NCBI GenBank assembly: GCA_963699875.1
Contig: CAVOVN010000011.1
Span: forward strand, 6,744 to 70,743
DNA: 64,000 nucleotides
DNA from: an uncultured Acidobacteriaceae bacterium
GTDB lineage: Bacteria > Acidobacteriota > Terriglobia > Terriglobales > Acidobacteriaceae
Direction of reading: 5' to 3'
Shown here: piece after piece, positions 1-64,000 of the stretch
How positions within the stretch are numbered: position 1 is the stretch's first letter
Layout: each line of letters begins with the position of its first letter
Notes under the pieces: generated by a model
What the model was told of the DNA's origin: nothing
Databases searched by the model: none
What the model saw: the letters and a program-made list of their open reading frames with translations, nothing else
Translations under genes and position numbers: made by a program

Positions 1-361
1 CAATCATGGCCAGTGCGACACGCAAAATCTTGTCTTTTACTCGCGAGTAGGTTTCGCCAACCGTGAGCGCCCGACCGAGATAAACCGACGACACTGCTGT
101 CACTGTCGCGGCCTGTGCGGCGGCAACCGACACCAGGTAGCAAAGCACCGCTGCCAACGCACCGATGACCACGCCGACGGCAGCACTGACATGACCCTTC
201 AGTGCCGAAATTTGTAGCACTCCGAAAATAATGCGAACAATGAAGAGTGGCAGATAGGCTACGGCCGCGATTCCTACAAAAAGGCCGAAATTGTTTCGAT
301 AAAGATGGAAAGTGCGGTCGAGTAGCTCTCCCAGGCTGAGAGGACGAAGGGCGATTGTCAT
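1..361 (-). CDS. hypothetical multi-pass membrane protein, N-terminal part only (gene runs off the window start)
   Basis: ATG at 361-359 with AAGAGG about 9 nt upstream. Own translation MTIALRPLSLGELLDRTFHLYRNNFGLFVGIAAVAYLPLFIV... shows consecutive hydrophobic helices. It is missing from the ORF track because no stop lies inside the window. Confidence 0.5.
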   Translation of the reverse strand, partial: MTIALRPLSLGELLDRTFHLYRNNFGLFVGIAAVAYLPLFIVRIIFGVLQISALKGHVSAAVGVVIGALAAVLCYLVSVAAAQAATVTAVSSVYLGRALTVGETYSRVKDKILRVALAMI

Positions 362-524
362 TAGACAGGCCTCTTGTGAGCTATGTATGCGTGGCTGTCG
401 CGCATATTAGCACAGGCGTGGCTTCCGAGGGCATACAACTTATTCGGCAGCAGGCGATTAGGCCACCAAGAACGACAGCAGAGCTATCTCTCTAACCTGG
501 AGCATGTAACAGCCAGATGTAGGT

Positions 525-1499
525 TCATTTTGGCGGGACTGTGATGGTCACTGAATCGGGCTGTGTCCAGATTTCTTTGCCGTCCTTGATCTCGACCCGA
601 TTCATCGTCACCTTCATTTTCTCGGCTGACACTTCGGCCAACAAGTAGTGGTAGTTCACGCCCGTGCCCTGGAACAGGTCACCTGGGTTGCGCTCAATAA
701 GGTAGGGGTGCGCTCCTCCTCCACCGGTGACGAAGTAAGTTACTCCGCCATGCTGGTGCCGCTCGTAGTTGTGGACGTGGCCAGCGAAGACTACGAAACG
801 CGCACGCATATGCGCCTGCCGCTCTTCAAGGAGGCTGGCGAGGTCCTTCTCCATGGAACGCGCCGAGTGGCCTCCGCCGTTCTCCGCATCGGAGGAACTG
901 GTGTACGGAGGATGATGAAGCACTACGAGAACGAAAGCCACATCACTCGGCAGGCTGTCGATCTGGCGTTTGAACCACTCGCCTTGACCGCCCGCGGTCT
1001 CACCGAGGCTGCTGTCCAGCACCAGCATCAGGCAATTCGCAATGCGGGCTGAGTAATACCTGCTGCCGTTGAGCTCGGGAAACCGTTTGAAGTAGTTTGC
1101 CAGCGCCGTGGTTTGGTTGCCGTGCAAATCGTGGTTTCCGAGGGCAGGGTACACCGTCAGATTCTCGTCTCTCCAAGCCCGCGTTTCCGCGTCCCAAACG
1201 CCCCAATCGGCGGAGTCATCGCCGCGGTAAACGATGTCGCCTCCGATGGAGATGAAGGAGGGCTTCTCCCTGGCAATCGCCCGTACGATCGCCTGCCGGA
1301 TCGCGGTGTTCGCAACTTCAGTACTCGTGGAGTGCGTGAATCGGGTATCGCCAAACGCGGCGAAGCGGAAAGGAACTGAGGCTTGCTGCCGGAGATCGAC
1401 TGCGGGGCCCTGATTGCCGGCTTGATGCGCTCGCGTGGCAACAAAAGACGTGGCGATCAGCAGAATCGCCAGGAACGGCAAAAGCTTGCGCCACGTCAT
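525..1499 (-). CDS. secreted metallophosphoesterase (calcineurin-like phosphoesterase)
   Basis: Motifs GDTRF, GGDIVY, GNHD, VLHHPP and GHVH in canonical order. Signal-peptide-like N-terminus from the Met at 1499; the longest ORF extends to 1535. Confidence 0.85.
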   Translation of the reverse strand: MTWRKLLPFLAILLIATSFVATRAHQAGNQGPAVDLRQQASVPFRFAAFGDTRFTHSTSTEVANTAIRQAIVRAIAREKPSFISIGGDIVYRGDDSADWGVWDAETRAWRDENLTVYPALGNHDLHGNQTTALANYFKRFPELNGSRYYSARIANCLMLVLDSSLGETAGGQGEWFKRQIDSLPSDVAFVLVVLHHPPYTSSSDAENGGGHSARSMEKDLASLLEERQAHMRARFVVFAGHVHNYERHQHGGVTYFVTGGGGAHPYLIERNPGDLFQGTGVNYHYLLAEVSAEKMKVTMNRVEIKDGKEIWTQPDSVTITVPPK

Positions 1500-1625
1500 T
1501 CGCGATTCAGTCGGATTCGGATTGGTGCCCCACACGCGCTTCTGTTCCAGCGTACAAAGTCGCAGTGATGGTGTAAAGCTGAGGATGATTGGGTCTCAGG
1601 TTCGATGGTAAGCACGCCGGCTGAA

Positions 1626-2693
1626 CTACTGATGCTCCATGGAGCTTCGCGCCAGCTTCAGATAAGCCTGCCCGATTGACTTGGTTGCTTCATGGAAACG
1701 GTCAGGGTCCTTCTTGATAGTTCGCCGGTATTCCTCGGATTGCGGCTGGTTGCCATGTGCAAGCCCCAGAATGTTAGCGTCGTACACAGCGAGAGCCACC
1801 ACAAATTCGCGCTCGTGCTTCTTCTGGCTGGAATATGGCACGTTAATCAAGGAAACCTCCTTGCCACGAATCCAGAAGAGCTTGGAATCCAGTGTCACGA
1901 GGTTGTACTCTGCTCCAGTCAAACCCGGCCAGAACGCGTGGCGAATTTCGGCGAGCCAACGTTTGGCCGGAGGCTGCGTGCAGTAGCACGCGGTGCCGGG
2001 CTTACTGCGTTCTTTCAACTCGACAATGCGGCGCGGGCCGCCCTTTGGTTGCACGAGTACCCAGATTCGAAGCTGGTCGATGCTCCCGCCCCGGCTTTCG
2101 ATGCGCCTCGCGATTGCGATTACTTCCTGTGAAGAGAACAGTCTTCTTATGTCGGCGAGCTTGGGGTTTCCGTGCTCGACATAGAGTTCAATCTCGCCTT
2201 TCTTCAACTTGAACCCGGCATCGGTGGACTTCTGAGCAGCGTACTTCGCGGCCATCTCGTCGTACTGGGACACGCTCATGGCCAGGCACTCCTGCACGCG
2301 CCGCGGTGCCGTGGCTCTCTTTCCAGCGAGCCCTGCGAGATACGCGTCCTGCAGCATGCGCCGCGTGGTTTCCGTGGTCAATGACTTCACGGCGATGACA
2401 TAGCGCAGGTAATCGAGCACGAAGGGCCCGTGTCCAGAGTCGTCGAAGTCGACGTTCACAAACCGCATCTCGCGGCGACCTTCTATCGTCGTGACCGGAA
2501 GGGGAGCGAAGTTGCCCATGTGCGGATCGCCGGCAATCGCTCCTTCAAAGGGAAGGTACCGTCGTAGCGGCTTCAAGTCCGCGCTGTCTTTCATGTAGCG
2601 CCAGTAGTCCGGCGCATTGCTGCGGATCAGCTGCGACAGATTCCTGGAATCGGCAACCTGGTCGAATGCGGGTTGTGCAGCGGCGGCATTCAT
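1626..2693 (-). CDS. DUF2252-like protein (kinase-like fold family)
   Basis: 355 aa ORF with a GDPHMGNF motif, which I recall as the DUF2252 signature. No function assigned. Confidence 0.55.
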   Translation of the reverse strand: MNAAAAQPAFDQVADSRNLSQLIRSNAPDYWRYMKDSADLKPLRRYLPFEGAIAGDPHMGNFAPLPVTTIEGRREMRFVNVDFDDSGHGPFVLDYLRYVIAVKSLTTETTRRMLQDAYLAGLAGKRATAPRRVQECLAMSVSQYDEMAAKYAAQKSTDAGFKLKKGEIELYVEHGNPKLADIRRLFSSQEVIAIARRIESRGGSIDQLRIWVLVQPKGGPRRIVELKERSKPGTACYCTQPPAKRWLAEIRHAFWPGLTGAEYNLVTLDSKLFWIRGKEVSLINVPYSSQKKHEREFVVALAVYDANILGLAHGNQPQSEEYRRTIKKDPDRFHEATKSIGQAYLKLARSSMEHQ

Positions 2694-2782
2694 CTTTGAC
2701 TCCAGTAATCCATCGCAGAGTACGAACTTTACAGAGGCACCACGCCACGTGCGCGGTGCCGCTGGTCGGCCACAGCGAATAC

Positions 2783-4225
2783 TTAATTCGGATGGGCCGT
2801 ACAGTAATTCGGAACGGTGGAAAGTCCGGCCGGGTTATCGATCACCGTCAGGTCCGCCGGCTGATTGTGCCAACGGCAACGCGCACCAGCCAGGTCTTCT
2901 CTCTTCTGCTTGAATACGGTCACCCACTGCTGAATGACTTGGTCTTCCGACTGCCCCTGCTTGAAGGTTCCATCGCTGTTGTGGTGCTCGGGCATCTCGG
3001 CGACCCTTCCCGCTTTGAAGAGGTCTGAGATTTGTTTGTCCGTCAATTGACACATCAAGCCAGCAACCATGCGACGGCCTTCTTCGCTGATAACCGGGTT
3101 CTCAAGTCCATCTTTTGCGGTCAAGCTCTTGTGTAGTTCGGCCTGGCACTCCTGCGGCTGTTTCGACCCGGCAGGCGCACCACCCTTAGCCCATACCTTC
3201 TTGTTTGACCAGTCTTGAAGATTCACCTTCGCGGTCGAGTTGCTGGTGAATATGCCGCCGCCGCCGAATGTTGCCCCGACGTCTTGTACCACCAGCTTCG
3301 ATTCCTCACACGTAGTGGTAAACGGTTGAGTACTGGAGTCGACCTTAACGCCGTTGCAGACCAGGCGCTGCTGGGGAGGCTTGTTGTCGCTGTGGCTGAT
3401 GAAAGCCGCCATCAGTTTGAGCCCGTCCTTCTCGTAGCTGGGGCGGCCACTAAGTTCCTGGAATTCTTTCCAGCTCCAGCCTTCGTCTTCATTACCCATC
3501 ACATACATTTTGTGACCGTCGTATTTTCGTACGATCGACGACTGAGGATAGCTCCGGTCGCCCGGCGCACCATTGCCCGACTCAGGATCGGACGGGCAGT
3601 TCGTACAATCAACGCGGATCGGGAACCATGCGTCGGTGTAGAAACCCATCGCCCACAGCAGCCGGCTGGAGATGATTTCGGCATAGACCTCACGGTTATC
3701 GGCGCCGAACTTCACTTTGACCGGTTCTTCCTTGGTGTCGTCGGTCACGGTTTGGACCGCTCCATCTGTGCTCTCGACCTTGACTATCTTGCACAGGAAC
3801 TTGGGAGTGTTGCCGCCCATCTTCGCGCCGGGCTCGACAAATTCGCAGGTCACCTTATCGTTGTAGTGGAATTGTACGAGCTTCTTTTTCTGCGCAGGAC
3901 CAGCCATTATGTCGACGGAGGCCACATCCTGCGCCTTGAAAATCGAGGCGTTCTTGATGGCAGTCTGCCTGTCCTTGGCAGAGTAGAACTCCTCCTTCGG
4001 AGTGTCGCTCGACTGGGGCGTAGTGGTTTGCGACCAGCTTCTTGCGGAGAAGACCACGCCGCCGAGCAGCACCGCGACCACGGCAGCACGTGACAAAGGA
4101 CCAAGCCTTGGCGAGCTTTTTGTCATTCCATCCCGGACAGCACTGGGCCGATTGCGCAGAGACCTCGCGGCCGTCCAGACCTTTTCAGGAACGGAAGAAT
4201 GGACGTTCGATCGATAGCGGTTCAT
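2783..4225 (-). CDS. hypothetical secreted protein with atypical kinase-like motifs
   Basis: 490 aa ORF. A hydrophobic signal-like segment (AAVVAVLLGGVVFSA) follows the Met at 4126. AAAGGA lies 7 nt upstream of the Met at 4225. Start is uncertain (4255, 4225 or 4126). Confidence 0.6.
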   Translation of the reverse strand: MNRYRSNVHSSVPEKVWTAARSLRNRPSAVRDGMTKSSPRLGPLSRAAVVAVLLGGVVFSARSWSQTTTPQSSDTPKEEFYSAKDRQTAIKNASIFKAQDVASVDIMAGPAQKKKLVQFHYNDKVTCEFVEPGAKMGGNTPKFLCKIVKVESTDGAVQTVTDDTKEEPVKVKFGADNREVYAEIISSRLLWAMGFYTDAWFPIRVDCTNCPSDPESGNGAPGDRSYPQSSIVRKYDGHKMYVMGNEDEGWSWKEFQELSGRPSYEKDGLKLMAAFISHSDNKPPQQRLVCNGVKVDSSTQPFTTTCEESKLVVQDVGATFGGGGIFTSNSTAKVNLQDWSNKKVWAKGGAPAGSKQPQECQAELHKSLTAKDGLENPVISEEGRRMVAGLMCQLTDKQISDLFKAGRVAEMPEHHNSDGTFKQGQSEDQVIQQWVTVFKQKREDLAGARCRWHNQPADLTVIDNPAGLSTVPNYCTAHPN

Positions 4226-4724
4226 AGCGATCCTTTCTCGAAGAGCAGGTTGCATTCATAAGTTGAAGCAAACCTGTATCCAAACGGACGCGACGGCCAA
4301 GCTAGGCACCCCCTCACGTCCACTCTTTAGAATCTGTGCCAAGCATTGTACGCGCCATTTGCAACCGAACTGTCACTTTCTAGTAACTTGGCGGACACGG
4401 CTCGGCTTGAGGGATGAGCGAAATGATTAGCGGCGAAAGCTCATGGCAGCAGGAAAACACCCGATTGACGACTATCCGTATCGATAGCCACTATCCACTC
4501 CGCACCAGATAGCGCAAGTCCACCCGTGTCTAACTCACACCGAGACCTGGTTCCATGTATCAGGGAATTGGTGCTGCGAAGTCGGTTCGAAGGAAGCTGG
4601 TGATTGCGATTGGGAGGGATGAGACTGACGGAAGAGTTATGGGTGGTGAGATCTAAGCCCAGGTTTTGTGAGACTACTCAGGCGACCGAAATGGGCCGCC
4701 TGGAGCCAATCGCGGTTTCATGTT

Positions 4725-5111
4725 CTAGTTGGCGGGTACGAGTATAGGAGCGCCTTTGTCTTTCACTAAGAACACGATGAATTTTGCCGGTTGCGTTTTG
4801 CTTGCGTTCCGCCCAACCACGTGGACATCATCGGGACCTTCATAGAAAGTCTGTCCGGGTGTCAGAGTCACTTCCTTTCCGCCTCTGACCTGCATCACGA
4901 TCGATCCCTCCAACACATAAACAAATGCATGGGCGTAGTGGCGATGAACGGGGTCTGAGCTGCCCGGCGGATATTCCACCGTGATCATCACACCTTCTTT
5001 GCCGGCACAGTTTGTCAAGTCCTTCGACATGAGCTGCGTCACCTTGGCTTCCTGGGCCATCAGGGAGCCCGTCATGAGACATGCCAAAAACAACATTGAT
5101 GCAAACTGCAT
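4725..5111 (-). CDS. secreted cupin domain protein
   Basis: Signal peptide MQFASMLFLACLMTGSLMAQE followed by a single cupin barrel (HRHYAHAFVYVLEG...). Confidence 0.8.
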   Translation of the reverse strand: MQFASMLFLACLMTGSLMAQEAKVTQLMSKDLTNCAGKEGVMITVEYPPGSSDPVHRHYAHAFVYVLEGSIVMQVRGGKEVTLTPGQTFYEGPDDVHVVGRNASKTQPAKFIVFLVKDKGAPILVPAN

Positions 5112-5279
5112 AGTTAACCTTTCGCTTGACTAACAAACTTTCAAATGGGGCGTGCAGCTTCGCCGGCACGACGCAACCGGGCCTATTGCTACTCGAGTTC
5201 TTCTCCGGCGACGCGACCAATTCCTCAATGCGGTCGCCGTCGTGCCGGCTGCCGCCCACCAGTAACGTACACGCTGATA

Positions 5280-6104
5280 TCAGCTAGCTTTTCCCTGACT
5301 CGCTTTCTCTGCGGTCACCTTTTCACCTTTGGGCTGAGGATGCGCACTGGGAACCTGTGCTGCGGGTTGAGTCAGCCAGGCTTCGAACCGGGTCCCGCCG
5401 AGTCGTGCGTCATTACCCGGAACCAGTGTTCTCTCGCTGAGTTTCGCTCCGGCGTACAGCGCATTTGGATCGGCGACGACTTCGCGGGGATCTTTGAGCG
5501 AGGCCAGGCGCCGCCGGACGAGTTCGTCCACGCGAAACTGTTCGGGCCCTCCAATTTCGACGATGCCGTTTACCGGTCCGGCGACTGCGATCTTGCCTAC
5601 CGCACTTGCGACATCGTCGGCGGCCATCGGCTGGAAAAGGACATGTGGCAAATGCACCTTGTCGCCGACCATGGAAATGTCGGCAAGACCCTTGAGGAAC
5701 TCGAAGAACTGGGTCGCGTGGACGATGGTGTAGGGGATTGAGGATTCTGTAATCAGTTTTTCCTGAGCGATCTTGGCGCGGAAGTAACCGCTTTCGGACA
5801 ACCGCTGGGTCCCGACGACTGATAAGGCGACGTGATGTCCTACGCCTGCGGTCGCTTCATAGTCAAGCTGGTTGCGAGTTGATGTCTCAAAGAACTTGAG
5901 CACGGCTGCGTCGTCCCAGGAGGGAGAGTTTGATACGTCAACGACTACCGAGGCACCTTTCAGGGCGTCGGCCAGCCCTTCGCCCGTGAGAGTGTTGACG
6001 CCGGTGTTGGGTGCTGCCGCTATTGCTTCATGCCCGTGTTCACTGAGCTTGTTGACGAGTTTTGATCCGATGAGTCCAGTGCCACCGATCACTACGATTT
6101 TCAT
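5280..6104 (-). CDS. NAD(P)-binding SDR family oxidoreductase (NmrA-like)
   Basis: N-terminal Rossmann motif MKIVVIGGTGLIGSKLV. Length and pattern fit atypical SDRs. Confidence 0.85.
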   Translation of the reverse strand: MKIVVIGGTGLIGSKLVNKLSEHGHEAIAAAPNTGVNTLTGEGLADALKGASVVVDVSNSPSWDDAAVLKFFETSTRNQLDYEATAGVGHHVALSVVGTQRLSESGYFRAKIAQEKLITESSIPYTIVHATQFFEFLKGLADISMVGDKVHLPHVLFQPMAADDVASAVGKIAVAGPVNGIVEIGGPEQFRVDELVRRRLASLKDPREVVADPNALYAGAKLSERTLVPGNDARLGGTRFEAWLTQPAAQVPSAHPQPKGEKVTAEKASQGKAS

Positions 6105-6370
6105 ACTCTTCTCCTCATTCTTGAATGTTGTTGAGCGGTATTCTCGTCGGCCGAAGGAATCTATTAGACAAAGGTATCGTCCGATACCTTCGCATGGACG
6201 CCGAACAACTTCTGATCATCGTCGACTCAGGATTCCAGAACCTACGTTTTGGAGTGGCGCACAAGTACCCAAGAACCAATGATGCTTTGGAAAATTCTAG
6301 AACCATATTCCGCGAGGAATCAACAACGGAACGATTGCAAGCTCAACACGAGTGTTGTGTGAATGGAGGG

Positions 6371-6985
6371 TTACAGCGAGCGCGAATCGGGTCCCATCGC
6401 CGGACGCTGTGACATGACCAGGCTTTTTTCGATACGCCGATCTGGAATCAGCCATATCATGGCGGCGATCACAAGAATTGCCTGGGCGATCCAGGGGGAA
6501 ACGAGCGTAGCAGCGATGGCCACGACGTACAGCGACGACGATACCTTGCCCTTCCAATCGCGTCGGACCGCTTTCTTCAAGATTGAGTCCGGCCCTTGCG
6601 CGCGTATGATCGTCTGCTGGAGCAGCAGGTAGGCGATCGCAGCCATAAACAACACCACTCCGTAGAGTGCGGTAGGCAACGCGGCGAAATGGTTCTCCCC
6701 CATCCATCCTGCGGTGAAAGGAAATAACGAAAGCCAGAACAACAGGTGCAGATTGGCCCAGAGCATTGCCCCCGTTACCGTCTTGCAGGCATGCAGCATG
6801 TGATGGTGGTTGTTCCAGTAAATGCCGACATAAATGAAACTCAGGACGTAGCTGAGAAACACCGGCAGCAGCGGCCTCAAATCTCTGAGGGCGGCGCCAT
6901 GCGGCACCTTCATCTCCAGCACCATGATCGTGATGATGATCGCGATCACGCCGTCGCTGAAAGCTTCCATTCGACCGGTTGTCAT
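6371..6985 (-). CDS. TMEM175/DUF1211 family potassium channel
   Basis: RMEAFSDGVIAIIITIMVLE matches the RxxxFSD first-helix signature. About six predicted TM helices. Confidence 0.85.
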   Translation of the reverse strand: MTTGRMEAFSDGVIAIIITIMVLEMKVPHGAALRDLRPLLPVFLSYVLSFIYVGIYWNNHHHMLHACKTVTGAMLWANLHLLFWLSLFPFTAGWMGENHFAALPTALYGVVLFMAAIAYLLLQQTIIRAQGPDSILKKAVRRDWKGKVSSSLYVVAIAATLVSPWIAQAILVIAAMIWLIPDRRIEKSLVMSQRPAMGPDSRSL

Positions 6986-7052
6986 TTAGTCCCCGTTGTC
7001 CCTCTGGTGAGCTGAAACGCGAGCTGCTACGACCGTTGCGCGGTCCTCTAAG

Positions 7053-7718
7053 TTATAGCGCTCTGCGACCTGACGCAAGAATCCAGTTTTTTCCTGACCT
7101 GTGCTGAGTGGCGACCTCGGTGAACCCTGCCTCGATCAGCAGATTGCGGTGTTCCTCGTCACTCAGGTATGCAGCTCGAAGCAGCGGCATGACCACTCCA
7201 TAGAGCAGGCGAAATGGGCCGCCACGGTACGTTTCCGCGATCAGGACGAATCTTCCACCGGGTTTGAGGACACGTAAGACCTCGCGCACATTCGCCGGCA
7301 GGTCAGGCCAGTAGTAATGCGTTTCCACGGCGGTGACAATGTCAAAGGTGTGATCCGGAAACGGCAATGCGGCCACCGAGCCCTGTTCAATCTGGACTCG
7401 GCCGGCCGCGATCTCCTGGGCGTTGGTGTTGCGCGAAACCTCGACGCTGGTGGGTGAGTAGTCGAGGCCAAACACCTTGCCCTCGGGCGCCAGCGCCGCG
7501 AGCTTCTGTATAGTCCGCCCGCCACCGCAACCGATATCGAGAATCGTGGCATCTGCTGGAATCGTGACCTGGACCAGCGCCCAATCGGTCATGGCGCTGT
7601 GGGTGATATTCATCGCCCTCACGGCGCGCCTGCCCAGCGGGCCGCTGGGCTTTCGAACCTGACGGAACAACCAGGCGATCAGAAGAACCGCCACTACCAC
7701 CCGAACTAAAAACAACAT
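7053..7718 (-). CDS. class I SAM-dependent methyltransferase with N-terminal TM helix
   Basis: Motif I LDIGCGGG. GGAGAG lies 9 nt upstream of the ATG at 7718; the longest ORF reaches 7751. Confidence 0.85.
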   Translation of the reverse strand: MLFLVRVVVAVLLIAWLFRQVRKPSGPLGRRAVRAMNITHSAMTDWALVQVTIPADATILDIGCGGGRTIQKLAALAPEGKVFGLDYSPTSVEVSRNTNAQEIAAGRVQIEQGSVAALPFPDHTFDIVTAVETHYYWPDLPANVREVLRVLKPGGRFVLIAETYRGGPFRLLYGVVMPLLRAAYLSDEEHRNLLIEAGFTEVATQHRSGKNWILASGRRAL

Positions 7719-7898
7719 GCAACGTCTCTCCGCGAAATGAATTCGCCACAACTAGCGGTCGCAGGATGACACTTGATTTCGTCGCCTTCATGACGAGCCG
7801 CCGATCGCCACAAAACAATTTACAATCACCGCACCTTGCGACGGCGATTCTTGACCACCGAGAAGACCGACTCCGCGCGACTTCCTTCAGGGTGAGCG

Positions 7899-9506
7899 AT
7901 GAACCAAATCGAGACCGTCGAGTTCGTATTTCTCCTTTTGCTGTTCTTCATCGTGGTCTTTGGGATATTGGCGCGCAAGTTGCGGATCGCGTATCCGATT
8001 GTCATGGTGCTCGGTGGCTTAGCGCTCAGTTTCATCCCCGCAATTCCGCCCATCAGCCTGAGTCCTGATCTGGTTTTTCTGGTGGTACTGCCTCCCCTGT
8101 TGTACTCGTCCGCCTGGACCACCTCGTGGCGCGACTTCCGGTACAACATCGTCAGCATCTCGTTCCTTGCCTTTGGCCTGGTGGCCTTCACTGTTATCGG
8201 CGTGGCCCTGGCAGCGCCACACGTCTTCCATGGCATCGATTGGCGGGTCGGCCTGGTGCTGGGATCCATTGTTGCTCCGACCGACGCGATTGCTGCCTCT
8301 TCGATCGCACAGCGGATCGGGCTTCCCGGCCGCATCGTTGACATCCTCGAAGGGGAAAGCCTGGTCAATGACGCAAGCGGCCTTCTAGCGTTGGAATTCG
8401 CAATCGGAATTCTCGTCCACCAACGCATACCGACCTTCTCCAGCGGCATGTTGACCTTCGTCTGGCTTACGGCTGGCGGCATCGCCATCGGATTGGCTGT
8501 GGGATGGGTCGTAAATCGCTTCGAGCGCTGGATCAATGATGGTCCCATCGAAGTCGCCATCAGTATCCTGGTGCCCTTTGTAGCCTACCTTGCTGCGCAA
8601 TCCGTGCACGCCTCAGGAGTACTGGCGGTCGTGAGCTGCGGTTTGTTTCTGTCGCGGCGTAGCGCCAGTTTTTTCTCGCCGTTGGTCCGCATCGGCGCCT
8701 GGTCAGTCTGGGAATCCCTGACTTTCATCCTGAACGGGCTGGTATTCGTTCTGATCGGCCTGCAATTTCAATCTATGCGGGCATCGATTCGCGGCTACGG
8801 AGTTCGGACCATCGTTATTTATGGCTCGATCTTCAGTCTCATGCTTATCGTGCTGCGGCTGGCATGGGTCTTTCCGGGTGCAGGCCTCTCCTACTGGATT
8901 CGCAGGCGATTCCTGCATCAGCCTGAGGCTGCGCCGAATACCCGGTACAAGTTTGTTGTTGGATGGACGGGCATGCGCGGCGTCGTCTCACTTGCGGCAG
9001 CGCTGGCTCTTCCCACAGTCTTGGCCGACGGTTCGCCCTTTCCCCATCGCGACTTGATTATCTGCCTGACCTTTTGCGTGATTCTGGTCACGCTAGTACT
9101 GCAAGGGCTGACGTTGCCGCCGCTGATCCGTTTTCTCGGCCTTGCCGGCGCCGCGGGACCCGACTGCGAAGAGTTGGAAGCACGGCGCATCGTGACGGAG
9201 GCTGCGGTCTCGCACCTTGAAGGCGCCAGAGCTCGCGATACAGACACGACCGGCGACGCTTATGAAGACCTTGTCAATCACTATCGCCAGCGACTGAGGA
9301 GCATCGGAGTGAGTGCGGACCCAGGAGACGTGAGCAGCTACGCTCGATATGTCGAAATTTCGCTGGAGACCTTGCGCGTGGAACGCGAGACGGCGATTCA
9401 ACTGCGCAACGAAGGCCGCATCAACGACACCGTCTTACGTCGCCTTGAGCGAGAACTGGACCTGAGTGAATCGCGCCTGGTTGATAGCGATAGTTTTTCT
9501 GATTGA
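7899..9506 (+). CDS. Na+/H+ antiporter (CPA1/NhaP type) with cytoplasmic C-terminal domain
   Basis: 535 aa. About 12 TM helices followed by a soluble tail. Typical CPA1 sequence features (ESLVNDA, TGMRG). Confidence 0.85.
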   Translation: MNQIETVEFVFLLLLFFIVVFGILARKLRIAYPIVMVLGGLALSFIPAIPPISLSPDLVFLVVLPPLLYSSAWTTSWRDFRYNIVSISFLAFGLVAFTVIGVALAAPHVFHGIDWRVGLVLGSIVAPTDAIAASSIAQRIGLPGRIVDILEGESLVNDASGLLALEFAIGILVHQRIPTFSSGMLTFVWLTAGGIAIGLAVGWVVNRFERWINDGPIEVAISILVPFVAYLAAQSVHASGVLAVVSCGLFLSRRSASFFSPLVRIGAWSVWESLTFILNGLVFVLIGLQFQSMRASIRGYGVRTIVIYGSIFSLMLIVLRLAWVFPGAGLSYWIRRRFLHQPEAAPNTRYKFVVGWTGMRGVVSLAAALALPTVLADGSPFPHRDLIICLTFCVILVTLVLQGLTLPPLIRFLGLAGAAGPDCEELEARRIVTEAAVSHLEGARARDTDTTGDAYEDLVNHYRQRLRSIGVSADPGDVSSYARYVEISLETLRVERETAIQLRNEGRINDTVLRRLERELDLSESRLVDSDSFSD

Positions 9507-10463
9507 TCACGAGCTTCCAATCAGTATTCCTGTAGCGAAGACGAGAACGCCGCCCAGCACGACCTGGAACGCCGCCGACAAGATTGGCGTGTCCATGTAG
9601 CGATGACGGATGTAGCTGATCACGGCAAGCTCGATTGCGACGATGACCACGGCCAATCCGAAAGCAACTCGAAAGTCGGAGATAAGAAACGGCAGGGTGT
9701 GGCCGATGCCGCCCGCAGCCGTCATCAGGCCGGTAATGGAACCGCGCAACACAGGTCGCCCGCGTCCGGTAAGAGAGCCGTCGTCGGAGAGTGCTTCTGC
9801 GAACGCCATCGAGATACCAGCGCCGACCGAGGCCGCCAGCCCGACCAGGAAAGCGTCCCAGCTGCTCTTGGTCGCAAAGGCAGCCGCGAAGACGGGCGCC
9901 AGCGTCGAGACCGAACCGTCCATCAAGCCGGCTAGTCCGGGCTGCACAATCTGCAACATGAACAGACGCCGCTGAGCATCTTCTTCCTTCTGTCCGACCG
10001 CCGGGGTGATCTTCTCCTGCAATTGCTCGGCGACTGCGTAATGGCGGCGTTCGACCTCGGCGAGGTCGCCCAACAGTTTGCGGATTCCGATGTCGGTCAC
10101 CTGTTGTATGGCCCGCTCATAGAAGCGGCGGGTCTCATACTCCATCACTTCGACCTGCTTGCGCACGTCGGCGATTCGCAGAGGCCGCGCCAGCCATAGC
10201 GGACGCCGCTGTACAAAACCCTTGACGTCGTTGCGCCGGATCAACGGAATGTGCTCGCCGAAGCGGGACTGGTAAGTTTCCATCAGGCTGTTGCGATGCT
10301 CGGTCTCCTCCGCCCTCATTTCGTCGAAGAGCTTTGCCGTATCCGGATATTCGTCGCGGAGGCCATCTGCGTAGTCGGCATAGATGCGCGCGTCTTCTTC
10401 TTCCAGCGAAATCGCCAGCGCCAGAATCTCCCGTTCCGACAGGTCACGGAATTTCTTTGCCAA
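9507..10463 (-). CDS. mbfA: ferritin-like domain / VIT1-CCC1 fusion (MbfA-type iron exporter)
   Basis: N-terminal rubrerythrin/ferritin-like ExxH repeats (EEEDARIY, ETEHRN, AEVERRHY) and a C-terminal VIT1 membrane domain. Most likely start is the TTG at 10463, which has AAGGAGG upstream. The longer ORF to 10583 looks non-coding. Confidence 0.75.
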   Translation of the reverse strand: MAKKFRDLSEREILALAISLEEEDARIYADYADGLRDEYPDTAKLFDEMRAEETEHRNSLMETYQSRFGEHIPLIRRNDVKGFVQRRPLWLARPLRIADVRKQVEVMEYETRRFYERAIQQVTDIGIRKLLGDLAEVERRHYAVAEQLQEKITPAVGQKEEDAQRRLFMLQIVQPGLAGLMDGSVSTLAPVFAAAFATKSSWDAFLVGLAASVGAGISMAFAEALSDDGSLTGRGRPVLRGSITGLMTAAGGIGHTLPFLISDFRVAFGLAVVIVAIELAVISYIRHRYMDTPILSAAFQVVLGGVLVFATGILIGSS

Positions 10464-10594
10464 GTGCTCCTCCTTGCTCGGGGTAATGCTGCAACAAAGA
10501 ACAACAATGTAGCAACTTGAGAGATGTACGAAGTGTTGGGCGACGGTCGCGGCATTCTGGCAGCCGTTTATATGCGCTCCCATACAATCGAATC

Positions 10595-11681
10595 ATGCAG
10601 GCATGGGACGCGGTCGTTGTCGGCGCAGGAGTCATCGGCCTATCGCTGGGGCGGCGCCTCAGGCAGGAAGGCCTGCGCGTGCTGGTCATCGACAAGGGCG
10701 AGCCTGGGCGGGAGGCATCGTACGCGGCGGGTGGCATGATCGCGCATTGTGATCCGCATTTGCCTGATGCGCTGGGGCCGTTGGCAATCGCCAGCGCGGC
10801 GATGTATCCGGAGTTTGCTCGTGAGCTGCAGGATGAATCGGGAGAGTCGCCCGACTTACGCGACCAGGGAACACTTGCGATTGTTCGCAGGAGAACGAGC
10901 GGCCATCTGGTGAAGGTGTTCGCGCGATCGCCGCGGATGAGATCGCGGAACTTGGAGCCGGCAATGACGCTGAGAGCGCCGGCTTATTTTCTGCCGGAGC
11001 GCAGCGTCGATCCTCGCGCTTTGTGTAGCGCTCTCACCAAAGCCGCGAAGAATCGTGGCGTGGACTTCGTTACCGGCTCCGCCGGTCACTCAAGTCGAGG
11101 TACAGGATGGCCGCGCGGTGGGCGTGAAAACAAGTCATTCAAGCTATGCCGCCGGGGTCGTCGTCAACTGTGCTGGAGCGTGGGCCTCGCAGATACCGCC
11201 GCTGGGATTACCTACCCACCCCGCCAAAGGCCAGATGGTTTGTGTGGTGCCTGGGCCCGACGACGCGGGTGAACGTCCCCTGGTTCAGCACGTGGTGCGC
11301 ACGCCAGATATCTACATCATTCCGCGCAGCGATCGTCGAATTTTGTTGGGCGCCACGCTTGAAGATGCGGGATTCGACAAGCGAACCGACGCAGAGACGA
11401 TTGAGCGGTTATACAAAGCCGCAACCGCGGTGGTTCCCAAGATCGGCCAGATGCGTATTCACGACGCGTGGGCGGGACTGCGGCCGGCCTCACCGGATGG
11501 CCTGCCGATATTGGGAGCCACTGCAATACCCGGCTACTATGCCGCTACTGGACATTACCGCGACGGAATCATGCTGGCGCCGATCACGGCAGAGGTGATG
11601 ACAAGCCTAATCGTTGGGAGAGAAAGTACCTTCGATCTGGCGGCCTTCTCGCCGTGCCGCTTCGCTACAAAACCGAGCTGA
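10595..11681 (+). pseudogene. thiO: FAD-dependent glycine oxidase (ThiO-like), frame-shifted as assembled
   Basis: DAVVVGAGVIGLS dinucleotide fold at the N-terminus and GHYRDGIMLAP at the C-terminus. The reading frame changes near 11081 (DFVTGS then PVTQVEVQDGRAVGVKT in the +1 frame). A further compensated pair near 10885-10942 is possible. Confidence 0.75.
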
Positions 11682-11691
11682 GGTGGAAATG

Positions 11692-11716
11692 AAAAGCCCC
11701 ATCCGGAGATGGGGCT
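11692..11716. terminator. bidirectional hairpin terminator between thiO-like gene and atpE
   Basis: AGCCCCATC-CGGA-GATGGGGCT stem-loop flanked by an A-run on the plus strand (a T-run on the minus strand). It lies between convergent genes. Confidence 0.6.
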
Positions 11717-11738
11717 CGAAGCGAGACCTAGGCTTCGC

Positions 11739-12050
11739 TTAGACGACCTTGGCGAAGATGATAACCAGTGCGAACAGCACCAGGGACTCGATGAAGGCCA
11801 GACCAAGAATCAGCGCCAGCTGAATTCCAGGACGGGCGGCAGGATTGCGTGCCATGCCTTCGCAGGCAGCCGCGCCCACCTTTCCCTGGCCAAGAGCGGC
11901 CAGGCCGGAGGCGATGGCAATGCCAAAGCCGGAGGCGATGGCGACCCAATTGACGCCACCGGCAGCGGCTGCGCCACCTTGCGCATAAGCAGGCATGGTC
12001 ATCATCGAGATGGCCAGCAACGAGAAGAACACCAACATCACTTTCCGCAT
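11739..12050 (-). CDS. atpE: F0F1 ATP synthase subunit c
   Basis: Hairpin of two TM helices with the GMARNP(AA)RP loop motif. Confidence 0.95.
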   Translation of the reverse strand: MRKVMLVFFSLLAISMMTMPAYAQGGAAAAGGVNWVAIASGFGIAIASGLAALGQGKVGAAACEGMARNPAARPGIQLALILGLAFIESLVLFALVIIFAKVV

Positions 12051-12131
12051 TTCACTTTCTCCTTTTATGAACTGCTGCCAGTGGGTGGTTGGCGCTCACC
12101 GTGCTGGCGCCCTCACGCTTGCAGCGAAACT

Positions 12132-12269
12132 AGCTATCAGCTGTCAGCTCCCAGCCATCAGCTAAGACTTTGCACCTCAACTGCTCTTATACCGACAAAC
12201 TCTATTGCGGTCTCGGAACACTGACTCGCCAATCTTCAACTGACAGCTGATGGCTGACAGCTGATATCT
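12132..12269. repeat. periodic palindromic intergenic element (CAGCTGA-unit arms) inside the atpB-atpE spacer
   Basis: Left arm AGCTATCAGCTGTCAGCTCCCAGCCATCAGCT. The right arm is its imperfect reverse complement, CAACTGACAGCTGATGGCTGACAGCTGATATCT. Confidence 0.7.
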
Positions 12270-12270
12270 C

Positions 12271-13002
12271 TTAGTGCTCGTGCGCGACCGCCTCACCTAT
12301 ATACACGGTTGCCAGCAGCACAAAGATGTACGTCTGGATGAACGACACACCGATGTGGAGCAACATGAAAATCACCGGGATGCCGATCGGTATCAGCGAG
12401 AAGAACACCAGCGTTACCATGTCGCCGGCGAACATGTTGGCAAAAAGACGTACGGTGAGCGAAAGGATACGCGCCAGATGGCTCGCGACTTCGATGACAA
12501 ACATCAGCGGCGCCAGCCACCACACCGGTCCCAGGAAGTGCTTGATATAACCAAAGCCGTTATGCCGGATACCGTGCAGGTGGTAGTAAAACCACGTAAC
12601 CAGGGCGCAGCCTAGCGGCACCGAAGGTATCGCAGTGGGCGACTCCAATCCCGGGATGAGGCCGATCAGGTTGCAGCTGAGGATGTAGACCCCCAGCGTA
12701 CACAGGTATCCGGTGTAGCCTTCGTAGCCGTGTCCGATGACCTCGTGCGCCTGCGTTCCGACGAACGAATCGATGCCCTCAAACGTGTGCTGCAACGGGC
12801 CCGGGTCATCCACCGAGAGGCGCATCCGAACCAGGACAAAAATCAGCAGAAGCAGGACCGCCACCAGGATCTGCATCGCCACGTAGTTGGTGATTGGCGC
12901 TTGCGGATGCGTGCTCGGCACGTGTACAGCGTTCTCGATGGTGTTGGCCAACCCGCCGAGGTACTTGTTCAGGAAAGCTGTAATCCAGAGTTGCTCAGGC
13001 AT
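12271..13002 (-). CDS. atpB: F0F1 ATP synthase subunit a
   Basis: 243 aa polytopic protein with the conserved LSLTVRLFANMFAGD arginine helix. Confidence 0.95.
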   Translation of the reverse strand: MPEQLWITAFLNKYLGGLANTIENAVHVPSTHPQAPITNYVAMQILVAVLLLLIFVLVRMRLSVDDPGPLQHTFEGIDSFVGTQAHEVIGHGYEGYTGYLCTLGVYILSCNLIGLIPGLESPTAIPSVPLGCALVTWFYYHLHGIRHNGFGYIKHFLGPVWWLAPLMFVIEVASHLARILSLTVRLFANMFAGDMVTLVFFSLIPIGIPVIFMLLHIGVSFIQTYIFVLLATVYIGEAVAHEH

Positions 13003-13093
13003 TAGTACGATCGCTTTATGAAGGACTTAGTTTCTGGCTCTCGACGCACGCGGGGCGCTTCTTAATTCTGGCGTAGAGAGGTATTTCGGGAAA

Positions 13094-13447
13094 TTAAAGC
13101 TCGTGCCGCAGGCCCATGAACAACTCAACTCCCGTCTCACAGGCGATCGCCGCTATAGGCAGACACACTCCGCTCAGGAAGCCGAACAGACCTGCTCTTG
13201 AAACCTTAAATATAGCATAGGCGGCGATTCCGATTGAGACGTAGCGCAGCAGGGCGCGCAGCACCAGCAGGCCGCCGCGCTCGCTGCTTTTACCGGTTGT
13301 CATGCGTTCGCCCAGGGCATCAACCATGTGCTCAAGCCAGCGGTGATTGATGTAGGAGATGCCGGCCCCGACCAGGAATCCCAGCATGCCTGCCCATCCA
13401 AAGAACCAGCCGCACAAAAGAATGCCAAGGCCGGAGAGCCCAAGCAT
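13094..13447 (-). CDS. atpI: ATP synthase protein I-like small membrane protein
   Basis: Position immediately upstream of atpB and four hydrophobic helices. Start uncertain (ATG 13447, GTG 13519 or longest ORF 13612). Confidence 0.5.
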   Translation of the reverse strand: MLGLSGLGILLCGWFFGWAGMLGFLVGAGISYINHRWLEHMVDALGERMTTGKSSERGGLLVLRALLRYVSIGIAAYAIFKVSRAGLFGFLSGVCLPIAAIACETGVELFMGLRHEL

Positions 13448-13722
13448 GAAGCGGCGAATGCGCAGCAATGCGCCATCGTAGAACTGCTGTGCGTTTTGCG
13501 AGTCGACGGGAGCAGACACACTGTGTTCCGATAACCGTCTCCATGATATGCGACTCGTACCAGTTCGCCACCCGCAAGGCACACCATCGATCGTGAATCG
13601 GCTGAATAACACACATTAGAAATAGTTTGACTTACCACGAATTCTTACTGAGCAGACACTCTGCTGTGTCAAACTGTGCCCCTACGAGGGGAGTAGTAGA
13701 ACCTCGAAGGAAAGGAGCACCA

Positions 13723-14397
13723 ATGAGACATGTGAGATTCGACTCCGCACCAACCCTAACGCACACCAATGAGAAACGCGCAGCCCGGTTGTGGGCCGTG
13801 CGCTTGGCAACCTTGTTGTTAGGTCTGCTGGCCGGGACTGTTCCGGCCTTGGCGGACGGCTGCATTCCCTATTGCAATGCGGGGAGCATCGCGCCAACCA
13901 ACGTCTTCAACGCAGTCGCAACAGGACCCGTAACCGGCTATTACGCGGGTAAAGGCAGCGCCGACGATGAGGACTGGGTTCGTATGCTCGACCTCACCAC
14001 CAATACAACCGGCGATTGGGTTCTCGATAATCAGATAACCCTGGTGGGCGCCTCAGCAGATTTCGGCGTAGCGAATGCCGGTGATCTGCTCGTCTTCGAA
14101 CTCTGGAACCAGACGCTGAGCTTGGTCTTTGCCTCTGAGCCCGACCTCAGCAGCGATGCCACAAACCATGCCTATGCCACCCACTTCAGCGGAGGGAACA
14201 TCAACGGCGTCAATTTTCCCGCCGGCACCTACGTCGGAATGGAAGACTGGCCGAATGGAATCGCTGATTGGAACTATCAGGATAATCAGTTTGTCGTAAC
14301 GAATGTTGCGATCGTGCCCGAGCCGGGCAGCTTGCTCACATTGGGTTCCGGGATCCTGACCCTGGTAGGCTTCGCTCGTCGCCGCCTGTCTAGCTAA
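13723..14397 (+). CDS. PEP-CTERM sorting domain protein
   Basis: C-terminus VPEPGSLLTLGSGILTLVGFARRRLSS (PEP motif, TM helix, Arg cluster). AAGGAG upstream of the ATG at 13723. Signal peptide present. Confidence 0.85.
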   Translation: MRHVRFDSAPTLTHTNEKRAARLWAVRLATLLLGLLAGTVPALADGCIPYCNAGSIAPTNVFNAVATGPVTGYYAGKGSADDEDWVRMLDLTTNTTGDWVLDNQITLVGASADFGVANAGDLLVFELWNQTLSLVFASEPDLSSDATNHAYATHFSGGNINGVNFPAGTYVGMEDWPNGIADWNYQDNQFVVTNVAIVPEPGSLLTLGSGILTLVGFARRRLSS

Positions 14398-14422
14398 CTT
14401 TCGTCGGTCTGGGCAATGCCGG

Positions 14423-14440
14423 GGGCGGTCCGGGCCGCCC
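14423..14440. terminator. GC-rich hairpin between convergent PEP-CTERM gene and sua5
   Basis: GGGCGG-TCCGGG-CCGCCC followed by TCATCTTTT. Confidence 0.4.
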
Positions 14441-14460
14441 TCATCTTTTCCATCTGACAA

Positions 14461-15438
14461 TCAGCGAGCTGAAGCGCGCCGCAAGCGATCCAGCACGCCC
14501 TCCCACTCCGGCGTCTGATCAGGAGCTTCGACGGCAATCCAGTCGTAACCGGAGTCGTCCAGGTCGTGCAGTACCGCGTAGAGGCGGGTTGCGTATTCAC
14601 GCGGATTTCCGGGCATAGCGACGACCTTCGCCTCACATACAGGCTGACTTCGAAGCTGGAGATACGCTCCCTTACCGCTCTCGGGGACGGCCCCTTCCGA
14701 TACCAGCATCAATGGCGTCTTAGGACTGTAGTGTTGAGGGTGCATTCCCGGTGATGGGTGCGCCGCGGCCATGGGCTGATCATGCAAAGCCACTGGACCG
14801 ACCACCTCCTCAATCTGCGTGCGCGAAATGCCTCCGGGACGAAGAAGCACGAACGGCTCTTTAACCACCGAGAGCACCGTCGATTCGATGCCGACTTGGC
14901 ATGGACCTCCGTCGAGAACGTGCGCAACTCGACGGCCCAAACCACGCCGCACGTGCTCGGCCGTCGTAGGAGAAAGCTGCGTGAATCGATTCGCGCTGGG
15001 CGCTGCCACCGGAATGTCCGCCTCCTGCAACAATGCCAGCGCCACGGGATGGGCAGGCATGCGCAATCCGACCGTCGGCAAGCCTGCGGTCACGATATCA
15101 GGGATCAATGGCCGCTTCTTGACGACCAGCGTCAGTGGTCCCGGCCAGAAGCGTTCTGCGAGGCGCTGTGCAGCATCAGGCCATTCGGCGGCAAGCTCCC
15201 GCGCCATTTCGATTGAGCTAACATGCACAATCAAGGGGCTGGTTCGCGGCCTTCCCTTGGCGTCGAAAATTCGCGATACGGCAACGAAGTCGAGCGCATT
15301 GGCTCCTAATCCGTAGACCGTCTCCGTAGGAAACGCCACCAGCTTCCCGTCGCGCAGCAGCGCGGCAGCGTCTTTTATTTGCTGCTCAGTCACGCCGAAT
15401 TGCTCTTCGAGCGTCATCGATGGTCGCTCCGCGCTCAT
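14461..15438 (-). CDS. tsaC: L-threonylcarbamoyladenylate synthase (Sua5/YwlC type, with Sua5 C-terminal domain)
   Basis: VAFPTETVYGLGANAL and PLIVH motifs. The ATG at 15438 overlaps the upstream stop (ATGA). Confidence 0.9.
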   Translation of the reverse strand: MSAERPSMTLEEQFGVTEQQIKDAAALLRDGKLVAFPTETVYGLGANALDFVAVSRIFDAKGRPRTSPLIVHVSSIEMARELAAEWPDAAQRLAERFWPGPLTLVVKKRPLIPDIVTAGLPTVGLRMPAHPVALALLQEADIPVAAPSANRFTQLSPTTAEHVRRGLGRRVAHVLDGGPCQVGIESTVLSVVKEPFVLLRPGGISRTQIEEVVGPVALHDQPMAAAHPSPGMHPQHYSPKTPLMLVSEGAVPESGKGAYLQLRSQPVCEAKVVAMPGNPREYATRLYAVLHDLDDSGYDWIAVEAPDQTPEWEGVLDRLRRASAR

Positions 15439-16277
15439 CGCGTCCGTCCCGCCGATGGATCGGCTGAGGTGGCTGACTCGACATCGATGTACAGGCCCGA
15501 CCCAGTTTGCGCACCCGGAGGATAGCAACTGCCGTCGGCGGCATAGGTACTGCGGCATGCGGCTGTCATGTCCGGTCGTCGCGGAGACTGCGCGTACTGC
15601 CAGACGCTGGCGAAGCTCACGCCGCTTTCAGTAGGCTGCGGTGCGCTCGCAGGGAAGACGCAGCCCGGAGATGGCCCGCAATGGTCGTTGCTGATGAAGA
15701 AGCGCAGGTCACGCCCGCCAGCATGCTCGCGAATATCATCCGCGGTGATCACTGTGCTGGCGGACGATTCGCGATAGGGAATTCCCGAGCAATAAATTCC
15801 GGCACGATAGCCGGCTCGCACCACACCATCAGCGAAGGCGTGGATGTAAGCACGCTGTTCAGGAAGCATCCGCCCCCCCTGCTCCTGGTCGAGAAAGATA
15901 ATGGCGTGGTTGGGAAAGCCTTCGCGTTGTGCGGCTCGGCTCGCTGCTTCGGCATCGCGAGTGCCGACTCGTGCAGCATTTCCCGACGCCTTCAGCTCCT
16001 TGTATTCGCGGCCGTTGAATAGAAGCAGGAACCCGTATCCCATCTTCTCGAGTGCTGCGCGTTTGCGGGTCCACGTATTGCTGGTTGCACCGGGCGGGTT
16101 GTTGAGCCAATAGCCGGTAAACGCGAACGTTGCCTTCAGCGCTTGCATGTTCGCATCGCCGGGATAATCATTGCGATCGAATCCCAGGAACGTGGATTGC
16201 GCAGCCAGAGACTCCGCGCTCAACATCCATGCAACCATGAGCAAACCTACGATGCGTGCGCTGCGCTTCATTTCCAT
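15435..16277 (-). CDS. secreted DUF1906 / glycoside-hydrolase-like domain protein
   Basis: Signal peptide MEMKRSARIVGLLMVAWMLSAESLAAQ. GFDRNDYPG...GYWLN pattern recalled for DUF1906 (Rv2525c-like). Confidence 0.6.
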   Translation of the reverse strand: MEMKRSARIVGLLMVAWMLSAESLAAQSTFLGFDRNDYPGDANMQALKATFAFTGYWLNNPPGATSNTWTRKRAALEKMGYGFLLLFNGREYKELKASGNAARVGTRDAEAASRAAQREGFPNHAIIFLDQEQGGRMLPEQRAYIHAFADGVVRAGYRAGIYCSGIPYRESSASTVITADDIREHAGGRDLRFFISNDHCGPSPGCVFPASAPQPTESGVSFASVWQYAQSPRRPDMTAACRSTYAADGSCYPPGAQTGSGLYIDVESATSADPSAGRTR

Positions 16278-16302
16278 TCCACTATCGCACGGACGACGGC
16301 CC

Positions 16303-17487
16303 CTATCGCGCCGTCTGCAGCCGACCGGCACGGAATGCCGCGAAATCAACCAGCTCTTCCATTCCGACTGCTTTTCGGACCAATGCTTCTCCGACCGCCG
16401 GTGAGTGTTTAAAGCCGTGTCCCGAGCAGGCTGAGGCGAACCAGATGCGCCCGGCATCGTCGGCCTGATCGATCACGAAGCGCGCGCCCGGAGCGAGGGT
16501 GTAGAGGCAGGTTGCGCTACGCACGCATCGCGCGGATACATCGGGCAGACGTGTCGCAATGTATCCGCTATACAGCATTTCTACCTCGCTGTCGGCAACG
16601 GTACGTTCGACCTCGTCGGCCTCGATCGCGATGTCGTAGCGCTCGGTTGCGGTCTTAATCGCCTTCGGAGGGCCTTCGGTCGCAGGAAATCCATAGAACA
16701 TGTCGCAGGGCTGCTCGCCGGTAATCCAGATGAACACCGGAAAATGCTGCGGCGTGTAACGCTCATGATTACGCGACAGCGCGAACCACGTCATCACCTG
16801 TCGGTAGACAACGAGCTGCCGCGCGATAGCTTGTGGCAGCAGCCTGCCAATCCATGGTCCGGCCGAGATAATCGCGTGCCCCGCGGAGTAGGTGTCGCGA
16901 TCGGTTGTGACGAGCACCGAATCTGACGCCGCGTCGAGCTTAATGACCGTCTCGCCCGTACGAACCCCGCCGCCCATGCTTGTCGCCAGCTCAAGCTGCG
17001 TCCCAATGCAGGCCTCCGGACGCACAAAACCGGCACCGGGCTCGAAGTATCCAATCTCTTCCTGCTCCAGACGAAACTGCGGGAACCTGGTTTCGATTTC
17101 TGCCGTGCTCAAAACCTCGTGCGCAATCTCGTACGCTTTGGCAGCAGCGATGGTGTCGGCCAGGAAGGAAGTCGAGCCGTGGTGATCTCCCACAATGTGG
17201 GATGACTGCAAAACCAGCGCGCCATTGCGGGTGAGCAGAGTGCGCCCTGAAGCCGCCTCCAGTTCTTCCCAAATCTGGTAGGAGCGCAGCACGAGCGGAA
17301 CGTAGTCCTGGCCCTCTCCGATGGCCTGCCGGGTGATGCGACTCTCGCCGTGCGACGAGCCCAGGTCGTGCGGAGGATGAAAACGATCTATGCCAATAGC
17401 GCGCACGCCGAGCTTGGCTGCTTGATACAGCGCCGCGCTTCCCACCGCGCCCAGGCCAACGACGACGATGTCTGCGGTTGTGCTCAT
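16303..17487 (-). CDS. solA: FAD-dependent N-methyl amino acid oxidase (sarcosine oxidase / SolA family)
   Basis: DIVVVGLGAVGSAALY dinucleotide motif, HGESRITR, and a C-terminal SGHGFKH motif typical of the MSOX family. Confidence 0.8.
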   Translation of the reverse strand: MSTTADIVVVGLGAVGSAALYQAAKLGVRAIGIDRFHPPHDLGSSHGESRITRQAIGEGQDYVPLVLRSYQIWEELEAASGRTLLTRNGALVLQSSHIVGDHHGSTSFLADTIAAAKAYEIAHEVLSTAEIETRFPQFRLEQEEIGYFEPGAGFVRPEACIGTQLELATSMGGGVRTGETVIKLDAASDSVLVTTDRDTYSAGHAIISAGPWIGRLLPQAIARQLVVYRQVMTWFALSRNHERYTPQHFPVFIWITGEQPCDMFYGFPATEGPPKAIKTATERYDIAIEADEVERTVADSEVEMLYSGYIATRLPDVSARCVRSATCLYTLAPGARFVIDQADDAGRIWFASACSGHGFKHSPAVGEALVRKAVGMEELVDFAAFRAGRLQTAR

Positions 17488-17548
17488 GAAGGACTCTTCA
17501 TGGTAATCGGTTTGCGGCGACTGTTGTGATGGCGCGCCGATTGGAATA

Positions 17549-17953
17549 CTAGACTTTGAGCCAGAGAATGGGGAATCCATGGCCCAACCGGCGGAAGTCG
17601 GAGTCGCCGGTCACCAGCGTTGCCTTTCTCTCGATGGCGAGCGCCGCAGCAAAACTGTCGGCATAATAAAGGCGATATTTCACTTTCACGGCAGCCGCTG
17701 AGAGAGCACCCTGGCGGTCCACCACGACGAACTCAATGGGGAGCGGCTGAAGTGTTCTCGTCATCGCCGACGCCCGATCAATATCGTAGGCCCGCAGTAG
17801 GGTGCTATAAACCTCGCCAAAATTGACAGCAGACATCAGGATTTCAGCGTGGCCGCGCATCGCTTCGTCAAGCAAGCGACGAATCCGGATCACGCCAGGC
17901 TTATCCAGTAACCAAGCCAGGATCGCACCGGCGTCGAAGACGTACGTCCTCAT
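17549..17953 (-). CDS. vapC: type II toxin VapC (PIN domain)
   Basis: 134 aa with PIN acidic residues (FDAGA..., ...GDSDF). 4-nt overlap with the upstream antitoxin gene. Confidence 0.85.
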   Translation of the reverse strand: MRTYVFDAGAILAWLLDKPGVIRIRRLLDEAMRGHAEILMSAVNFGEVYSTLLRAYDIDRASAMTRTLQPLPIEFVVVDRQGALSAAAVKVKYRLYYADSFAAALAIERKATLVTGDSDFRRLGHGFPILWLKV

Positions 17954-18195
17954 CCCCGGAGCTTACCTTCCCTCCGGTGTTCCTTCTTCCACATGGCGAG
18001 TAAATCCGGCCCACCGGCGAGGCAGCCTTGTAAGCGATCAAGATATGCACTCGTGAGCGGCTGGAGCACAATACGTCCGAAATCATCTTCGGAAAACTTG
18101 ACCTTGGTTCCGGCCTTGATGCCGTACTTGCGGCGCAACTCCGCCGGGACCACGAGTTGGCCTTTGGAGGTGAATGTAGCACTTAGATCGCGCAT
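17950..18195 (-). CDS. vapB: AbrB/MazE/SpoVT family antitoxin (VapB)
   Basis: KGQLVVPAELRRKYGIKAGTKV swapped-hairpin motif. Overlaps the vapC start. Confidence 0.8.
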   Translation of the reverse strand: MRDLSATFTSKGQLVVPAELRRKYGIKAGTKVKFSEDDFGRIVLQPLTSAYLDRLQGCLAGGPDLLAMWKKEHRREGKLRG

Positions 18196-18250
18196 GTCTT
18201 ACATTTTAGCATTTAGTAAGACATAGTCACTGTTTGTGTGACGGCAGCCT

Positions 18251-18814
18251 TTACTTGCCGAGCATTCCTTTCTTTAGGTCCGCATTCGGCGGCTTGGGGC
18301 CGAGCCATACCGAGAAGAGGACGGGGCCAAACGCCGGATCGGCGATGGTCACCTTGTTTTGGCCATTGATGGCCATGCTTGATCCCGTGCCGGGAATGTA
18401 CGTGAACACCATGGTATCGCCTATCTTTACCGCGTCAAGTCCACCCACCAACTGGTTGATCTGGGCCTTCATCGTCTTCGTCGCTTCAGGCGCATTGTCA
18501 CTGAATCCCTCGTTAAAGGCATCGGTCATCTGGCTTTTGCTGGCCACATGTACGAACTTCATGACGATCTGCTTAGGAGCATCTGCTTTGATGATGGCGT
18601 TCGCGTCTGACGACTTCTGCTCAAGGTAAAGGCCGCCGACGTAAATCTTGAAAATGGCCTTGGTTCGAATTCCCATGCCATTGAGGACGAGTGTCTTGCC
18701 CCCGACCTGTGCAGTGTCCGGTAGCGTGACGCCCGCGAGGCTGGCGGCGTTCAGGCTGAAAGTTGAGGCACTTACCAAGAGAAGTACTGCGAGCGATAGA
18801 GAGAGCTTGCGCAT
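18251..18814 (-). CDS. secreted chalcone isomerase-like family protein
   Basis: Signal peptide, then LVLNGMGIRTKAIFKIYVGGLYL, typical of bacterial CHI-like proteins. Confidence 0.7.
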   Translation of the reverse strand: MRKLSLSLAVLLLVSASTFSLNAASLAGVTLPDTAQVGGKTLVLNGMGIRTKAIFKIYVGGLYLEQKSSDANAIIKADAPKQIVMKFVHVASKSQMTDAFNEGFSDNAPEATKTMKAQINQLVGGLDAVKIGDTMVFTYIPGTGSSMAINGQNKVTIADPAFGPVLFSVWLGPKPPNADLKKGMLGK

Positions 18815-18898
18815 AAGAACTCCTTATGAAGCAGGATGCGACCAAGGTAGCACAGCAGGTTAATCTGATACCTGGTACCTGACGCCCGACACCTCCTC

Positions 18899-19744
18899 AT
18901 GGCTTATCGCGGACGCATCGCGCCTTCACCAACCGGTCTACTACACATCGGGCACGCCTGCACCTTCCGGACGGCATACCAGCGTACCGTCGCCAGCGGC
19001 GGAACCCTCGTCTTTCGCAACGAAGATCTCGATCCACAGCGCTCGAAGGCAGATTTCGCCGCAGCCATGATCGAAGACCTGCGCTGGCTTGGCATCCGGT
19101 GGCAAGAGGGACCCGACATCGGTGGGCTGTTTGGCCCATACCAACAGAGCCAGCGTCGCAGCTTCTATCTCGATGGGTGGCGCAAGCTGCGTGATGGTGG
19201 GTTCATCTATCCCTGTACTTGCTCGCGCAAAGACCTGGCCCTGGCGGCAGCTGCGCCGAACGAAGGTGACGATGAGCCGATGTATCCCGGCCGATGCCGC
19301 AATCGCATGGGCGATGCCCGCAACTATGAATCGCCAGCCGGCGTGAACTGGAGGTTTCGGGTGCCTGACGGCGAGACAATCTGCTTTGCAGACCAGAAGC
19401 AGGGCACACAGACTTATGTCGCCGCGGAGGACTTTGGCGACTTCGTGGTGTGGCGGCGCGACGATGTTCCCGCTTACCAACTGGCGGTTGTAGTCGACGA
19501 CGAAGCCATGCAGATCACCGAAGTCGTGCGCGGAGCCGATCTGCTGAAGTCCACGGCGCGACAGTTGCTGCTGATCAGGGCACTGGGTTATCGCGAACCC
19601 GCTTACTACCACTGCGACCTGGTGCGCGATGAATCCGGCAACCGGCTGGCAAAGCGCCAGGATGCACTCAGCCTGCGTGCACTGCGCGAACAAGGACTTT
19701 CGCCGCAAGCCGTTCTCGCCAGGTGCAGCGCATCGGCGAGATAG
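18899..19744 (+). CDS. gluQ: tRNA glutamyl-Q(34) synthetase
   Basis: YRGRIAPSPTGLLHIGH (HIGH motif). A truncated GluRS catalytic domain of about 280 aa with Zn-binding Cys residues. Confidence 0.9.
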   Translation: MAYRGRIAPSPTGLLHIGHACTFRTAYQRTVASGGTLVFRNEDLDPQRSKADFAAAMIEDLRWLGIRWQEGPDIGGLFGPYQQSQRRSFYLDGWRKLRDGGFIYPCTCSRKDLALAAAAPNEGDDEPMYPGRCRNRMGDARNYESPAGVNWRFRVPDGETICFADQKQGTQTYVAAEDFGDFVVWRRDDVPAYQLAVVVDDEAMQITEVVRGADLLKSTARQLLLIRALGYREPAYYHCDLVRDESGNRLAKRQDALSLRALREQGLSPQAVLARCSASAR

Positions 19745-19756
19745 CTGGTTGGATTT

Positions 19757-19831
19757 CACCACCGAGGACACGGAGGGCACCGAGAATCTCATATGTTGCT
19801 GATTCTCGTGTACTCTGTGTCCTCTGTGGTG
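19757..19831. repeat. inverted pair of a dispersed repeat (CACCACCGAGGACACGGAG type) forming a long hairpin after gluQ
   Basis: Left arm 19757-19788. The right arm 19801-19831 is its imperfect reverse complement. Confidence 0.7.
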
Positions 19832-19900
19832 AATTCTTAAATCCATTGCGCAATGATCGAATGCGCTGTATCGTCCACGCAAAACCCAATGGAGGGATTC

Positions 19901-20344
19901 ATGCGCGTTAACTGGGCTGCTATCGGCGTGTCGGGTGTTGTCTATTGGCTGTTCCAGGCGGGATGGTTCAAGGCTTTTGCGCAAGAATGGATGGCGGGTC
20001 TGCGTATGACCCCGGAAGAAATCGCGGCCTACCAAGCGCATAACCCTAACTTTCTTCCCTATTTAATCGCACTGGTCTGCAATCTGATACTGGCGTTCTT
20101 CATCGCGCGAGTGCTTGCATTGGGCGGCGTCTGGGGTCTTATTCGCGGCTTTCGCATCGGCCTGCTGATAGGACTCGTAGCTGCTCTGGCTATGCTGACG
20201 CAGTTGCACTTCGAGCTACGTCCCTGGCAGTTCATCGCCATCTCTGCCGGAGCACCCGTGGTTGGCTGCGCCCTAATGGGAATGATTCTCGGCGCCTGGA
20301 GGCCCAAGTCGGTGCTGGCCGAAGCCGCCGTGAGCGCTTCCTAG
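19901..20344 (+). CDS. DUF1761-like membrane protein
   Basis: GGAGGG upstream of the ATG at 19901. Four hydrophobic helices. The family call is from memory. Confidence 0.55.
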   Translation: MRVNWAAIGVSGVVYWLFQAGWFKAFAQEWMAGLRMTPEEIAAYQAHNPNFLPYLIALVCNLILAFFIARVLALGGVWGLIRGFRIGLLIGLVAALAMLTQLHFELRPWQFIAISAGAPVVGCALMGMILGAWRPKSVLAEAAVSAS

Positions 20345-20363
20345 TTCATTGGGAGATCGATAC

Positions 20364-20696
20364 ATGCAAGCTCACTTTAAAGCCGCCGAGGCTCTGAAGC
20401 ATCTACCAACGCCGGAGGGTAAGCACTTCATCGAAGTGTTCGAGCACGGGACGCTGAGTGTCGAGCTATACGCGCCGCGCGGCATCGATCCGCAGACGCC
20501 GCACGCACGCGATGAGATCTACGTCATCGCCAGCGGCACCGGAACGTTTCGCCACGCCCATGACCAAGACGTGACGTTCGGCCCGGGAGATGTGCTCTTC
20601 GTCGCCGCCGGGGTGGAGCACCGTTTCAAAGATTTCAGCGACGACCTGGCCGCCTGGGTGTTCTTCTACGGTCCGGAGGGAGGCGAGAAAGCGTAA
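20364..20696 (+). CDS. cupin domain protein
   Basis: Single cupin barrel (HARDEIYVIASGTG ... GDVLFVAAGVEHRF). Confidence 0.75.
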   Translation: MQAHFKAAEALKHLPTPEGKHFIEVFEHGTLSVELYAPRGIDPQTPHARDEIYVIASGTGTFRHAHDQDVTFGPGDVLFVAAGVEHRFKDFSDDLAAWVFFYGPEGGEKA

Positions 20697-20725
20697 GTAT
20701 TCACCACGGACCCATATTCTGATTT

Positions 20726-20760
20726 GTCATCACGAGGCCGTCTGCGGCCGAGGGATCTGC
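20726..20760 (+). repeat. solo copy of the GTCATC(C/A)(T/C)GAG... dispersed repeat
   Basis: GTCATCACGAGGCCGTCTGCGGCCGAGGGATCTGC, related to the copies at 32486, 37183, 39704, 47787, 60279 and 61626. Confidence 0.7.
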
Positions 20761-20879
20761 TCTTTGACGACATCGGCACAGATACCGTATTGAGCATTCT
20801 CGACATCGCACACGAGAACAGATCCCTTGGCGCCAACACAAGTGTCGCTCGTGATTACAAGCTGCGCTTAAGCACAGGA

Positions 20880-22341
20880 ATGTCCGAGCAACTTGCCTGT
20901 CCTCGCGCAGAGCAGTTATTGTTGCTTCTGCGACGTATGGCCAACAAGAAAAGCACCCCGCCCAGTGCTCGGACGAAGGAGCCCTCCAAGGTTCCTCCGG
21001 CTCCCGCAAAACAGGCACCCAAACCTCCGCCAGCCATCGAGCAAGCGGATGGTTCCCCAAAGTCCACGAAGACAACTGTCACCTCTGGCAACGGACTGCC
21101 ATCTGCAGCGTCGCCGCCGTCCTCGCTTCGAACCTACGAAATTCCCGACTATCGCCTCGAACGGCCTGAGTTCCGCGTCTACCTCAGCGGAGAAGGCACG
21201 AATTGCGAGTACCGTATCGAAGGCGATCTAAGCGCCGCTCCGCCGCCGATTCGTGAATCGAAATATCTTTCGCGCGAGCAGGCGATCGCGATCTATCGCT
21301 GGATGCTGCTGAACCGCCGCATGGAGACGGCTCTGGAGAGTCTCTACAAGCAGAGCAAGGTGGTCGGCGGCGTGTACTTCGGCCTGGGGCAGGAAGGTTG
21401 TTCGTGCGCCTCAGCGTACGCGCTCGGGCCGGATGACTGGCTGGGACCGATGATTCGCAACCAGGGCGCCATGCTGGTACGCGGCTTCAGCGCGCGCGAC
21501 ATTATGCGGCAGTACATGGCCAAGGCGGACTCACCAACGTTCGGCCGTGATGCGTCTTCGCATTTTGGTGACTTCGAGAAGCGCAATGTCTGCGCGCCGA
21601 TCTCGATGCTGGGCGAACTGATCGGCGTGATGACCGGTGTTTGCTTGGGGGCGCGTTTACAGGGCGAGAATGTCGTTGGGCTGACGTATATCGGAGACGG
21701 CGGGCAGTCGACTGGCGTCACCTATGAAAGCCTGAACTTTGCGGCGGTGCAGAAGTTGGGCCTCGTGCTCATCGTTGAGAACAACCTCTGGGGCTACTCC
21801 ACTCCCAGCGACATGCAGTTTTGCGTGAAGGACCTGGCGGAGCGCGCCATTGCTTATGGCATTCCCGGCGTGATCGTCGACGGCACCGATCCCTGCCAGG
21901 TCTACGACGCGACTCACGAAGCCTGCGAGCGCGCCCGTCGCGGCGAAGGGCCGACGCTGATCGAAGCCAAGATGATGCGCATGAAGGGCCACGCCATTCA
22001 CGACGCTGCGCAGTACGTTCCGGCTAAGCTGTTTGAGTATTGGAAGGCACGCGATCCGATTGCTCGGTTCGAGAACTACCTGGTTGAGGAGAAGCGCTGG
22101 CTCAGTGCCGACGAAAATCACCAGCTCATCGAAGGCGTTGAGCGAGAGCTTGAGGCCGACCGTGACGCGGCCGTCGCGTCAGCCGATGCCCGATCCGCAA
22201 ACGGACAAGACCCATCAGGGCGTGTACTGCGACGACGCGTGCCACCACATTCGTCCCAAGTACGGGCCGGTAACGGCGAAGTTGCGGGACGGAACTGCCA
22301 CGGCCACGGCAAGACAGGAAACAGCGGTGCATTTGAAGTGA
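20880..22341 (+). pseudogene. pdhA: thiamine-diphosphate-dependent 2-oxoacid dehydrogenase E1 alpha subunit, frame-shifted near its 3-prime end as assembled
   Basis: Conserved E1 alpha core (YRWMLLNRRME, GLGQEG, YIGDGG, ENNLWGYSTP). The frame changes near 22182: AAVAS, then PMPDPQTDKTHQGVY... in the +1 frame, ending at 22341. Start uncertain (20880 or 20937). Confidence 0.8.
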
Positions 22342-22348
22342 GAACCGG

Positions 22349-22612
22349 CTATCGGTAGACATCTGTGCGATGGCCCACCCTCAGAACGAGGATGACAAGG
22401 ACGTCTCGAAGTACGTCGTAGATAATGCGATAGTCGCCAACTCTAATTCGGTACGCGCGCTCTTCTCCTTTGAGCTTTCGAGAACCTGGAGGCAAGGGAT
22501 TGCCGGCCAGAGCCTCTATGGCCCGGGTTATCCGCACACGAAGCGGAAGAGGAAGCCTGGCGACCGTGCGGGCTGCCGAAGCCGCGTAGCGAATGCTGTA
22601 TCTTTCGGGCAT
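22349..22612 (-). CDS. relE: RelE/ParE family toxin
   Basis: 87 aa. YRIRVGDYRIIYDV...VLVLRVGHRTDVYR is the typical RelE/ParE C-terminal pattern. Confidence 0.85.
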   Translation of the reverse strand: MPERYSIRYAASAARTVARLPLPLRVRITRAIEALAGNPLPPGSRKLKGEERAYRIRVGDYRIIYDVLRDVLVILVLRVGHRTDVYR

Positions 22613-22619
22613 TCGTCGG

Positions 22620-22862
22620 TTAAAGCCCGAGATCTTTCTTCAATTGTTCCCAGGGAATCGTCTTTTCCTTCCGCGCCTTTCTAGCAAGGCGGGCATCCAG
22701 TTCATCTTCATATCGTTCCAATAACTCTACGTCCTCGATAGGAACCACGGCTGCCACGGGCTTTTTGCGCCGATGCAGAATGGTGCGCTCGCCTGAAAAC
22801 TCCGCCTTGTTTACGATCTCCGAGAACTTTTGGCGAGCGGCGCTGGTGCTGATTTTCGACAT
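22620..22862 (-). CDS. Phd/YefM family antitoxin
   Basis: 80 aa with N-terminus ...ARQKFSEIVNKAEFSGERTILHRRKKPVAAVVPIED. Lies directly upstream of the toxin. Confidence 0.85.
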   Translation of the reverse strand: MSKISTSAARQKFSEIVNKAEFSGERTILHRRKKPVAAVVPIEDVELLERYEDELDARLARKARKEKTIPWEQLKKDLGL

Positions 22863-22955
22863 TCTTCTGCGCTCCTAATATGTCTGACGTACAAATTGTA
22901 CAATTTGCCCAATTGCGCCAGCAAGATTAAAATCCAACGAGCGATTGCGACGCTT

Positions 22956-23930
22956 ATGCCACCTGTCACCTATCTGGAAGCCATTCGCCAGGGAATCTGG
23001 GAAGAGATGGAGCGCGACCCGGCCGTCTTTTGTATCGGCGAGGACATCGGTGTGTACGGCGGCGCCTTCAAAGTCACCGAGGGCCTGATCGACCGCTTCG
23101 GCCCCGAACGTGTGATCGATACCCCTATCTCGGAAATGGCGATCGTCAACGCGACCTTCGGCGCGGCACTCACCGGTATGCGGCCGGTCGCCGAGTTCCA
23201 GTTCATGGATTTCATCAGTTGCGCCTTCAACCAAATCACCAACCTGTTGGCCAAGGCGCATTTCCGCTGGGGCGCGCCGGTGCCGGTGGTGCTGCGTGGA
23301 CCGTCCGGCGGCGGAGTTCATGGTGGCCCATTTCACTCGCAGAATCCTGAAACTTACTTTGCGCATACGCCGGGGCTGAAAGTGATTTGTCCCGCGAGTG
23401 CCTATGACGCCAAGGGGCTTATCAAGTCGGCGATTCGCGACAACAATCCCGTGCTGTTCTTTGAGCACAAGTATTTGTACCGCCGCATTAAAGAGGAGTT
23501 GCCGGCCGAGGATTACACCGTTCCGATCGGCAAAGCGCGCGTGGTGCGCGAGGGTCGCGACGTGAGTGTCATCACGTATGCGGCGATGGTTTACGTTGCG
23601 CTCGAGGCTGCCGACATCCTCGCCAAAGAAGGGATCCATCTGGAAGTCGTCGACCTGCGCACGGTGTTGCCGCTCGACCGCGACGCCATCCGCACTGCCG
23701 TCGAGAAGACCAATCGCGTAATCGTGCTGCACGAAGACACTAAAACCGGCGGCATTGCGGGAGAAGTCTCGGCAATTGTCAACGAAGAATGCTTTGATGC
23801 GCTCGATGCCCCGATCTCACGCATCGCTTCGGCTGATTCGCCCGTACCGTTCTCGCCACCGCTGGAAGAGGCGTTCCTGCCCAAAGTGGCGGATGTGGTT
23901 CGTGAGGCGCGACGCCTACGAAGCTATTGA
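22956..23930 (+). CDS. pdhB: 2-oxoacid dehydrogenase E1 beta subunit
   Basis: MPPVTYLEAIRQGIWEEM..., RVIDTPISE, and transketolase-like pyrimidine-binding and C-terminal domains. Confidence 0.9.
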   Translation: MPPVTYLEAIRQGIWEEMERDPAVFCIGEDIGVYGGAFKVTEGLIDRFGPERVIDTPISEMAIVNATFGAALTGMRPVAEFQFMDFISCAFNQITNLLAKAHFRWGAPVPVVLRGPSGGGVHGGPFHSQNPETYFAHTPGLKVICPASAYDAKGLIKSAIRDNNPVLFFEHKYLYRRIKEELPAEDYTVPIGKARVVREGRDVSVITYAAMVYVALEAADILAKEGIHLEVVDLRTVLPLDRDAIRTAVEKTNRVIVLHEDTKTGGIAGEVSAIVNEECFDALDAPISRIASADSPVPFSPPLEEAFLPKVADVVREARRLRSY

Positions 23931-24000
23931 TCAAGCTGTCGGCTATCCTACAGCGTAGGATATGCTTCTAAGCCACAACGCGGAAAAGCTAAGGAGGCTC

Positions 24001-24522
24001 ATGCGAGGATTCATTCTGGGAGTGATCGTTACTTTGCTTGTGATATTTGGCGGAGCCTATTTTTACGCCACCACCGGCCACTTCGATACGCGGGCTGTGC
24101 CGAACGGGCCTGGAACCTTCGAGCGCCGCACGGCCAACAAGTCGCTGGACGAGTGGGTCGACGAGCACGCCCCCAAACAAGAGAATCCCTTCCAGCCCAC
24201 TTTAGAGACCCTGAGTGCGGGACAAAAGGTGTACGACGACAATTGCGCGATCTGCCACGGCAGCCTGAAGCAGCCTATCAATCCGATGCGGAAGAACTTC
24301 TATCCTCCCGTTCCGCAACTGATGACCAGCACCCCTGATGATCCGGATGCCAATCTCTTCTACGTAACCAAGTACGGCATCAAGATGAGCGCAATGCCCG
24401 GCTGGGATGGCCAACTCTCGGACGACGACATTTGGAAAGCTGTACTGTTCATTAAGAACTCGGAGAAGATGAAGAACCTGGGCCAGCAGCAGAACCCACA
24501 GGACATCCCGAACATGAAATAA
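24001..24522 (+). CDS. membrane-anchored c-type cytochrome
   Basis: AAGGAGG upstream of the ATG at 24001. N-terminal TM helix, one CAICH heme motif, and a distal Met in KMSAMPGW. Confidence 0.8.
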   Translation: MRGFILGVIVTLLVIFGGAYFYATTGHFDTRAVPNGPGTFERRTANKSLDEWVDEHAPKQENPFQPTLETLSAGQKVYDDNCAICHGSLKQPINPMRKNFYPPVPQLMTSTPDDPDANLFYVTKYGIKMSAMPGWDGQLSDDDIWKAVLFIKNSEKMKNLGQQQNPQDIPNMK

Positions 24523-24533
24523 CTCGGAAAAAT

Positions 24534-24729
24534 AGCTGTGAGCTCTTAGTCGTCAGCCATCAGCTTTGAGGACGGGTATCAGGTGTCAGGCTTCAGGTGT
24601 CAGCTCTCAGAAAGAGCGGTCAGGTAATCAGTAATGCCGGGCCAGGATGCAGCAGATTTTTCACTGAGACCTGATACCAGATACCTGATACCCGTTTGAC
24701 TGATAGCTGATGGCTGAAAGCTGACGGCT
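24534..24729. repeat. nested periodic palindromic intergenic element
   Basis: Outer arms GTCAGCCATCAGCT / AGCTGATGGCTGAAAGCTGAC. Inner arms GGTATCAGGTGTCAGGCTTCAGGTGTCAG / CTGAGACCTGATACCAGATACCTGATACC. Confidence 0.75.
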
Positions 24730-24734
24730 TCTTC

Positions 24735-25838
24735 TCACTCGTACGCCAGCGCGTCGATCGGGTCTTTTTGCGCGGCCTTCAGCGCGGGATAGAGCGCTCC
24801 CAGCAGCGAACCGATGATCGCAATGATGGTCGCGCGCAGCAGCCACGCGCTGGTAATCATGAGCGGCAAGGTCTGGAAATGCGCCTTTAATCCGCTCCTT
24901 GCTGCGTAGCTGATCGCGATGCCCAGTATCACTCCGCCGACGGCGATCAGCAGAGTCTCCCGCAGGATGGCGCCGACAATGTAGAGCTTGCCCGCACCCA
25001 GCGATTTCAGTATCCCGATTTCGCGAGTCCGCTCCATCACAGCGGCGTACATCGCTTGAAAAATGACGATGAAGCCGATGATCATGGCGATCCCGATCAC
25101 CACGCGAATTACTGTGTTCAGCCCGGGAACGCCGCTGGAAGTCATCAGGCTGAGGTATTCCTTCACCGAGTGCACCCCATACTGTGCCATGCCGGGAATG
25201 TCCTTGATTTCCTTCACCACTTCGTCGGCGTTGTTGGGATTGTCGAGCTTGACGTAAAAGATCGAGGCCTTACCCTGGGCCCCGATGATGTCTTGCAACG
25301 TCTGGAGAGGAACAAATTGTCGCGCACCACGGCCGTGCTCCACGATGCCGGTGACGGTGAACTCGTGATTCAATACCTCGACCTTGTCGCCGACTTTGCG
25401 GTGCTTCGACCCCGCTTCCAAATCGTCGATGATCATCGAGTACGGCCCTTGGAATGGCCCTCCGGAGAGGTACGGGAGGGGGCCGCCCACGGCCTCAAAC
25501 GATTGCAGGTCGATTCCGTCGATAACCTGAACATTGCCGGCCGTGGAAAGCGTCGCTACGACTGGCGCCACCGCAGTCACGTGCGGAAGCGGCCGTATCT
25601 TGTCTGCCACCTTTTGCGAAACAGGAGCGCCACTGATGCCCATGAACAGCGAGGCGCCCGGCGGCTGGACCAGGATGTCGGCGCCGACGCCCGCCTGGCG
25701 GCTGCTGCTGTCGTTGAGCATGCCCAGCATGATGCCGACAATCAGCAGAATCAGCGTGACCTCGACTGCAACCGCGAAGATGCTGATGATGGCGCGAATG
25801 GGCCGATGCACCAGGTTGGCTAAAATCATTCTGTTCAT
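24735..25838 (-). CDS. ABC transporter permease (MacB/FtsX-like)
   Basis: N-terminal TM helix, a large periplasmic MacB-like domain and a C-terminal FtsX 3-helix bundle. No ATPase partner in the window. Confidence 0.8.
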   Translation of the reverse strand: MNRMILANLVHRPIRAIISIFAVAVEVTLILLIVGIMLGMLNDSSSRQAGVGADILVQPPGASLFMGISGAPVSQKVADKIRPLPHVTAVAPVVATLSTAGNVQVIDGIDLQSFEAVGGPLPYLSGGPFQGPYSMIIDDLEAGSKHRKVGDKVEVLNHEFTVTGIVEHGRGARQFVPLQTLQDIIGAQGKASIFYVKLDNPNNADEVVKEIKDIPGMAQYGVHSVKEYLSLMTSSGVPGLNTVIRVVIGIAMIIGFIVIFQAMYAAVMERTREIGILKSLGAGKLYIVGAILRETLLIAVGGVILGIAISYAARSGLKAHFQTLPLMITSAWLLRATIIAIIGSLLGALYPALKAAQKDPIDALAYE

Positions 25839-25862
25839 AAAGGCAATCTTCGATTCTATAGG

Positions 25863-26567
25863 ATGGTCAACCTGACTCAGGAGTTACGTCGGCAACTACG
25901 GAGCACGACGGTTCTTCCGCGCGAGTTCTACAATCGCGATCCCGTGGTGGTCGCTCGCGAGCTGCTAGGCAAACTGCTGATTCGTCGTGAGGGCCGTAAG
26001 CTACTCGCAGGACGCATCGTCGAAGACGAGGCATACCTCGGAGCCAACGATCCTGCCGCGCATGCGTTCTCGGGACGCACGCCGCGTAATGCCGTGCTCT
26101 TCGGACCGCCAGGCTACGCCTACGTGTATTTCATCTACGGCAATCACTACTGCCTGAATGTGTCTTGCATGCCGGAAGGCGTTGGTGAGGGCGTGCTGTT
26201 TCGTGCGATGGAGCCTGTCGCGGGGTTTGAAGATATGGTTAAAGCAAGGGGTCTGGATTTTCCCACTCTGCCGCCAACCCCAGGCGCCAGGACGGGGCAC
26301 CAAGTTTCGTTGTGGCGTCCTTCTCAGTTACGCCTGATCTCGAGTGGTCCGGGCCGGATGGCGGAAGCGATGGACATCACGCGAGAGCGTGACAATGGGA
26401 AAGACCTTACCTCGCGCCGCTCGGATTTGTGGTTTGCCGACGATGGCTATCGGCCGGAGAAGATCGTGGCGACTCCGCGTATCGGCATCACGAAAGCTGT
26501 GGACGAGCCGCTGAGGTTCGTCGTGGCGGGCAATTCTTACGTCTCGGGGAAACGGGCGAGACTTTAG
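25863..26567 (+). CDS. mpg: DNA-3-methyladenine glycosylase (Mpg/AAG family)
   Basis: GRIVEDEAYLG..DPAAHAF.GRTPRN..LFGPPGYAYVYFIYGNHYCLNV matches the family core. Confidence 0.9.
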   Translation: MVNLTQELRRQLRSTTVLPREFYNRDPVVVARELLGKLLIRREGRKLLAGRIVEDEAYLGANDPAAHAFSGRTPRNAVLFGPPGYAYVYFIYGNHYCLNVSCMPEGVGEGVLFRAMEPVAGFEDMVKARGLDFPTLPPTPGARTGHQVSLWRPSQLRLISSGPGRMAEAMDITRERDNGKDLTSRRSDLWFADDGYRPEKIVATPRIGITKAVDEPLRFVVAGNSYVSGKRARL

Positions 26568-26629
26568 TCAAGACCGTGCCCGAAGGCCAAGCCTCCGGTC
26601 GAGGCACCATTAGCAACCGGCGACTCGAC

Positions 26630-26956
26630 TTAGTGATGGGCAAAATCTACGCCGATTGCAACTAACCACGCAACCGCGATTAGCACCCACGATAACCTTC
26701 CTTTTTGTTCTTTGCGTCGTAAGATCATGACGCCCCAAACGACATCGGCAAGAAAGAAGACCCCAAGCACCGGCAGCGCCAGAACCCAGACGAAGGGCTC
26801 TCCTGTGACAGGAACCATCCCATGCTCCTGCGATATCCTCCAGCCGCGAGATGCAAGCACGAGGTAAACTGTGATCCCAACCGCGTTAGCAAGCATGACC
26901 GTGGCATCTAGGGGGCTCACCGATCTACCCGGGCGATCTAGGGATGTGATTGACAC
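26630..26956 (-). CDS. small hypothetical membrane protein
   Basis: 108 aa ORF with three hydrophobic helices. No family recognised. Confidence 0.4.
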   Translation of the reverse strand: MSITSLDRPGRSVSPLDATVMLANAVGITVYLVLASRGWRISQEHGMVPVTGEPFVWVLALPVLGVFFLADVVWGVMILRRKEQKGRLSWVLIAVAWLVAIGVDFAHH

Positions 26957-27045
26957 GTGTACGTCGCCTTTCCAGAAGCTAGATCGAAGCCCAAATTTCT
27001 AAAACTGCGCCTGTTGATCTGTCGCCCCATTTGAGGAATAGAACG

Positions 27046-28413
27046 CTATTCCGGGTCGTGCCAACCGCCGATGTCGGCTGCCAGTTCGCGCGAGTCGGCC
27101 GGGCCCCACGTTCCCGGCTCGTACATTTCTACCGGACAGCAATCGCCCAGGATGGGATCGACGATGGCCCACGCTGCCTCCACCGCATCCTGCCGCACGA
27201 ACAGCTCCGGATCACCTTTCATCGCGTCGGTCAGCAGGCGCTCATAAGCTTCCATCTCGTCGGTGGAACTGTACTTCACCGCCGAAAGCTCAACCGGCAT
27301 CGGCACCATGAGCGGGCCAGGACGCTTCACACGGCTGCCAATGTTGATCTCGATGTCCGGCCCTAGACGGAAGCGGAAGTAGTTGCGCCCTTCCGGGCCA
27401 CCTTTCGCCAGCGGAGGCTTGCGCAGCTTGATGTAGACCTCCGTCGCCGTCGTCGGCAGACGCTTGCCCGCGCGGATGAGGAATGGAACGCCTGACCAGC
27501 GCCAGGAATCGACCTCCAGCCTCAGCGCCGCAAACGTTTCAACGTCAGAATGAGGACTCACTCCGGGCTCGTCTCGGTAACCCCGGAACTGTCCGCGAAT
27601 AATATTCGCCGGACTGAGGGGCGGAATGCTGCGGAAAATCTTCACCTGCTCGTCGCGCACTGAGTCGACGTACATGCTGGTGGGCGGCTCCATGGCCAGG
27701 AACGCCACCACCTGCAACATGTGGTTCTGTACCACGTCGCGGATGGCGCCGGCTTCTTCGTAAAACTTGCCGCGGCCTTCAACACCGAACGACTCGGCCA
27801 TCGTGATCTGCACGCTGTGTACGTAGTTGCGGTTCCAGATGGGCTCGAGGAAGCTGTTGGCGAAGCGGAAGATCAGCAGGTTCTCGACTGCTTCTTTGCC
27901 TAGATAGTGGTCGATGCGATAGATATTCTCTTCGGGAAAAACCTGGTGCAGGGTCTCGTTCAGCTTGCGGGCGCTCAGCAGATCGCGGCCAAAGGGCTTC
28001 TCGAGAATGACGCGCGCATTCTTGGCGGCGCCCGATTTCCCCAGACCCTGCACGACTACAGAAAACATGCTGGGCGGAATCGCCAGGTAATGCGTCGGAA
28101 GCTGGGCGTCGCCTAACTGGGTACGAATCTGTTCGTAGGTCTTCTCGGACTTGTAATCGCCGTCAATGTATTGCAACAGATCGCAGAGCCGCTGGAAGGC
28201 TTCGTCGTCAACCCCGCCGCCGTGTTTGGCGATGCTGTCCCGGGCGCGGTCACGCAGCTGCTCCAGCGTCCAGCCTGACTTGGCAACTCCGATTACGGGT
28301 ACGTCCAGCGTCCCCCGCCTTACCATGTTGTGCAGCGAAGGAAAGATCTTTTTGTAAGCAAGATCTCCGGTGGCGCCAAAAAAAACCAGTGCGTCCGATG
28401 CTTGATGCGGCAT
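27046..28413 (-). CDS. zwf: glucose-6-phosphate dehydrogenase
   Basis: [18 protein letters not shown] motif, RIDHYLGKE active-site motif and RFAN motif. Confidence 0.95.
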
Positions 28414-28528
28414 TCAATCCCCTGTAACGCGACGACACGATGAGCTGGTAACTCGGGGAACAGTTTATCGGTACGGCGAGGTCTGTGGGTAGTCGGAGTC
28501 AGTTCAGAATGAATGCAGGGTTACAAGC

Positions 28529-28649
28529 AGGGTGTCAGGCCTCAGGTTTCAGGTGTCAGATCACGGAGAGAGGCGAACCATCAGCAGCCACCAGACACAC
28601 CAGCCGTCCGATCGTTTTCTCTGACACCTGACACCCGAGACCTGATACT
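28529..28649. repeat. periodic palindromic intergenic element (CAGGTGT-unit arms)
   Basis: Left arm AGGGTGTCAGGCCTCAGGTTTCAGGTGTCAGA and right arm TCTGACACCTGACACCCGAGACCTGATACT. Lies in the divergent zwf/mutS2 spacer. Confidence 0.75.
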
Positions 28650-28669
28650 CCTCTTCGTTTACGATAACC

Positions 28670-31150
28670 ATGACCATGTCTTCTCCCTCGCCCCTGCCGC
28701 ACACCAGTAAACGCGTGCTGGAATTCAACGAGTTTCGCCAGCTACTGGCGGGATATACGTCTTCTCCGCTGGGACGTGAGCGCGTCGTGTCGCTCGAGCC
28801 CTCGCAGGAAAGAGCATGGATTGAACAGCAGCAACAACTCACAGAGGAGCTGCGCGGATACCTTCGCACCGGCGGCAGTTTCGATTTCCATGGCTTGCTC
28901 GATCCCACTTTGCTCATCGACAAGTCGCGCATTCGCGGAGCCGTTCTGGAGCTGAGCGAGATCCGGGACATCCTGCTGCTGGCCGACCGCGCATCCGAGT
29001 GGCGCGAGATCGCGCTGCATCCTACGGTGCAGGTGCAGGAGAGCTGGCAGGAAGTCACGGCTCTCTCGCAGGAACTATCCGACTTCACTCCCCTGCTTCG
29101 CTACTTTGGCAACAAGATTCTGCCCGATGGCACGCTTGACGACCGCGCTTCGCCGGAGCTGGCCCGCATTCGACGCGAGATCGAAAAGCAGAAGCGCACA
29201 ATTCAGGAATCGCTGCGATCGTATCTGCGGCGACTGTCGGAGGGCGGCGCGGTACAGGATGAACTGGTCACCATTCGAGGCGACCGCTTTGTCATCCCTG
29301 TGAAGACGGAGCAGCGCCGGCGCGTGCAGGGCGTGGCACACGGAGCATCTTCCAGCGGACAAACGGTTTTCATGGAGCCGCTGGAGACCATCGAGCAGAA
29401 CAACGAACTGGTGCGCCTGCTGGATGACGAGTTGACGGAAATTCACCGCATCCTGCTGGAGATGACCGGCCGCGTAGGCGAATACGCCAATTCGCTGGCA
29501 AACGCGGTCAACATCCTGGGCGAGCTGGAACTTCAGTTTGCCAAAGCGCGCTTCGCACAGGACTACGACTGCGTGGCCGTGCGCTTCCTGCCTCGAAACG
29601 AACAGAACCAGACGCAAGCGCCCGAAGAGCCACCGGACTCGCTCGTCCTGCGCAAGGCTCGCCATCCGCTGCTTGAACGGACGCTGAAGCCGAGAGGGCG
29701 GCCTGTCGTTCCGGTTAGTGTTGAGATCGACCGGCAGCACCGGCAGGTCGTGATCAGCGGACCGAACACGGGCGGCAAGACGGTTGCGCTCAAGACTATT
29801 GGCCTGCTCGCGCTGATGGCACAGTCGGGTGTGCCGATTCCAGCGGAGCGCGCAGAGATGCCAATCCTTGATGGCGTCTTCGCCGATATCGGCGACTACC
29901 AGTCGATTGAGCAGAATCTGTCCACGTTCTCGGCGCACGTCAGCAACATCAATCGCATTTCACAGGAAGCGACCGAGCACTCACTGGTCCTGCTCGATGA
30001 GCTGGGATCGGCAACCGATCCTGAAGAGGGAGCGGCTTTGGCGGTCGCCATCGCCGATTACTTCCGACGCCGTGGCTGCCTGAGTATCGTCTCCACGCAC
30101 CACACCGCGTTGAAGGTCTATGCGGCCAACACCGCGGGTGTGCTGAATGCCGCGGTAGGATTCGACGAGCAGACCCTGGCTCCTACCTACGAGCTGCTCA
30201 TCGGCGTGCCTGGCGCTTCGGCGGGCATCAACATCGCGCAAAGAATTGGCCTCAACCCGGAGATCGTGACCCAGGCGCGCGAGAAGCTGACCTCGCAAGC
30301 GCAGGACGTCGGGCGCTTCCTCGACCGGCTGCACTCCGATCTACGCGAAATTGACAACGAGCGCGTACAGCTACGCCATCAGGAGCAGGAGTTGGCACGC
30401 GAGCGCAATCATCTGGCGGCCGAGGGCAAGAAAGAGCAGCGCGAAAAAATCCGCGAGCTGGAGAAGAAGCTGGAAAGCGTCCTGCGCGACTTTGAATATC
30501 GCGCACGTGAGACAGTGAACGCGGTTCAGGACCGCGCGCAAGCACTGAAACTGTCGAAAGATGCCGAGCGGCGTATCGCCAAGATGCGACGCGAATTCCG
30601 CGAGCAGTTCGATTCGACCGTCGTCGCGCACAGCACCGGCTCGGACGCTGGCGATCGCCACGCAGCTCCGCATGTCGTGCAGCAAGTTTCGGTGGGCGAC
30701 ATGGTGCGCCTGAAGTCGCTGGGCCGGGATGGCAAGGTGTTACGCCACTTCGATGACGACTCCTTCGAGGTAACGGTCGGTCCGATGAAGATGAAGGTCG
30801 CGCGCGACGATATTGCTGACGTGGTAATGCGGGCAGGCGGCGATCCAGTGTCAGCAGCGCGAGCCCGCGGCATCAACGTGGCCTTGGCTCGTGAGGACGA
30901 CAGCGTGCCGACCGAGATCAACGTCATCGGACAAAACGTGGACGACGCAAGCCGCGCGGTGGAGAAATTCGTTGATCGCGCCTTCCTGGCCGGAGCTATC
31001 CGCTTGCGCGTGGTGCACGGCAGCGGCATGGGAATCCTGCGCAAAGCGCTCCGGCAGTTGTTGCAGAGCCATCCTCACGTGGCCACCGTCTCCGAGCCTC
31101 CGCAGAACGAGGGCGGCGCCGGGGCGACGGTGGTGGAGTTGCGGAGCTGA
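28670..31150 (+). CDS. mutS2: endonuclease MutS2 (MutS domain V ATPase plus C-terminal Smr domain)
   Basis: Walker A GPNTGGKT, STHH motif, and C-terminal Smr (LRVVHGSGMGILR). Confidence 0.95.
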   Translation: MTMSSPSPLPHTSKRVLEFNEFRQLLAGYTSSPLGRERVVSLEPSQERAWIEQQQQLTEELRGYLRTGGSFDFHGLLDPTLLIDKSRIRGAVLELSEIRDILLLADRASEWREIALHPTVQVQESWQEVTALSQELSDFTPLLRYFGNKILPDGTLDDRASPELARIRREIEKQKRTIQESLRSYLRRLSEGGAVQDELVTIRGDRFVIPVKTEQRRRVQGVAHGASSSGQTVFMEPLETIEQNNELVRLLDDELTEIHRILLEMTGRVGEYANSLANAVNILGELELQFAKARFAQDYDCVAVRFLPRNEQNQTQAPEEPPDSLVLRKARHPLLERTLKPRGRPVVPVSVEIDRQHRQVVISGPNTGGKTVALKTIGLLALMAQSGVPIPAERAEMPILDGVFADIGDYQSIEQNLSTFSAHVSNINRISQEATEHSLVLLDELGSATDPEEGAALAVAIADYFRRRGCLSIVSTHHTALKVYAANTAGVLNAAVGFDEQTLAPTYELLIGVPGASAGINIAQRIGLNPEIVTQAREKLTSQAQDVGRFLDRLHSDLREIDNERVQLRHQEQELARERNHLAAEGKKEQREKIRELEKKLESVLRDFEYRARETVNAVQDRAQALKLSKDAERRIAKMRREFREQFDSTVVAHSTGSDAGDRHAAPHVVQQVSVGDMVRLKSLGRDGKVLRHFDDDSFEVTVGPMKMKVARDDIADVVMRAGGDPVSAARARGINVALAREDDSVPTEINVIGQNVDDASRAVEKFVDRAFLAGAIRLRVVHGSGMGILRKALRQLLQSHPHVATVSEPPQNEGGAGATVVELRS

Positions 31151-31274
31151 AGCTGGCTCTTAGCTCTTGGCTTTTAGCTTTTGGCCAGAAGGGCACAAGC
31201 CTCGGGTGCTGCTCGGAGTCAGCCGATAAGCCGCCGCGTTTTCTCGTCCGGCCAAAAGCTAAAAGCCAATAGCC
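31151..31274. repeat. periodic palindromic intergenic element (AGCTTTT-unit arms)
   Basis: Left arm AGCTGGCTCTTAGCTCTTGGCTTTTAGCTTTTGGCC and right arm GGCCAAAAGCTAAAAGCCAATAGCC. Confidence 0.7.
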
Positions 31275-31326
31275 AACGGCGGGTTCATTGCCTCCTTCCC
31301 GCCACTTCTCTACACTACCCACAGCG

Positions 31327-31695
31327 ATGAACAAGCTTCGCCAAACCTTGGGCGGTTATTTTTGGTGGACCTATCCGCGCGGCAGCGTGCCCTACGACAT
31401 CATGGTCACGCTGATACTGGCTTTCATCTTCCTCGCGCCGCTGGCCATCAATTTCGGTGACAAACCGACGGTCCGCGCCCCGCATCAAACAGAAACCGTT
31501 GTTCGGCCCGATGGAAATGGGTTTCTCTACAAGGTTGACGCGGCCGCCGTAAACGAAGGCAGCGACAGCGAAATTCGCGAGTCGCTGTTACGGGTGCTGG
31601 AGCCGATCTCCGGTGAGATCACCATCGACCATTACCAGGCGGTGCGCGATAGCAAGCACAAGGTCATCGCTTATCAAGTCTGGGCACATCGCTGA
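31327..31695 (+). CDS. hypothetical membrane-anchored protein
   Basis: One TM helix (IMVTLILAFIFLAPLAI) followed by a soluble domain. No family recognised. Confidence 0.5.
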   Translation: MNKLRQTLGGYFWWTYPRGSVPYDIMVTLILAFIFLAPLAINFGDKPTVRAPHQTETVVRPDGNGFLYKVDAAAVNEGSDSEIRESLLRVLEPISGEITIDHYQAVRDSKHKVIAYQVWAHR

Positions 31696-31758
31696 CGCGC
31701 AGCCTCCGACTCGCAGCAACCTCGGCTCTTTGGCAGGGTTCACTACGAAAGCAACGCT

Positions 31759-32437
31759 ATGAAAACCAGGCTCTCCCTCGTCATTTTCGTCCTTCTGCTG
31801 GCCGCCGCCGCGCAGGCGCAAAATCTTGAAGCCATCCTGAACTCGATGGACCAGGCGGCCGCGAATTTTCGCACCGCGCAAACCGATTTCGTCTGGGACC
31901 AGTATCAGAAAGTCGTCGACGAGCACGACACTCAGAAGGGCACCATGTACTTCCGCCGTCAGGGTGGCGAGGTGCAGATGGCTGCCGACATCACCTCTCC
32001 CGACAAGAAGTACGTTCTTTTCAGCGGCGGCATGTTGAGCGTCTACGTTCCCACTGCCGAGCAGGTCACCGAATACAACGCCGGCAAGAACAAGGCGGAT
32101 TTCGAGACCTTCCTGGTGCTCGGCTTTGGTGGCGCCGGACGCGACCTGCAAAAGCAGTTCGACGTGAAGTACGCCGGCATGGAGCAGGTGCAGGGCGTGA
32201 ACGCCGGCAAGCTGGAGCTTGACACCCAAGTCGGAGAAGGTCCACAACATGTTCGCGCTGATCACGCTTTGGATCGACCCGGCGCGCGGCGTCAGCGTGC
32301 AGCAGAGATTCCAGGAGCCTTCGGGCGACTACCGCCTGGCCACGTACAGCAACATCCAGCTCAACAAGAAAATCAACGGCGACGTCTTCAAGCTGAAAAC
32401 CACGAGCAAAACGAAGTTCGTCCGGCCGAATGGGTAG
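31759..32437 (+). pseudogene. LolA-like outer-membrane lipoprotein carrier/sorting family protein, frame-shifted as assembled
   Basis: Signal peptide MKTRLSLVIFVLLLAAAAQA. The frame changes near 32222: ...NAGKLEL, then TPKSEKVHNMFALITLWIDPARGVSVQQRF... in the +1 frame, ending at 32437. Confidence 0.7.
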
Positions 32438-32439
32438 GA

Positions 32440-32680
32440 AGCTTAGCTGTTAGCTATCAGCCGTCAGCCAAAGTCGCTCGGGTTTGTCATCACGAGCGGA
32501 GCGAGGGATCTGCTCTCGGCGGCCGTGCGAACAAAGCTCTCATTTGGGCGATGCGAGTAAAGAACAGATCCCTCGCTCCGCTCGTGATGACAAGGCTTAA
32601 GACCCTTGATGACAGCAAAAAGGCGGACGCAAATCCGGCTTTGTTCTTAGCTGAGAGCTGACGGCTGAAAGCTGATAGCT
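32440..32680. repeat. composite palindromic element: periodic outer arms enclosing an inverted pair of the GTCATC... repeat
   Basis: Outer arms at 32440-32469 and 32647-32680. Inner copies GTCATCACGAGCGGAGCGAGGGATCTGCTC at 32486-32515 and its reverse complement at 32562-32591. Confidence 0.8.
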
Positions 32681-32685
32681 TCCTC

Positions 32686-33804
32686 TCAAATCCTCATCGG
32701 CATCACGACGTAGCGGTACTTGAAACCGTCGTCGGCGCCGTCGTCGGGGCGCATCTGGCCGGCGGACTGAGCGTCCTTGAACTCCAGCCGTACCTCGCCT
32801 GCGCTTGAGGCCTTCAGGAAGTCGATCAGGTACTCGGAGTTGAAGCCGATGGTCATGGGATCGGCGGTGTAGGCGATCTCAATCGAATCTTCCGACTCGC
32901 CGGAGTCGGTGGACGACGAGGAAATCTTGATCTCGTTCTTGTCGAGCTTCATGCGAATTGCTCGCGAGCGCTCGTCGGCAAACTGCGCCACACGCTGCAG
33001 GGCCGTGCTCAGATCAGCACCATGCACCACGATGGATTTGGTGTTTTCCTTCGGCAATACGGCTTCGTAATTGGGGAACTGTCCGGTCAACTGGCGCGAG
33101 GTCAGCAGCCGCTCTCCGATGCGGAAGAACAGCGTCGACTCGTCTTTGGCGAAGTCGATGAAGTCCACTTCGCTGTTCTGCAGCAGCGAATACAGCTCGC
33201 TCATCGCCTTCTTGGGGATCAGCGTCTTGTTCTCGCCAGTCACGTCGAACTGCTCGCCCGTCTTTTCGATGTGCGCCAGGCGATGGCCGTCCGTCGCCAC
33301 CACGGTGATCGACTCCGGCTTTAGCACCATCAGGCCGCCGTTCAGGGTGTAGCGCGACTCCTCGTTCGAAATCGCGAAGATGGTCCGTCCGATCATGCTG
33401 CGCAATGTCTGCGCCGGGACCTTCACCACGCCCGAGGCGGGGAACGTCGGCAACCCGGGGAAGTTGGCGCGCGCCATGCCGACCATCTTGGTATTGGAGC
33501 GGCCAGAGCGAATGTTGACCCAGTGGTTCTCCAGCAGCTTGATCGAGATGTCGCCATCGGGCAGCAGTTTGACGTAGTCGTACAGCTTGCGCGCGGGAAT
33601 GGTGCAAGCGCCTTCCTTCTTCACCTTGGCTGCACATGAGGTACGCAGGCTGAGGTCGAGGTCGGTGGCGGTGATGGTCAGCCGGTTGTCAGCCGCTTCG
33701 AACAAAAAGTTCGAAAGGATAGGGATCGTAGTCTTGCGCTCAACCACCCCTTGGGTGGCCGTCAGTTCTTTCAGCAATTCAAACTTGCTTACGCTGATCT
33801 CCAT
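32686..33804 (-). CDS. dnaN: DNA polymerase III beta sliding clamp
   Basis: Three-domain clamp, MEISVSKFELLKEL...PMRI C-terminus. Position downstream of dnaA. The longest ORF starts at 33852. Confidence 0.95.
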   Translation of the reverse strand: MEISVSKFELLKELTATQGVVERKTTIPILSNFLFEAADNRLTITATDLDLSLRTSCAAKVKKEGACTIPARKLYDYVKLLPDGDISIKLLENHWVNIRSGRSNTKMVGMARANFPGLPTFPASGVVKVPAQTLRSMIGRTIFAISNEESRYTLNGGLMVLKPESITVVATDGHRLAHIEKTGEQFDVTGENKTLIPKKAMSELYSLLQNSEVDFIDFAKDESTLFFRIGERLLTSRQLTGQFPNYEAVLPKENTKSIVVHGADLSTALQRVAQFADERSRAIRMKLDKNEIKISSSSTDSGESEDSIEIAYTADPMTIGFNSEYLIDFLKASSAGEVRLEFKDAQSAGQMRPDDGADDGFKYRYVVMPMRI

Positions 33805-33852
33805 CGCCGTTCCCTGTATCGCTCCCGTAGCTTCGGCAGCCATCATTATCAC

Positions 33853-34170
33853 CCTTTGAAGTCGCGTTTTGTGAGCGGCTGATTGCGGCAGGTGTTCCAG
33901 ACTTATCGAGCGGCGCTCAACTCTGCGACTACGACTTTCCTTATATCAAATAAGAATCTAATAAAACAGTAGTAACCGTAGGCACTCTGAAAAAGTGGAA
34001 AATGATGGGAAAACCGCATGAATCAAGGGCCGTTGCCATGCCGCGCCAGCGAACAACAGGGACGGGAAACCGGCTCCTTCTGTTGGGAACGGAGCCGCTC
34101 GGGAGATCCGGCTACGATGTTCAGTGCCATCCACAACTCGTCCACAGGGTAGCCCAAGGAAAACGTCGCC
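33853..34170. other. candidate oriC region (dnaA-dnaN spacer)
   Basis: The most AT-rich stretch of the window is at 33937-33975 (TTCCTTATATCAAATAAGAATCTAATAAAACAGTAGTAA). There are three 7/9 DnaA-box-like sites: 33994-34002, 34127-34135 and 34138-34146. Confidence 0.45.
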
Positions 34171-34176
34171 CTAAAC

Positions 34177-34201
34177 TGAAAAACCGGGCCGAAGCCCGGT
34201 T
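34177..34201 (-). terminator. intrinsic terminator of dnaA
   Basis: On the minus strand the TGA stop is followed directly by ACCGGGC-TTCG-GCCCGGT and TTTTT. Confidence 0.75.
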
Positions 34202-35590
34202 TCATGCCCCCAAAGTATCAGTGAGTTTGTTCAACAGCCTGTTCAAATCTTTGTCGGTCTTGCGGGCCTCGTCGATTTTGTCGACCGAGTGCAGCACCGT
34301 GGTGTGGTGTTTGCCGCCGAACTGACGTCCGATCTCCGGCAGCGAAGCATCAGTCATGTGCTTAGCCAAGTACATGGCAATCTGGCGCGGATAGACGATG
34401 GCGCGCGAGTTGTTCTTGGCCTTGATCTCCGCCGGCCGCAGCCCGAACTGTTCCGAGACAATTTTCTGAATGGAATCAATGGTGATCTTCTTGGCCTGCG
34501 AGTCAATGACGTTCTTGAGCACTTCCTGCGCCGTCTGCAGGTTCAGCTCGCCGCCGGTGAGTGAGAAATACGCAGTCAGCCGGATCAGCGCGCCTTCGAG
34601 TTCGCGAACGTTGCTGCGGATGTTCGACGCGATGTAGAGCGCCACGTCGGTGGGAATATGGACCCGCTCCGACTCTGCCTTCTTCTGCAGGATCGCCACT
34701 TTGGTTTCCAGGTCGGGCGGCTGGATGTCGGCAATCAGTCCCCACTCGAAGCGGCTCCGCAGGCGGTCCTCAATTTCGGCCAACTCCTTAGGGGGGCGGT
34801 CGCTGGCGATTACGATCTGCTTCATGTTCTCGTGCAGAGCGTTGAAGGTGTGGAAAAACTCCTCCTGGGTGCGCTCCTTGTGAACCAGGAACTGGATGTC
34901 GTCAATGAGCAGCACGTCCATAGTGCGGTACTTCTCGCGGAAGCTGGTCATCCGGTTGTACCGTAGCGCGTTGATCATCTCATTGGTGAATTTCTCGCTG
35001 GATACGTAGCAGATGGACATGTCGGGGTTGAGTTTCTTGACCTCGTGGCCGATCGCCTGCATCAGGTGGGTCTTACCCATCCCGACGCCGCCGTACAGGA
35101 ACAGCGGGTTATACGCTTTCGAAGGGCGTTCTGCGACGGCGCGCGAAGCCGCATGAGCAAACTGGTTTCCAGCGCCGATAACGAATCCGTCGAATGTATA
35201 TTTGGGATTCAATTGTCCAGCTCCATCCCAATCGAAGCGCTGCTGCCGAACCACGCCTGGGGCCGGAGCCTCGGGTGCATCCTCATCGGCCACACCGTCG
35301 GTTCGCGTCTTCAGTTGTGCCGCGTTCTGCTTTTCCTGATCGGTGACGAACTCAACGTCCTGGTATTCAAGCCCCAGATCGTCGATCGCTTCACTGATCA
35401 GGTCTCCCCACTTCTCGCCGATGTGGCAGAAGTCGGGGTTGGGCACGCGGACGAACAAAGTGGGACCCTGCGAGTGACTGAAGCGCGTCGGCTTGAGCCA
35501 GGTTTCGTAGGAGCTGCGGTTTACTTTCTTTTCCAGTGCGTCAAGGACACGCACCCACGGATTGGGGATCACAGTTCCAATAGAAGCCAT
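34202..35590 (-). CDS. dnaA: chromosomal replication initiator DnaA
   Basis: Walker A GGVGMGKTHL, box VII, and a C-terminal DNA-binding helix (GGKHHTTVLHS). Start at the Met of MASIGTVIPNPW; the upstream extension to 35833 looks non-coding. Confidence 0.95.
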   Translation of the reverse strand: MASIGTVIPNPWVRVLDALEKKVNRSSYETWLKPTRFSHSQGPTLFVRVPNPDFCHIGEKWGDLISEAIDDLGLEYQDVEFVTDQEKQNAAQLKTRTDGVADEDAPEAPAPGVVRQQRFDWDGAGQLNPKYTFDGFVIGAGNQFAHAASRAVAERPSKAYNPLFLYGGVGMGKTHLMQAIGHEVKKLNPDMSICYVSSEKFTNEMINALRYNRMTSFREKYRTMDVLLIDDIQFLVHKERTQEEFFHTFNALHENMKQIVIASDRPPKELAEIEDRLRSRFEWGLIADIQPPDLETKVAILQKKAESERVHIPTDVALYIASNIRSNVRELEGALIRLTAYFSLTGGELNLQTAQEVLKNVIDSQAKKITIDSIQKIVSEQFGLRPAEIKAKNNSRAIVYPRQIAMYLAKHMTDASLPEIGRQFGGKHHTTVLHSVDKIDEARKTDKDLNRLLNKLTDTLGA

Positions 35591-36292
35591 AGCAGAAAAT
35601 TCCGAGGCGAATCGCGCCTCTACCCGATCAAAGTAAAATTCAGTGGGAACAGGGCCGAACACACGGTGCCACAGCGTGTAGTCCGTCACACATCGCAGAA
35701 AAAAATGAAAAGACCCGCCACCCTGAAGGGCTGCCGGATGTGCAGCGTCGCACTCTGTTGAGTGCTGGTTGATTGTCTGTGGCTGCATCGGGATACTAGC
35801 ACGAAAAAATTTGTGCGCAATAGGTGGATGCACCAGCAGACATGCAGTGCTCCGAGAGAACGATTGATTTCGGGAAAGTTACTGCACGAAAAATTTTTTT
35901 TGCGAGTGAAGTTAATGTTGCGCGCGATGTGCAGTCACATAACCCACGTTACTTCGCCGGTGCCGCGTAACAGTCGTTCCCGCTGTTCGCCATTCCCGCT
36001 TCGCCAGCGGGACCGGGGCCAGCGATGCCCCATCGAAGCGGACTGGAGTTGAGAAACGAGGCACGCGACTTTGCCAACCAACGGATTTCACTGTGGCGAG
36101 ATCGCACCCTCATGCCAACGTCCGAAACCCTGCACGTTGTTGTCAAACGCTGGCCCAAAACTCTGGCGAAGAGCGGATGGCGGACCGGGAGGAGCGGCAG
36201 CAACGCACTCCGGTTGCCACCAAGCGTCCCTGACCGTTATACTTTTGGTTTGCCTACAGACATTTTGTCCTTAGTGAGGAGCGCAGTAACGA

Positions 36293-36448
36293 ATGCCGAA
36301 GCGCACATTCCAACCCAACCGTCGTCGCCGCTCAAAGACGCACGGATTTCGTTCTCGTATGAAGACCAAGAGCGGTCGCGCGGTGTTGTCCCGCCGGCGT
36401 GCTAAGGGACGCAAACGCATTGCCGTAAAAGCTGGTTACCGCGAGTAA
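36293..36448 (+). CDS. rpmH: 50S ribosomal protein L34
   Basis: Own translation [57 protein letters not shown] upstream. Too short for the ORF track. Confidence 0.95.
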
Positions 36449-36541
36449 GCTGGCGGCAAACGGCGTCATTGCTGGAACACAGTACATCAGGAGTCGCAAA
36501 CGCTGGGGACTTCCCGGTAGTCCTTCGGCGGCGGACGTTGA

Positions 36542-36939
36542 TTGACCGAGGCCAGCCGTAAATTCCCGAAAACGAAGCGCCTGTTGCGGCATGCTGACTT
36601 TCAGCAGGTGTATCAGCAGGGGCGACGGCAGTTCACCGGGAACATGACGGTTTTTTTTCTTCGCCGCGGAGCCGACGGCGAGATAAGTCCTGCTCGCTGC
36701 GGGTGGGCCTCACCGTAGGAAAGGTCCTGGGGAACGCGGTCGAGCGGAACCGAATCAAGCGCCGGATGCGCGAAGCATTACGCGCGTCGTGGCCGCCGGA
36801 ACAAGCCTCGATCGACGTGGTGTTTAATCCCCGGAAGTCGGTTTTGCAGTTGCCATTCGGCGAATTGCGCGCCGAGGTCGAACGCGGCTTGAAGTTGGCA
36901 ATGCAGCGGGCGCGGGAAGCGAAGGCTCAGGAATCGTGA
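36542..36939 (+). pseudogene. rnpA: RNase P protein component, frame-shifted as assembled
   Basis: The TTG-initiated frame gives TEASRKFPKTKRLLRHADFQQVYQQGRRQF..MTVFFLRRGADGEISPA. The conserved LRVGLTVGKVLGNAVERNRIKRRMREA continues in the -1 frame from about 36697. Confidence 0.8.
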
Positions 36940-37205
36940 AGCGGAGCTTGCAAGCGTTATTGTCGGCCTACAAGCGCTGGGTGTCTCCGGCGCTGCCGAC
37001 CGCCTGCCGTTTTGTTCCTACCTGCTCCGAGTACGCGATGGAGGCGGTGGAGCGGCATGGTGCGTTGCGTGGCAGCATGCTTGCCGGTTGGCGACTGTTG
37101 CGCTGCCATCCATTTTGTCGCGGTGGGCACGACCCGGTGCCGATGAGGTTTTGGTGGAGTAAGCCGAGTCCAATTATTGGCTGTCATCCTGAGCGAGGAG
37201 CGTAG
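36936..37205 (+). CDS. yidD: membrane protein insertion efficiency factor YidD
   Basis: [27 protein letters not shown]...RCHPF motif. The GTG start overlaps the rnpA stop. The last 8 codons (GCHPERGA) lie inside a dispersed repeat copy. Confidence 0.9.
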
Positions 37206-37307
37206 CGACGAGTCGAAGGACCGCTATCGCCAGCAGAAATTTTCGGGTATATAGGAGTCCTTCGACCACGCTCTTCGCCTGCTGCGAATCGCTCCGCTCA
37301 GGATGAC
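37183..37307. repeat. inverted pair of the GTCATCCTGAGCG... dispersed repeat
   Basis: Copy at 37183-37221, GTCATCCTGAGCGAGGAGCGTAGCGACGAGTCGAAGGACC. A reverse-orientation copy at 37254-37307 ends ...GCTCCGCTCAGGATGAC. Confidence 0.8.
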
Positions 37308-37351
37308 AACGAAACACAGAATTCATTAGTCGACTAACGAACGGATCAAAC

Positions 37352-39141
37352 TTGCCCGAGTATCGCAACCCACAACAGGAGTCCGGCGGCGGCGGTCAAA
37401 GCCGGATGACGCTGGTTCTGGTGGTCACCTTTGCCCTGATCTTGATCGGGCAGTTCGTGCTCATCAAGAACAAAGCGAAGAATCCGCCGCCCAAGACTTC
37501 CACCCCCACGGCCGCCGAGCAAAGTCCTGCGCCTGCGGCTGCGACCCAGCCCGAGCAAGCTCCGGAAAGCCCCAAGACCAAAAGCCCCAAAGCCACTGGG
37601 AAAACTGCCACATTAACCGAGCATAAGGCGGCCACTGGTGAAATCGAGACGGTGGTGGAGAACGATCTCTACCGCATTGTCTTCACCAACAAGGGAGCCC
37701 AAGCCAAGTCGTGGGTACTGAAGAAATACAAGGACGAGAAACGCCAGCCACTCGATCTCGTTAGCTCAGCCGCAACTGATTATGGATATCCTCTCGCCCT
37801 CTACACCTACGACGACAAGCTGCGCGACCAGCTCAACTCCGCGCTGTACGTCGGAAGTGGCGATGCGACCGATCACCGCTCCTGGCGAGCTGACGTACGA
37901 ATACTCCGATGGCGGAGTTACCGTCCGCAAGACCTTCCGCTTCGATGACACCTACGTCCTGCACGTAGAGATCGCCGTAACTCAGAACGGCAAGACCGTT
38001 GAGGCACTTCCCGTCTGGCCCGCGGGCTTTGGAGATCAGTCGACCGGCCCCTCCTACGCCTCTTCGCGTGTGGAGTACGAGGCCGAAGGCAAGGTCACCC
38101 GTCTGGAAGCCAAAAAGGTCAGCGGAGGCAATACCGTTCCGGGACCGTTGAGCTGGGCCGGCGTGCAGGATCAGTACTTCGCGGCGATCTTCCTGCCTGA
38201 TTTGCCGCGCACTGCTGCGCTGATCAGCCTCCATCACCAGATCACCGTGCCGAAAGATCCGGACCATCCTGATCCCGAGCAAGGTGGATACCTACCAGGT
38301 GCTGGGCGCTGCGGTAGGTAACCCCAAAGGCGTCACCAGCGAGCGCATGTTTGTCGGGCCCAAGGCTGTCGATGTTCTCGAATCAGTCAAAGCCAACCTC
38401 GACGACGGCAAGCCCGGTGGCCCCGACCTGCGCCACGTGGTCGACTTCGGCTACTTCAGCTTCTTCGCCCGTCCCCTGTTCCAGTGGTTGAAGTGGACGT
38501 ATAACCACATGGTCCGCAACTGGGGATGGTCGATCATCATCCTGACCGTCATCATCAACATCGCGTTGCTGCCACTGCGTATCACCAGCCAGAAGTCTGC
38601 GCTCAAGATGCAAAAGCTGCAGCCGCAGATGAAGGCGATCCAGGCGAAGTACAAGAACATCCCGATGCGCGACCCGCGGCGCACCGAGATGAACGCTGAG
38701 ATCTCCGAGCTTTACAAAAAGGAAGGCGTCAATCCTGCGGGCGGCTGCTTGCCCCTGCTGATTCAGTTGCCGTTCCTGTGGGCGTTTTACTCGATGCTGG
38801 GAAACGCCATCGAACTCAGGCATGCGCAGTTCCTCTGGATTCACGATCTGTCTTCGCCCGACAAGCTCTACATCCTGCCCGTACTTATTGTGGCGAGTAC
38901 GTTCTACATGCAGAAGCTGACGCCCAGCGCAGGCATGGACCCGGCGCAGCAGAAGATGATGACCTTGATGATGCCTGCTATGCTGGGCTTCTTCAGTTGG
39001 TCGTTGCCTTCCGGCTTGAGCCTGTACTGGACGATGGGCAACGTAATCGCCATCATTCAGCAATCGGTCATGAATCGCACCGGTCTGGGCAAAGAGATGC
39101 GCGCCGAGATGGAGAAGCGCGCCCGCAAGAGCGCTAAGTGA
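37352..39141 (+). pseudogene. yidC: membrane protein insertase YidC, two frame shifts as assembled
   Basis: Three consecutive ORFs in frames +0, +1 and +2 join into one YidC: junction 1 near 37868-37871 (YVGSGDAT / ITAPGELTYEY) and junction 2 near 38280-38284 (PDPEQ / VDTYQVLGAAV). The C-terminal 60-kDa insertase core is intact. Probable TTG start. Confidence 0.9.
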
Positions 39142-39149
39142 GCGAACAT

Positions 39150-39689
39150 ATGCCAATTCAGGACAAAGTGGCTGCTGCTCGAAAAATCAGTGAACTGCTG
39201 AACGGAATCATCAAACATGGCGATTTTCGCCTGAAATACAAGATCCTCGTCGACCCCCCGGCCGTGGATCCGCACGAGGCCGACAACCCCGTCATCCTGG
39301 TGGACCTCGGCGGAGCCGACACCCCGCTGTTGCTGGAACGCGGCGCCGAACTGCTGCGCGCCTTCGAGCAGGTCGCTCTCGAGATGCTGAGGCTCTCAAC
39401 CGAAGAGCATGACCTGGTGCTGTTCGATTGCCAGAACTTCCGCACGGCCCGCAAGAAAGAGCTGCGCATGGCGTCGGAAGTTGCCGCCGAGCAGGTGCGC
39501 CGCACCGGCATCCCTTACGCCTTCGGTCCCATGGCTTCGCGCGAGCGTCGTCTCGTACATCTCGCGTTGCGCGATGCCACTGACCTGCGCACTGAGAGCG
39601 CTGGCGAGGCGCTGCAGAGGTATGTCGTGGTCTATCCCAAGGATTACAGCGGCAAGCCTCCTGCACCGGCCGTGAGCCGCCGGCGGTAG
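39150..39689 (+). CDS. jag: Jag/KhpB-type RNA-binding protein (KH and R3H domains)
   Basis: Position after yidC. R3H-type segment SRERRLVHLAL. An alternative GTG start at 39138 overlaps the yidC stop. Confidence 0.85.
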   Translation: MPIQDKVAAARKISELLNGIIKHGDFRLKYKILVDPPAVDPHEADNPVILVDLGGADTPLLLERGAELLRAFEQVALEMLRLSTEEHDLVLFDCQNFRTARKKELRMASEVAAEQVRRTGIPYAFGPMASRERRLVHLALRDATDLRTESAGEALQRYVVVYPKDYSGKPPAPAVSRRR

Positions 39690-39703
39690 CACTTCCAGCT
39701 ACT

Positions 39704-39755
39704 GTCATCCTGAGCGGAGCGACTCGCCGAAGGTGAAGAGCGAAGTCGAAGGACC
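39704..39755 (+). repeat. solo copy of the GTCATCCTGAGCG... dispersed repeat
   Basis: GTCATCCTGAGCGGAGCGACTCGCCGAAGGTGAAGAGCGAAGTCGAAGGACC. Confidence 0.75.
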
Positions 39756-39836
39756 CCTATACGCGCGAAACTCTATCTGGGCTGCGAGAAGACGCACCTA
39801 CAACCGCGGCCCTACCGCTCACATCCGACAGAACAC

Positions 39837-40925
39837 ATGGGGTTTTTCGACAGCCGGACGGCGCGCGCGCTGGCGACCATACTCGTCTTCGTTGTGGCGA
39901 CGTGGTTCGTCTACCAGGTACGCAGCACGCTCGTACTGGTGCTGTTCTCGGTCTTTTTCGCCTACCTTCTTGAGCCCATCGTGCTTCGCATTCAACGATC
40001 GCCGATTGGACGCAACTCGCGCGGCCTGGCAATCCTGGAGACCTACGTCATTTGCGGCGGCATTCTGACCCTGCTGCTGTTCATCTTTGGTCCTCGCATC
40101 GCCGACGATATGCGTCGGCTGATCCAATCCATGCCCAGCTTGCTCGACCGCGTAGCCAGTGGCAAGATCGTCTGGCAGCTCGGCAGTCGCCATGGCTGGA
40201 GCTACGACACGCAAGCCCACATCGAACAGTTCATCGCCAGCCACCGTGATGCCATCGAGAATTTCACCAGCCACATCGGCGCCAGCATTGCCGGCTCGCT
40301 GAAGCACGCCATCTGGTTCTTGCTGATTCCCATCCTCGCCATATTCTTCCTCAAGGACGGGCGCAAGCTGTCGGAAGCCACGATTCACACTTTCAATCGC
40401 CGCGCACAACGACGCTTCCTGCGCGATGTTATCCAGGACCTCGACGAGATGCTCGCGTCGTTTATCGGCGCTCAACTGATTCTCGCCAGCGCGGCGATGC
40501 TCGTTCTGACGAGCTTCTTTTGGCTGATGCATCTGCCTTACGGACTGGCGCTAGGAGTCACCGCCGGATTCTTGGAATTCATTCCTGTTGTAGGGCCGGC
40601 TGTCGCCGCCGCGCTGGTACTCGGAGTAGGATTCCTCGACGCCTTTCCTCACCTGCTGTGGATCGTCGTGTTTCTAGGCTTGTGGCGACTGGTGCAGGAC
40701 TATCTCATCTCTCCTCGCGTTATGGGCAACAAGGTCGAACTGCATCCCATGGCCGCAATCATTGCCGTCTTGATGGGCAACGAGATCGCAGGCGTTATCG
40801 GCGTGTATCTGTCTATTCCAGTCGCGGCAACGCTGCGCATTCTGTGGGTGCGCTGGCAACTCACTCGCGCCCTCCAAACAGACACGAATCAGCCCAGTCC
40901 CGAAACTCGGCGAACCGCAGCGTGA
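39837..40925 (+). CDS. AI-2E family transporter (PerM/UPF0118)
   Basis: 362 aa with about 8 TM helices. Conserved FIPVVGP and LSIPVAA segments typical of the family. Confidence 0.85.
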   Translation: MGFFDSRTARALATILVFVVATWFVYQVRSTLVLVLFSVFFAYLLEPIVLRIQRSPIGRNSRGLAILETYVICGGILTLLLFIFGPRIADDMRRLIQSMPSLLDRVASGKIVWQLGSRHGWSYDTQAHIEQFIASHRDAIENFTSHIGASIAGSLKHAIWFLLIPILAIFFLKDGRKLSEATIHTFNRRAQRRFLRDVIQDLDEMLASFIGAQLILASAAMLVLTSFFWLMHLPYGLALGVTAGFLEFIPVVGPAVAAALVLGVGFLDAFPHLLWIVVFLGLWRLVQDYLISPRVMGNKVELHPMAAIIAVLMGNEIAGVIGVYLSIPVAATLRILWVRWQLTRALQTDTNQPSPETRRTAA

Positions 40926-40933
40926 GGAAGAGC

Positions 40934-41368
40934 TTAAAGCGAAGCCGCGGATTTGCGCGGATCTTCACGGATCATTTTGAAGTCATTGTCCAGTCGCATT
41001 CTTTTGAATTGAGGCCGAGTTCCGAAGTTGAGCAGTAATCCGACCTCGAAGCTTGTGGCCTTCAGATAGTTGAGCAGTTGCGCTTGGTGAATGCCTTCGA
41101 GAGCTCGGGCAGACTTGAGTTCTACGATCACCTTCTCGGCTACGACGAGGTCGGTGCGAAACATGGCCAGCCGTTCGCCGCGAAAATACACCTGCACCGA
41201 TTTTTCAGATTCAACCTTCAAGGCCAAGGACCGCAGGGCGACGATCATCGCTTCCCGATAGACCGACTCAAGAAAGCCGTGTCCGAGTTCGTTGTACACG
41301 TCATAAAAGCAGCCGATGACAACGTCGGTTATTTCGGCGTGCTTGAGTGCGGTTCCGTCATTCGGCAT
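40934..41368 (-). CDS. GxxExxY protein (PD-(D/E)XK nuclease superfamily)
   Basis: GHGFLESVYREAM contains the eponymous GxxExxY motif. 144 aa, the typical length. Confidence 0.85.
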   Translation of the reverse strand: MPNDGTALKHAEITDVVIGCFYDVYNELGHGFLESVYREAMIVALRSLALKVESEKSVQVYFRGERLAMFRTDLVVAEKVIVELKSARALEGIHQAQLLNYLKATSFEVGLLLNFGTRPQFKRMRLDNDFKMIREDPRKSAASL

Positions 41369-41412
41369 CTTTAGTTCCCAATCATCCGTGAAGATCCGCG
41401 TAAATCCGTGGC
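40943..41412. mobile_element. 470-bp cassette: GxxExxY gene bounded by 32-nt terminal inverted repeats
   Basis: 40943-40974 is GCCGCGGATTTGCGCGGATCTTCACGGATCAT. The reverse complement of 41381-41412 is GCCACGGATTTACGCGGATCTTCACGGATGAT, giving 29/32 identical. Confidence 0.45.
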
Positions 41413-42944
41413 GAAAACGCCTTTCCTCTCTTCCGGTTCACCACCCGAATCCCAGCCCGCCAATGCTCATCGAGCTGCACCAGCTGCCATTCGATCTGCG
41501 GCGACACGTATTTCAGCAGCACGCTGGTTGCCGGATGGGTGCGCAGCACTGGCGTGACCAGATACAGAAGAGGCGGAGCATCGGACAACTCACATCGGGG
41601 GAAATAGCCGTTGCGCGCGAAGCCGCCATTCTGCTGGTGCCAGCGGACGCGGGCCCAGTAGTCCAGGCCTTGAATTGCAAGATGAAGGTCATCATCGGCT
41701 TTCAGCTCAAGAATGGCGAGGCGACCGTCAATCGTTACGCTCAGCACGTCGAGCATCGCTCGGTCGGAGGCGGTGAAGGCTGGAACCTGCGAGTAAACGT
41801 GTGCGGGATTCAACCGCTCGTCAATCGAGCGTACGTCGCGAGTGATAAGCGACTCCAGCCAACGCTCGGGACATAGCCGATAAAGCGGATCGCCGTGCGC
41901 ACCGGCAGGATGACGGCTGGTGGTGAGCCGCTCGATGAATCTGTTGAACAGCTCTTCGGTGAACTCGTCGAGCGTGTATTCCGCCGGGCCCATGCCAAAA
42001 GCAATGGTTTCGTTATTGCGAAACGACCCCGCGACCGGAGCCAGCCGTGCCCGCGCGAACTCCAGCCCATACAGCCGGAAGACGATTTCCGTAGGCGATT
42101 CGATACTTACATCCGCGTAGGGAACCAGCTCCTGAATGCGCGTAATCGACGCGGCGAAGCGCTCGCGGGTGGTACGTGGGTCTAGGGCACGAACCAACCG
42201 CGTCGCGAGGTTTCCGTGATCGCGGAAATCGAGCTCCTCGCACGTTTCAGCGCGCCCTCCAACCTGGTATAGCTGCCACTTGACCGCGTTCTGATCGAGG
42301 TGCGCCATGCGCTGGCTCACGATCTCTGCTCGCCCCTGCGGAAGAAAAAGCTTGAGTCCCTCAATGTGGTACCTGTCGGCGCGCTGCCGATGATAGTCCA
42401 GCCAGAGGATGCCAAAAGTAAGCGCCGCATCAATCGACGCCTGGCTCTCATCCCCATTCACGCCGAGAACAGCAAATGCTGACTGTCCATGGCGAACGAC
42501 TGCTCGGGTGTAAACCGGGCTGAACGAATGTTCCAGGTCAGCCTTGGCGCTGACGGATTCGATCTTCGCGCCCGGATACTCGCGCTCCAGCAGACGGACC
42601 AGCAACTTCTGATACTGCGCGCGGCCGGCACGTTGCGCGGTGGCGCTGCGCTGTCCAGCGTCGGCCACGATTTCGAGCACCTCGGGTTTTGACTGCCCAA
42701 AGCGAAGAGCTGATAGGCGGAGCATGCGCGGCCTGGTCTCGAAGTCGAGCACGCGGCGTACGATGTTGCGCTCTTCCGACCACACATGCAGAACGCACTT
42801 GCCCTCGCCTGAGACCGAATACCGGGCAGTGCTGAAATCGAACAACACATCGCCGTTTTCAATTAGCACGGCATGCGGCGCTTCGAGCAGAAAGACTTCC
42901 AACTCGCGGGCGAGTGCCTCGGCGGTGAGAGAGGTGGTCAGCAT
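41382..42944 (-). CDS. conserved hypothetical protein with C-terminal PD-(D/E)XK-like nuclease motif
   Basis: 520 aa. The segment DVLSVTIDGRLAILELKADDD fits D-x(n)-E-x-K. The last 10 codons lie in the right inverted repeat of the neighbouring cassette. Confidence 0.55.
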   Translation of the reverse strand: MLTTSLTAEALARELEVFLLEAPHAVLIENGDVLFDFSTARYSVSGEGKCVLHVWSEERNIVRRVLDFETRPRMLRLSALRFGQSKPEVLEIVADAGQRSATAQRAGRAQYQKLLVRLLEREYPGAKIESVSAKADLEHSFSPVYTRAVVRHGQSAFAVLGVNGDESQASIDAALTFGILWLDYHRQRADRYHIEGLKLFLPQGRAEIVSQRMAHLDQNAVKWQLYQVGGRAETCEELDFRDHGNLATRLVRALDPRTTRERFAASITRIQELVPYADVSIESPTEIVFRLYGLEFARARLAPVAGSFRNNETIAFGMGPAEYTLDEFTEELFNRFIERLTTSRHPAGAHGDPLYRLCPERWLESLITRDVRSIDERLNPAHVYSQVPAFTASDRAMLDVLSVTIDGRLAILELKADDDLHLAIQGLDYWARVRWHQQNGGFARNGYFPRCELSDAPPLLYLVTPVLRTHPATSVLLKYVSPQIEWQLVQLDEHWRAGIRVVNRKRGKAFSPRIYADLHG

Positions 42945-43070
42945 ACACCTTAGCCAAGACTAGCCAAGTCCCGCGCGCGATCGCTGCAATGATCCGCACA
43001 GCGCTGTGTGATAATCGAACATAGCGTGTGGCCTGCGCACAGCGCGGGTTCCTGCAACAAAGAACTGGAA

Positions 43071-43152
43071 CCACGGATTTGCACGGATCTACGCCGAGAT
43101 GTTTCTTATCTCCAGATTTCCGGATCCGCGGTCATCCGCGTAAATCCGCGGC
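43071..43152. repeat. gene-less inverted pair of the GGATTT(A/G)CGCGGATC repeat (MITE-like)
   Basis: CCACGGATTTGCACGGATC at 43071-43089 and CCGGATCCGCGGTCATCCGCGTAAATCCGCGGC at 43120-43152. Confidence 0.7.
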
Positions 43153-43214
43153 TTGATTCCTCTTCTCGGTGATGCTGTAAGCGTCCTCCGAAGCCCGCGA
43201 GACATCCAATAGGT

Positions 43215-44645
43215 GTGACCATGGACAAGAAGTTTTTCTTTGACCGCTACGGGCTAACGCAGGCTGACATAGAGCGCTACCTGGCGGCGGCGCTTTCGGC
43301 TGGCGGCGACTACGCTGACCTCTACTTCGAGTATCAGATCTCGACCTCGGTTTCGCTCGACGAGAGCATGGTGAAATCAGCCAGCCAGGGAACATCCGTC
43401 GGTTGCGGAGTTCGCGTACTTTCAGGCGATCGCACCGGATACGCCTACACCGACGATCTCTCGTCGCAGCGCATTTTGCATGCGGCACGAACCGCGGCTC
43501 TCATTGCCAGCGGTCCGGCCAAGCAGCCAGTGGTCGGCCTGACCGATACCCCGCCCCACAACTTGTATCCCGTACCGTTGCCGTCGGTGGAGGCCGAAGT
43601 CCTGGCCAAGGTTGACCTGGTGCAGCGCGCCGACAAGGCAGCGCGCGCCTATGACCCGCGCATTCACGAAGTGCGCGTGAGCTACGCCGACGAGTTGCGG
43701 CGCATCCTGGTCATCGGATCCGACGGAAGCTTTGCCGAAGATTCACAACCTATGGCGCGGATGAGTGTGTTCTGCATCGCCAAGACCGAGCAGGGTTCTG
43801 CCCGCGGAACTTCTGGGGGCGGCGGCCGCGTTGGCATCGAGTTCTTCCAGACAGAGAAGACACCGGAGCACTTCGCTGTGGAAGCAGCCCGCGAGGCCAT
43901 CGTTCAACTCGACGCACGCAACGCTCCGGCGGGCGAAATGGAAGTAGTGCTCGGTCCCGGGTGGCCGGGAGTCCTGCTGCACGAGGCGATCGGACACGGC
44001 TTGGAAGCCGACTTCAACCGCAAGAAGACCTCCGCCTTCTCTGACATGATGGGACGTCGCGTCGCCAGCGACAAATGCACGGTGATCGACAACGGCACCA
44101 TGCCCGGCAGGCGCGGATCACTCAACGTCGATGACGAAGGCAATCGCACCGACAGCACGGTGCTGATCGAGAAAGGAATTCTAAAGGCCTATCTCACCGA
44201 CAAGCTCTCTTCGCGGCTGATGAACTTGCCGAACACCGGCAACGGCAGGCGCGAGAGCTATCAGCACATTCCTATGCCGCGCATGACCAACACCTACATG
44301 CTCGCCGGCCAGGATTCGCCTGAGGACATCATTCGCTCCGTCAAGTATGGCGTGTACGCGGTGAATTTCGGCGGCGGACAGGTCGACATTACCAATGGCA
44401 AATTTGTGTTCTCCGCGTCGGAGGCGTACCTGATTGAGGACGGCAAGGTCACTGCGCCGCTCAAGAACGCCACCCTGATCGGCAACGGGCCTGATGTGTT
44501 GACCAAAGTTTCGATGGTTGGCAACGATCTGAAACTCGACGAGGGTGTCGGCACTTGCGGCAAAGATGGGCAGTCCGTCCCTGTGGGAGTAGGCATTCCT
44601 ACATTGAAAATTGATCGTCTGACAGTGGGCGGAACGGGCAACTGA
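43215..44645 (+). CDS. tldD: metalloprotease TldD
   Basis: HEAIGHGLE zinc motif. 476 aa full length. Confidence 0.95.
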   Translation: MTMDKKFFFDRYGLTQADIERYLAAALSAGGDYADLYFEYQISTSVSLDESMVKSASQGTSVGCGVRVLSGDRTGYAYTDDLSSQRILHAARTAALIASGPAKQPVVGLTDTPPHNLYPVPLPSVEAEVLAKVDLVQRADKAARAYDPRIHEVRVSYADELRRILVIGSDGSFAEDSQPMARMSVFCIAKTEQGSARGTSGGGGRVGIEFFQTEKTPEHFAVEAAREAIVQLDARNAPAGEMEVVLGPGWPGVLLHEAIGHGLEADFNRKKTSAFSDMMGRRVASDKCTVIDNGTMPGRRGSLNVDDEGNRTDSTVLIEKGILKAYLTDKLSSRLMNLPNTGNGRRESYQHIPMPRMTNTYMLAGQDSPEDIIRSVKYGVYAVNFGGGQVDITNGKFVFSASEAYLIEDGKVTAPLKNATLIGNGPDVLTKVSMVGNDLKLDEGVGTCGKDGQSVPVGVGIPTLKIDRLTVGGTGN

Positions 44646-44908
44646 GCGGGCCTTGGCTCCCGGGCAGTAATCCACAGATTGTGATCCGATTCACACTTCC
44701 GCAATACTCGCGTGAGTCGTTGATTCGCCAAGGCTTACTGTAGGATATGCCAGGTGTGGGATGTCCCACTTGGCGATTTCCACAAAGCTTCCACAGGGTG
44801 GGATAAGCAAGTCAGGCCGACGGCCCTCTGACAATGTAGGACTAAACTCCTCTGAGAATAACTCAGACACTGTGACACAAAATCGAAATTGAATAAGGCC
44901 CAGCAAAC

Positions 44909-46304
44909 ATGAGCACTAGCACGACATCACTGAACCCAACCAATGCCGGGGCGTCCGTCGACCTCAAGGAAGTCGCGACCGACGCTGTCCGCTTGGCGAT
45001 GCAACAGGGCGCAAGCGCCGCCGAAGCCGTCGCTACCGACGGCAGCGAATTCTCCACCACCGTCAGGCTCGGCCAGGTCGAGACACTGAAAGAAGCAGGG
45101 TCGAAGGCTGTGGGAGTTCGCGTCTTTATCGGACAAAGTTCGGCTAGCACCTATTCCAGCGACCTTACTCCCGAAGGGGTAAAGAAGATGGTGGAATCGG
45201 CTGTCGCACTGGCGCGAATCACCACCGCGGACCCGATGGCCGGTCTACCGGATCCTGCCGAGTTGGGACGGCTCGATTGCGATCTCGGCCTGTACCACGA
45301 CGACGTGTACTCGCTTTCGCCTGAAGATCGCATCGACTATGCGCGCCGCGCGGAGAAAGCTGCGACCAGCGTAGACCCTCGCATTGTGAATTCCGATGGC
45401 GGCTCGTTCGACGCGGCTGTGGGATACAAGGTGTTGGCGAACTCGTTGGGATTCGTTGGCGACAATCGTCGTTCGTACTGCTCGGTGGTCGCCGTCCCGA
45501 TCGCGCAGATCGAAGGCTCGGCTATGCAGCGTGACTACTGGTACTCGGTCTCGCATTCGCTGAAGAAGTTGGCGTCACCCGAAGAAGTTGGGGCCATCGC
45601 TGCAAAACGGACATTGCGACGTTTAGGGGCGCGCAAGGTCAAGACCGCCAAGGTCCCGATCGTGTTCGAGAACACCGTGGCTGGCGCGCTGCTCGGACAT
45701 ATCTTCGAAGCGGTGAACGGCGACTCAGTTTATCGCGGAGCGTCGTTCCTGACCGGCAAGTTGAATGAGAAGATCGCCGGCGAAAATATCAACATCGTTG
45801 ATGACGGAACGATTCCCGGCCTGTTCGGCACGCAGCCCCTTCGATAGCGAAGGCGTTGTCAGCCGCCGAACCAATGTCATCGAGAACGGCGTCTTGAAGT
45901 CCTACCTGCTCAACACCTACACAGCAAAAAAGCTCGCACTGAAAACCACAGGCAATGCTTCCCGCGGTTTAGCGGGCACGCCCGGTATCGGGCCTGGCAA
46001 TTTCTTTTTGCAGCCGGGGGATAAGAGCCTTCAGGAAATTATCGGCGACATCAAAGAAGGACTGTTCGTTACGGAATTCTTAGGACACGGCGTCAACCTC
46101 GTCACCGGAGATTTTTCGCGCGGCGCAAGTGGGCTCTGGATCGAAAACGGCGAGATCACTTTTCCGGTAGAAGAGATTACCGTTGCCGGCAATCTCAAAG
46201 ATATGTTGTGTAACGTGAGCGAGATTGGCAGCGACTTGGAATTTCGCAGCGCAGTCGCATGTCCTACACTGCGGATAGATGGCATGACGGTCGCAGGAGA
46301 GTAG
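44909..46304 (+). pseudogene. pmbA: metalloprotease PmbA/TldE, frame-shifted as assembled
   Basis: The two overlapping ORFs join near 45829-45832: DDGTIPGLFGT, then SPFDSEGVVSRRTNVIENGVLKSYL in the +1 frame. Confidence 0.85.
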
Positions 46305-46323
46305 GACGTTTCTGGGCCTCAGC

Positions 46324-46467
46324 TTTGAAAGGGCACGGCTTTAGCCGTGTCGCCCAGAGGGCGAAGGCGCACCGCCTTTAGGCGAGGAGGGGACGCTTTT
46401 CCTCAGCGGCTGAAGCCGACTCATTATTCTCCGAATGCGGCACGCCTCAAGGCGTGCCCCTTCAAAA
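46324..46467. repeat. inverted pair of a TTTGAA(A/G)GGGCACG... hairpin repeat
   Basis: TTTGAAAGGGCACGGCTTTAGCCGTG at 46324-46349 and CGGCACGCCTCAAGGCGTGCCCCTTCAAAA at 46438-46467. Confidence 0.6.
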
Positions 46468-46547
46468 CAAGACGACATCACATCTAAACCTGCGCTCGGA
46501 ATTCCGGATCTCAAGGAGCAATGCCTGCATCCGCGGTTCGGTTCGTC

Positions 46548-47749
46548 TTATCGTATCCCCGCTTCGCCCGCGCGGAATTTCCAGTAGTCGCCGGCGGTCT
46601 CACTCAGATCGCCCGAGGCTTTTTCTCCTTTGAACACGCGCGAGACGCCGCGCACCACGCGCCGCATCGGCAACTCGCCGGCGCTATCAGCCAGGAACAA
46701 CTCACCGGTCTTCGATGTGCGGTAGTACCAGCGCTTGAGGATCGCCAGGTGCTCCATCCATTCCAGCGCGCTGTGCGGCTTGCACGACGCGACCTGCGCG
46801 AGTGCATCCAGGATGCGCGCCTCCATCGACAGTGGCTTGGCCCGCAGATGTTCCGCTTCGGCCTGAGCTCCCACATTGAGGGATATCGGCTCGCAGATCA
46901 TTCCCGCCTCGATCTTGAACAGGGCAACTGATTCCGCCTCGGCCGAGGGCTGAACCATCACACCGTTGAGTTCATCGAGCCTTCGTACAACCTCGGGTAA
47001 CTGCGACGACGCGGCTTTTACTTTCTCCAGCCGTGTGTGCAGTGTCGCCGCGCCTTCGAAATCAAGATTGGCCGACGCTTCGTCCCGCATATGCTCGATC
47101 TCGCGCACCAGCGATTGGCCTTGGCTTTCGAAGTACTGCTGAACCCGGCCGACCTCTGCCGCATACTCGTCGTCAGTGCAGCCCTTGAAACATGGGCGCC
47201 AGGCACATCTTCATTTCGGAATAGATACAGCCAGGGAACGCCGGGTCCGGGATGTAGGTCGTCGACGCAACGGCGCATTTTAAACAGGTCAAGCGAGTCG
47301 TTCGCGAATTTCTCAGCCGCCACTCGCGATGCGAACGGACCGTAATACACAGAGTTGCTCTTCACTCCGGAGATGCGCGTGGTTACGGTGGCGCGAGGAT
47401 AAGGGTTGTTCAGGATCAGCTTAACCAACGGCGCGAAACGCAGCCGCAGGCGTTTTTCGTAGCTCGCGGGAAACTCGCGACGCAATACCTTGTACAGCAG
47501 CAGTGACGCTTCGAAGTCTGACCCTGTGGGAGTCCACTCAACCGAGCGGACCCGATCGCGCAGATTGAGCTTACGGCCGTCGGCGGCGCCCAACAGACGC
47601 TGCAATCGGCGACGTAGATTCGCGGTCTTGCCGACGTAGGGCTCGCTGCCCTCGACACCGCGCAATACGAAAACCGCCGAGCCCACCGGAGCGGCAGCGA
47701 ACAACTCGGCGTCGCGGTCGGGCGCGAACTCTGGGAATTCGAAATCCAC
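46548..47749 (-). pseudogene. UvrC N-terminal-half homolog (GIY-YIG, Cys cluster, UVR motif), two frame shifts as assembled
   Basis: GIY-YIG-like FVLRG..EPYVGKTANLRRRLQRL. The Cys cluster FPGCIYSEMKMCLAP / CFKGCTDDEYAAEV is readable only by shifting +1 near 47240 and again near 47193. UVR motif LDFEGAATLHTRLEKV. Confidence 0.75.
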
Positions 47750-47786
47750 GCTTAGATTCTAGAAGGTGTTAACGGATATTTGACTT

Positions 47787-47942
47787 GTCATTCTGAGCGA
47801 AGCGAAGAACCTGTTCTCGCCGGCACGGCAAAACAAGTTCGGGCGAGCACAATGTCGCGGATGCGCTAGCGAGGCCCTGTGAGCTCAGTCGCGCTGTGCA
47901 CAAGAGCAGGTCCTTCGTCCACCACGGCAGACTCAGGATGAC
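47787..47942. repeat. inverted pair of the GTCAT(C/T)CTGAGCG... dispersed repeat
   Basis: GTCATTCTGAGCGAAGCGAAGAACCTGTTC at 47787-47815 and GAGCAGGTCCTTCGTCCACCACGGCAGACTCAGGATGAC at 47904-47942. Confidence 0.75.
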
Positions 47943-47999
47943 AAATCCAAACAGGATGACATCCGTCGAGGCGCACTGCCCGGCAAGCCCGGCGCTCAC

Positions 48000-48329
48000 C
48001 TACTCCAAACTTCCCTGTTCGATCACGACATTCTCGCGAACGATCAACCGATGCGCCGCCATCTCCCGCAGCTTGGGAAGCACGCGAGTGACATGTTCGT
48101 CGGTATCGACGAACGTCAGGACAATGGGAAGGTTTCCTCCCGCCTCTACCAGATGAGCGGTGCTCAGACGGTTGCGGCCCTGGAAGCCTGCGAGTGAGTG
48201 GTAGGCCACAGCTCCGGCGACGTTTTCTTCGCGTAGATACTTCAGCACCTCCAAATGCAGGGGCCGGTGATGCCACGAGTCGCCTTCGCAGAGGTACATC
48301 GTTACCTGGACTGCCATCGCGACTGTCAT
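48000..48329 (-). CDS. DUF190 domain protein (commonly crcB-associated)
   Basis: MYLCEGDSWHHRPLHLEVLKYLREENVAGA... matches my recollection of DUF190. Starts 1 nt after the crcB stop. Confidence 0.8.
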   Translation of the reverse strand: MTVAMAVQVTMYLCEGDSWHHRPLHLEVLKYLREENVAGAVAYHSLAGFQGRNRLSTAHLVEAGGNLPIVLTFVDTDEHVTRVLPKLREMAAHRLIVRENVVIEQGSLE

Positions 48330-48330
48330 T

Positions 48331-48708
48331 TTATATCCACCTCGCAAGGGCAGCTCCGGCCGCGACGGCCACAAGGCAAAGAACGTTGCTGCCGATCACG
48401 TTCAAAGCCGCCTGCGACCACTGGCCTTGCTCCATCAGCGCAAACGATTCGAAGGCATAACTGGAGAAAGTCGTGTACGAACCGCAAAACCCAACCGCCA
48501 CCAGCAGCCGCCAATGATCGGCGACAAACAAGCGCTCGGTCGCAACGATCAGGAAGAAGCCCAGCAACAAGCTTCCAGTGACATTAATAAGGAGCGTTCC
48601 ATAGGGAAAGGCGCTGAAAGCCAGCTTTGCAACGTAGTTGCTCAGCAGATACCGGGCGCAGGCGCCGAGCACGGCGCCTATAGAGATGTAGAGCAGTCTT
48701 TCGGCCAA
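48331..48708 (-). CDS. crcB: fluoride ion channel CrcB/FluC
   Basis: Four TM helices with GTLLINVTGS and GFCGSYTTFS motifs. TTG start with AGGAG 7 nt upstream. Confidence 0.9.
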   Translation of the reverse strand: MAERLLYISIGAVLGACARYLLSNYVAKLAFSAFPYGTLLINVTGSLLLGFFLIVATERLFVADHWRLLVAVGFCGSYTTFSSYAFESFALMEQGQWSQAALNVIGSNVLCLVAVAAGAALARWI

Positions 48709-48714
48709 GGCAGT

Positions 48715-48779
48715 CTCCTACACAGAGTTGGTAGGAGTTATCAGCCCTTGCGCGGGCGGTTAAGGCGAACTCCATCGCC
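48715..48779 (-). promoter_or_regulatory. fluoride riboswitch (crcB RNA motif) with SD-sequestering platform
   Basis: The minus strand reads GGCGAUGGAGUUCGCCUUAACCGCCCGCGCAAGGGCUGAUAACUCCUAC, then CAACUCUGU, then GUAGGAG (containing the SD). TATAAT lies at 48793-48788. Confidence 0.85.
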
Positions 48780-48888
48780 TGACAACATTATATAAAGTTC
48801 GTTCCCCAGAAGCAGTGCCTTCCGTTGCCAACCCGAAAACGCCCCGACCATTTCTATGACATCCGGATTTAAACGCTGGTTTTTCAGC

Positions 48889-49000
48889 AGCTTACGCTAT
48901 CACCTCGAACTTACCTCCATATCACCTCGAGAGTATTGATCGCCCGGGCGAAGCGGCGCATTGTGCCCTCACGAGAGCGGAACTAAGCAACGCGTCGCCT
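48889..49000 (+). repeat. conserved leader box, copy 1 (putative promoter plus 5-prime leader)
   Basis: Aligns with 53297-53409. The last 47 nt differ at a single position. Contains two TATCACCTC units 21 nt apart. Confidence 0.75.
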
Positions 49001-49044
49001 TGGTCGCTCTCGAATCCAGGGACCTGGCGAACCAGGAGGCCACC

Positions 49045-49407
49045 ATGAAAACGCGAGACACGCAGGGGTCGTTCATCATTCTTATCTGGGCGCTCATCGC
49101 GAAGGTAGAACAGCTTACCAACGTTCCGGGCGTCTCCACTTATCCCCGCGCCGAACTGGTGGCCGATCTTCTTACTGCGCCCCCTGGTTTGCAGAAGCAT
49201 GCAGAGGCAGCAGGCCGAAGAAGCCCGCCTCAGCCAAAGAGTTTTCCGCTACAGCGGTTCCCACCCATCCACTCCCTCCTGTGCTTCCTCCTCTTTATCG
49301 AGGCTGCTGGGGTAACGCACGCCCCAGCACCCAAGCGGCGAGCGAACGTGCCGCAGATGGAATCGGCGATGGCCAGCTCAACCATCGCCAAGAGACCAAC
49401 GAATTAA
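49045..49407 (+). CDS. small ORF of the duplicated leader module, copy 1 (coding status uncertain)
   Basis: AGGAGG 6 nt upstream of the ATG. The N-terminal roughly 45 codons (MKTRDTQGSFIILIWALIAKV...) are conserved with copy 2. The stop overlaps the next ATG (TAATG). The C-terminal two thirds look non-protein-like. Confidence 0.3.
   Translation: MKTRDTQGSFIILIWALIAKVEQLTNVPGVSTYPRAELVADLLTAPPGLQKHAEAAGRRSPPQPKSFPLQRFPPIHSLLCFLLFIEAAGVTHAPAPKRRANVPQMESAMASSTIAKRPTN
49365..49389 (+). promoter_or_regulatory. conserved 5-prime-UTR hairpin, copy 1
   Basis: GGCGATGG-CCAGCTCAA-CCATCGCC, identical to 55341-55365. Ends 17 nt before the ATG at 49407. Confidence 0.5.
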
Positions 49408-50213
49408 TGAGGTTCATCATGCATAGTTCTAGTTCCTACTCTCTGGGTGTAACCCGTGAACAAAAATCAGCCGCCTCCAGATTTGCGCTGATGGTTTCTC
49501 TGTTCGCACTTCTTTTTATCGGGGTGCTCGCGAACGCACAATGTGTCCCCAACTGTCTCTTCTACGGCGGCGACTTCGAGCTTGCCAACAACAACGCTAA
49601 CGCCCTGCCAAACGAAAATGACGCCATCGTAGGCGCCGTTCCGTATGGCGCTGCCACCTTCCAGAACTTTGTTATCCCGGCCGGGCATACCTGGAATATC
49701 ACCAGTCTGTTCACCAACAACATCACCTCCCTTACGAACCCCCAGAGTGCCTATTTCGAGATTCGCACCGGCGTCTCAGAAGGCAATGGTGGAACGGTGA
49801 TCGCTTCCGGCTATGGCAATGCCGGGGCCGGCACTTTCACCTGGACGCCGACTGGCCGCAATGGTTTTGGCTTAGACGAGTACATGGCCCACGTGACCGG
49901 ACTCAACATCAACCTGGGCGCCGGCATGTACTGGGAGTCGGTGGTTCCGCAGGCACCCAATGATGCAGGCCGTTCTTTCAACACCAATACATTCACCAGG
50001 CCGGGTGGTTTTGGAACGCAGATCAGCGATCAGCAGTACTTCGACTCCCCATTTTTCGGTAGCAGCTTTACCAATGCTGACAATCTGGGCTCTTTCCCAA
50101 CTTTCTCCAGCGGTATTGATGGAGTTGACGCACCTGAGCCTTCGACTTTGCTCATGCTCGGCTCCGGGGTGGTCAGTGTAGCCGGTCTGTTGCGGAGGAA
50201 GTTGGTCGGATAG
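49407..50213 (+). CDS. PEP-CTERM sorting domain protein
   Basis: C-terminus APEPSTLLMLGSGVVSVAGLLRRKLVG. Signal peptide after MRFIMHSSSS.... Confidence 0.85.
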   Translation: MRFIMHSSSSYSLGVTREQKSAASRFALMVSLFALLFIGVLANAQCVPNCLFYGGDFELANNNANALPNENDAIVGAVPYGAATFQNFVIPAGHTWNITSLFTNNITSLTNPQSAYFEIRTGVSEGNGGTVIASGYGNAGAGTFTWTPTGRNGFGLDEYMAHVTGLNINLGAGMYWESVVPQAPNDAGRSFNTNTFTRPGGFGTQISDQQYFDSPFFGSSFTNADNLGSFPTFSSGIDGVDAPEPSTLLMLGSGVVSVAGLLRRKLVG

Positions 50214-50242
50214 CTACGCAGACTCTTCTCTGTGCAGGTGAC

Positions 50243-50267
50243 GAGCAGCTTCGCGGAGTAGCTGCTC
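50243..50267 (+). terminator. hairpin after PEP-CTERM gene
   Basis: GAGCAGCT-TCGCGGAGT-AGCTGCTC followed by CTTATATA. Confidence 0.4.
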
Positions 50268-50315
50268 CTTATATAAGCTCAACGACGCCGCAACATAACT
50301 GAGAAAGGAAATCAT

Positions 50316-50954
50316 ATGAAAACCAGCTTCGCAAAATTATCCGCTTTATCTATCTTGTTCCTGGCCTTTTCCGTAGTTTCATCCTTTGCCGCAAACATTA
50401 CTATCTATGGCACCGGCGAAACCAACAGCGGAACCGGGCAGGCCGATCCAAACTATCAACTAATTAGCGCGCCGCCCGGAGTCGCCCTCGGCCCAGCATA
50501 CACGGCTTCTTATGTTGCGTGGCACACTCCACCCCCGGGCTTGTACTGGGACAACCCTGTCAACCCATTTAATTACGCTCCGATTGGCGACTACGACTAT
50601 CGCACTACCTTTGACTTAAGCGGCTTCAATGCGGCCAGCGCCGTGCTGGCAGGACAAACGGGGGTGGATGACACCGGCACGATTTGGCTCAACGGTGTGA
50701 TGGTAGCAAGTATGGGAAGTCTCTCTTCCTTTGCTCCATTCACCATCACCGATGGCCTGAATGGGGCGCACTTCTTGTCCGGTCTTAACACGTTGGACTT
50801 CAAGGTCAATAACGACCCGCATTACGTCAATACGCCGACCGGTCTCATGGTAGACATCAGCGGCACGGCTGATGCCGTACCCGAGCCTGCCAGCCTGACG
50901 CTTCTGGGATCCGGAATTGTTGGATTGGCGGAGCTATTGCGGCGGCGGGCCTGA
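50316..50954 (+). CDS. PEP-CTERM sorting domain protein
   Basis: C-terminus VPEPASLTLLGSGIVGLAELLRRRA. Signal peptide present. GAAAGGA upstream. Confidence 0.85.
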   Translation: MKTSFAKLSALSILFLAFSVVSSFAANITIYGTGETNSGTGQADPNYQLISAPPGVALGPAYTASYVAWHTPPPGLYWDNPVNPFNYAPIGDYDYRTTFDLSGFNAASAVLAGQTGVDDTGTIWLNGVMVASMGSLSSFAPFTITDGLNGAHFLSGLNTLDFKVNNDPHYVNTPTGLMVDISGTADAVPEPASLTLLGSGIVGLAELLRRRA

Positions 50955-51025
50955 CAGCGAACATACTGTGGAGTCAATCTTCGCGTCATAACCATTTACG
51001 AAACACCTAATTATGGGGAAATCAT

Positions 51026-52390
51026 ATGAAAGCAATCTCTGTAAAACCGTTAGCTTCACCAATTGTGTTACTGGCGCTCGCCAGCACGCTCATCTTTTCT
51101 ATATTCGGACTACAGCAAACTGCGGTAGCCCAGCCTGATCCCACTTCGCAGTTCCGCAACAATGCCGAACACACCGGCGAAGTCGTCGAGTCGTTTCTGC
51201 ACCTTTCCAACATCTCCGATCTGGCTATCCAGTGGAAGGGAATAACAACCAGTTCGATTGTTGCATCGGCGACCGTTGTTATCCAGCCGATCGATCATGG
51301 TCACCACCATGTAGCCTATGTAACTTCCTACGATGGATTTCTCTATGCCTTTAACGCTGATAATTGCTACTTCGGGCACGAAAGCGGTGGAGGACAGGAA
51401 TGCCCTGTCCTGTGGCAATTTGCTATCGGCAACAATGCGTTCAGTTCGCCCGCTGTAGCGACCGAGCTCATCGGTGGTACGCCGACTTCGGTTGCATACG
51501 TCGCCGGCGGTGGCGGCGACCTTTACGCGATCAATGCGGTTACCGGAACGCAGATCTGGACAACTCACATCGGTAATCCAGGCCCGTACACCTCACCAGT
51601 TGTTGCCAATGGAGTGGTTTACATCCTTTCCACAGGTCTGGGCGAGCTGCTTGCTTTCGATGCGGTGGCTGGTGGCCCTTCTCTGTGGGCGGCAGTCACG
51701 AAAGGGTGGGCCTCTCCGACAATCGCTAAGGGAATTGTCTATGTGGGCGATGATTCTGGCACTATTCGCGCGTTCAGTGCCAACGGATGCGCGTCCCCCC
51801 CGTGTCAGCCGCTCGGAAGCATCAGCGGCTTCGGCGCATTCAACTCGACGGCCGCGGTCAGCAATGGACGAGTCTTCGTGGGGTCGGATGACTACAATCT
51901 TTACGCCTTTGAGGCTTCCGACGCATCTTGCAGTAGCATCTGCGGTCCACTATGGTCCGCCAACCTGGGTAGCCCCGTGCTTTCTTCACCTGCCGTCGCC
52001 AATGGTGTTGTCTATGTAATCGGTGGCAGCTTCACCAGTAACGGCAAGCTCTATGCCTTCGACGCAAACTGTTCGGGACCGGCATGCGGTACACCGCTTT
52101 GGACCGGGGACATCCACGGTTATTACTCAGCCTCTTCACCGGTTGTAGCGAACGGTGTTGTGTATGTCGATTCCGATGACGGTTACACCTATGCGTTCGA
52201 CGTGACCGGCTGTGGCGGCTCAACCACGTGTAGTCCCCTTGTGCGCGTGAACACGCACAACGGTGCGAGCGTGGAGTCGTCACCAGCCGTAGTCGATGGG
52301 GTTGTCTATGTCGGATCCACCGATGGAACCCTGTACATCCTCGGAACCTGCGGTTATGTGTGCCGCTATGACAACCAGAGTCTCTACTGA
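51026..52390 (+). CDS. secreted PQQ-like beta-propeller repeat protein
   Basis: Repeated units of the type SSPAVANGVVYV.S.DG.LYAFDA. Signal peptide present. Confidence 0.8.
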   Translation: MKAISVKPLASPIVLLALASTLIFSIFGLQQTAVAQPDPTSQFRNNAEHTGEVVESFLHLSNISDLAIQWKGITTSSIVASATVVIQPIDHGHHHVAYVTSYDGFLYAFNADNCYFGHESGGGQECPVLWQFAIGNNAFSSPAVATELIGGTPTSVAYVAGGGGDLYAINAVTGTQIWTTHIGNPGPYTSPVVANGVVYILSTGLGELLAFDAVAGGPSLWAAVTKGWASPTIAKGIVYVGDDSGTIRAFSANGCASPPCQPLGSISGFGAFNSTAAVSNGRVFVGSDDYNLYAFEASDASCSSICGPLWSANLGSPVLSSPAVANGVVYVIGGSFTSNGKLYAFDANCSGPACGTPLWTGDIHGYYSASSPVVANGVVYVDSDDGYTYAFDVTGCGGSTTCSPLVRVNTHNGASVESSPAVVDGVVYVGSTDGTLYILGTCGYVCRYDNQSLY

Positions 52391-52630
52391 GCTGGTCTGC
52401 CTGTAAACAACTCACGGGATGCCGCTATTCACGGGTATCCCGCCCTGAGTTAGAGGTAATCACCATGGCTTGCCGACCATGATTGGCTAATGGAAAGAAC
52501 AGTCGTTTACCTCCAAACGATCTACGCTGATGTACCCAGGTGCTCGCGGCAGTGTGGAGAATGGACTAGTTGATCAGACGTGCATAAGGGTACGCCTCCG
52601 CCGCATACAATGGTCAGCAAGGAAGAAGTC

Positions 52631-53047
52631 ATGCCCCTTCAGCCGGAAGTGCAGTCGTTGCTTTCACGTCCTAACTTCGCCCACCTCTCCACCTTGATGC
52701 CCGACGGCTCGCCGAACACCACGCCGGTTTGGATCGGGCTCGAGGGCGACAACATTGTTATCTGTACCAGCGAGGGCAGCCTGAAGGCACGCAACCTGCG
52801 CCACGATCCGCGCCTGTCCCTCTCCGTCGTGGATTTCGACAATCCTTACGAAGAGGTACAGATTCGGGGACGCGTGGTTGAGGTTCGTGACGACTCGAAG
52901 CTCGACACCATGGACAAGATCTCGCAGAAATATATTGGTGCTCCATTCCCAATGCGTGACTTCAAGCAGATCGCCATGATCATCGAAGTCGAGAAGGCGC
53001 GCTACACTAAGCTCCCCTTCCAGCACACCCCGCCGGGACGTACTTAG
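52631..53047 (+). CDS. pyridoxamine 5-prime-phosphate oxidase family (PPOX class, possibly F420-dependent) protein
   Basis: FAHLSTLMPDGSPNTTPVW...VICTSEGSLKARNLRHDPRLSLSV split-barrel pattern. AAGGAAG upstream of the ATG at 52631. Confidence 0.8.
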   Translation: MPLQPEVQSLLSRPNFAHLSTLMPDGSPNTTPVWIGLEGDNIVICTSEGSLKARNLRHDPRLSLSVVDFDNPYEEVQIRGRVVEVRDDSKLDTMDKISQKYIGAPFPMRDFKQIAMIIEVEKARYTKLPFQHTPPGRT

Positions 53048-53296
53048 CCATTGCCAACTAGCTGTTAGCAACTGCAAAGAAGCAGCCAGGTGATGAGACA
53101 TGGGGCCGTGCGTCCGATCGTGCGTCCCATCCATTCCCTCTAGAGATTCCGGAGTCTCCCATGTGGAATCGGTGGTTCAGACTCCTCAGCTTTGATCCGC
53201 GCCATCCGCGTGATCCGCGCTTCTTCTCCCTCTTCTTCCCCGATCCCAGGCGCCCGTTTGATGATGATGTTTGCCCTCACGCCCATTCTCTTCAAT

Positions 53297-53409
53297 AGCT
53301 TGCGCTATCACCTCCAACTTATCTCCATATCACCTCGCAAGTATTGAACGCCGAACCAGACGCGGCGCATTGTGCCCTCACGAGAGCGGAACTGAGCAAC
53401 GCGTCGCCT
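53297..53409 (+). repeat. conserved leader box, copy 2
   Basis: See copy 1. It is followed by a 140-nt non-conserved spacer and then the small ORF. Confidence 0.75.
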
Positions 53410-53549
53410 CAGCCGCCCTCGCAGGACCCAAACGCCGGAGGCGGGATAACCGTTGATTCCTTCAGCACCCAGCCTCCGGTCGCCAAGGTTCTCCAACGAG
53501 GCGGCACATGCGGTCGAAATCCACGGATTGCCAACGAAAGGAGACCATC

Positions 53550-53825
53550 ATGAAAACGCGAGACACCCAGGGGGCATTCATCTCTCTTATCTGGACGCTC
53601 ATAGCGAAGGTTAAGCAAATCACCACCGCTTCCAGCGTCCCCATTCATCCCCACGCGGACATGGCGGCCGATCTTCTTTTGCAGCCCGTGGTTTCCCGCA
53701 GTACGCAGCGACGGCTGGCTGAAGATGCCAGCCTCAACCACCAGGTCTATCGCTTCAGCAGTGTCAATAACGCGACTTCCCTCTGCCGGCTGGATCGGGG
53801 CGCGCTGAACTTGCCTGTGCGGTAA
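53550..53825 (+). CDS. small ORF of the duplicated leader module, copy 2 (coding status uncertain)
   Basis: AAAGGAG 7 nt upstream of the ATG. MKTRDTQGAFISLIWTLIAKVKQIT... is conserved with copy 1 for about 45 codons. Confidence 0.3.
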   Translation: MKTRDTQGAFISLIWTLIAKVKQITTASSVPIHPHADMAADLLLQPVVSRSTQRRLAEDASLNHQVYRFSSVNNATSLCRLDRGALNLPVR

Positions 53826-53856
53826 GCGATACCAACTCGGAAAAATTGGAGCTTAT

Positions 53857-55287
53857 ATGAAAACGCACTTCTTCAGGACTCAGAGACTAAGCTGCGGGAC
53901 TTTTTTCAGCATTCACCGAGAGGTCTTCACCCTAGTCTTCCTGCTGGTTGTTCTCGTCCTGGTCCTTGGTGGACCAGCGAGTGCCTCCCCGCGACACAAT
54001 TTGAAGCGCGATTCCGCAGGCCAAGCGGGCAGGTCGCAATTCTTCTACTCGCTGGGCCAGGGCTATTTCAACTATCCGTCATCGGATGACAACTGGCTCG
54101 GTGGCACCGGCAACTGGACGAATGCCGCGCTATGGAGCGCCGGCGTGCCGGGCAGCAGCAGCGATGTCTTCATCGGCTCCGGCGGCGACGACCGCTCCAT
54201 CTACACTCCGAGCAACGGAACCATCAACTCGCTGACTGTCGGTGCAGCGACCGGAACTGCCGAGTTCCAGGAGATGACCGGCGCTGGACTGGTTGTTAGC
54301 GGCACACTTAACAACCAGGTGAACGGCACCGTTATCAACGCCGGAACGCTGTCGGTTGCCAGCCTGGCGAATCTTGGCACTCTGAACAACCAGGGCACTC
54401 TCACCCTCACCAACCAGCCAAACGGCATCACGCAGATCGCGCCGGATTCGCAGTTCGACAATATCGGCACTGTCCTGGCGGGCAGCAACAATGCCTTCGC
54501 TCAACTGCAGGACATCGAAGGGCACTTCCTGCAGCACAACGGGCAGACGACCAACATCACTCCCGGCAGCGGGACGCTTACCATCGGCGCGCCGGGCTTC
54601 TTTGAGATGTCCCGCTGGAACACCATGACCTCGGTACAAGTCAATGGAGACCTGAATAACCAGGGCCGGATCAGGACCGATGGAGGAGCGCTCACTGTAA
54701 CCGGCGCCTTCAACAATGCCGGTTCGTTGCTATGGTATGGCGACGGTTTCGCCAATGTTAATCGCCTTACAGCCACGCATGGTCTGGTGAATACCGGGAG
54801 TATTGGGCTTGCCTTTGGCAGCGTCCTCAGCACTCCCTACTTCAGCAATAGCAACTACCTGAGCATTGATCACGCCTCTGCTTTTCTGGTCGGCACGGGT
54901 ACTGCGGGAGCTGGCTATCAGCAGTTTGCCGATGGTCGGCTGACCGAAAACCTCGGTGATGCCTTCCACTTCGGGGTCATGTTCGCCGACAGCTTCGCAC
55001 TGGACGGCACCCTCGACATCGAGCTGCAAAACGGCTTCACTCCGCAGGCAGGCTCGTCCTTCATCATCGGATATGCCAAGGCAGGCGGCTTGAGCGGCCA
55101 GTTCGCGAACATCAGCAATCAGTTCTTCAACAATGGGACGGAAGAGTGGGTGGTGAACTATGACAACCCCCATGGCTATCTGGAGCTGGATGCAATCGAC
55201 ACTAACGCGCCGGAGCCGGGCACTCTCCTGCTCTTAGGTACCTCAATGGCTGGCGTGGGCGGTCTACTGCGGCGTCGGCTCGGCTGA
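53857..55287 (+). CDS. PEP-CTERM sorting domain protein with autotransporter-like GTLNN repeat region
   Basis: C-terminus APEPGTLLLLGTSMAGVGGLLRRRLG. Internal repeats (GTLNNQ...). Signal/TM segment present. Confidence 0.85.
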   Translation: MKTHFFRTQRLSCGTFFSIHREVFTLVFLLVVLVLVLGGPASASPRHNLKRDSAGQAGRSQFFYSLGQGYFNYPSSDDNWLGGTGNWTNAALWSAGVPGSSSDVFIGSGGDDRSIYTPSNGTINSLTVGAATGTAEFQEMTGAGLVVSGTLNNQVNGTVINAGTLSVASLANLGTLNNQGTLTLTNQPNGITQIAPDSQFDNIGTVLAGSNNAFAQLQDIEGHFLQHNGQTTNITPGSGTLTIGAPGFFEMSRWNTMTSVQVNGDLNNQGRIRTDGGALTVTGAFNNAGSLLWYGDGFANVNRLTATHGLVNTGSIGLAFGSVLSTPYFSNSNYLSIDHASAFLVGTGTAGAGYQQFADGRLTENLGDAFHFGVMFADSFALDGTLDIELQNGFTPQAGSSFIIGYAKAGGLSGQFANISNQFFNNGTEEWVVNYDNPHGYLELDAIDTNAPEPGTLLLLGTSMAGVGGLLRRRLG

Positions 55288-55340
55288 GCTGTCTCTCACG
55301 CGATTCTGTGCGGTGAGCGAAGTTGCTGCAACTTTCAATA

Positions 55341-55365
55341 GGCGATGGCCAGCTCAACCATCGCC
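55341..55365 (+). promoter_or_regulatory. conserved 5-prime-UTR hairpin, copy 2
   Basis: Identical 25-mer GGCGATGGCCAGCTCAACCATCGCC. Ends 28 nt before the ATG at 55394. Confidence 0.5.
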
Positions 55366-55393
55366 GATAAACCAGCATTAGAGGAGGTCATTA

Positions 55394-57559
55394 ATGAAAT
55401 CGCAGATTCCTAATCGTCACACCTGCTCTCTTTTCGTCCGTTGTCACGGGTTTGACCACACATTACGTGTCTCGCTTGCTGTTGTCTTCGCTTTGCTTTC
55501 CATGGTGGGTAGTATGTTTGGTCAGGAGAGTCCCCGCGTATTAGCGGGCAGCACCCCAGGTGTAGTTGCTCAAGGCAAGGATATTGGCCCGGAAGACCCT
55601 GAAAAACAAATTGAGATTACCGTCGTCCTGCAGCGCCGCAACGAGCCTGGGTTTCAGCAGGTTCTGCAGCAGCTCTACACTCCAGGCTCGCCTATCTTTC
55701 ACCAATGGCCGACAATGGCACAATACGTCGCAAACTTTGCGCCCAGCCCTGCCGATGTGAAAATCGTCAGTGACTTCCTTTATTCACGTGGCTTGAGCGT
55801 TTCCCGCAGCGACGACTTCAACGCTTATATTGTGGCTGAGGGCACGGTCGCTGACGTCCAGAATGCCTTTCACGTTCAGATCAACCAGTTCGACCTTGAT
55901 GGCAAAATATATCGCGCGAATGTCGGCGAGCTCGTGCTGGACGGTACCATTTCCGCACTCGTCTCAACGGTGCGGGGACTCGACAACATTGGGTTCGAAT
56001 CGCACGTTCGACAACCCGTCAGCCCGTCAACCGGCCTGCCGGCGGCGCCCATTCCGATCGATGAGTTGACTCCCGGCGGGTTTATCAACTCGTGTTTTGG
56101 AGTCTCCGAAGAGGACACTTTCCACACGCACAGCTACTGGCCTTTCTTTAATTACACGGGTCAGAAATACGATGCGAACGCCTGGAATCTCTCCGGCGGA
56201 ACACGATGTGCATATACGCCGCATCAGGTGCAGGACGGGTACGGTCTTACTGGCGTATACAGTGCCGGCAACGACGCACACTATCAGGGAATCGGCATCG
56301 TGGTGGCCTACGGCTCGCCGACGATCATTGCGGATGAAAGCTATTTTGCCAGCTACTACGGACTTACTCTTCCTAGGATGGATATTCACTTTTCAGGCAA
56401 TCCTCCTCTGAATGTAGATTGGGCGCTCGAAACGACGCTGGATGTGGAGTATGCCAGTGCCATGGCGCCGGGCGCGCTTATCGACCTGTGGATCGCCTCT
56501 GATCCGTCGTCCCTCCCCACAACGCTGCTCGACGCTGTTCAGCACCACTGCGACGATGCGCCATGCGATAACCAGATCTCTAGCAGTTGGGGTAGTCCCG
56601 AAAGCTTGCATAGCGCGAGCGATCTGAATTTCGTGGACAGTGTGGCGCAGCAAGCCAGCCTCCTTGGCATCTCGCTGCAATTCAGCTCGGGCGACGATGG
56701 AGATTTCCAGAAGGCAACCGGCAAGGTCGACGTCAGCACACCGGCAAGCGATCCATGGGTAACCGCCGTCGGCGGAACCTCGCTGGTAATGAATAGCGAC
56801 GACAGCATCTTATTCCAGACGGGTTGGGGCACGAACCTCACTGAAATCGCCAACCAGTCATTCGCAGACGATCCGCCGGTGCATTTTGGCTTTCGGGCAG
56901 GTGCAGGCGGTGGAACGAGCCGCGTCTTCATAGGAAAGCTATGGCAGCAAGGATGTTTCGGGGTAACCGTATCTTGCGGGAAGCCCGGGGTACATCGCAC
57001 CGTACCGGATATTGCTCTACTAGCCGATCCCTATACCGGCGTGCAAGTCATACACACGCAAGGCTACGACAGCCACAATAGTAAATTCGTGATGGATGTT
57101 ACCGGCGGCACAAGTCTTGCTACGCCCATGTTTAGCGGCGTGTGGGCCCTGGCCAACGAATACTATGCCGATAAGATCGTGAATCAGTATGGAGCTTCGC
57201 TCGGCGTGGCAAGTGTCTACGGCTATTGGGACCAGAAATACTACCCAGCGGCCGTAAAAGACATCAGCGAGAGCAGCTTTTCAAATAGAGAAGCCTATAA
57301 CGTCACGGGCTGCGAGCATCGGTTGTTCAAGAAAGGCTGTCATCCAAACTATTCGCCGAACTACTTGATCGATGCGACCGCTCCCTTCATTAGCGCGATT
57401 ATGGCAGAAGAGCCTAATGCACCAAGAAATTGGTATGTACTAGGCTTTGGTACCGATTCATCGTTGCATACGGGCGCTGGGTGGGATCCTGTGACGGGAG
57501 TAGGTGTTCCCAACGGAATGCAATACCTAACAGGGATTGCGAAGTATTATCATCACTAA
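55394..57559 (+). CDS. S53 family (sedolisin/kumamolisin-like) serine peptidase with pro-kumamolisin activation domain
   Basis: N-terminal propeptide pattern (ITVVLQRRN...FHQWPTMAQYVANFAPSPADV...LSVS). Catalytic GGTSLATPMFSGVWAL. AGAGGAGG upstream. Confidence 0.9.
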   Translation: MKSQIPNRHTCSLFVRCHGFDHTLRVSLAVVFALLSMVGSMFGQESPRVLAGSTPGVVAQGKDIGPEDPEKQIEITVVLQRRNEPGFQQVLQQLYTPGSPIFHQWPTMAQYVANFAPSPADVKIVSDFLYSRGLSVSRSDDFNAYIVAEGTVADVQNAFHVQINQFDLDGKIYRANVGELVLDGTISALVSTVRGLDNIGFESHVRQPVSPSTGLPAAPIPIDELTPGGFINSCFGVSEEDTFHTHSYWPFFNYTGQKYDANAWNLSGGTRCAYTPHQVQDGYGLTGVYSAGNDAHYQGIGIVVAYGSPTIIADESYFASYYGLTLPRMDIHFSGNPPLNVDWALETTLDVEYASAMAPGALIDLWIASDPSSLPTTLLDAVQHHCDDAPCDNQISSSWGSPESLHSASDLNFVDSVAQQASLLGISLQFSSGDDGDFQKATGKVDVSTPASDPWVTAVGGTSLVMNSDDSILFQTGWGTNLTEIANQSFADDPPVHFGFRAGAGGGTSRVFIGKLWQQGCFGVTVSCGKPGVHRTVPDIALLADPYTGVQVIHTQGYDSHNSKFVMDVTGGTSLATPMFSGVWALANEYYADKIVNQYGASLGVASVYGYWDQKYYPAAVKDISESSFSNREAYNVTGCEHRLFKKGCHPNYSPNYLIDATAPFISAIMAEEPNAPRNWYVLGFGTDSSLHTGAGWDPVTGVGVPNGMQYLTGIAKYYHH

Positions 57560-57967
57560 ATACCAACCGGGTGCACGAACAGCACTCCGGTTCTCCCCGC
57601 CCAGCCGCAGTCTGGTTGGGCGGGGGGCCATGGGCCTCTCACCTCGAGCGTCGCGAGAACCTCAATACCTGGGCACGAGGGCTGTCAAACCTCCATCACC
57701 ATTGATATTGATCCAGGCGGGGCTTTGATTGTTCGACGAGCATCGGTACAACCGGGGCCGCCGAGGCTTCCAGCCAATCACCCATTCGGGCCTTCCGCCC
57801 CGGTACGGCCCTACTTTTCCTCCGAATCCACAGCCTTCCACATCAATGCACCGAAAAGGGGCGTTGAAGCCGCCCGCAGACGGGTCTATTGTCCGAGAGT
57901 CGGGACGAGTCACACCCCATTAACTTCGCGGACGATAACCGCCGTGATGCCCCTAACGGGTGTAAAA

Positions 57968-58019
57968 TAACAATATGTGGTAGTAGCCTCTTGACATCCA
58001 CAATATGCGGGAGTAATGT
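57968..58019 (+). promoter_or_regulatory. putative nrdJ promoter overlapped by two NrdR-box-like sites
   Basis: TTGACA (57991-57996), 17-nt spacer, TAATGT (58014-58019). ACAATATGTGG is centred near 57975 and CACAATATGCGG near 58005, 30 bp apart. Each matches about 10/16 of acaCwAtATaTwGtgt. Confidence 0.45.
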
Positions 58020-60278
58020 TCGCTTCCACAGGGTATTCCGGAGCCTTCGTTTGGTTCTTCTCCTCCTGAGCGAAAGCCGCCCGGAACCAGAGGTGAATCA
58101 GGGACTTAGGTGGCTGGGCTCGATTCCTCCCGAGCACGGCCAGGGCCAAGGGCCAGATCGGTTGAATTAGCAGGTAATCGTGCCGGCCTCATGCAGGCCG
58201 GCGGGCCGAAAGCCGAGTCGAATCCTAGAAATAAGGAGAGAAATAAGGTCGGCGTTCGGTGTTCCTTTCCAAGTCAGCTAACCAACGTTGCCGGGAGTGG
58301 GGTGACTCCCGGCGACTTTCCCTTACAGTCCGGCAACTCCGCAGGAGCGAGATCGTGCCCTGCGGAACTGGATGAGCACTCCGCACGTGTTCCTCCAGCA
58401 GTCGCGGTGACACCGGACCTAACGCACCGAGTGGGGGCTGCCTTCCCGGCCAGAAACCGGCCGACGGAGCAGCCCCCACCGCTTTGCGCGACGGGTAGTG
58501 CGGGCCTTTACGTGGCGTGGCACTGAGCAGGGTAGTGCGATAGACCTTTACGAGTCGCCGTTACGGAGACGATAGAGCTGACCTTTAGGTCCGCGTCGGG
58601 CAAGTGCGAAACAGTTCGAAGTCCCGTAGGGACGACAGATTAAAGCCCCGTCCTTCAGGACTGGGTAATCGACGACAGACTGTACCGCAATCATATCGAT
58701 CAGGAGTTTCCCATGGCCGACGTAACCACAACGACTAAAACCACGAGCGCTTCCACCACGGCAACTACGAAGAAAGCGCCCGGCCTCACCTTCAAACGTT
58801 TCTTCACCACCGCCGGCGTCTCGCCCTATGACGAGCTCGAGTGGGAGCTGCGCCTGGCCCAGATCACCGACGCCAAGGGCGGCGTGATCTTCGAGCAGAA
58901 GGACGTCGAGACTCCCAAGGACTGGTCGATGACGGCGACCAACATTGTCGCCTCGAAATATCTGCACGGCACGCTCGATACTCCCGAGCGCGAAACCGGC
59001 GTGCGCCAGCTCGTGTCGCGCGTAGCCGAAACCATTCGCGACTGGGGTGTCAACGGCGGATACTTCCGCACTCCCGACGACGCCGCCATCTTCCACGACG
59101 AGCTCGCCCACCTGCTGTTGCAGCAGAAGGCAGCGTTCAATTCGCCGGTATGGTTCAACGTGGGCTGCGATCGCATCGAGCCCAACTCCGACGCGCAGAA
59201 CTGGCACTGGAACGCCGCGGAGCAGAAGGTCGAATTCAGCGCCGTCGGTTACACCAAGCCGCAGTGCTCGGCCTGCTTCATCAACTCGGTCAACGATTCG
59301 CTCGACTCCATCCTGACGCTGGCCAAGACCGAAGGCATGCTCTTCAAGTGGGGATCGGGTACCGGCACCAACCTGTCGCCGCTGCGCTCGTCCACCGAGT
59401 CGCTCTCCGGCGGAGGCACCGCCTCAGGTCCGCTGAGCTTCATGAAAGGTTTCGACGCCTTCGCCGGCGTCATCAAGTCCGGAGGCAAGACCCGCCGCGC
59501 CGCCAAGATGGTCATCCTCAACGTCGACCATCCCGACGTCGTCGACTTCATCGAGTGCAAGCAGAAGGAAGAAGCCAAGGCCTGGGCGCTGATCGAGCAC
59601 GGCTACGACGGCTCGGGTCCCGACTCGGAAGCCTACTCGTCCATCTTCTTCCAGAACGCCAACAACTCGGTGCGCGTGACCGACGACTTCATGTACGAAG
59701 TTGTCCGCGACGGCGAGTTCTAGACCAAGTCGGTGAAGGACGGCCGCCCGGTGCACACCTTCAAGGCGCGCGACCTGCTGCGCAAGATTTCCGACGCAAC
59801 CTGGCACTGCGGCGATCCCGGAATGCAGTACGACACCACGACCAATCGCTGGCACACTTCGAAGAACACGGCGCGCATCAACGCGTCGAATCCCTGCAGC
59901 GAGTACATGTTCCTCGACGACTCGGCCTGCAACCTGGCGTCGCTCAACCTGCTCAAGTTCGCGCCCAACGGAACCTTCGACGTCGAAGCTTATCGCCACG
60001 CCTGCGCCGTCGTCATCACCGCGCAGGAGATCCTGGTCGACAACAGCGGCTATCCGACCGAAGCCATCTCGCGCAACTCGCACGACTATCGTCCGCTGGG
60101 ACTCGGCTACGCCAACCTGGGCGCGCTGCTCATGGCCGCGGGCCTGCCCTACGACTCCGATGCCGGACGCGACTACGCTGCCTGCGTCACCGCCATCATG
60201 TGCGGCGAAGCGTACTTGCAGTCGTCGAAGATCGCCGAACTCTGCCAGCCGCTGGCGCCCGCAACAGACAACTACGGC

Positions 60279-60319
60279 TGTCATCCTGAGCGAGGCGCGG
60301 AGCGACGAGTCGAAGGACC
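60279..60319 (+). repeat. GTCATCCTGAGCG... repeat copy inserted in frame in nrdJ
   Basis: GTCATCCTGAGCGAGGCGCGGAGCGACGAGTCGAAGGACCC, translated as [15 protein letters not shown] within the NrdJ frame. Confidence 0.8.
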
Positions 60320-61075
60320 CCTGACTACCCGCGACACGTTCTCCGGCGCCGCCTGTCCCGGCTGGTACGTCAATCGAGAGCCCTTCCTCGACGTCATCCG
60401 CATGCACCGCGCTTCGGTCAACAACATCAACAAGCACGAACGTTCCCGCGTCGCTCCTCGAAGCCAGCAAGGCTACCTGGGACGAAGCCCTCAAGCACGG
60501 CGAGCGCTTCGGATATCGCAACGCGCAGGTCACGGTGCTCGCGCCCACCGGCACCATCGGCTTCATGATGGACTGCGACACCACCGGCATCGAGCCTGAC
60601 CTGGCGCTGGTGAAGTACAAGAAGCTGGTTGGCGGCGGCATGATCAAGATCGTGAACAACACCGTCCCGGCCGCGCTCTTCAAGCTGGGATACACCAACG
60701 ACCAGACCAACGCCATCGTCAGCTACATCGACGCCACCGGAACCATCGAAGGCGCGCCCGCCATCAAGGACGAGCACCTCGCCGTCTTCGACTGCTCCTT
60801 CAAGCCGTCGAAGGGCACGCGCACCATTCACTACACCGGACACCTGCGCATGATGGCCGCCACCCAGCCGTTCATCTCGGGAGCGATCTCGAAGACCATC
60901 AACATGCCCGAGAACGCGACGGTCGAAGAAATTTCCGAAGCCTACATCCAGGCCTGGAAGCTCGGCCTGAAGGCGGTCGCCATCTATCGCGACGGATCGA
61001 AGAAGGCGCAGCCGCTCAGCTCCATGGGCTCCGCCACCGCCAAGTCGCAAAAAGGCGACGCACAATATTCGTCTG

Positions 61076-61121
61076 TGGGTGCCCCATCCTTGTCCGGGCT
61101 TCCCGGACAGGGTGGGATTCA
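61076..61121 (+). repeat. palindromic element inserted in frame in nrdJ
   Basis: GTGGGTGCCCCATCCTTGTCCGGGCTTCCCGGACAGGGTGGGATTC. The arms CCATCCTTGTCCGGG and CCCGGACAGGGTGGG are complementary. Confidence 0.6.
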
Positions 61122-61625
61122 GGAACCCGAAGACGAGCAGGCCGCGCCGCCCAAGGCCAACCGTCATCGCATGCCCGAGGAGCGGCTCTCCATCACGCAC
61201 AAGTTCAGCGTCGGCGGCCACGAAGGCTATCTCACCGTCGGCCTCTACAAAGACGGCATGCCCGGCGAGATCTTCATCACCATGGCCAAGGAAGGCTCGA
61301 CCGTCAGCGGCCTGATGGACAGCTTCGCCTGCGCCGTCTCCATCGGATTGCAGCACGGCGTGCCGCTCAAGCTGCTGTGCGAGAAGTTCGCCCACACCCG
61401 CTTCGAGCCCAGCGGCTGGAGCGGCAACCAGGACATCGGCTTCGCCAAGTCGATCATGGATTACATCTTCCGCTGGCTGCAGCTGCGCTTCCTCACCGGA
61501 CAGCAGCAGGCGCTCTTCGACGGCCTGCGTCCCAAGTACTTCGGAGCTCCGCCGGTCGGCGCTCCCGAAGAGGGCGGCCAGAAATCGTTCGGCGACTTCG
61601 TAGATCACGCCCACTCTTCCGATGT

Positions 61626-61664
61626 GTCATCCCGAGCGGAGCGCGAGCGGAGCCGAGGGACCTG
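61626..61664 (+). repeat. GTCATCC(C/T)GAGCG... repeat copy inserted in frame in nrdJ
   Basis: GTCATCCCGAGCGGAGCGCGAGCGGAGCCGAGGGACCTG, translated as SSRAERERSRGT just before the zinc-ribbon tail. Confidence 0.8.
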
Positions 61665-61834
61665 CAGTTTCTTCGCCGCGGCGCACATCCACGCTGCCGA
61701 CGCACTGAAAGAGCTGATCGACATGGGCGACGCCCCAACCTGCTCAACCTGCGGCGCAATCATGACGCGGAACGGAAGCTGCTACCGCTGCATGAGCTGC
61801 GGGAGCACGAGTGGGTGCAGCTGAATTGCAAAAG

Positions 61835-61860
61835 GGGGCTGCTCACATTGGAGCAGCCCC
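61835..61860 (+). terminator. hairpin after nrdJ
   Basis: GGGGCTGCTC-ACATTG-GAGCAGCCCC, starting 11 nt after the TGA. No T-run follows. Confidence 0.5.
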
Positions 61861-61968
61861 AACAGGAGGGGAGGGTCATCCCCCCGGATTTCAACATCTT
61901 CGCTGCGTATAATCGCAATGTAGTCCTATCATAGTTACCGGTATTTCTTCTTGCGTTGCTAACCGCTC

Positions 61969-62298
61969 ATGCTGCTCGATGAATCAAAGCTTTTGTTGTG
62001 TTTCCATTCTGGCGAATACGATCAGCTTCGTGTTGCCCTTCAATACTGGAGCATCTCCGCTGATGGCAAATCGTGGCTGAATGCGACACAGCCGTTGGCC
62101 GATGAGTTGGGTGTTCGCGTTGATCAACTGGCCGGGGTTCTGGCAGGAATAGCGCAAGGTTACGATCTGCGAACGCGGTGCGATGACTGCGGAATGCCCA
62201 GAGTTCTGACCAGCCGCACGTCTTTCCAGCAATCTTGGGAGGCTACATTTATCTGTTCCGAGTGCACATCCACTCGCACTCGTGAGCAGAGATTATAA
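61969..62298 (+). CDS. hypothetical protein with CxxC...CxxC zinc-ribbon-like motif
   Basis: 109 aa ORF in a low-GC region (CDDCG...CSEC). In the same frame as the next ORF, separated by one TAA. Confidence 0.4.
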   Translation: MLLDESKLLLCFHSGEYDQLRVALQYWSISADGKSWLNATQPLADELGVRVDQLAGVLAGIAQGYDLRTRCDDCGMPRVLTSRTSFQQSWEATFICSECTSTRTREQRL

Positions 62299-62310
62299 CT
62301 CCAGGCGAAA

Positions 62311-62691
62311 ATGGAAGAGCAAAATGCGTGGGCAACAGGCAGCATTCAGAACGAATGTGCCTCGAATCGGCCGTTTAACTACAGCACAATCGACTACTTC
62401 GATGCGGTGCTGGTGTACGCCATCATGCTCTCATCTGATTCTGCCTGTTCTAATGGGCAGATCGGAAGCATGTCGGAGTTGCGGCTCTGTCTGACCGATG
62501 AGCCCCTTCTCGATATCACTCGACGGCACTTTCGCCGGAGGATAATTCAGTTCTCACCTAGTACCCCTTTGGAGGCGATTGCTCCCAGGCAAGACAACAC
62601 CGGAAGGCTTTTCGTATTATCCAATGAGGAAATTGTGGCTGAGCAGACGACCTTGATGGTGATCTTTTCCTACAGTTTTTGGGGGACTTAG
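62311..62691 (+). CDS. hypothetical protein
   Basis: 126 aa ORF, in frame with the previous ORF. No family recognised. Confidence 0.35.
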   Translation: MEEQNAWATGSIQNECASNRPFNYSTIDYFDAVLVYAIMLSSDSACSNGQIGSMSELRLCLTDEPLLDITRRHFRRRIIQFSPSTPLEAIAPRQDNTGRLFVLSNEEIVAEQTTLMVIFSYSFWGT

Positions 62692-62799
62692 GTGAAATTA
62701 TGACACACAGGACTTGAATACGGATTACGAAGAAGCCATATCCGATCTATGGTGGATGCTGGCTGTCAATCTGAAAACATCGATATCTGAATGAACAGG

Positions 62800-63642
62800 T
62801 CAACTCCTACCAGCTACCATTTCCTGGCGCAGTAACCGCCTGCAGTCCTTACGTATTGATAAGTTTCGATCCCTCAGGTGCGCAACCTGATTTGGACGGT
62901 TGTGAAGAATGCGGCGGCCCTTTCCACGAAGCGGGAATACACCTCTAGACATGCGCTGAAACACCATCCCCGGTGACCTGATCGGGTCTGTGATCGTGCG
63001 ATCGCCGAGAAGTGGGAAGTTAACCCTCCCCTGAACTGGTCCGAAGATGAGCCGATGCTCACTACTCTTTAATAGCGTACTCCGGACCGGTGTGACCGGA
63101 TTCTCCCGTTGTAATGGAGTAAACACAGTGGAAATGAGGAATAAACCCCTGGCCAGTGCGCTCGTCCTATTCTTCCATATCGGCGTCACTGTCCTCTGAT
63201 CCTCGGGCTCGGGTGCATTGGGCTTAATGTCGCAGTAATGAAGTTTGGCGCGGTATAATACCATTCCACAAAGGTTTGCTTGCGGTTCGAAAATGTCCTC
63301 AAACGCCAAAACCAAATTGCCCAAGTCTTCCGCGGTAACCCAAGTCTTACCCGCAAGCTGGAAGATCCAATCATTCATTTCGGCATTGGTATGAATCTCA
63401 TCCAACAGTATGTAATAGTGCTGTATATCTAAGGACCAGCGGTCACCTGCCCCGTTCAGTTTCCATCTACCCCAATAGTCTCCATGTCGTGGAGACACAT
63501 GATTTTCTAGTTGATCAAGGGCGTCCTGTAGTGACGTGCCAGCCTGTCCTTCGTCTCCTCGCATATACCTCACTCTGTCCATTTGATAGTGATCTCCGTT
63601 GATCTCGTTGGTATAGTGCCGGTTCTCCAAACCCACTAACAC
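62800..63642 (-). CDS. hypothetical protein
   Basis: 280 aa open frame in a region of about 40-50% GC, where long random ORFs are unlikely. The N-terminal half is protein-like; the C-terminal half is Arg-rich and uncertain. Confidence 0.4.
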   Translation of the reverse strand: MLVGLENRHYTNEINGDHYQMDRVRYMRGDEGQAGTSLQDALDQLENHVSPRHGDYWGRWKLNGAGDRWSLDIQHYYILLDEIHTNAEMNDWIFQLAGKTWVTAEDLGNLVLAFEDIFEPQANLCGMVLYRAKLHYCDIKPNAPEPEDQRTVTPIWKNRTSALARGLFLISTVFTPLQRENPVTPVRSTLLKSSEHRLIFGPVQGRVNFPLLGDRTITDPIRSPGMVFQRMSRGVFPLRGKGRRILHNRPNQVAHLRDRNLSIRKDCRRLLRQEMVAGRS

Positions 63643-63731
63643 CAGTTTTTAGACGCTACCGTTCCGCCGGGTGCTGAGGCGAGCGTTCATTCCTTTTGTT
63701 GCAGCTAAGCTGTTGCTACTTTCCACCTTCA

Positions 63732-63974
63732 TCAATCCAGTCGTTCACGGCTTTGATATTGCTTTGCCAATAAAAATCTTCCGAGTATTCGGCTAAAATT
63801 CTTTTCCGATATCGCTCGATTAAAATGCTTGCGGGCGTGCTCATAGCCCGGTATGTGGAGACGTTTGATCATCTCAATGACGTCATTCTGCGACAACCCA
63901 CCCTCGACCAACATCGAAAGCAATCCCATGAGGCCATCTTTGGTAAGAAAATGTGTAAGGTTCAAATCTGACAC
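63732..63974 (-). CDS. hypothetical small protein
   Basis: 80 aa ORF in a low-GC region. No family recognised. Confidence 0.3.
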   Translation of the reverse strand: MSDLNLTHFLTKDGLMGLLSMLVEGGLSQNDVIEMIKRLHIPGYEHARKHFNRAISEKNFSRILGRFLLAKQYQSRERLD

Positions 63975-64000
63975 CGGTCATCTTGTCACGGGCAAATTCG

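Follow-up and report, generated by a model that had tools for sequence, protein, structure and literature searches.

Inverted arrays of phased heptamers framing a GxxExxY nuclease gene in an Acidobacteriaceae genome and in other bacterial phyla

Introduction

A gene for a GxxExxY (PDDEXK_3) nuclease, found in a 64,000-nucleotide stretch of DNA from an uncultured Acidobacteriaceae bacterium (referred to as the window in this report), is framed by two inward-facing arrays of heptamers, and the unit so formed is one copy of a widespread two-part module. The explanation that fits best, held with a little less than even confidence, is that the nuclease recognises the arrays on either side of its gene, and that the unit began as a selfish element and is by now old and resident at this site; we infer that the protein binds the arrays. 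A literature search returned no published description of an array-framed GxxExxY unit, which agrees with an earlier sequence-only reading of the locus that had called the unit uncharacterised.

The GxxExxY/PDDEXK_3 family, to which no function or substrate is assigned, is very large: clustering at 50% identity leaves 14,840 representatives (E up to 0.001). The heptamers that flank most of the sampled genes provide a concrete candidate target for it, and a dispersed palindromic repeat common to many phyla is now defined.

Structure of the cassette

The nuclease gene occupies positions 40934..41368 on the reverse strand and encodes 144 amino acids, of which residues 12-123 form the domain (PF13366, TIGR04256). 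A repeat search places inverted arms at 40944-40981 and 41375-41412, each 38 nt long, 87% complementary and separated by 393 nt, and the whole unit measures about 490 bp (roughly 40930-41420). Each arm consists of three phased CRCGGAT heptamers with a period of 10 bp. The core of the left arm (40946-40972) is composed of CGCGGAT, CGCGGAT and CACGGAT, joined by the linkers ttg and ctt and preceded by GC. The core of the right arm (41384-41410) is composed of ATCCGTG, ATCCGCG and ATCCGTG, joined by aag and taa and followed by GC. The right arm and its first heptamer both lie upstream of the nuclease ATG, at distances of 7 nt and 16 nt respectively. The double-heptamer pattern has seven matches in the window against 0.19 expected, a number never reached in shuffles, and a 29-mer allowing up to three mismatches occurs twice in the window against 0.00 expected. 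In a position-specific consensus built from 300 arms, one flank of the arm is A-rich and the other T-rich. The general form of the heptamer is CRCNGAT, and the outer end of the array is GC.

Both arms extend into coding sequence. The nuclease C-terminal residues MIREDPRKSAASL are encoded within the left arm, which supplies the coding sequence for the C-terminal tail IREDPRKSAASL. The gene on the other side (41382..42944, reverse strand) encodes a protein of 520 amino acids that belongs to no Pfam family and for which an exact-sequence look-up gave no record; its last ten codons (SPRIYADLHG) and its stop codon lie in the right arm. The 3’ end of this host gene has been displaced by the element, and in relatives that lack the arm-encoded tail the host protein stops at ...RVVNRKRGK(xx), at about 510 amino acids. 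Annotators translate the repeat into spurious protein tails, which here are PRIYADLHG in the 520-aa protein and IREDPRKSAA in the nuclease. The inverted repeat can be extended outward (40926-40939 against 41421-41434), but this extension is probably fortuitous because its right half is the conserved RKRGK coding sequence of the host gene and its left half is unconserved in two relatives (L201 and L203).

The other neighbour is a gene for an AI-2E family transporter (39837..40925, forward strand), and 8 nt lie between its stop codon at 40923-40925 and that of the nuclease gene. The nuclease gene and the 520-aa gene run in the same direction and are therefore in tandem. No recognisable promoter is present in the cassette, which is probably expressed by read-through.

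The terminal inverted repeats around the nuclease gene that the sequence-only reading had reported are borne out, as is their identity of 29/32, with the correction that the 32-mer starts at 40944 and not at 40943. It had also rightly placed the unit between two convergent stop codons, which are those of the transporter gene (40923-40925, forward) and the 520-aa gene (41382-41384, reverse), and had recognised that the repeats encode the ends of proteins, one the nuclease C-terminus (IREDPRKSAA) and the other SPRIYADLHG. The term “terminal inverted repeat” nevertheless understates the anatomy, which is that of two arrays of phased heptamers. The phasing had been missed, together with a gene-less copy at 43071-43153 and a solo array at 53195-53219.

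Association of the arrays with GxxExxY genes

GxxExxY loci were gathered from metagenomes with a domain-only protein query, which leaves the test for arrays unbiased by the repeat. This yielded 80 loci at 27 independent sites. Exact arrays were found on both sides of the gene in 39 of the 70 loci with enough flanking sequence and on one side in a further 17/70, against a background density of 0.05 arrays per kb; counted by independent site, the figures are 16/27 and 7/27, against 0.06 per kb. Some metagenome loci use other heptamers (CGCAGAT or CGCTGAT), and distant members in cultured bacteria have the same layout with CACAGAG (Bacteroides, Bernardetia) or CGCGAAG (Sphingomonas). Cassettes occur inside housekeeping operons, e.g. 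ispD|X|ispF, fabD|X|fabG and also pyrB|pyrC. At most sites the cassette has the orientation of the upstream gene, and stop and start codons often overlap.

Searching with the array itself gave matches in at least 120 genome stretches, whereas about two would be expected by chance in 596 Gb by our own estimate. These matches are spread over Acidobacteriota, Verrucomicrobiota, Planctomycetota, Chloroflexota, Pseudomonadota, Spirochaetota, Bacteroidota, Chlamydiota, Nitrospirota and other phyla. Among the matches listed, the spacing of the arms is bimodal, with 70 short pairs (9-137 nt) and five long pairs (379-467 nt). All five of these long pairs enclose a GxxExxY gene, the sole recurrent cargo of long-spaced arrays, and GxxExxY is the only recurrent family among the 729 ORFs neighbouring the listed arrays, with no recurrent transposase. 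A GxxExxY gene lies within 8 kb at only 4 of the 120 array-bearing genome loci listed. The repeat is common beside unrelated genes in the form of palindromes, yet the link between repeat and GxxExxY gene on which the sequence-only reading relied is strong.

Arrays are also frequent in viral contigs, in some of which they lie between genes. No GxxExxY gene was found in 926 kb around 103 viral-contig arrays. Five candidate array pairs in viral contigs, too few for interpretation, enclose small ORFs that are unrelated and lack a convincing match in Pfam. A search of plasmids with the consensus palindrome returned a single decayed solo array, in Gloeothece.

Gene-less palindromes and solo arrays

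The window contains a gene-less palindrome at 43071..43153, about 1.7 kb from the cassette, in the gap from which the 520-aa gene and a TldD-like gene diverge. Its left array (43072-43088) has two intact heptamers and one decayed heptamer, its right array (43124-43150) has three heptamers, and the spacer is 35 nt long. Orthologous, partly decayed copies of this palindrome are carried by three relatives (L201-L203). A solo array of three ATCCGCG heptamers at 9-bp spacing lies at 53195..53219 on the forward strand and has no inverted partner nearby.

The gene context of the short palindromes is tandem in 35 cases, convergent in 12 and divergent in 7. Palindromes and cassettes form genome-specific subfamilies: linkers are common to the palindromes and the cassette of Sulfuricella, and likewise to the palindrome and the cassette of the window, which share a TTG/TTA linker asymmetry. 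Comparison by eye of short-palindrome spacers with cassettes (Sulfuricella and the window) found no similarity that would suggest remnants of internal deletion.

The nuclease protein

The nuclease matches PF13366 (PDDEXK_3) with an E value of 1e-38 and 132.7 bits (cut-off 22), its only Pfam match, and TIGR04256 (GxxExxY) with an E value of 4e-38 and 130.3 bits (cut-off 35). The PD-(D/E)XK core is present, with the Glu of the GxxExxY motif in the first helix followed by D ... (D/E)-x-K on an alpha-beta-beta-beta-alpha-beta fold; E34, D73, E83 and K85 are invariant or nearly so in the family alignment, and the catalytic-type E...D...E-x-K residues are invariant across two family alignments. An AlphaFold2 model of the protein (pLDDT 85.6) has its best PDB fold matches by Foldseek in Cas4 SSO0001 and lambda exonuclease, and Hjc is matched as well. 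The protein is a bare 125-aa nuclease core from which a separate DNA-binding domain is absent. A sequence search of the PDB found no solved structure, and no family among the PADLOC and PHROGs profiles matched the nuclease.

Base pairing or sequence recognition by the arms

The arms could act in RNA instead of DNA. In such a module, similar to an rRNA intervening sequence, the arms would pair in the operon transcript and form a long stem around the passenger ORF, and this stem would be cut (e.g. by RNase III), insulate or terminate, so that insertion inside operons would be harmless; the gene-less palindromes would be terminators, stabilisers or processing sites. The predicted fold of the cassette RNA is what this would require, as the arms close a stem of about 45 bp (MFE -198 kcal/mol, z -4.0). 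The residence of cassettes inside operons, mostly in the orientation of the upstream gene, the location of short palindromes mostly downstream of a gene, and the A-rich and T-rich flanks of the arms are also consistent with it. Coxiella provides a precedent in its 23S intervening sequence, an ORF in an RNase III-excised stem with GACAGAT heptamers adjoining (PMC4990558).

Other observations weigh against pairing. Heptamers of one element share a variant, with position-2 identity of 0.85-0.87 within an arm and 0.86-0.88 between arms, against 0.50-0.54 in shuffles. Since heptamers within an arm are unable to pair with each other and are as uniform as those between arms, this suggests that the sequence itself is recognised and that base pairing is not what matters. 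Pairing requires neither one variant per arm nor the conservation of the heptamer primary sequence across phyla. Complementarity is not maintained in the linkers between heptamers (3.2/6), mismatches between the arms show no bias on the sense strand towards G.U over A.C (47 vs 58), and the hairpin predicted for the window palindrome is weak (z -1.4). The arms and the palindrome have no match in Rfam 15, even at E up to 10, and the window contains no rRNA. The arms were not flagged as intrinsic terminators, the sole flagged feature being a stem of 5 bp within the left arm, and the window has three terminator-like sites against 2.5 in shuffles. A module acting through RNA pairing is considered rather unlikely.

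Inheritance, selection and turnover

Cassette gene and repeats are both present in the syntenic relatives of the window, where the two are carried together, and relatives with a neighbouring protein only about 65% identical have a cassette at the same place. The dN/dS of the nuclease is 0.11-0.13 overall and 0.13 against the L202 orthologue. In orthologous ispD|X|ispF cassettes the heptamer cores are intact even though synonymous sites have reached saturation; fourfold-degenerate sites of ispF differ by 0.62 and the linkers by 0.51-0.57. Purifying selection acts on nuclease gene and heptamers alike. The identities of IspF and GxxExxY proteins correlate (r = 0.70). These comparisons indicate vertical, long-term inheritance, with the window insertion as an ancient resident kept by selection. 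The heptamer variant also co-varies with the protein sequence in the ispD|ispF set, but this is confounded with host lineage and uninformative, since the co-variation tracks host divergence equally.

Turnover is seen at the window site as well. In one relative (L204) the gene is a pseudogene and the arms have decayed, and another (L205) has lost the cassette, with relics only. Two discordant cassette alleles with 66-70% mutual identity occupy the site despite a flanking protein that is uniformly about 90% identical. No clean empty site was found there among the relatives examined. At a different locus (L078), ispD and ispF lie together without a cassette; this is not a clean empty site because a different 70-nt spacer is held between them.

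Long-term vertical residence at conserved operon sites and purifying selection on gene and heptamers would also suit a host-level system, in which the arrays bind a host factor or a domesticated GxxExxY nuclease and serve in genome-wide punctuation or regulation, the arrays around the nuclease gene would be its own operators and give autoregulation, and nothing would be mobile today. The arrays are far more numerous than the genes, and viral contigs have frequent intergenic arrays without the nuclease gene, as such a system would allow. However, cassettes occupy dozens of unrelated sites in many phyla and so must have moved, and both pseudogenisation and loss are seen. The heptamer type differs between GxxExxY clades, which a universal host factor fails to explain, and the absence of the family from PADLOC and PHROGs leaves no link to a known host function. 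A host-level system is judged unlikely.

Mobility

The sequence-only reading had proposed a self-contained mobile or homing unit. This stands in so far as there is one unit that has spread, as its presence in numerous phyla and at sites unrelated to one another indicates. The copy in the window is not a recent insertion, since relatives with a neighbouring protein only about 65% identical have a cassette at the same place. The proposal is also weakened by the purifying selection on gene and heptamers and by the lack of a target-site duplication and of a clean empty site. The search for target-site duplications that it had suggested found none of fixed length among 71 short elements, where direct repeats at the boundaries measure 0 nt (38 elements), 1 nt (27), 2 nt (5) or 3 nt (1). 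An ordinary transposon or MITE, bounded by terminal inverted repeats, moved by a transposase encoded elsewhere and carrying GxxExxY as a mere passenger, would share the inverted ends, the several sites per end and the short non-coding relatives, but is highly improbable in view of the missing target-site duplication (in 65/71 elements chance identity amounts to 0-1 nt), the lack of a transposase recurrent near the arrays and a passenger that is always of the same family (5/5 long pairs among the matches listed).

Proposed mechanism

The favoured explanation, a nuclease gene of selfish origin with its own recognition arrays, takes the heptamers to be DNA sites that the encoded nuclease would recognise. 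Three sites per arm, one helical turn apart, could bring a number of protomers into line along the same face of the DNA, comparable to multi-site transposon ends. If the arrays are then broken or processed and repaired by recombination, array-bounded DNA may be copied to new places, and this would explain why the gene cassette has spread and why gene-less palindromes are in excess. The analogy would be to a RAYT transposase with its REPINs or to a homing endonuclease gene with its site. Purifying selection on the resident arms weighs against this explanation, as it would not be predicted for a purely selfish transposon end. Also counting against it are the lack of a separate DNA-binding domain in the 125-aa core, the missing target-site duplication and pristine empty site, the vertical inheritance, the small share of listed array loci with a GxxExxY gene within 8 kb (4/120), the absence of the gene from the 926 kb around viral-contig arrays and the confounding of heptamer co-variation with host lineage.

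A broader proposal, which is tentative and rather doubtful as a whole, is that arrays and GxxExxY genes constitute an unrecognised cross-phylum class of selfish elements, a PD-(D/E)XK counterpart of REPIN-RAYT, in which the nuclease would recognise its own heptamers and drive the copying of array-bounded DNA while the element would colonise the gaps between genes in housekeeping operons, and that the same chassis with another ORF gave the ORF-bearing 23S rRNA intervening sequences. If nuclease and arrays do cooperate, they would represent a novel strategy by which a small gene inhabits essential operons (ispD|ispF, fabD|fabG, pyrB|pyrC). If true, it could also explain the origin of ORF-bearing rRNA intervening sequences, and the enzyme might find use as a compact nuclease with sequence specificity.

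Comparison with known systems

The arms resemble the ends of MITEs and their parent insertion sequences, of Tn7 and of Mu, in which several phased protein-binding sites (putative in the present case) are inverted and which have short non-coding derivatives. The ends of Tn7 are worked by a PD-(D/E)XK protein, TnsA. Unlike these elements, the module has no target-site duplication or nearby DDE transposase, and its copies are ancient and resident.

Cassettes of T4-type phages flanked by PeSL elements and integron attC cassettes share with the module promoterless small ORFs, stem-loop boundaries and modular shuffling, but the PeSL and attC motifs differ from heptamer arrays. An integron cassette contains one attC, whose cores read GTTRRRY, and it depends on IntI. 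By eye, the outer ends of the arrays, which are GC or AAC...GTT, are unlike the attC core. Apparent resemblances to this core, to the DnaA box and to the GGA motif of CsrA were set aside on inspection, the last because the AGAT and TGAT variants of the heptamer contain no GGA.

Free-standing homing endonuclease genes include the seg and mob genes of phage T4 (“intronless homing”), and PD-(D/E)XK homing enzymes exist, e.g. I-Ssp6803I. Like the cassette, homing genes are small nuclease ORFs wedged between conserved linked genes in the same orientation; they are present or absent among relatives, as the cassette may be. They differ from the module in having no flanking inverted arrays or gene-less derivatives.

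REP/REPIN-RAYT systems are reportedly described in the work of Nunvar from 2010 and of Bertels and Rainey from 2011. These systems and the module each comprise an enzyme gene flanked by inverted short repeats that are far more common as gene-less intergenic inverted doublets, and vertical inheritance, purifying selection and the lack of a target-site duplication are further likenesses. The RAYT enzyme is an HUH/Y1 (IS200/IS605-like) transposase, whereas the sole Pfam match in the cassette protein is PDDEXK_3. REPs are species-specific imperfect palindromes whereas the arrays are phased heptamers found across phyla, and RAYTs are usually single-copy whereas GxxExxY genes occur at many sites.

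The intervening sequences of Coxiella and Leptospira resemble the cassette in having an ORF of about 120-150 amino acids within a long inverted repeat, a length of 0.4-0.8 kb and a sense orientation, and in being regarded as selfish. They lie in rRNA helix 45 or 25, whereas the cassettes lie in protein-coding operons, and their ORF belongs to the PF05635 four-helix bundle, whereas the cassette ORF belongs to PF13366 PD-(D/E)XK. The sequence-only reading had described GxxExxY genes as passengers known from 23S rRNA intervening sequences, for which no confirmation was found. The passenger documented in such sequences is the four-helix-bundle protein S23p, and in Coxiella the inverted-repeat stem is excised by RNase III (PMC4990558); seven conserved 16S/23S rRNA motifs were absent from all 208 loci checked. 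The Coxiella sequence has three or four copies of a GACAGAT heptamer between the stem and the start of the ORF (PMC4990558). These are described as tandem, with a 7-nt period, whereas the arrays reported here are phased at 10 nt. The Coxiella GACAGAT heptamer is one base from the CACAGAT variant of the arrays.

Anatomy of the cassette

The unit consists of a GxxExxY nuclease gene held between two inward-facing arms of phased heptamers. The gene (40934..41368, minus strand, 144 aa) matches PDDEXK_3 (PF13366, E 1e-38) and NCBIfam TIGR04256 (E 4e-38), and is the only GxxExxY ORF in the 64-kb window. Repeat search places the arms at 40944-40981 and 41375-41412; they are 38 nt each and 87% complementary, and each contains three CRCGGAT heptamers with a period of 10 bp. 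The sequence-only reading had described 32-nt terminal repeats, whose 29/32 identity was reproduced and whose start moves from 40943 to 40944. The double-heptamer pattern has 7 matches in the window compared with 0.19 expected.

The cassette lies between the convergent stops of an AI-2E transporter gene (40923-40925) and of a 520-aa ORF (41382..42944), which is co-directional with the nuclease ORF on the minus strand. Left-arm sequence codes for the nuclease tail MIREDPRKSAASL, outside the Pfam domain (residues 12-123), and right-arm sequence for SPRIYADLHG, the final ten residues of the 520-aa ORF, and its stop. Between the 520-aa gene and the TldD-like gene, which diverge from each other, lies a gene-less inverted pair of arrays, or palindrome (43071-43153). 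Three ATCCGCG units at 53195-53219, spaced 9 bp instead of 10 bp apart in a long intergenic region, make up a solo array that has no inverted partner. Rfam matches elsewhere in the window are a fluoride riboswitch (48725-48788, minus strand, 60.5 bits) and an Acido-Lenti-1 RNA (58620-58665, minus strand, 42.7 bits). The second of these RNAs, together with close protein relatives named Korobacteraceae, Angelobacter and Terriglobales, assigns the window to the class Terriglobia (Acidobacteriota).

Distribution of the arrays and framing of GxxExxY genes

The arrays occur across many phyla, with an excess of gene-less palindromes. A scan of 596 Gb, comprising one genome per species and using three ATCCGYG units at 10-bp spacing as query, matched at least 120 stretches, against about 2 expected by chance by our own arithmetic. 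The matches listed include Acidobacteriota, Verrucomicrobiota, Planctomycetota, Chloroflexota, Desulfobacterota, Spirochaetota, Bacteroidota, Alpha-, Beta- and Gammaproteobacteria, Chlamydiota, Nitrospirota, Omnitrophota and others. Together with the window, these listed matches contain 75 inward-facing arm pairs with bimodal spacer lengths, short in 70 (9-137 nt) and long in five (379-467 nt). A GxxExxY gene lies within each of the five long pairs (the window, L007 from Terriglobia, L017 from Thermoflexales, L048 from Luteolibacter and L067 from Sulfuricella), and clustering of 729 arm-adjacent ORFs gave no second recurrent family beside the arms. Short palindromes are intergenic, in tandem (35), convergent (12) or divergent (7) contexts. 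The consensus of 300 arms is an A-rich stretch followed by GC and CRCGGAT-nnA-CRCGGAT-naa-CRCGGAT, with linkers that are almost unconstrained. At one locus (L106, 4864-5356) four consecutive gene-less palindromes lie within 500 bp, three of them with linkers in common, which looks like local amplification.

The reverse test started from the protein. The search alignment was restricted to the domain so that the trimmed arm-encoded tails were unable to bias the search, and 80 GxxExxY loci were retrieved from metagenomes. Exact arrays flank the gene on both sides in 39 of the 70 loci with sufficient flank and on one side in 17 of 70; the background away from the gene is 0.05 per kb. Most apparent negatives have CGCAGAT, CGCTGAT, CACAGAT or CACTGAT at unchanged position and phase. 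Since the 80 loci are not independent, they were grouped by flank homology into 27 sites, with arrays on both sides at 16, on one side at 7 and on neither at 4. The earlier suggestion of an uncharacterised, self-contained unit holds: the array-framed gene recurs at many sites, and searches of a literature library found no account of repeats around GxxExxY/PDDEXK_3 genes and nothing relevant on the heptamer.

On replicons of cultured bacteria, distant members of the family (33-48% identity) retain this layout with different heptamers, e.g. CACAGAG every 9 nt in Bacteroides finegoldii and Bernardetia, CGCGAAG in Sphingomonas parapaucimobilis, and a single CACGGAT/ATCCGTG pair in Treponema. Flanking copies are direct instead of inverted in Prevotella nigrescens (L319, a repeat-bearing stretch of ~60 nt) and in the Fusobacteria plasmid pZRK30-1 (L208, 1430-1950, ~50 nt). 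Outward-facing arrays (ATCNGYG upstream, CRCNGAT downstream) surround two further cassettes, L121 (1416-1933) and L122 (1458-1910), which seem to have neighbouring palindromes at their borders instead of arms of their own.

Inheritance and selection

Cassettes reside within operons and are inherited vertically. The ispD|X|ispF site is common to 27 of the 80 metagenome loci (within L125-L193, e.g. L139, 665-2405). The cassette there has the orientation of its neighbours, and its nuclease ORF reaches from one arm to the other, overlapping the stop of ispD and the start of ispF, with the arms translated as its N- and C-termini. IspF and GxxExxY identities are correlated at this site (r = 0.70), indicating vertical inheritance. 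Other within-operon sites are pyrB|X|pyrC, bioF|X|bioD, hydantoinase|X|beta-ureidopropionase, MoxR-type ATPase|X|VWA protein, fabD|X|fabG (Sphingomonas) and radA|X (Bacteroides). One ispD|ispF locus (L173) has six CGCTGAT heptamers. An Acidobacteriaceae genome (L078, reverse complement 4515-4590) has ispD-ispF without a cassette; the 70-nt spacer at that junction contains AACGACY heptamers in tandem, a different repeat.

At the window locus the cassette had been read as a mobile or homing unit. A recent insertion there is not supported, as relatives at ~65% identity have the array-framed gene at this site: it lies directly downstream of the 520-aa homologue in L201-L203 (90-91% identity) and in L206 and L207 (~65%). 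The GxxExxY copy in L204 (83%) has an in-frame stop and decayed arms, and L205 (80%) has no copy and retains arm-like relics. The palindrome next to the TldD-like gene is orthologous in L201-L203 and decaying there. Identities among the four closest genomes are uniform for the 520-aa protein (~90%) and TldD (~96%), and the GxxExxY genes of these genomes form two alleles (84-87% identity within, 66-70% between), a hint of exchange.

The 520-aa ORF, which has no Pfam or NCBIfam match, has more than 7,000 homologues and adjoins the tldD/pmbA pair in every relative examined. Its native C-terminus is ...RVVNRKRGK(xx), and many relatives have arm-encoded extensions such as PRINADLADS and PRIFTDLHG. 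By eye, its C-terminal part (..DVLSVTIDGRLAILELKADDD..) resembles a PD-(D/E)XK motif, and there is a weak match to PADLOC PDC-S11 (E 0.0013, residues 359-433).

Selection acts on both the nuclease gene and the heptamers. The cassette gene has a dN/dS of 0.13 (window versus L202) and 0.11 (L201 versus L203). At the ispD|ispF site, ispF fourfold-degenerate sites differ by 0.62, which is saturation, and cassette linkers by 0.51-0.57; at least two perfect heptamers per side are present in essentially all orthologues. The zero difference at core positions of these arms is a product of the regular expression that selected them, whereas heptamer retention is not.

Recognition or pairing

An AlphaFold2 model of the nuclease (37 homologues, pLDDT 85.6) has a minimal PD-(D/E)XK core, and the catalytic-type residues are invariant in the alignments. 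The closest PDB folds belong to Cas4 SSO0001, lambda exonuclease and archaeal Hjc, although TM-scores are just ~0.5; a sequence search of the PDB found no solved structure of a relative. The family has 14,840 representatives at 50% identity (E <= 0.001), and tandem two-domain proteins of ~250-290 aa are among the top ones (P0241-P0246 and others).

The heptamers could well be the recognition sites of this nuclease, whose action at the arrays would copy the array-bounded DNA; the two steps are proposed together and tentatively. The heptamer variant is common to a whole element, with position-2 identity of 0.85-0.87 within an arm and 0.86-0.88 between arms, against 0.50-0.54 in shuffled controls. 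Such sharing points to a repeated recognition sequence or to repeat homogenisation, not to a helix.

An RNA-level stem, as in an rRNA intervening sequence, is compatible with nuclease recognition and is, as an explanation of the arms, unlikely. The predicted cassette RNA is closed by a ~45-bp stem of paired arms (z -4.0). Against pairing as the conserved property stand several results: arms pair within an element at 22.7 of 29 positions versus 19.6 with shuffled partners and linkers at just 3.2 of 6, sense-strand arm mismatches in 43 cassettes show no G.U excess (47 G.U versus 58 A.C), and the variant is shared by heptamers within one arm, which cannot pair with each other. The sequence-only reading had linked GxxExxY genes to 23S rRNA intervening sequences. 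The documented ORF-bearing one, in the 23S rRNA of Coxiella, has as its passenger S23p, a four-helix-bundle protein and not GxxExxY; RNase III excises the inverted-repeat stem within which the ORF lies, and three or four copies of the heptamer GACAGAT stand beside the ORF start (PMC4990558). This likeness to the cassette may serve as a lead and is not taken as homology.

Viral arrays and possible copying within genomes

Arrays are present in 103 IMG/VR stretches, and several contigs have many intergenic copies. The 40 viral array pairs have spacers of mostly 11-113 nt, and a few hold other small ORFs of unassigned function. The GxxExxY gene is absent from 926 kb of viral sequence around the arrays, and the whole collection has one distant relative only; a replicon can thus carry arrays and lack a nuclease gene of its own. 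A second phased heptamer, CACGAAG, adjoins some viral CACGGAT arrays, as in IMGVR_UViG_3300037067_012809, which has many intergenic arrays (L283, 3023-3100 and 3650-3721; L263, 3377-3450), and resembles the CGCGAAG arrays flanking the Sphingomonas gene. A host-level or domesticated binding-site system is slightly less likely again than the RNA-level stem, and it too is compatible with nuclease recognition.

A conventional transposon moved in trans is very improbable, and no target-site duplication was found at element boundaries. Within-genome copying, as nuclease action at the arrays would produce, is consistent with the likeness of linkers inside genomes: outer-linker identity is 0.54 within genomes versus 0.39 between them. 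The left arm is identical in two palindromes and the cassette of Sulfuricella, and the window cassette and palindrome have a TTG/TTA linker asymmetry in common.

Follow-up and report, generated by a model that had tools for sequence, protein, structure and literature searches.

Introduction

Acidobacteria are among the most abundant bacteria in soil, and to our knowledge almost nothing is known about the regulation of their genes. The PEP-CTERM proteins, i.e., exosortase substrates, are a large group of surface proteins, and little is understood of how they are controlled; a sigma-54-dependent system, PrsK/PrsR, is linked to exosortase loci. Winged helices of the OmpR/PhoB type bind direct repeats spaced by 10-11 bp, and in the pho box of PhoB and in OmpR sites direct repeats with a 10-11 bp periodicity adjoin or replace the -35 element. 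The window considered here is a 64-kb (64,000-nt) stretch of DNA from an uncultured Acidobacteriaceae bacterium, in which a box followed by a small ORF occurs twice in front of PEP-CTERM genes. The original prediction proposed that this arrangement is a cassette dedicated to exosortase substrates. Comparison with related loci supports this view in part: the module is a conserved regulatory cassette and not a local duplication, but it is not dedicated to exosortase substrates. In the reading that we favor, with a probability of about 0.6, the box is an activator-dependent promoter of the sigma-70 type together with the transcript start, and it is followed by a leader, a small-protein cistron, an RNA motif named H2, and secreted cargo. 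This reading is built on features observed directly, namely the anatomy of the box, its conservation, its genomic linkage to a regulator gene, the coding character of the ORF, and the pairing of the leader stem P1 and of H2.

The module can be compared with several described systems. Similar to ToxR, CadC, and VtrA, the linked regulator combines a winged helix of the OmpR type at its N terminus with a single hydrophobic segment and a large C-terminal sensor, and the candidate target DNA consists of tandem direct repeats located 5' of a weak promoter. However, the sensor found here is TPR-rich and spans about 600 aa, unlike the periplasmic domains of ToxR and CadC. The system also differs from ToxR, CadC, and VtrA in its 11-bp units with the core T-N-A-Y-C-T-C, in its acidobacterial hosts, and in having many targets that are not next to the regulator gene. 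The phasing of the repeats, their position directly 5' of the promoter core, and the weak hexamers are shared with the PhoB pho box and OmpR sites, but no receiver domain or histidine kinase is linked here, the TTGA of the -35 element is retained, and the repeat unit is different. With PrsK/PrsR the module shares the association with PEP-CTERM genes; however, its cargo is not restricted to PEP-CTERM proteins and no enhancer-binding protein is linked to it. On visual inspection, the sigma-54 -24/-12 motif (TGGCAC-N5-TTGC) could be fitted to neither strand of the box, and no sigma-54 activator domain was seen in the gene maps of the examined loci.

Similarities can also be pointed out at the RNA level. 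The P1 stem-loop begins no more than 1-2 nt from the 5' end predicted for each leader, which recalls 5'-terminal mRNA stabilizers such as the hairpin of the ompA 5' UTR, but the 5' arm of P1 is invariant in sequence, which is beyond what a stabilizer alone requires. Acido-1 and Acido-Lenti-1 are listed as non-cis-regulatory RNAs and are covered by Rfam (PMC2864571). H2 resembles them in that it is short, conserved, rich in GC, made of more than one hairpin, and limited to Acidobacteria, but it is a different motif, located in cis at a fixed distance before start codons. The presence of an upstream ORF and downstream hairpins (H2) is reminiscent of arrest peptides of the SecM/MifM kind; in contrast to these, the conserved RVFRYSSS motif is found 10-25 codons before the stop codon, the position of the stop varies, and H2 excludes the SD sequence. 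The original prediction could match the module to nothing described, and this was confirmed with Rfam, Pfam, and NCBIfam. Neither the search of the whole window with Rfam at gathering thresholds nor that of 48700-55500 at E<=10 returned a match at the box or H2; the only Rfam matches in the window, a fluoride riboswitch and Acido-Lenti-1, are both away from them. Full-text literature searches found no description of the box, H2, or this regulator class in Acidobacteria. Judged from sequence, the orphan small-protein family, the RNA motif without an Rfam entry, and the acidobacterial variant of ToxR/CadC-like regulators appear to be new.

Table 1. Features of the two module copies in the window
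Feature	Position	Strand	Basis or remark
Upstream conserved block TTTTTCAGCAGCTTACGC	48880..48897	+	Alignment of 19 boxes
Three direct repeats in 11-bp phase (TATCACCTC, ACTTACCTC, TATCACCTC)	48898..48928	+	Proposed activator sites
Proposed promoter: -35 TTGATC (48936-48941), 17-nt spacer, -10 CATTGT (48959-48964)	48936..48964	+	Alignment of 19 boxes
P1 stem-loop (CGAGAGCGG ... TCGCTCTCG), predicted transcript 5' end	48972..49012	+	Pairing test, folding
CCAGG / CCTGG / CCAGG alternative pairings over the AGGAGG ribosome-binding site	49016..49039	+	Lineage-specific, weakly supported
Small-protein gene, copy 1 (89 aa in relatives, frameshifted here)	49045..49315	+	Protein searches, contig alignment
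H2, copy 1: hairpins GCGGC[GAGCGAACGU]GCCGC and GGCGAUGG[CCAGCUCAA]CCAUCGCC	49335..49389	+	78.3 bits, E 2e-16
PEP-CTERM protein gene	49419..50213	+	PF07589 and TIGR02595 matches; alternative in-frame start at 49407
Second PEP-CTERM protein gene	50316..50954	+	Pfam and NCBIfam searches
Secreted PQQ/BamB-like beta-propeller protein	51026..52390	+	Probably same operon
Box copy 2: repeats 53306-53336, -35 TTGAAC 53344-53349, -10 CATTGT 53368-53373, P1 53381-53421	53288..53422	+	Alignments, covariance model
P2 hairpin of the long leader (CGCCGGAGGCGGG ... CCAGCCUCCGGUCG)	53433..53483	+	Folding; in most long leaders
Small-protein gene, copy 2 (91 aa, intact)	53550..53825	+	Sequence, profile search
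PEP-CTERM protein gene (476 aa)	53857..55287	+	Pfam and NCBIfam searches
H2, copy 2, ending 28 nt before the next start codon	55310..55365	+	72.6 bits, E 5e-15
Sedolisin-type (pro-kumamolisin) secreted peptidase gene	55394..57559	+	PF09286 match

Architecture of the box

The duplication reported for the window is borne out by alignment: segments 48883-48944 and 53291-53352 are 87% identical, and 48950-49012 and 53359-53421 are 90% identical. In the final 47 nt of the box as first delimited, pairwise alignment shows a single difference, A/G in GGAACT(A/G)AGC. The 30-nt core GGCGCATTGTGCCCTCACGAGAGCGGAACT occurs exactly twice in the 64 kb (0 expected), and all four exact TATCACCTC sites of the window lie inside the two boxes. 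A covariance model constructed from 19 related boxes detects only 48880-49013 and 53288-53422 (E 9e-30 and 6e-28), both on the plus strand, with no reverse-strand or inverted copy in the window, and both boxes have an SD sequence and an ATG downstream.

From 5' to 3' the box consists of a T-rich segment (TTTTTCA....CTTAG), the repeats, 5 nt, TTGA, a spacer, GCATTGTG, CCCTCA, and CGAGAGCGG. TTGA, GCATTGTG, and CGAGAGCGG are invariant in the 19 boxes. It was proposed earlier that each box contains two repeat units 21 nt apart; the two TATCACCTC units are present, but their starts are 22 nt apart and a third, degenerate unit is placed between them (ACTTACCTC in copy 1 and ACTTATCTC in copy 2), so that the units start at 48898, 48909, and 48920 in copy 1 and at 53306, 53317, and 53328 in copy 2. 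The 11-bp phasing is constant in all 19 boxes, and the unit itself varies by lineage (TATCACCTC, TGACCTC, or GATCACC); the core of the repeats is T-N-A-Y-C-T-C. There are three units or, in some lineages, four, the fourth replacing the upstream conserved block.

Between TTGAnn and CATTGT the spacer is 17-18 nt, and its sequence varies with its length kept. The combination TTGAnn-17/18-CATTGT is probably a promoter of the sigma-70 type, because TTGA of the -35 element and A2 and T6 of the -10 element are present and the spacer is variable in sequence and fixed in length. A standard scan for sigma-70 consensus promoters and terminators called neither this candidate nor the one proposed previously, and weak hexamers are to be expected where an activator is required. 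The previous proposal, TTA(C/T)CT-17-TATTGA, is less likely: its -35 element coincides with the middle direct repeat, which reads TGACCT or ATCACC in other lineages, and its -10 element, TATTGA, is devoid of the conserved final T of the -10 hexamer. The transcript start is predicted about 7 nt past CATTGT, near 48971 in copy 1 and 53380 in copy 2. What counts against the promoter model is the block from -10 to approximately +10, whose conservation far exceeds the needs of an ordinary promoter. Two other readings of this invariant block were considered by eye and rejected, i.e., a sigma-54 promoter, as the spacing of GG and GC is wrong, and an ECF promoter, as GGAAC is just 9 nt from CGTC and is not conserved. 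Antisense ORFs over the box (e.g., 48922-49200, minus strand) were also rejected because the change from a 17- to an 18-nt spacer shifts the frame between copies.

Structured elements in the leader

In the original prediction the leader was said to be partially self-complementary between its ends, through GGCGCATTG and CAACGCGTCGCC. This pairing is not the conserved helix; the conserved one, P1, joins CGAGAGCGG (48972-48980) with TCGCTCTCG (49004-49012). For its nine pairs in 19 sequences, 92.7% of the cells are paired, compared with 42-56% when the 3' partner is slid. P1 forms in every leader that was folded, beginning at position 2 of the predicted transcript. Most of the variation replaces G-C by G-U through the 3' arm, and a single change, from G-C to A-U, is compensatory; as the 5' arm is the same in all sequences, the support for P1 comes mostly from G-C/G-U tolerance. 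Inside the hairpin the sequences are wholly different between lineages, with the pairing retained. The most economical role of P1 is probably the protection of the mRNA 5' end. However, the invariant 5' arm suggests a constraint beyond mRNA protection, and it could reflect a site at the DNA level instead.

The longer leaders, including that of copy 2, contain an additional GC-rich hairpin, P2 (CCGGAGGCGG...CCGCCUCCGG), with some compensatory changes. Pairings that cover the SD sequence were found in copy 1 and in long leaders, and they are not conserved across lineages. A pseudoknot between GUGCCCUC and a GGGGA stretch was considered by eye and rejected, as it is not conserved.

A regulator gene linked to the box

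In nine independent loci (L045, L004, L065, L061, L117, L040/L084, L037, L130, and the P0008 contig) a gene of a CadC/ToxR-like regulator is divergent from the box, at a distance of about 50-290 nt. The encoded proteins are homologous and 794-855 aa long. The L045 representative, a protein of 816 aa, is encoded 47 nt from the box in divergent orientation, and the N-terminal domains from L065, L061, L117, and L040/L084 are 66-69% identical to the N-terminal domain of this protein. A Trans_reg_C domain (residues 46-122) is followed by TPR repeats, and between the domains, around residues 180-230, there is one strongly hydrophobic 19-aa window with a mean hydropathy of 2.2-2.4. Among structures in the PDB, the DNA-binding domain is matched best by CadC (E 2.7e-15) and ToxR (E 2.7e-12). 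This organization suggests a cytoplasmic N-terminal winged helix, one transmembrane segment, and an extracytoplasmic sensor, the large TPR domain being probably periplasmic. The 11-bp repeats of the box fit the 10-11 bp spacing of the direct repeats bound by OmpR/PhoB-type winged helices, and we infer that the regulator binds the repeats and activates the box. No homologue of the regulator was found in the 64-kb window with tblastn. The link to a regulator therefore rests, for the two boxes described here, on other genomes, and a regulator whose gene is in another part of the genome would have these boxes as remote targets.

Distribution of the module and genes downstream

Apart from the two copies in the window, the box was found at about 20 further loci in Acidobacteriaceae MAGs and soil metagenomes. 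In genomes it is located 5' of the small ORF in seven of seven loci, which come from five uncultured Acidobacteriaceae MAG species. A scan of metagenomes with the leader core GCATTGTG-N5-8-CGAGAGCGG provided about 12 more distinct boxes with differing first genes; about 100 of the 120 matches of this pattern were due to chance and lay inside unrelated genes. An independent check was made on loci retrieved via divergent proteins of the small-protein family (P0016 and P0021), which had been used in no model. In these loci both the box (E 1e-25, 1e-19, and 7e-17) and H2 (E 5e-17 to 9e-9) were detected at the expected positions.

As anticipated, the box recurs before PEP-CTERM genes in other genomes (L003, L005, L009, L061, L094, L130, and L132). 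Counting individual genes, PEP-CTERM cargo was found three times in the window, twice in L130, and in L003, L005, L009, L061, L094, and L132. At least one such gene is present in 10 of about 22 box-headed operons, far above the share of these genes in a genome. A PEP-CTERM gene in about half of the operons means enrichment and not an exclusive association, and the idea that the box is exclusive to exosortase substrates is not upheld: together with the small ORF, it also precedes genes of LamG-domain, Kelch-like, membrane, and other secreted proteins and of a glycosyltransferase (GT2), and the cargo without a PEP-CTERM signature further comprises sedolisin and proteins of unknown families. The cargo of the module is thus secreted or cell-surface proteins, with no specificity for exosortase substrates. 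The box is also present without the MKTRD-type ORF; the first gene may be this ORF, a small ORF of the TLGPFLTLIL type, a KFARFLEEHPGF small protein, a signal-peptide protein following directly, a membrane protein, or a 37-aa ORF. The gene set that follows copy 1 (PEP-CTERM and beta-propeller proteins) also follows the module in L094.

The small-protein family

Whether a peptide or an RNA is conserved in the small ORF had been left as a question; the protein motifs and the variation by codon position indicate that it is the peptide. A profile search of 1.84 billion representative proteins revealed 26 clusters at 50% identity, 24 of which contain proteins of 70-132 aa; of the remaining two, one is a fragment of 47 aa and the other a repeat protein of 377 aa. 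The motifs of the family are MKT..TQGSFI.LI.TL, an insertion-tolerant linker, PRA..VA.LL, and RVFRYSSS with a serine-rich tail, and the N-terminal and RVFRYSSS motifs are retained in members at about 25-35% identity. A strong SD sequence is conserved 5' of the start codon. These data argue for a genuine family of 70-130 aa proteins. Searches of Pfam, NCBIfam, PADLOC, and PDB sequences gave no match for the ORF, and an AlphaFold2 model made from an alignment of seven sequences consists of two helices at low confidence (pLDDT 64), too poor for a fold search. Small ORFs from distant loci, e.g., MTTQSTLGPFMTLILTL...RVFRIGSS, appear to be remotely related to the family (hhalign probability 89%, E 2e-6).

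In copy 1 the start codon is at 49045, correcting 49046. The 1-nt indel noted there earlier is real, and it is a frameshift caused by an extra C near 49171. Synteny with the window extends to two metagenome contigs, L001 and L002, in which both modules are present; L001 is essentially identical to the window across both of them, apart from one C fewer near 49171 and one G fewer in the copy-2 spacer, and the extra C is absent from both contigs. Without it, the ORF of copy 1 encodes 89 aa, ends at 49315, and matches the family consensus to its end; the small homologues obtained in the first protein search continue in the frame of copy 2 and not in that of copy 1. The overlap of stop and start codons (TAATG) formerly described between the ORF and the PEP-CTERM gene belongs to the frameshifted reading, as the extra C is missing in L001 and L002, and is its by-product. 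For the PEP-CTERM gene, ATG 49419 is a more likely start than 49407, since a GAGG SD sequence is present 6 nt upstream and homologous downstream genes start at the second ATG, also behind a GAGG. Frameshifted small ORFs were seen three times independently, in window copy 1, P0003, and L009, and may be assembly errors or decay; some of the source assemblies may contain single-base indel errors.

The H2 motif

Just 3' of the small ORF there is a separate conserved motif, H2, which was overlooked in the original prediction. It was first flagged by a repeat search (49361-49398 versus 55337-55374), and its consensus of about 55 nt reads GCGGY[GAGCGAAnnn]RCCGC - linker - GGCGAUGG[CCAGCUCAA]CCAUCGCC. 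Among nine hand-picked copies, pairing reaches 95.7% of the cells and falls to 25-71% on sliding; both partners change in three of the pairs. The covariance model of H2 detects exactly two copies in the window (Table 1) and 14 strong copies in related loci, where 94% of the cells are paired versus 30-64% when slid; in the alignment fitted to the model, both partners changed in 3 of 13 pairs, and the observed score was attained by 0-2 of 500 shuffles. The alternatives seen in related loci are C-G, U-G, and U-A, and in L008 the inner stem is largely different. The presence of G-U pairs argues for an element acting at the RNA level and not a DNA palindrome.

The end of H2 is separated by 25-30 nt from the start codon of the gene it precedes, and the motif recurs before successive genes in L009, L130, and L132. 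In copy 2 of the module the first cargo gene has no H2 and the peptidase gene is preceded by one. Two tetranucleotides in the hairpin loops, GAGC and GCUC, are invariant and complementary to each other, and could bring the loops into contact. H2 probably acts in transcript processing, stability, or translation initiation.

Proposed mechanism

If the favored reading is correct, the module would operate as follows. The three 11-bp-phased repeats just 5' of the weak promoter TTGAnn-17/18 nt-CATTGT would constitute the operator for a one-component regulator of the CadC/ToxR kind, which combines a winged helix of the OmpR type with a single transmembrane segment and a large TPR domain and whose gene is divergent from the box in many relatives. 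Transcription would begin about 7 nt past CATTGT, and the RNA would open with P1, probably stabilizing the 5' end of the mRNA; in long leaders the second hairpin, P2, would be added. The first cistron would produce the conserved two-helix protein of 70-130 aa. H2, at its fixed distance of 25-30 nt from the start codon, would precede following genes and probably act on the RNA, and the operon would deliver secreted or cell-surface proteins, PEP-CTERM proteins in about half of the cases. Considered this way, the module is a concrete and testable regulon that combines a recognizable promoter and a candidate sensor-regulator bound to the membrane with an orphan family of small proteins and an RNA motif, and the covariance models of the box (R2) and H2 (R1) can be used for mapping the regulon across genomes.

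A more ambitious version would make the module the output of an acidobacterial envelope-signaling circuit. The small protein would be exported or processed and sensed by the TPR domain of the regulator in an auto-inducing loop, and H2 would be a new class of protein- or ligand-responsive RNA gating each cargo gene. The loop would be loosely analogous to peptide-sensing TPR regulators. We regard this extension as speculative and improbable.

Alternative explanations

It can be argued that the leader is the sensor, i.e., that P1, P2, and an anti-SD element form a riboswitch-like or thermosensing RNA gating the small ORF, the repeats being secondary. The leaders are indeed structured and conserved, with z-scores from -2 to -4.4; RNAalifold pairs GGUUCUC with the SD sequence GGAGACC in long leaders, and CCUGG of copy 1 can pair either with the upstream CCAGG or with the CCAGG within the SD. 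However, the SD pairing is restricted to some lineages (L004 and L008 lack it), the P1 loop varies freely, there is no conserved junction or internal loop suggesting a ligand pocket, and the leader has no Rfam match. As this proposal also leaves the repeats and the linked regulator unexplained, we consider it unlikely. Unlikely, too, is the initial idea of a cassette dedicated to PEP-CTERM substrates and transcribed from TTA(C/T)CT-17-TATTGA. The enrichment of PEP-CTERM genes in box-headed operons speaks for it, but PEP-CTERM genes are missing from other operons, whose products are LamG, Kelch-like, GT2, membrane, or unknown secreted proteins, and both hexamers of its promoter face the difficulties discussed above.

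Two similar copies 4.4 kb apart in one window might point to a segmental duplication of recent date or to an IS or MITE terminus, in either case without regulatory meaning. Nevertheless, instead of being confined to these two positions, the module is found in several species and in metagenomes, with unrelated flanks and different downstream genes; its orientation to the SD sequence and start codon is always the same. The two copies have diverged in their spacers and tails but not in their functional blocks. An IS or MITE end is likewise not what was observed, with two copies in 64 kb on the same strand, no inverted partner in the window, and SD and ATG following each. This explanation can be practically dismissed. 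An untranslated small ORF conserved only as RNA is very unlikely. The frameshifts in window copy 1, P0003, and L009 are in its favor, as are a median pairwise dN/dS of just about 0.5, which is moderately low, and the continuation of the nucleotide alignment past the indel. Against it, the suggested indel errors in source assemblies have to be considered, the SD sequence and ATG are conserved, and protein motifs persist down to about 25-35% identity around a linker that accepts whole-codon insertions. In codons 1-22 variation at the third codon position dominates, with 9, 6, and 16 variable columns at codon positions 1, 2, and 3, respectively.

RNA elements around the box operons

In both window copies of H2, a two-hairpin RNA motif, the loops carry the invariant complementary tetranucleotides GAGC and GCUC, and judging from this complementarity, a loop-loop contact could be formed between them. 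The string GAGCG(G)AA is also present in the 5' arm of the leader hairpin P1, and (A)GCGAA follows the hairpin P2 in many leaders. A fluoride riboswitch and copy 1 of the box, the conserved promoter-leader element, are arranged divergently, about 90 nt apart; in the syntenic metagenome contig L001, a DUF190 gene lies beyond crcB.

Downstream of the box operons, a stretch of about 1.1 kb (57800-58900) lacks a convincing ORF and is 77-82% conserved with three MAG loci. In the related locus L132 the module operon has a ribonucleotide reductase gene downstream of it, which is why the stretch could represent a long structured leader or else a noncoding RNA. It contains a good promoter and a match to the Rfam family Acido-Lenti-1.

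Features in the window (plain coordinates) and in related loci (L-numbers)
Feature	Position	Strand	Detail
H2 loop tetranucleotides, copy 1	49341-49347 / 49376-49379		
H2 loop tetranucleotides, copy 2	55316-55322 / 55352-55355		
Fluoride riboswitch	48725-48788	-	60.5 bits
crcB	48331-48708	-	downstream of riboswitch
Counterparts of 57800-58900	L005 3554-4705; L006 5549-6203; L008 5797-6146		
Promoter in 57800-58900	near 57992		TTGACA-17-TAATGT
Acido-Lenti-1 match in 57800-58900	58620-58665	-	
Second small-protein family	L045 5836-6069	-	
Second small-protein family	L065 ~824-1286	+	
Families D3, D4, D10	12127-12277; 24529-24737; 28530-28572; 32651-32688		several intergenic sites
47-nt repeat	37179-37225; 60276-60322		94% identity, 23 kb apart

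Genes and translation-initiation regions of the box operons

Compared with the otherwise identical L001, the window carries two single-base insertions, one (~49171) causing a frameshift in copy 1 of the small ORF and the other (~53362) extending the spacer of the predicted copy 2 promoter from 17 to 18 nt. Sequencing error and genuine strain variation are both possible origins of these insertions. In some lineages, the first-cistron place after the box is taken by a second small-protein family (M..Q..KFARFLEEHPGF.PELIG...). In one MAG (L008 ~3880-5084, +), a 400-aa protein resembling a radical-SAM enzyme, with the CxxxCxxC motif CNLRCQYC, is encoded after the module small ORF and a 152-aa ORF.

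Within the window, two neighbouring genes for secreted proteins are 71% identical over their ribosome-binding sites and initial codons (50307-50365 versus 51017-51075; GGAAATCATATGAAA...). A near-identical translation-initiation region (ACCACGACCACAAGGAGGTCACCATGAAA) is common to many cargo genes in related loci.

Further repeats

The window also contains short repeats rich in CAGCTGA or GGCTGA-like units (D3, D4 and D10) and two copies of a 47-nt repeat, GGCTGTCATCCTGAGCGAGG.GCG.AGCGACGAGTCGAAGGACC.

Follow-up and report, generated by a model that had tools for sequence, protein, structure and literature searches.

How does the gene of an essential enzyme come to hold short dispersed repeats at three places inside its coding sequence, and is it still a functional gene? 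The question is raised by nrdJ in a 64-kb stretch of acidobacterial DNA, which was analysed as a whole and is called the window below. The original prediction was that three palindromic repeat copies had inserted in frame into nrdJ, in the manner of Rickettsia palindromic elements (RPEs), and are tolerated as extra peptide loops. We compared the gene and its surroundings with about 80 orthologous loci and with 120 intact homologues.

The nrdJ gene and its three variable sites

The identification of the gene as nrdJ is borne out by its domains, PF08471 Ribonuc_red_2_N (3e-19), PF02867 Ribonuc_red_lgC (4e-136) and PF12637 TSCPD (2.5e-10), and by the best PDB match of its product, 7b9p (E = 1e-180). 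Another match is 1xje (E = 3e-57). The presence of Ribonuc_red_2_N and of the barrel domain of ribonucleotide reductases (RNRs), together with homology to solved class II enzymes, places the product in class II. In the window, the gene is given as three open reading frames (58713-59723, 59733-60599 and 60535-61824). An intact orthologue in the related locus L081 encodes 1039 amino acids, and the DNA of another relative, L027, is 93% identical to the window. Codons that flank the repeat sites are under strong purifying selection (pN/pS ~0.02); for the nrdJ of the window, the values are 0.019 against L081 and 0.018 against L027.

All three predicted segments are found in the sequence of nrdJ, at the coordinates first given (Table 1). 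Translation and alignment confirm that each lies between conserved NrdJ blocks that share the same local frame. Site 1 is a barrel-domain loop flanked by 'YLQSSKIAEL' and 'CPGWYVNREPF'. Site 2 is the linker that joins the barrel domain and the TSCPD domain, and site 3 is the stretch that links the TSCPD domain to the C-terminal Cys-rich tail. This tail re-reduces the active site. Solved class II RNRs of other organisms have no counterpart to the three segments, with weak or partial coverage of the sites: the alignment to 7b9p is weak across site 1 and its chain stops before sites 2 and 3, while the best-matching stretch of the Thermotoga enzyme ends at query residue 504, ahead of site 1. An AlphaFold2 model (P0001, 120-sequence alignment) was unusable, with a mean pLDDT of 44 and a pTM of 0.34, and we draw no structural claim from it.

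Table 1. Positions of nrdJ, its segments and lesions, and related repeats (window coordinates unless a locus is named)
Feature	Positions	Strand	Basis or remarks
Family-A inverted doublet, intergenic	32484-32593	.	33-nt arms, 97% complementary; folding z = -9.6
Family-A inverted doublet, intergenic, just upstream of yidC	37181-37309	.	Folding z = -6.5
Single family-A unit	39703-39770	+	Begins 15 nt past the stop of a jag/R3H gene
Single short family-A unit (TGTCATTCTGAGCGAAGCGAAGAACCTG), intergenic	47786-47815	+	Orthologous copy at L081 2577
nrdJ, class II (B12-dependent) ribonucleotide reductase	58713-61824	+	Pfam, PDB, ORF list, three-frame translation
In-frame TAG, private to the window	59721-59723	+	TCG or TCC (Ser) in all five close relatives
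Three private extra bases bracketing segment 1	60269-60327 (about 60269, 60323, 60327; approximate)	+	Six-way DNA alignment
Segment 1, one family-A unit (GGCTGTCATCCTGAGCG...GTCGAAGGACCCCT), variable site 1	60276-60322	+	Match to intergenic copy and relatives
Extra C, +1 frameshift (AAG[C]ACGAAC)	60435	+	Missing in all five close relatives
Segment 2, family-B putative REP hairpin (GTGGGTG CCCATCCTTGTCCGGG CTT CCCGGACAGGGTGGG), variable site 2	61075-61116	+	Folding, relatives
Segment 3, one family-A unit, C-variant (TGTCATCCCGAGCG...GAGGGACCTGC), variable site 3	61625-61665	+	Motif match
Three private extra C's within or just after segment 3	61644-61686 (about 61644, 61676, 61686)	+	Relatives L081 and L085
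Y1_Tnp (RAYT) gene in L081	19637-20329 of L081		Family-B copies on both sides, both strands

Repeat families A and B

Segments 1 and 3 belong to family A (TGTCATCCYGAGCG...GGAYC), of which each is a single unit; this family is separate from that of segment 2 and non-palindromic. Its motif GTCATCCYGAGCG has 8 copies in the 64-kb window where 0.38 are expected (~20-fold enrichment), a count that 0 of 100 shuffles reach, and all 8 family-A copies in the window read TGTCAT. The unit, TGTCATCC, forms inverted doublets in intergenic DNA, and segments 1 and 3 correspond to single arms of such doublets. One doublet separates a LolA-like gene from dnaN, the two genes facing it with their 3′ ends. The left arm of the other, upstream of yidC, is the closest relative of segment 1: over 47 nt, segment 1 is 94% identical to the intergenic copy at 37179-37225, 23 kb away. 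The segment 1 element also occurs at site 1 of L027, L083 and L084, and is missing from many orthologues. Segment 3 is common to the window, L081 and L085.

Single family-A units fold no better than shuffled sequences (z = +1.8, +2.3, +0.17 and +0.36), and segments 1 and 3, which have the first two of these values, fold worse than their own shuffles. The doublets have inverted arms (33 nt, 97% complementary), as MITEs do, but they do not qualify as MITEs, given that no direct duplication flanks either of them. Family A partly resembles the REPs with a CGTC tag, which are defined by CGTC (or TGTC/CCTC) and a stem beginning with AT, the stem being 8-9 bp and the loop 4-5 nt (PMC3733652). Family-A units start with TGTC, an accepted variant, followed by AT; they form inverted dimers; and, as with the CGTC-tagged REPs, no transposase was found adjoining them. 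However, their stem has at most 4-5 bp and their loop at least 11 nt, which falls short of the stem in this definition. The 64-kb window has no Y1_Tnp homologue, and no Y1_Tnp gene in the compared loci is flanked by family A. A full-text search of the literature for the repeat GTCATCCTGAGCG and the peptides VILSEAKDL, CHPERSEG and SSRAKRG returned one irrelevant primer only.

Segment 2 is a member of family B, and is identical in L081 and L085. Its 15-nt arms (14 Watson-Crick pairs and one G-T) enclose a 3-nt loop, and its folding energy of -14.2 kcal/mol (z = -4.1) is equalled by 0 of 200 shuffles. The description of all three segments as palindromes thus holds for segment 2, and fails for segments 1 and 3. 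Similarly, the predicted presence of the same families in intergenic DNA of the window is true of family A, but not of family B: segment 2 has no second copy within the 64 kb, where there is one perfect box only.

The other family-B copies are on the contigs of relatives, just past the point where the window ends, and all of those found are within ~5 kb of a RAYT gene. In the closest relatives, this gene is located 0.4-3.1 kb downstream of nrdJ, and the hairpins that flank it are those inside nrdJ. Both boxes of family B, 5′ and 3′, are found on either side of the RAYT gene and in both orientations in L081, L027 and L085, and L027 has 9 copies. The flanking is seen in these relatives and not in the window, which ends ~0.9 kb short of the syntenic RAYT gene. 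Family-B copies also occur inside the RAYT gene itself in the closest relatives. The RAYT protein scores 94.6 bits, above the cut-off of 80, against the NCBIfam model NF047646 ('REP-associated tyrosine transposase'), matches PDB 4er8 and is a homologue of E. coli TnpA-REP.

REPs are short (20-40 nt) imperfect palindromes able to form a stem-loop, and the hairpin of segment 2 agrees with this. The GTAG tetranucleotide that marks one end of REPs precedes 2 of the 12 family-B copies in L081, and the nrdJ copy begins with GTGG. Because family B flanks the RAYT gene downstream of nrdJ in the closest relatives, we classify segment 2, from its sequence and context, as a predicted REP, which was probably mobilised by the enzyme that this RAYT gene encodes.

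A RAYT gene is found beside nrdJ (within a few kb) in 10 of 85 loci, and these genes represent two transposase classes. In loci with the other class, the repeats that flank the RAYT gene differ from those inside nrdJ of the same locus. A general rule relating the two sets of repeats was therefore rejected: only L081 and L085 fit, while L027 and six loci with the other RAYT class do not. More speculatively, several REP/REPIN-type families might land preferentially and repeatedly in the nrdJ of Terriglobia through its linkage to RAYT genes, with RAYTs acting mainly in cis over a few kb, and inserts at domain boundaries might have been co-opted, for example as mRNA structures or as flexible tethers for the Cys-rich tail. 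We regard this scenario as rather unlikely. The nrdJ-RAYT neighbourhood is a natural setting in which to ask whether the action of RAYTs is local.

Other types of repeat besides families A and B are a tandem CTGACAAC type and GLQ-type hairpins. Acido-Lenti-1 was considered as an nrdJ-specific 5′ leader element, and was ruled out in this role, being multi-copy and scattered in other loci.

Turnover at the sites and the state of the gene

In-frame insertion implies a multiple-of-three length bias, and the corresponding intervals of nrdJ orthologues have it. Interval lengths range from 12 to 339 nt across the sites, and 232 of the 235 locus-site combinations have a length divisible by 3. Among 81 loci (80 orthologues and the window), these are 81/81 at site 1, 78/79 at site 2 and 73/75 at site 3. 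The alignment of the 120 intact homologues has 572 gap-rich columns, which fall in the N-terminus, around residue 417 and in the three sites. Peptides derived from repeats are present in 71 of these proteins at site 1, 56 at site 2 and 103 at site 3. Elsewhere in the 120 proteins there is one stray match, if a very loose VILSE-type pattern is excepted. Site 2 encodes GAPSLS..GQGG in 27/120 homologues, and 60/120 have a family-A copy in the SSR frame at site 3, whose consensus reads LSSR....EG.A.

The linkers are variable and of low complexity in all orthologues. Repeat-free orthologues exist at all three sites, and gap-rich columns concentrate there, which supports the view that the segments are lineage-specific and lie in variable linkers. 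Turnover is visible even among relatives that are 90-96% identical in DNA. At site 1, family A is present in the window, L027, L083 and L084, whereas L081 has family B and L085 a tandem repeat. At site 2, the window, L081 and L085 have family B, while L027, L083 and L084 have family A, joined at the same junction. Overall, the three sites are the places where indels concentrate in NrdJ, and at least five repeat families have been gained, swapped and lost there, with the frame always kept.

Across orthologues, the same repeat units differ in site, number and frame, and they are present in both orientations. None of the nrdJ copies has a frame or orientation with a stop. For example, the T variant, which would give TGA, is absent from every copy in the SSR frame. 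Repeat DNA remains near the consensus of its family even where the synonymous sites of the orthologues have much diverged.

We think it quite likely that these patterns result from the insertion of dispersed repeats and a frame filter in NrdJ linkers, with the lesions described below being errors. In this Terriglobia lineage, NrdJ would have three unconstrained stretches, namely the barrel loop, the barrel-TSCPD linker and the linker between TSCPD and the Cys-rich tail. Short interspersed repeats would repeatedly land there, replace one another and be lost. A copy would survive only if it keeps the frame and introduces no stop, and would then be translated as extra linker peptide. We infer translation and tolerance from the continuity of the reading frame and from the selection on the gene; transposition is the probable route of arrival, and the inserts are presumably neutral. 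The original view of tolerated mobile-element insertions is therefore right in that the segments are repeat-derived, lineage-specific and set in a gene under purifying selection, but they are not three clean insertions, and they come from two unrelated families.

The frame was also described as unbroken. This is correct locally, at the segments, but elsewhere the gene has an in-frame TAG and a +1 shift (Table 1). Seven single-base insertions, all private to the window, lie within the 3.1 kb of nrdJ. Six of the seven cluster at repeat sites, and each set sums to +3. With those around segment 1, its frame becomes CHPER instead of VILSE, and those at segment 3 alter the frame within the segment and just after it; L081 and L085 lack the latter and read SSRAERSGAEGPAVSSRGAIHA. 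The peptides first given for segments 1 and 3 are not borne out, since they depend on these six insertions; relatives read VILSE...SKDPY and SSRAERSGAEGPAV, respectively.

Such lesions are not confined to nrdJ. In the flanking 11.6 kb, the window differs from L081 by 8 single-base indels, in each of which it is the window that has the additional base; 5 of ~16 shared genes are broken in the window only, and yidC is also split. In 2783 aligned columns, the window has 4 private substitutions and at least 4 private small insertions, whereas the relatives show 30-83 substitutions and at most one small indel. An exact look-up of the 336-aa N-terminal nrdJ fragment in public assemblies gave no record. 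Outside nrdJ, a Logan contig of run ERR11523645 matches window positions 54840-57941 with 99.94% identity. Given that the five close relatives lack the lesions and that other essential genes in the window are also frameshifted, we take the TAG, the frameshift and the odd frames within segments 1 and 3 to be, most likely, consensus or assembly errors rather than biology. The clustered +3 insertions could be real compensated frameshifts in unconstrained loops. Programmed frameshifting and stop read-through were ruled out: the lesions are private to the window, relatives have a sense codon and an intact frame, and unrelated genes are broken as well. The case is a warning that consensus errors in metagenome assemblies accumulate in repeat-rich coding regions and can resemble biology.

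The stop, the frameshift and seven private insertions in 3.1 kb might instead indicate that nrdJ is a decaying pseudogene here, in which the repeats, too, reflect relaxed selection. We consider this unlikely. The low pN/pS against two relatives and the mere 4 private substitutions oppose it, and the same repeat inserts are present in many intact, full-length orthologues. Moreover, comparable lesions in yidC, in a gene with a UvrC_M domain and in other genes of the window, together with the fact that the window has the longer version at every single-base indel relative to L081, point to an assembly artefact and not to gene-specific decay.

It is quite improbable that the repeats are kept for a function, for example because they form hairpins or pause sites in the mRNA at domain boundaries, supply regulatory segments to the protein, or act as signals for recombination or replication. 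The position of sites 2 and 3 at domain boundaries would suit such a role, as would the frequency and consensus of the repeat at site 3, the closeness of the repeat DNA to its consensus and the RAYT genes that adjoin nrdJ in some loci. However, every site has repeat-free versions, while family, copy number, frame and orientation vary freely. Family-A units lack a stable fold, and the same element is swapped for unrelated ones among very close relatives. Ongoing re-insertion or gene conversion explains the closeness to consensus.

Finally, the low complexity and variability of the linkers, and the lack of a second segment 2 copy in the window, could suggest an ancestral linker that merely resembles repeats, or intergenic copies derived from the gene, but this is highly improbable in view of the 47-nt match to intergenic DNA 23 kb off, the enrichment of family A in the window, the units that change site, number, orientation and frame among orthologues, the family-B hairpins clustered around the RAYT gene and the repeat-free linkers.

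Comparison with known systems

The repeats in nrdJ can be compared with several known systems. One is that of REPINs and RAYTs, associated with the work of Bertels and Rainey in 2011 and of Nunvar and colleagues in 2010, in which REPINs are reportedly extragenic. Family B resembles it in having ~40-nt hairpins that cluster about one RAYT gene (NF047646) and point both ways, and the inverted doublets of family A fold into long hairpins, as REPINs do. The present copies differ in that they lie inside coding sequence, including the RAYT gene itself. Other differences are that the GTAG tag accompanies few of the L081 family-B copies (2/12) and that no RAYT was found for family A.

Intragenic REPs are another such system. 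GTAG- and CGTC-tagged palindromic repeats of 20-40 nt are normally extragenic, but singles, dimers or clusters of them occur in frame in genes of known proteins, many of these for DNA replication or repair, where they add 10-80 residues (Di Nocera, De Gregorio & Rocco 2013, PMC3733652). The same survey connects GTAG REPs with RAYT genes and notes that Acidobacteria encode a distinct group of tyrosine transposases. The nrdJ segments are likewise short dispersed repeats that are in frame and that would add extra peptide. However, neither Acidobacteria nor a ribonucleotide reductase figures among the intragenic REPs of that survey. In addition, three hot spots of a single gene are here occupied by several unrelated families, with turnover between closely related genomes, and family A is without the defining stem-loop.

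According to the accounts of Ogata et al. (2000, Science 290:347) in PMC3733652 and PMC10969869, RPEs are selfish repeats found in frame in functional, conserved genes, translated and tolerated, probably at the protein surface. RPE-1 type elements are ~100-150 bp and occur in obligate intracellular alpha-proteobacteria, while the shorter RPE-4 and RPE-6 have been equated with CGTC REPs (PMC3733652). The predicted likeness to RPEs is apt as regards in-frame insertion in a conserved, functional gene, for which the interval lengths (232/235 multiples of 3), the 120 intact homologues and the pN/pS of ~0.02 speak. The nrdJ units are not members of the RPE family of 100-150-bp Rickettsia palindromes: they are ~40 nt long, belong to a free-living soil phylum and appear to be unrelated in sequence, and only one of the three is a palindrome.

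REP-type and other small dispersed repeats are usually seen as extragenic, and cases in essential genes are worth recording. In this free-living soil phylum, small repeats are a routine source of variation in the length and sequence of linkers in an essential enzyme. Annotators and curators of protein families should expect repeat-derived peptides like VILSE..SKDP, LSSRAERSGVEGPA, GAPSLSAGQGG and TDNRQLTTDN in acidobacterial proteins, and the nrdJ repeat sites could serve as fine-scale strain markers. The nrdJ case clearly adds a new member to a kind of insertion already described in Rickettsia and other bacteria.

Repeat segments in nrdJ and elsewhere in the window

The nrdJ product of this acidobacterium (class Terriglobia) has the Ribonuc_red_2_N, RNR (ribonucleotide reductase) barrel and TSCPD domains in Pfam, and ends in a cysteine-rich CxxC...CxxC tail. 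Among solved structures, 7b9p is the closest (E = 1e-180), and the Thermotoga enzyme 1xje comes second. Outside three variable sites, pN/pS is 0.018 in comparison with the close relative L027 and 0.019 with another, L081, where 65 differences are synonymous and 4 non-synonymous; the gene is under strong purifying selection there. An Acido-Lenti-1 match (Rfam RF01687, 42.7 bits) precedes the start codon by 48 nt. We rejected it as an nrdJ leader: the motif is multi-copy and scattered across other acidobacterial loci (four copies in L005, one in L003), and therefore resembles another small dispersed repeat.

The original prediction placed three palindromic repeats inside nrdJ, and all three segments are located where it put them. 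However, only segment 2 is a true hairpin (CCCATCCTTGTCCGGG / CCCGGACAGGGTGGG, -14.2 kcal/mol, z = -4.1), while segments 1 and 3 are less stable when folded than shuffled versions of themselves (z = +1.8 and +2.3).

Segments 1 and 3 belong to one repeat, family A. The window has 8 occurrences of GTCATCCYGAGCG, where 0.38 would be expected; no shuffle attains 8. A T precedes each copy, giving TGTCAT. Segment 1 is 94% identical over 47 nt to intergenic positions 37179-37225. Family A forms inverted doublets in intergenic DNA, where the pair folds into a long hairpin; each nrdJ copy thus corresponds to one arm. The expectation that intergenic DNA of the window contains these families too is true only for these two segments, because a search of the 64 kb found no second copy of segment 2.

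Family-A repeats also occur at gene boundaries in the chromosomal origin neighbourhood (32686-39689). A LolA-like ORF continues through a tandem-repeat arm and the entire family-A doublet (from about residue 229 to its end); the repeats may encode a C-terminal extension here, or the frame may be in error again. Elsewhere, a fluoride riboswitch (RF01734, 60.5 bits) is found upstream of crcB and a DUF190 gene. A duplicated block of about 270 nt, consisting of three segments with 80-90% identity, precedes two paralogous small ORFs and is also present in L081.

Coordinates of features in the window and, where a locus is named, in orthologous nrdJ loci
Feature	Coordinates	Strand	Remarks
nrdJ	58713-61824	+	class II B12-dependent RNR; Pfam and PDB matches
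Segment 1	60276-60322		family A
Segment 2	61075-61116		family B
Segment 3	61625-61665		family A
Family-A inverted doublet	32484-32593		intergenic long hairpin, z = -9.6
Family-A inverted doublet	37181-37309		intergenic long hairpin, z = -6.5
Family-A single units	39703, 47786		intergenic
CTGACAGCTGA / CAGCTGTCAG-type units	12127-12277, 24529-24737, 28525-28655, 31160-31276, 32445-32468 and 32651-32688
LolA-like ORF	31759-32661	+
dnaN	32686-33852	-	origin neighbourhood
dnaA	34202-35833	-	origin neighbourhood
yidC	37352-39141	+	origin neighbourhood; three ORFs
jag/R3H	39138-39689	+	origin neighbourhood
UvrC_M-domain gene	46551-47749		broken by insertions
DUF190 gene	48003-48329
crcB	48334-48708
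Fluoride riboswitch	48725-48788	-
Duplicated block	48883-49173, 53291-53678
89-aa ORF	49045-49285		broken by insertions
Acido-Lenti-1 match	58620-58665	-
402-aa gene	61969-63118		broken by insertions
210-aa gene	63719-63999		broken by insertions
Single-base insertions (examples)	45834, 47197, 47252, 47779, 49171, 53362, 58187, 58353		relative to L081
RAYT gene	L081 19637-20329; L085 7047-7706; L027 8357-9046		downstream of nrdJ
Second Y1 transposase class	L040 6475-7093; L042 7681-8297; L059 7565-8366		just downstream of nrdJ
nrdJ frame breaks, MFD series	L027 5302-5446 and 5828-6002; L002 5305-5445; L038 5830-5932

Family B and RAYT genes

The JGI metagenome contig L081, which matches window positions 45207-64000 at 95-99.6% identity, carries an intact nrdJ (1039 aa), with a Y1 transposase gene about 3.1 kb downstream. 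Hairpins with the 5′ box (GTGGGTGCCCCATYC) and 3′ box (GGGTGGG) of segment 2 occur on each flank of this gene in both orientations, and two more family-B copies lie in frame within it. The transposase scores 94.6 bits with the NCBIfam equivalog model for REP-associated tyrosine transposases (RAYTs), above its cut-off of 80, and also matches 4er8, the E. coli TnpA-REP. The close relatives L027 (9 copies) and L085 have the same arrangement. Segment 2 is therefore a short palindromic repeat (REP) of a REP/RAYT system, and family B has both the structure and the RAYT association of a REP. The window stops about 0.9 kb before the syntenic RAYT gene.

The three RAYT genes contain in-frame copies of their own REP family (e.g., HPTLSQKMGKNGAP), which interrupt the match to NCBIfam and PDB homologues at about residues 88-140. 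Edaphobacter/Terracidiphilus-like genomes have a Y1 transposase of a second class, with hairpins of its own (GGCACGGCTTCAGCCGTGCC and GGGCTTTAGCCCC) on its flanks. Y1_Tnp-like ORFs of the two classes occur within a few kb of nrdJ in 10 of 85 loci, which is far above chance placement of a low-copy gene, although the loci are phylogenetically non-independent. RAYT proximity is thus suggested to contribute to the family-B load of nrdJ; the RAYT-flanking repeats are the same as the intragenic ones only in L081 and L085.

Turnover at three sites

We compared 80 orthologous loci from GTDB genomes, four close-relative contigs and 120 intact homologous proteins (79-95% identity). Repeats are present in some orthologues and absent from others at every site, the repeat-free version being 21 aa at site 1 ("LCPSLEPATPLTHTVEITGGA") and about 35 aa at sites 2 and 3. 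Anchor-to-anchor intervals span 12-180, 84-339 and 15-336 nt at sites 1, 2 and 3, and their length is divisible by 3 in 232 of 235 cases. Of the 572 gap-rich columns in the 120-protein alignment, about 218, 41 and 196 fall at sites 1, 2 and 3, and the others in the N-terminal tail and a small spot near residue 417. The 7b9p alignment is weak across site 1, and the chain, ending in "...DGSKxxQPLxS", stops 19 residues short of segment 2. Sites 2 and 3 therefore belong to linkers around the TSCPD domain which the solved chain lacks.

At least five repeat families fill the sites: family A (forward VILSE..SKDPY, LSSRAERSGVEGPAV and rarely CHPER..; reverse SAQDDK), family B and relatives (GAPSLSAGQGG, GAPSKPGVGLGG, GAPSSSPSFGDRVG), a tandem type (TDNRQLTTDN), GLQ-type hairpins (GRAGLQA...GLQPG) and GGGCGCCCTCGCCC-type hairpins (VERAPSPA). 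Outside the sites these signatures are almost never found (one stray match), if the very loose VILSE-type pattern is left aside. Tandem CTGACAGCTGA / CAGCTGTCAG-type units in the window, often inverted pairs, appear to be the DNA source of the TDNRQLTTDN / ADSRQLTADS peptides that many NrdJ homologues have at sites 1 and 3. One such pair brackets the family-A doublet at 32484-32593.

In a six-way alignment of the window with L081, L085, L027, L083 and L084 (89-96% DNA identity), site 1 holds family A in the window, L027, L083 and L084, two family-B boxes plus a related hairpin in L081, and a tandem repeat in L085. Site 2 holds the family-B hairpin in the window, L081 and L085, and, in the other three, family A with the same "TCGTCTGT" junction. 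At site 3, one family-A copy is common to the window, L081 and L085, which has a second; L027 and L084 have a diverged GTCATCAC variant and L083 lacks an intact copy. Hence, the segments are lineage-specific as predicted, but they did not arrive by three single events: the sites are hot spots where repeats continue to be gained, replaced and lost.

Frame, probable assembly errors and known repeats

The prediction that the repeats leave the frame intact agrees with the interval lengths at the three sites, but the window's own gene is not a single ORF. It is split into three ORFs (58713-59723, 59733-60599 and 60535-61824) because of an in-frame TAG (59721-59723) and an extra C at 60435 (+1 shift). 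These two lesions, three extra bases bracketing segment 1 and three surplus C's within and after segment 3 are found in none of the five close relatives, which have TCG or TCC (Ser) in place of TAG. Removing the six bases around the segments restores the relatives' frames: VILSE...SKDPY in segment 1 (shared with L027, L083, L084, P0004, P0009 and P0010) and SSRAERSGAEGPAVSSRGAIHA in segment 3 (shared with P0001, P0002, P0003, P0005 and P0007).

Private to the window are only 4 substitutions but 4 small insertions over 2783 cleanly aligned columns of nrdJ; the counts in the relatives are 30-83 substitutions and 0-1 small indels. This ratio fits consensus errors and not divergence, although the insertions may instead be real compensated frameshifts in unconstrained loops. 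The peptides originally predicted for segment 1 and for segment 3 (SSRAERERSRGT in the latter) are therefore treated as probably artefactual, although the elements themselves are real. In 11.6 kb flanking nrdJ, the window differs from L081 by 8 single-base indels, each a base added in the window, which suggests that the source assembly contains consensus errors. Such insertions are scattered through 45207-64000, and 5 of about 16 genes common to the window and L081 are frame-broken in the window only. The division of yidC into three ORFs belongs to the same pattern. Other long-read MAG loci (MFD series) have nrdJ frame breaks inside repeat-bearing sites, which fits the repeats being error-prone spots for assembly consensus.

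Frame and orientation use is strongly biased across the 120 related proteins, whose occurrences are not independent events: 118 are in the forward SSR frame, 68 in the forward VILSE frame, 3 in the forward CHPER frame, 11 in reverse orientation and none in stop-containing frames. The T variant, which creates TGA, is avoided in all four SSR-frame copies examined as DNA. Flanking codons are under selection. We infer that copies arrive by transposition, RAYT-mediated for family B, or possibly by gene conversion, with other copies in the genome as donors. To survive, a copy would have to be in frame, free of stops and located in an unconstrained linker, where it would be translated and nearly neutral.

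Overall, the original observation is partly confirmed and its interpretation partly supported. The interest of the case lies in multi-family hot spots with fast turnover, and it illustrates how assembly errors build up in repeat-bearing regions. In-frame repeats in functional genes were already described as Rickettsia palindromic elements (PMC3733652). Intragenic GTAG/CGTC REPs are known from Opitutus terrae, Thauera, Rickettsia and others, many in replication/repair genes (Di Nocera et al. 2013, PMC3733652). That survey notes an Acidobacteria-specific tyrosine transposase group and lists neither acidobacterial intragenic repeats nor RNR; no mention of the nrdJ repeat was found in the literature searched. 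Family A resembles the CGTC REPs in its TGTC-AT tag and inverted dimers, but fails their stem-loop criterion. The nrdJ case is thus a new, well-documented example of an already known in-frame repeat phenomenon.
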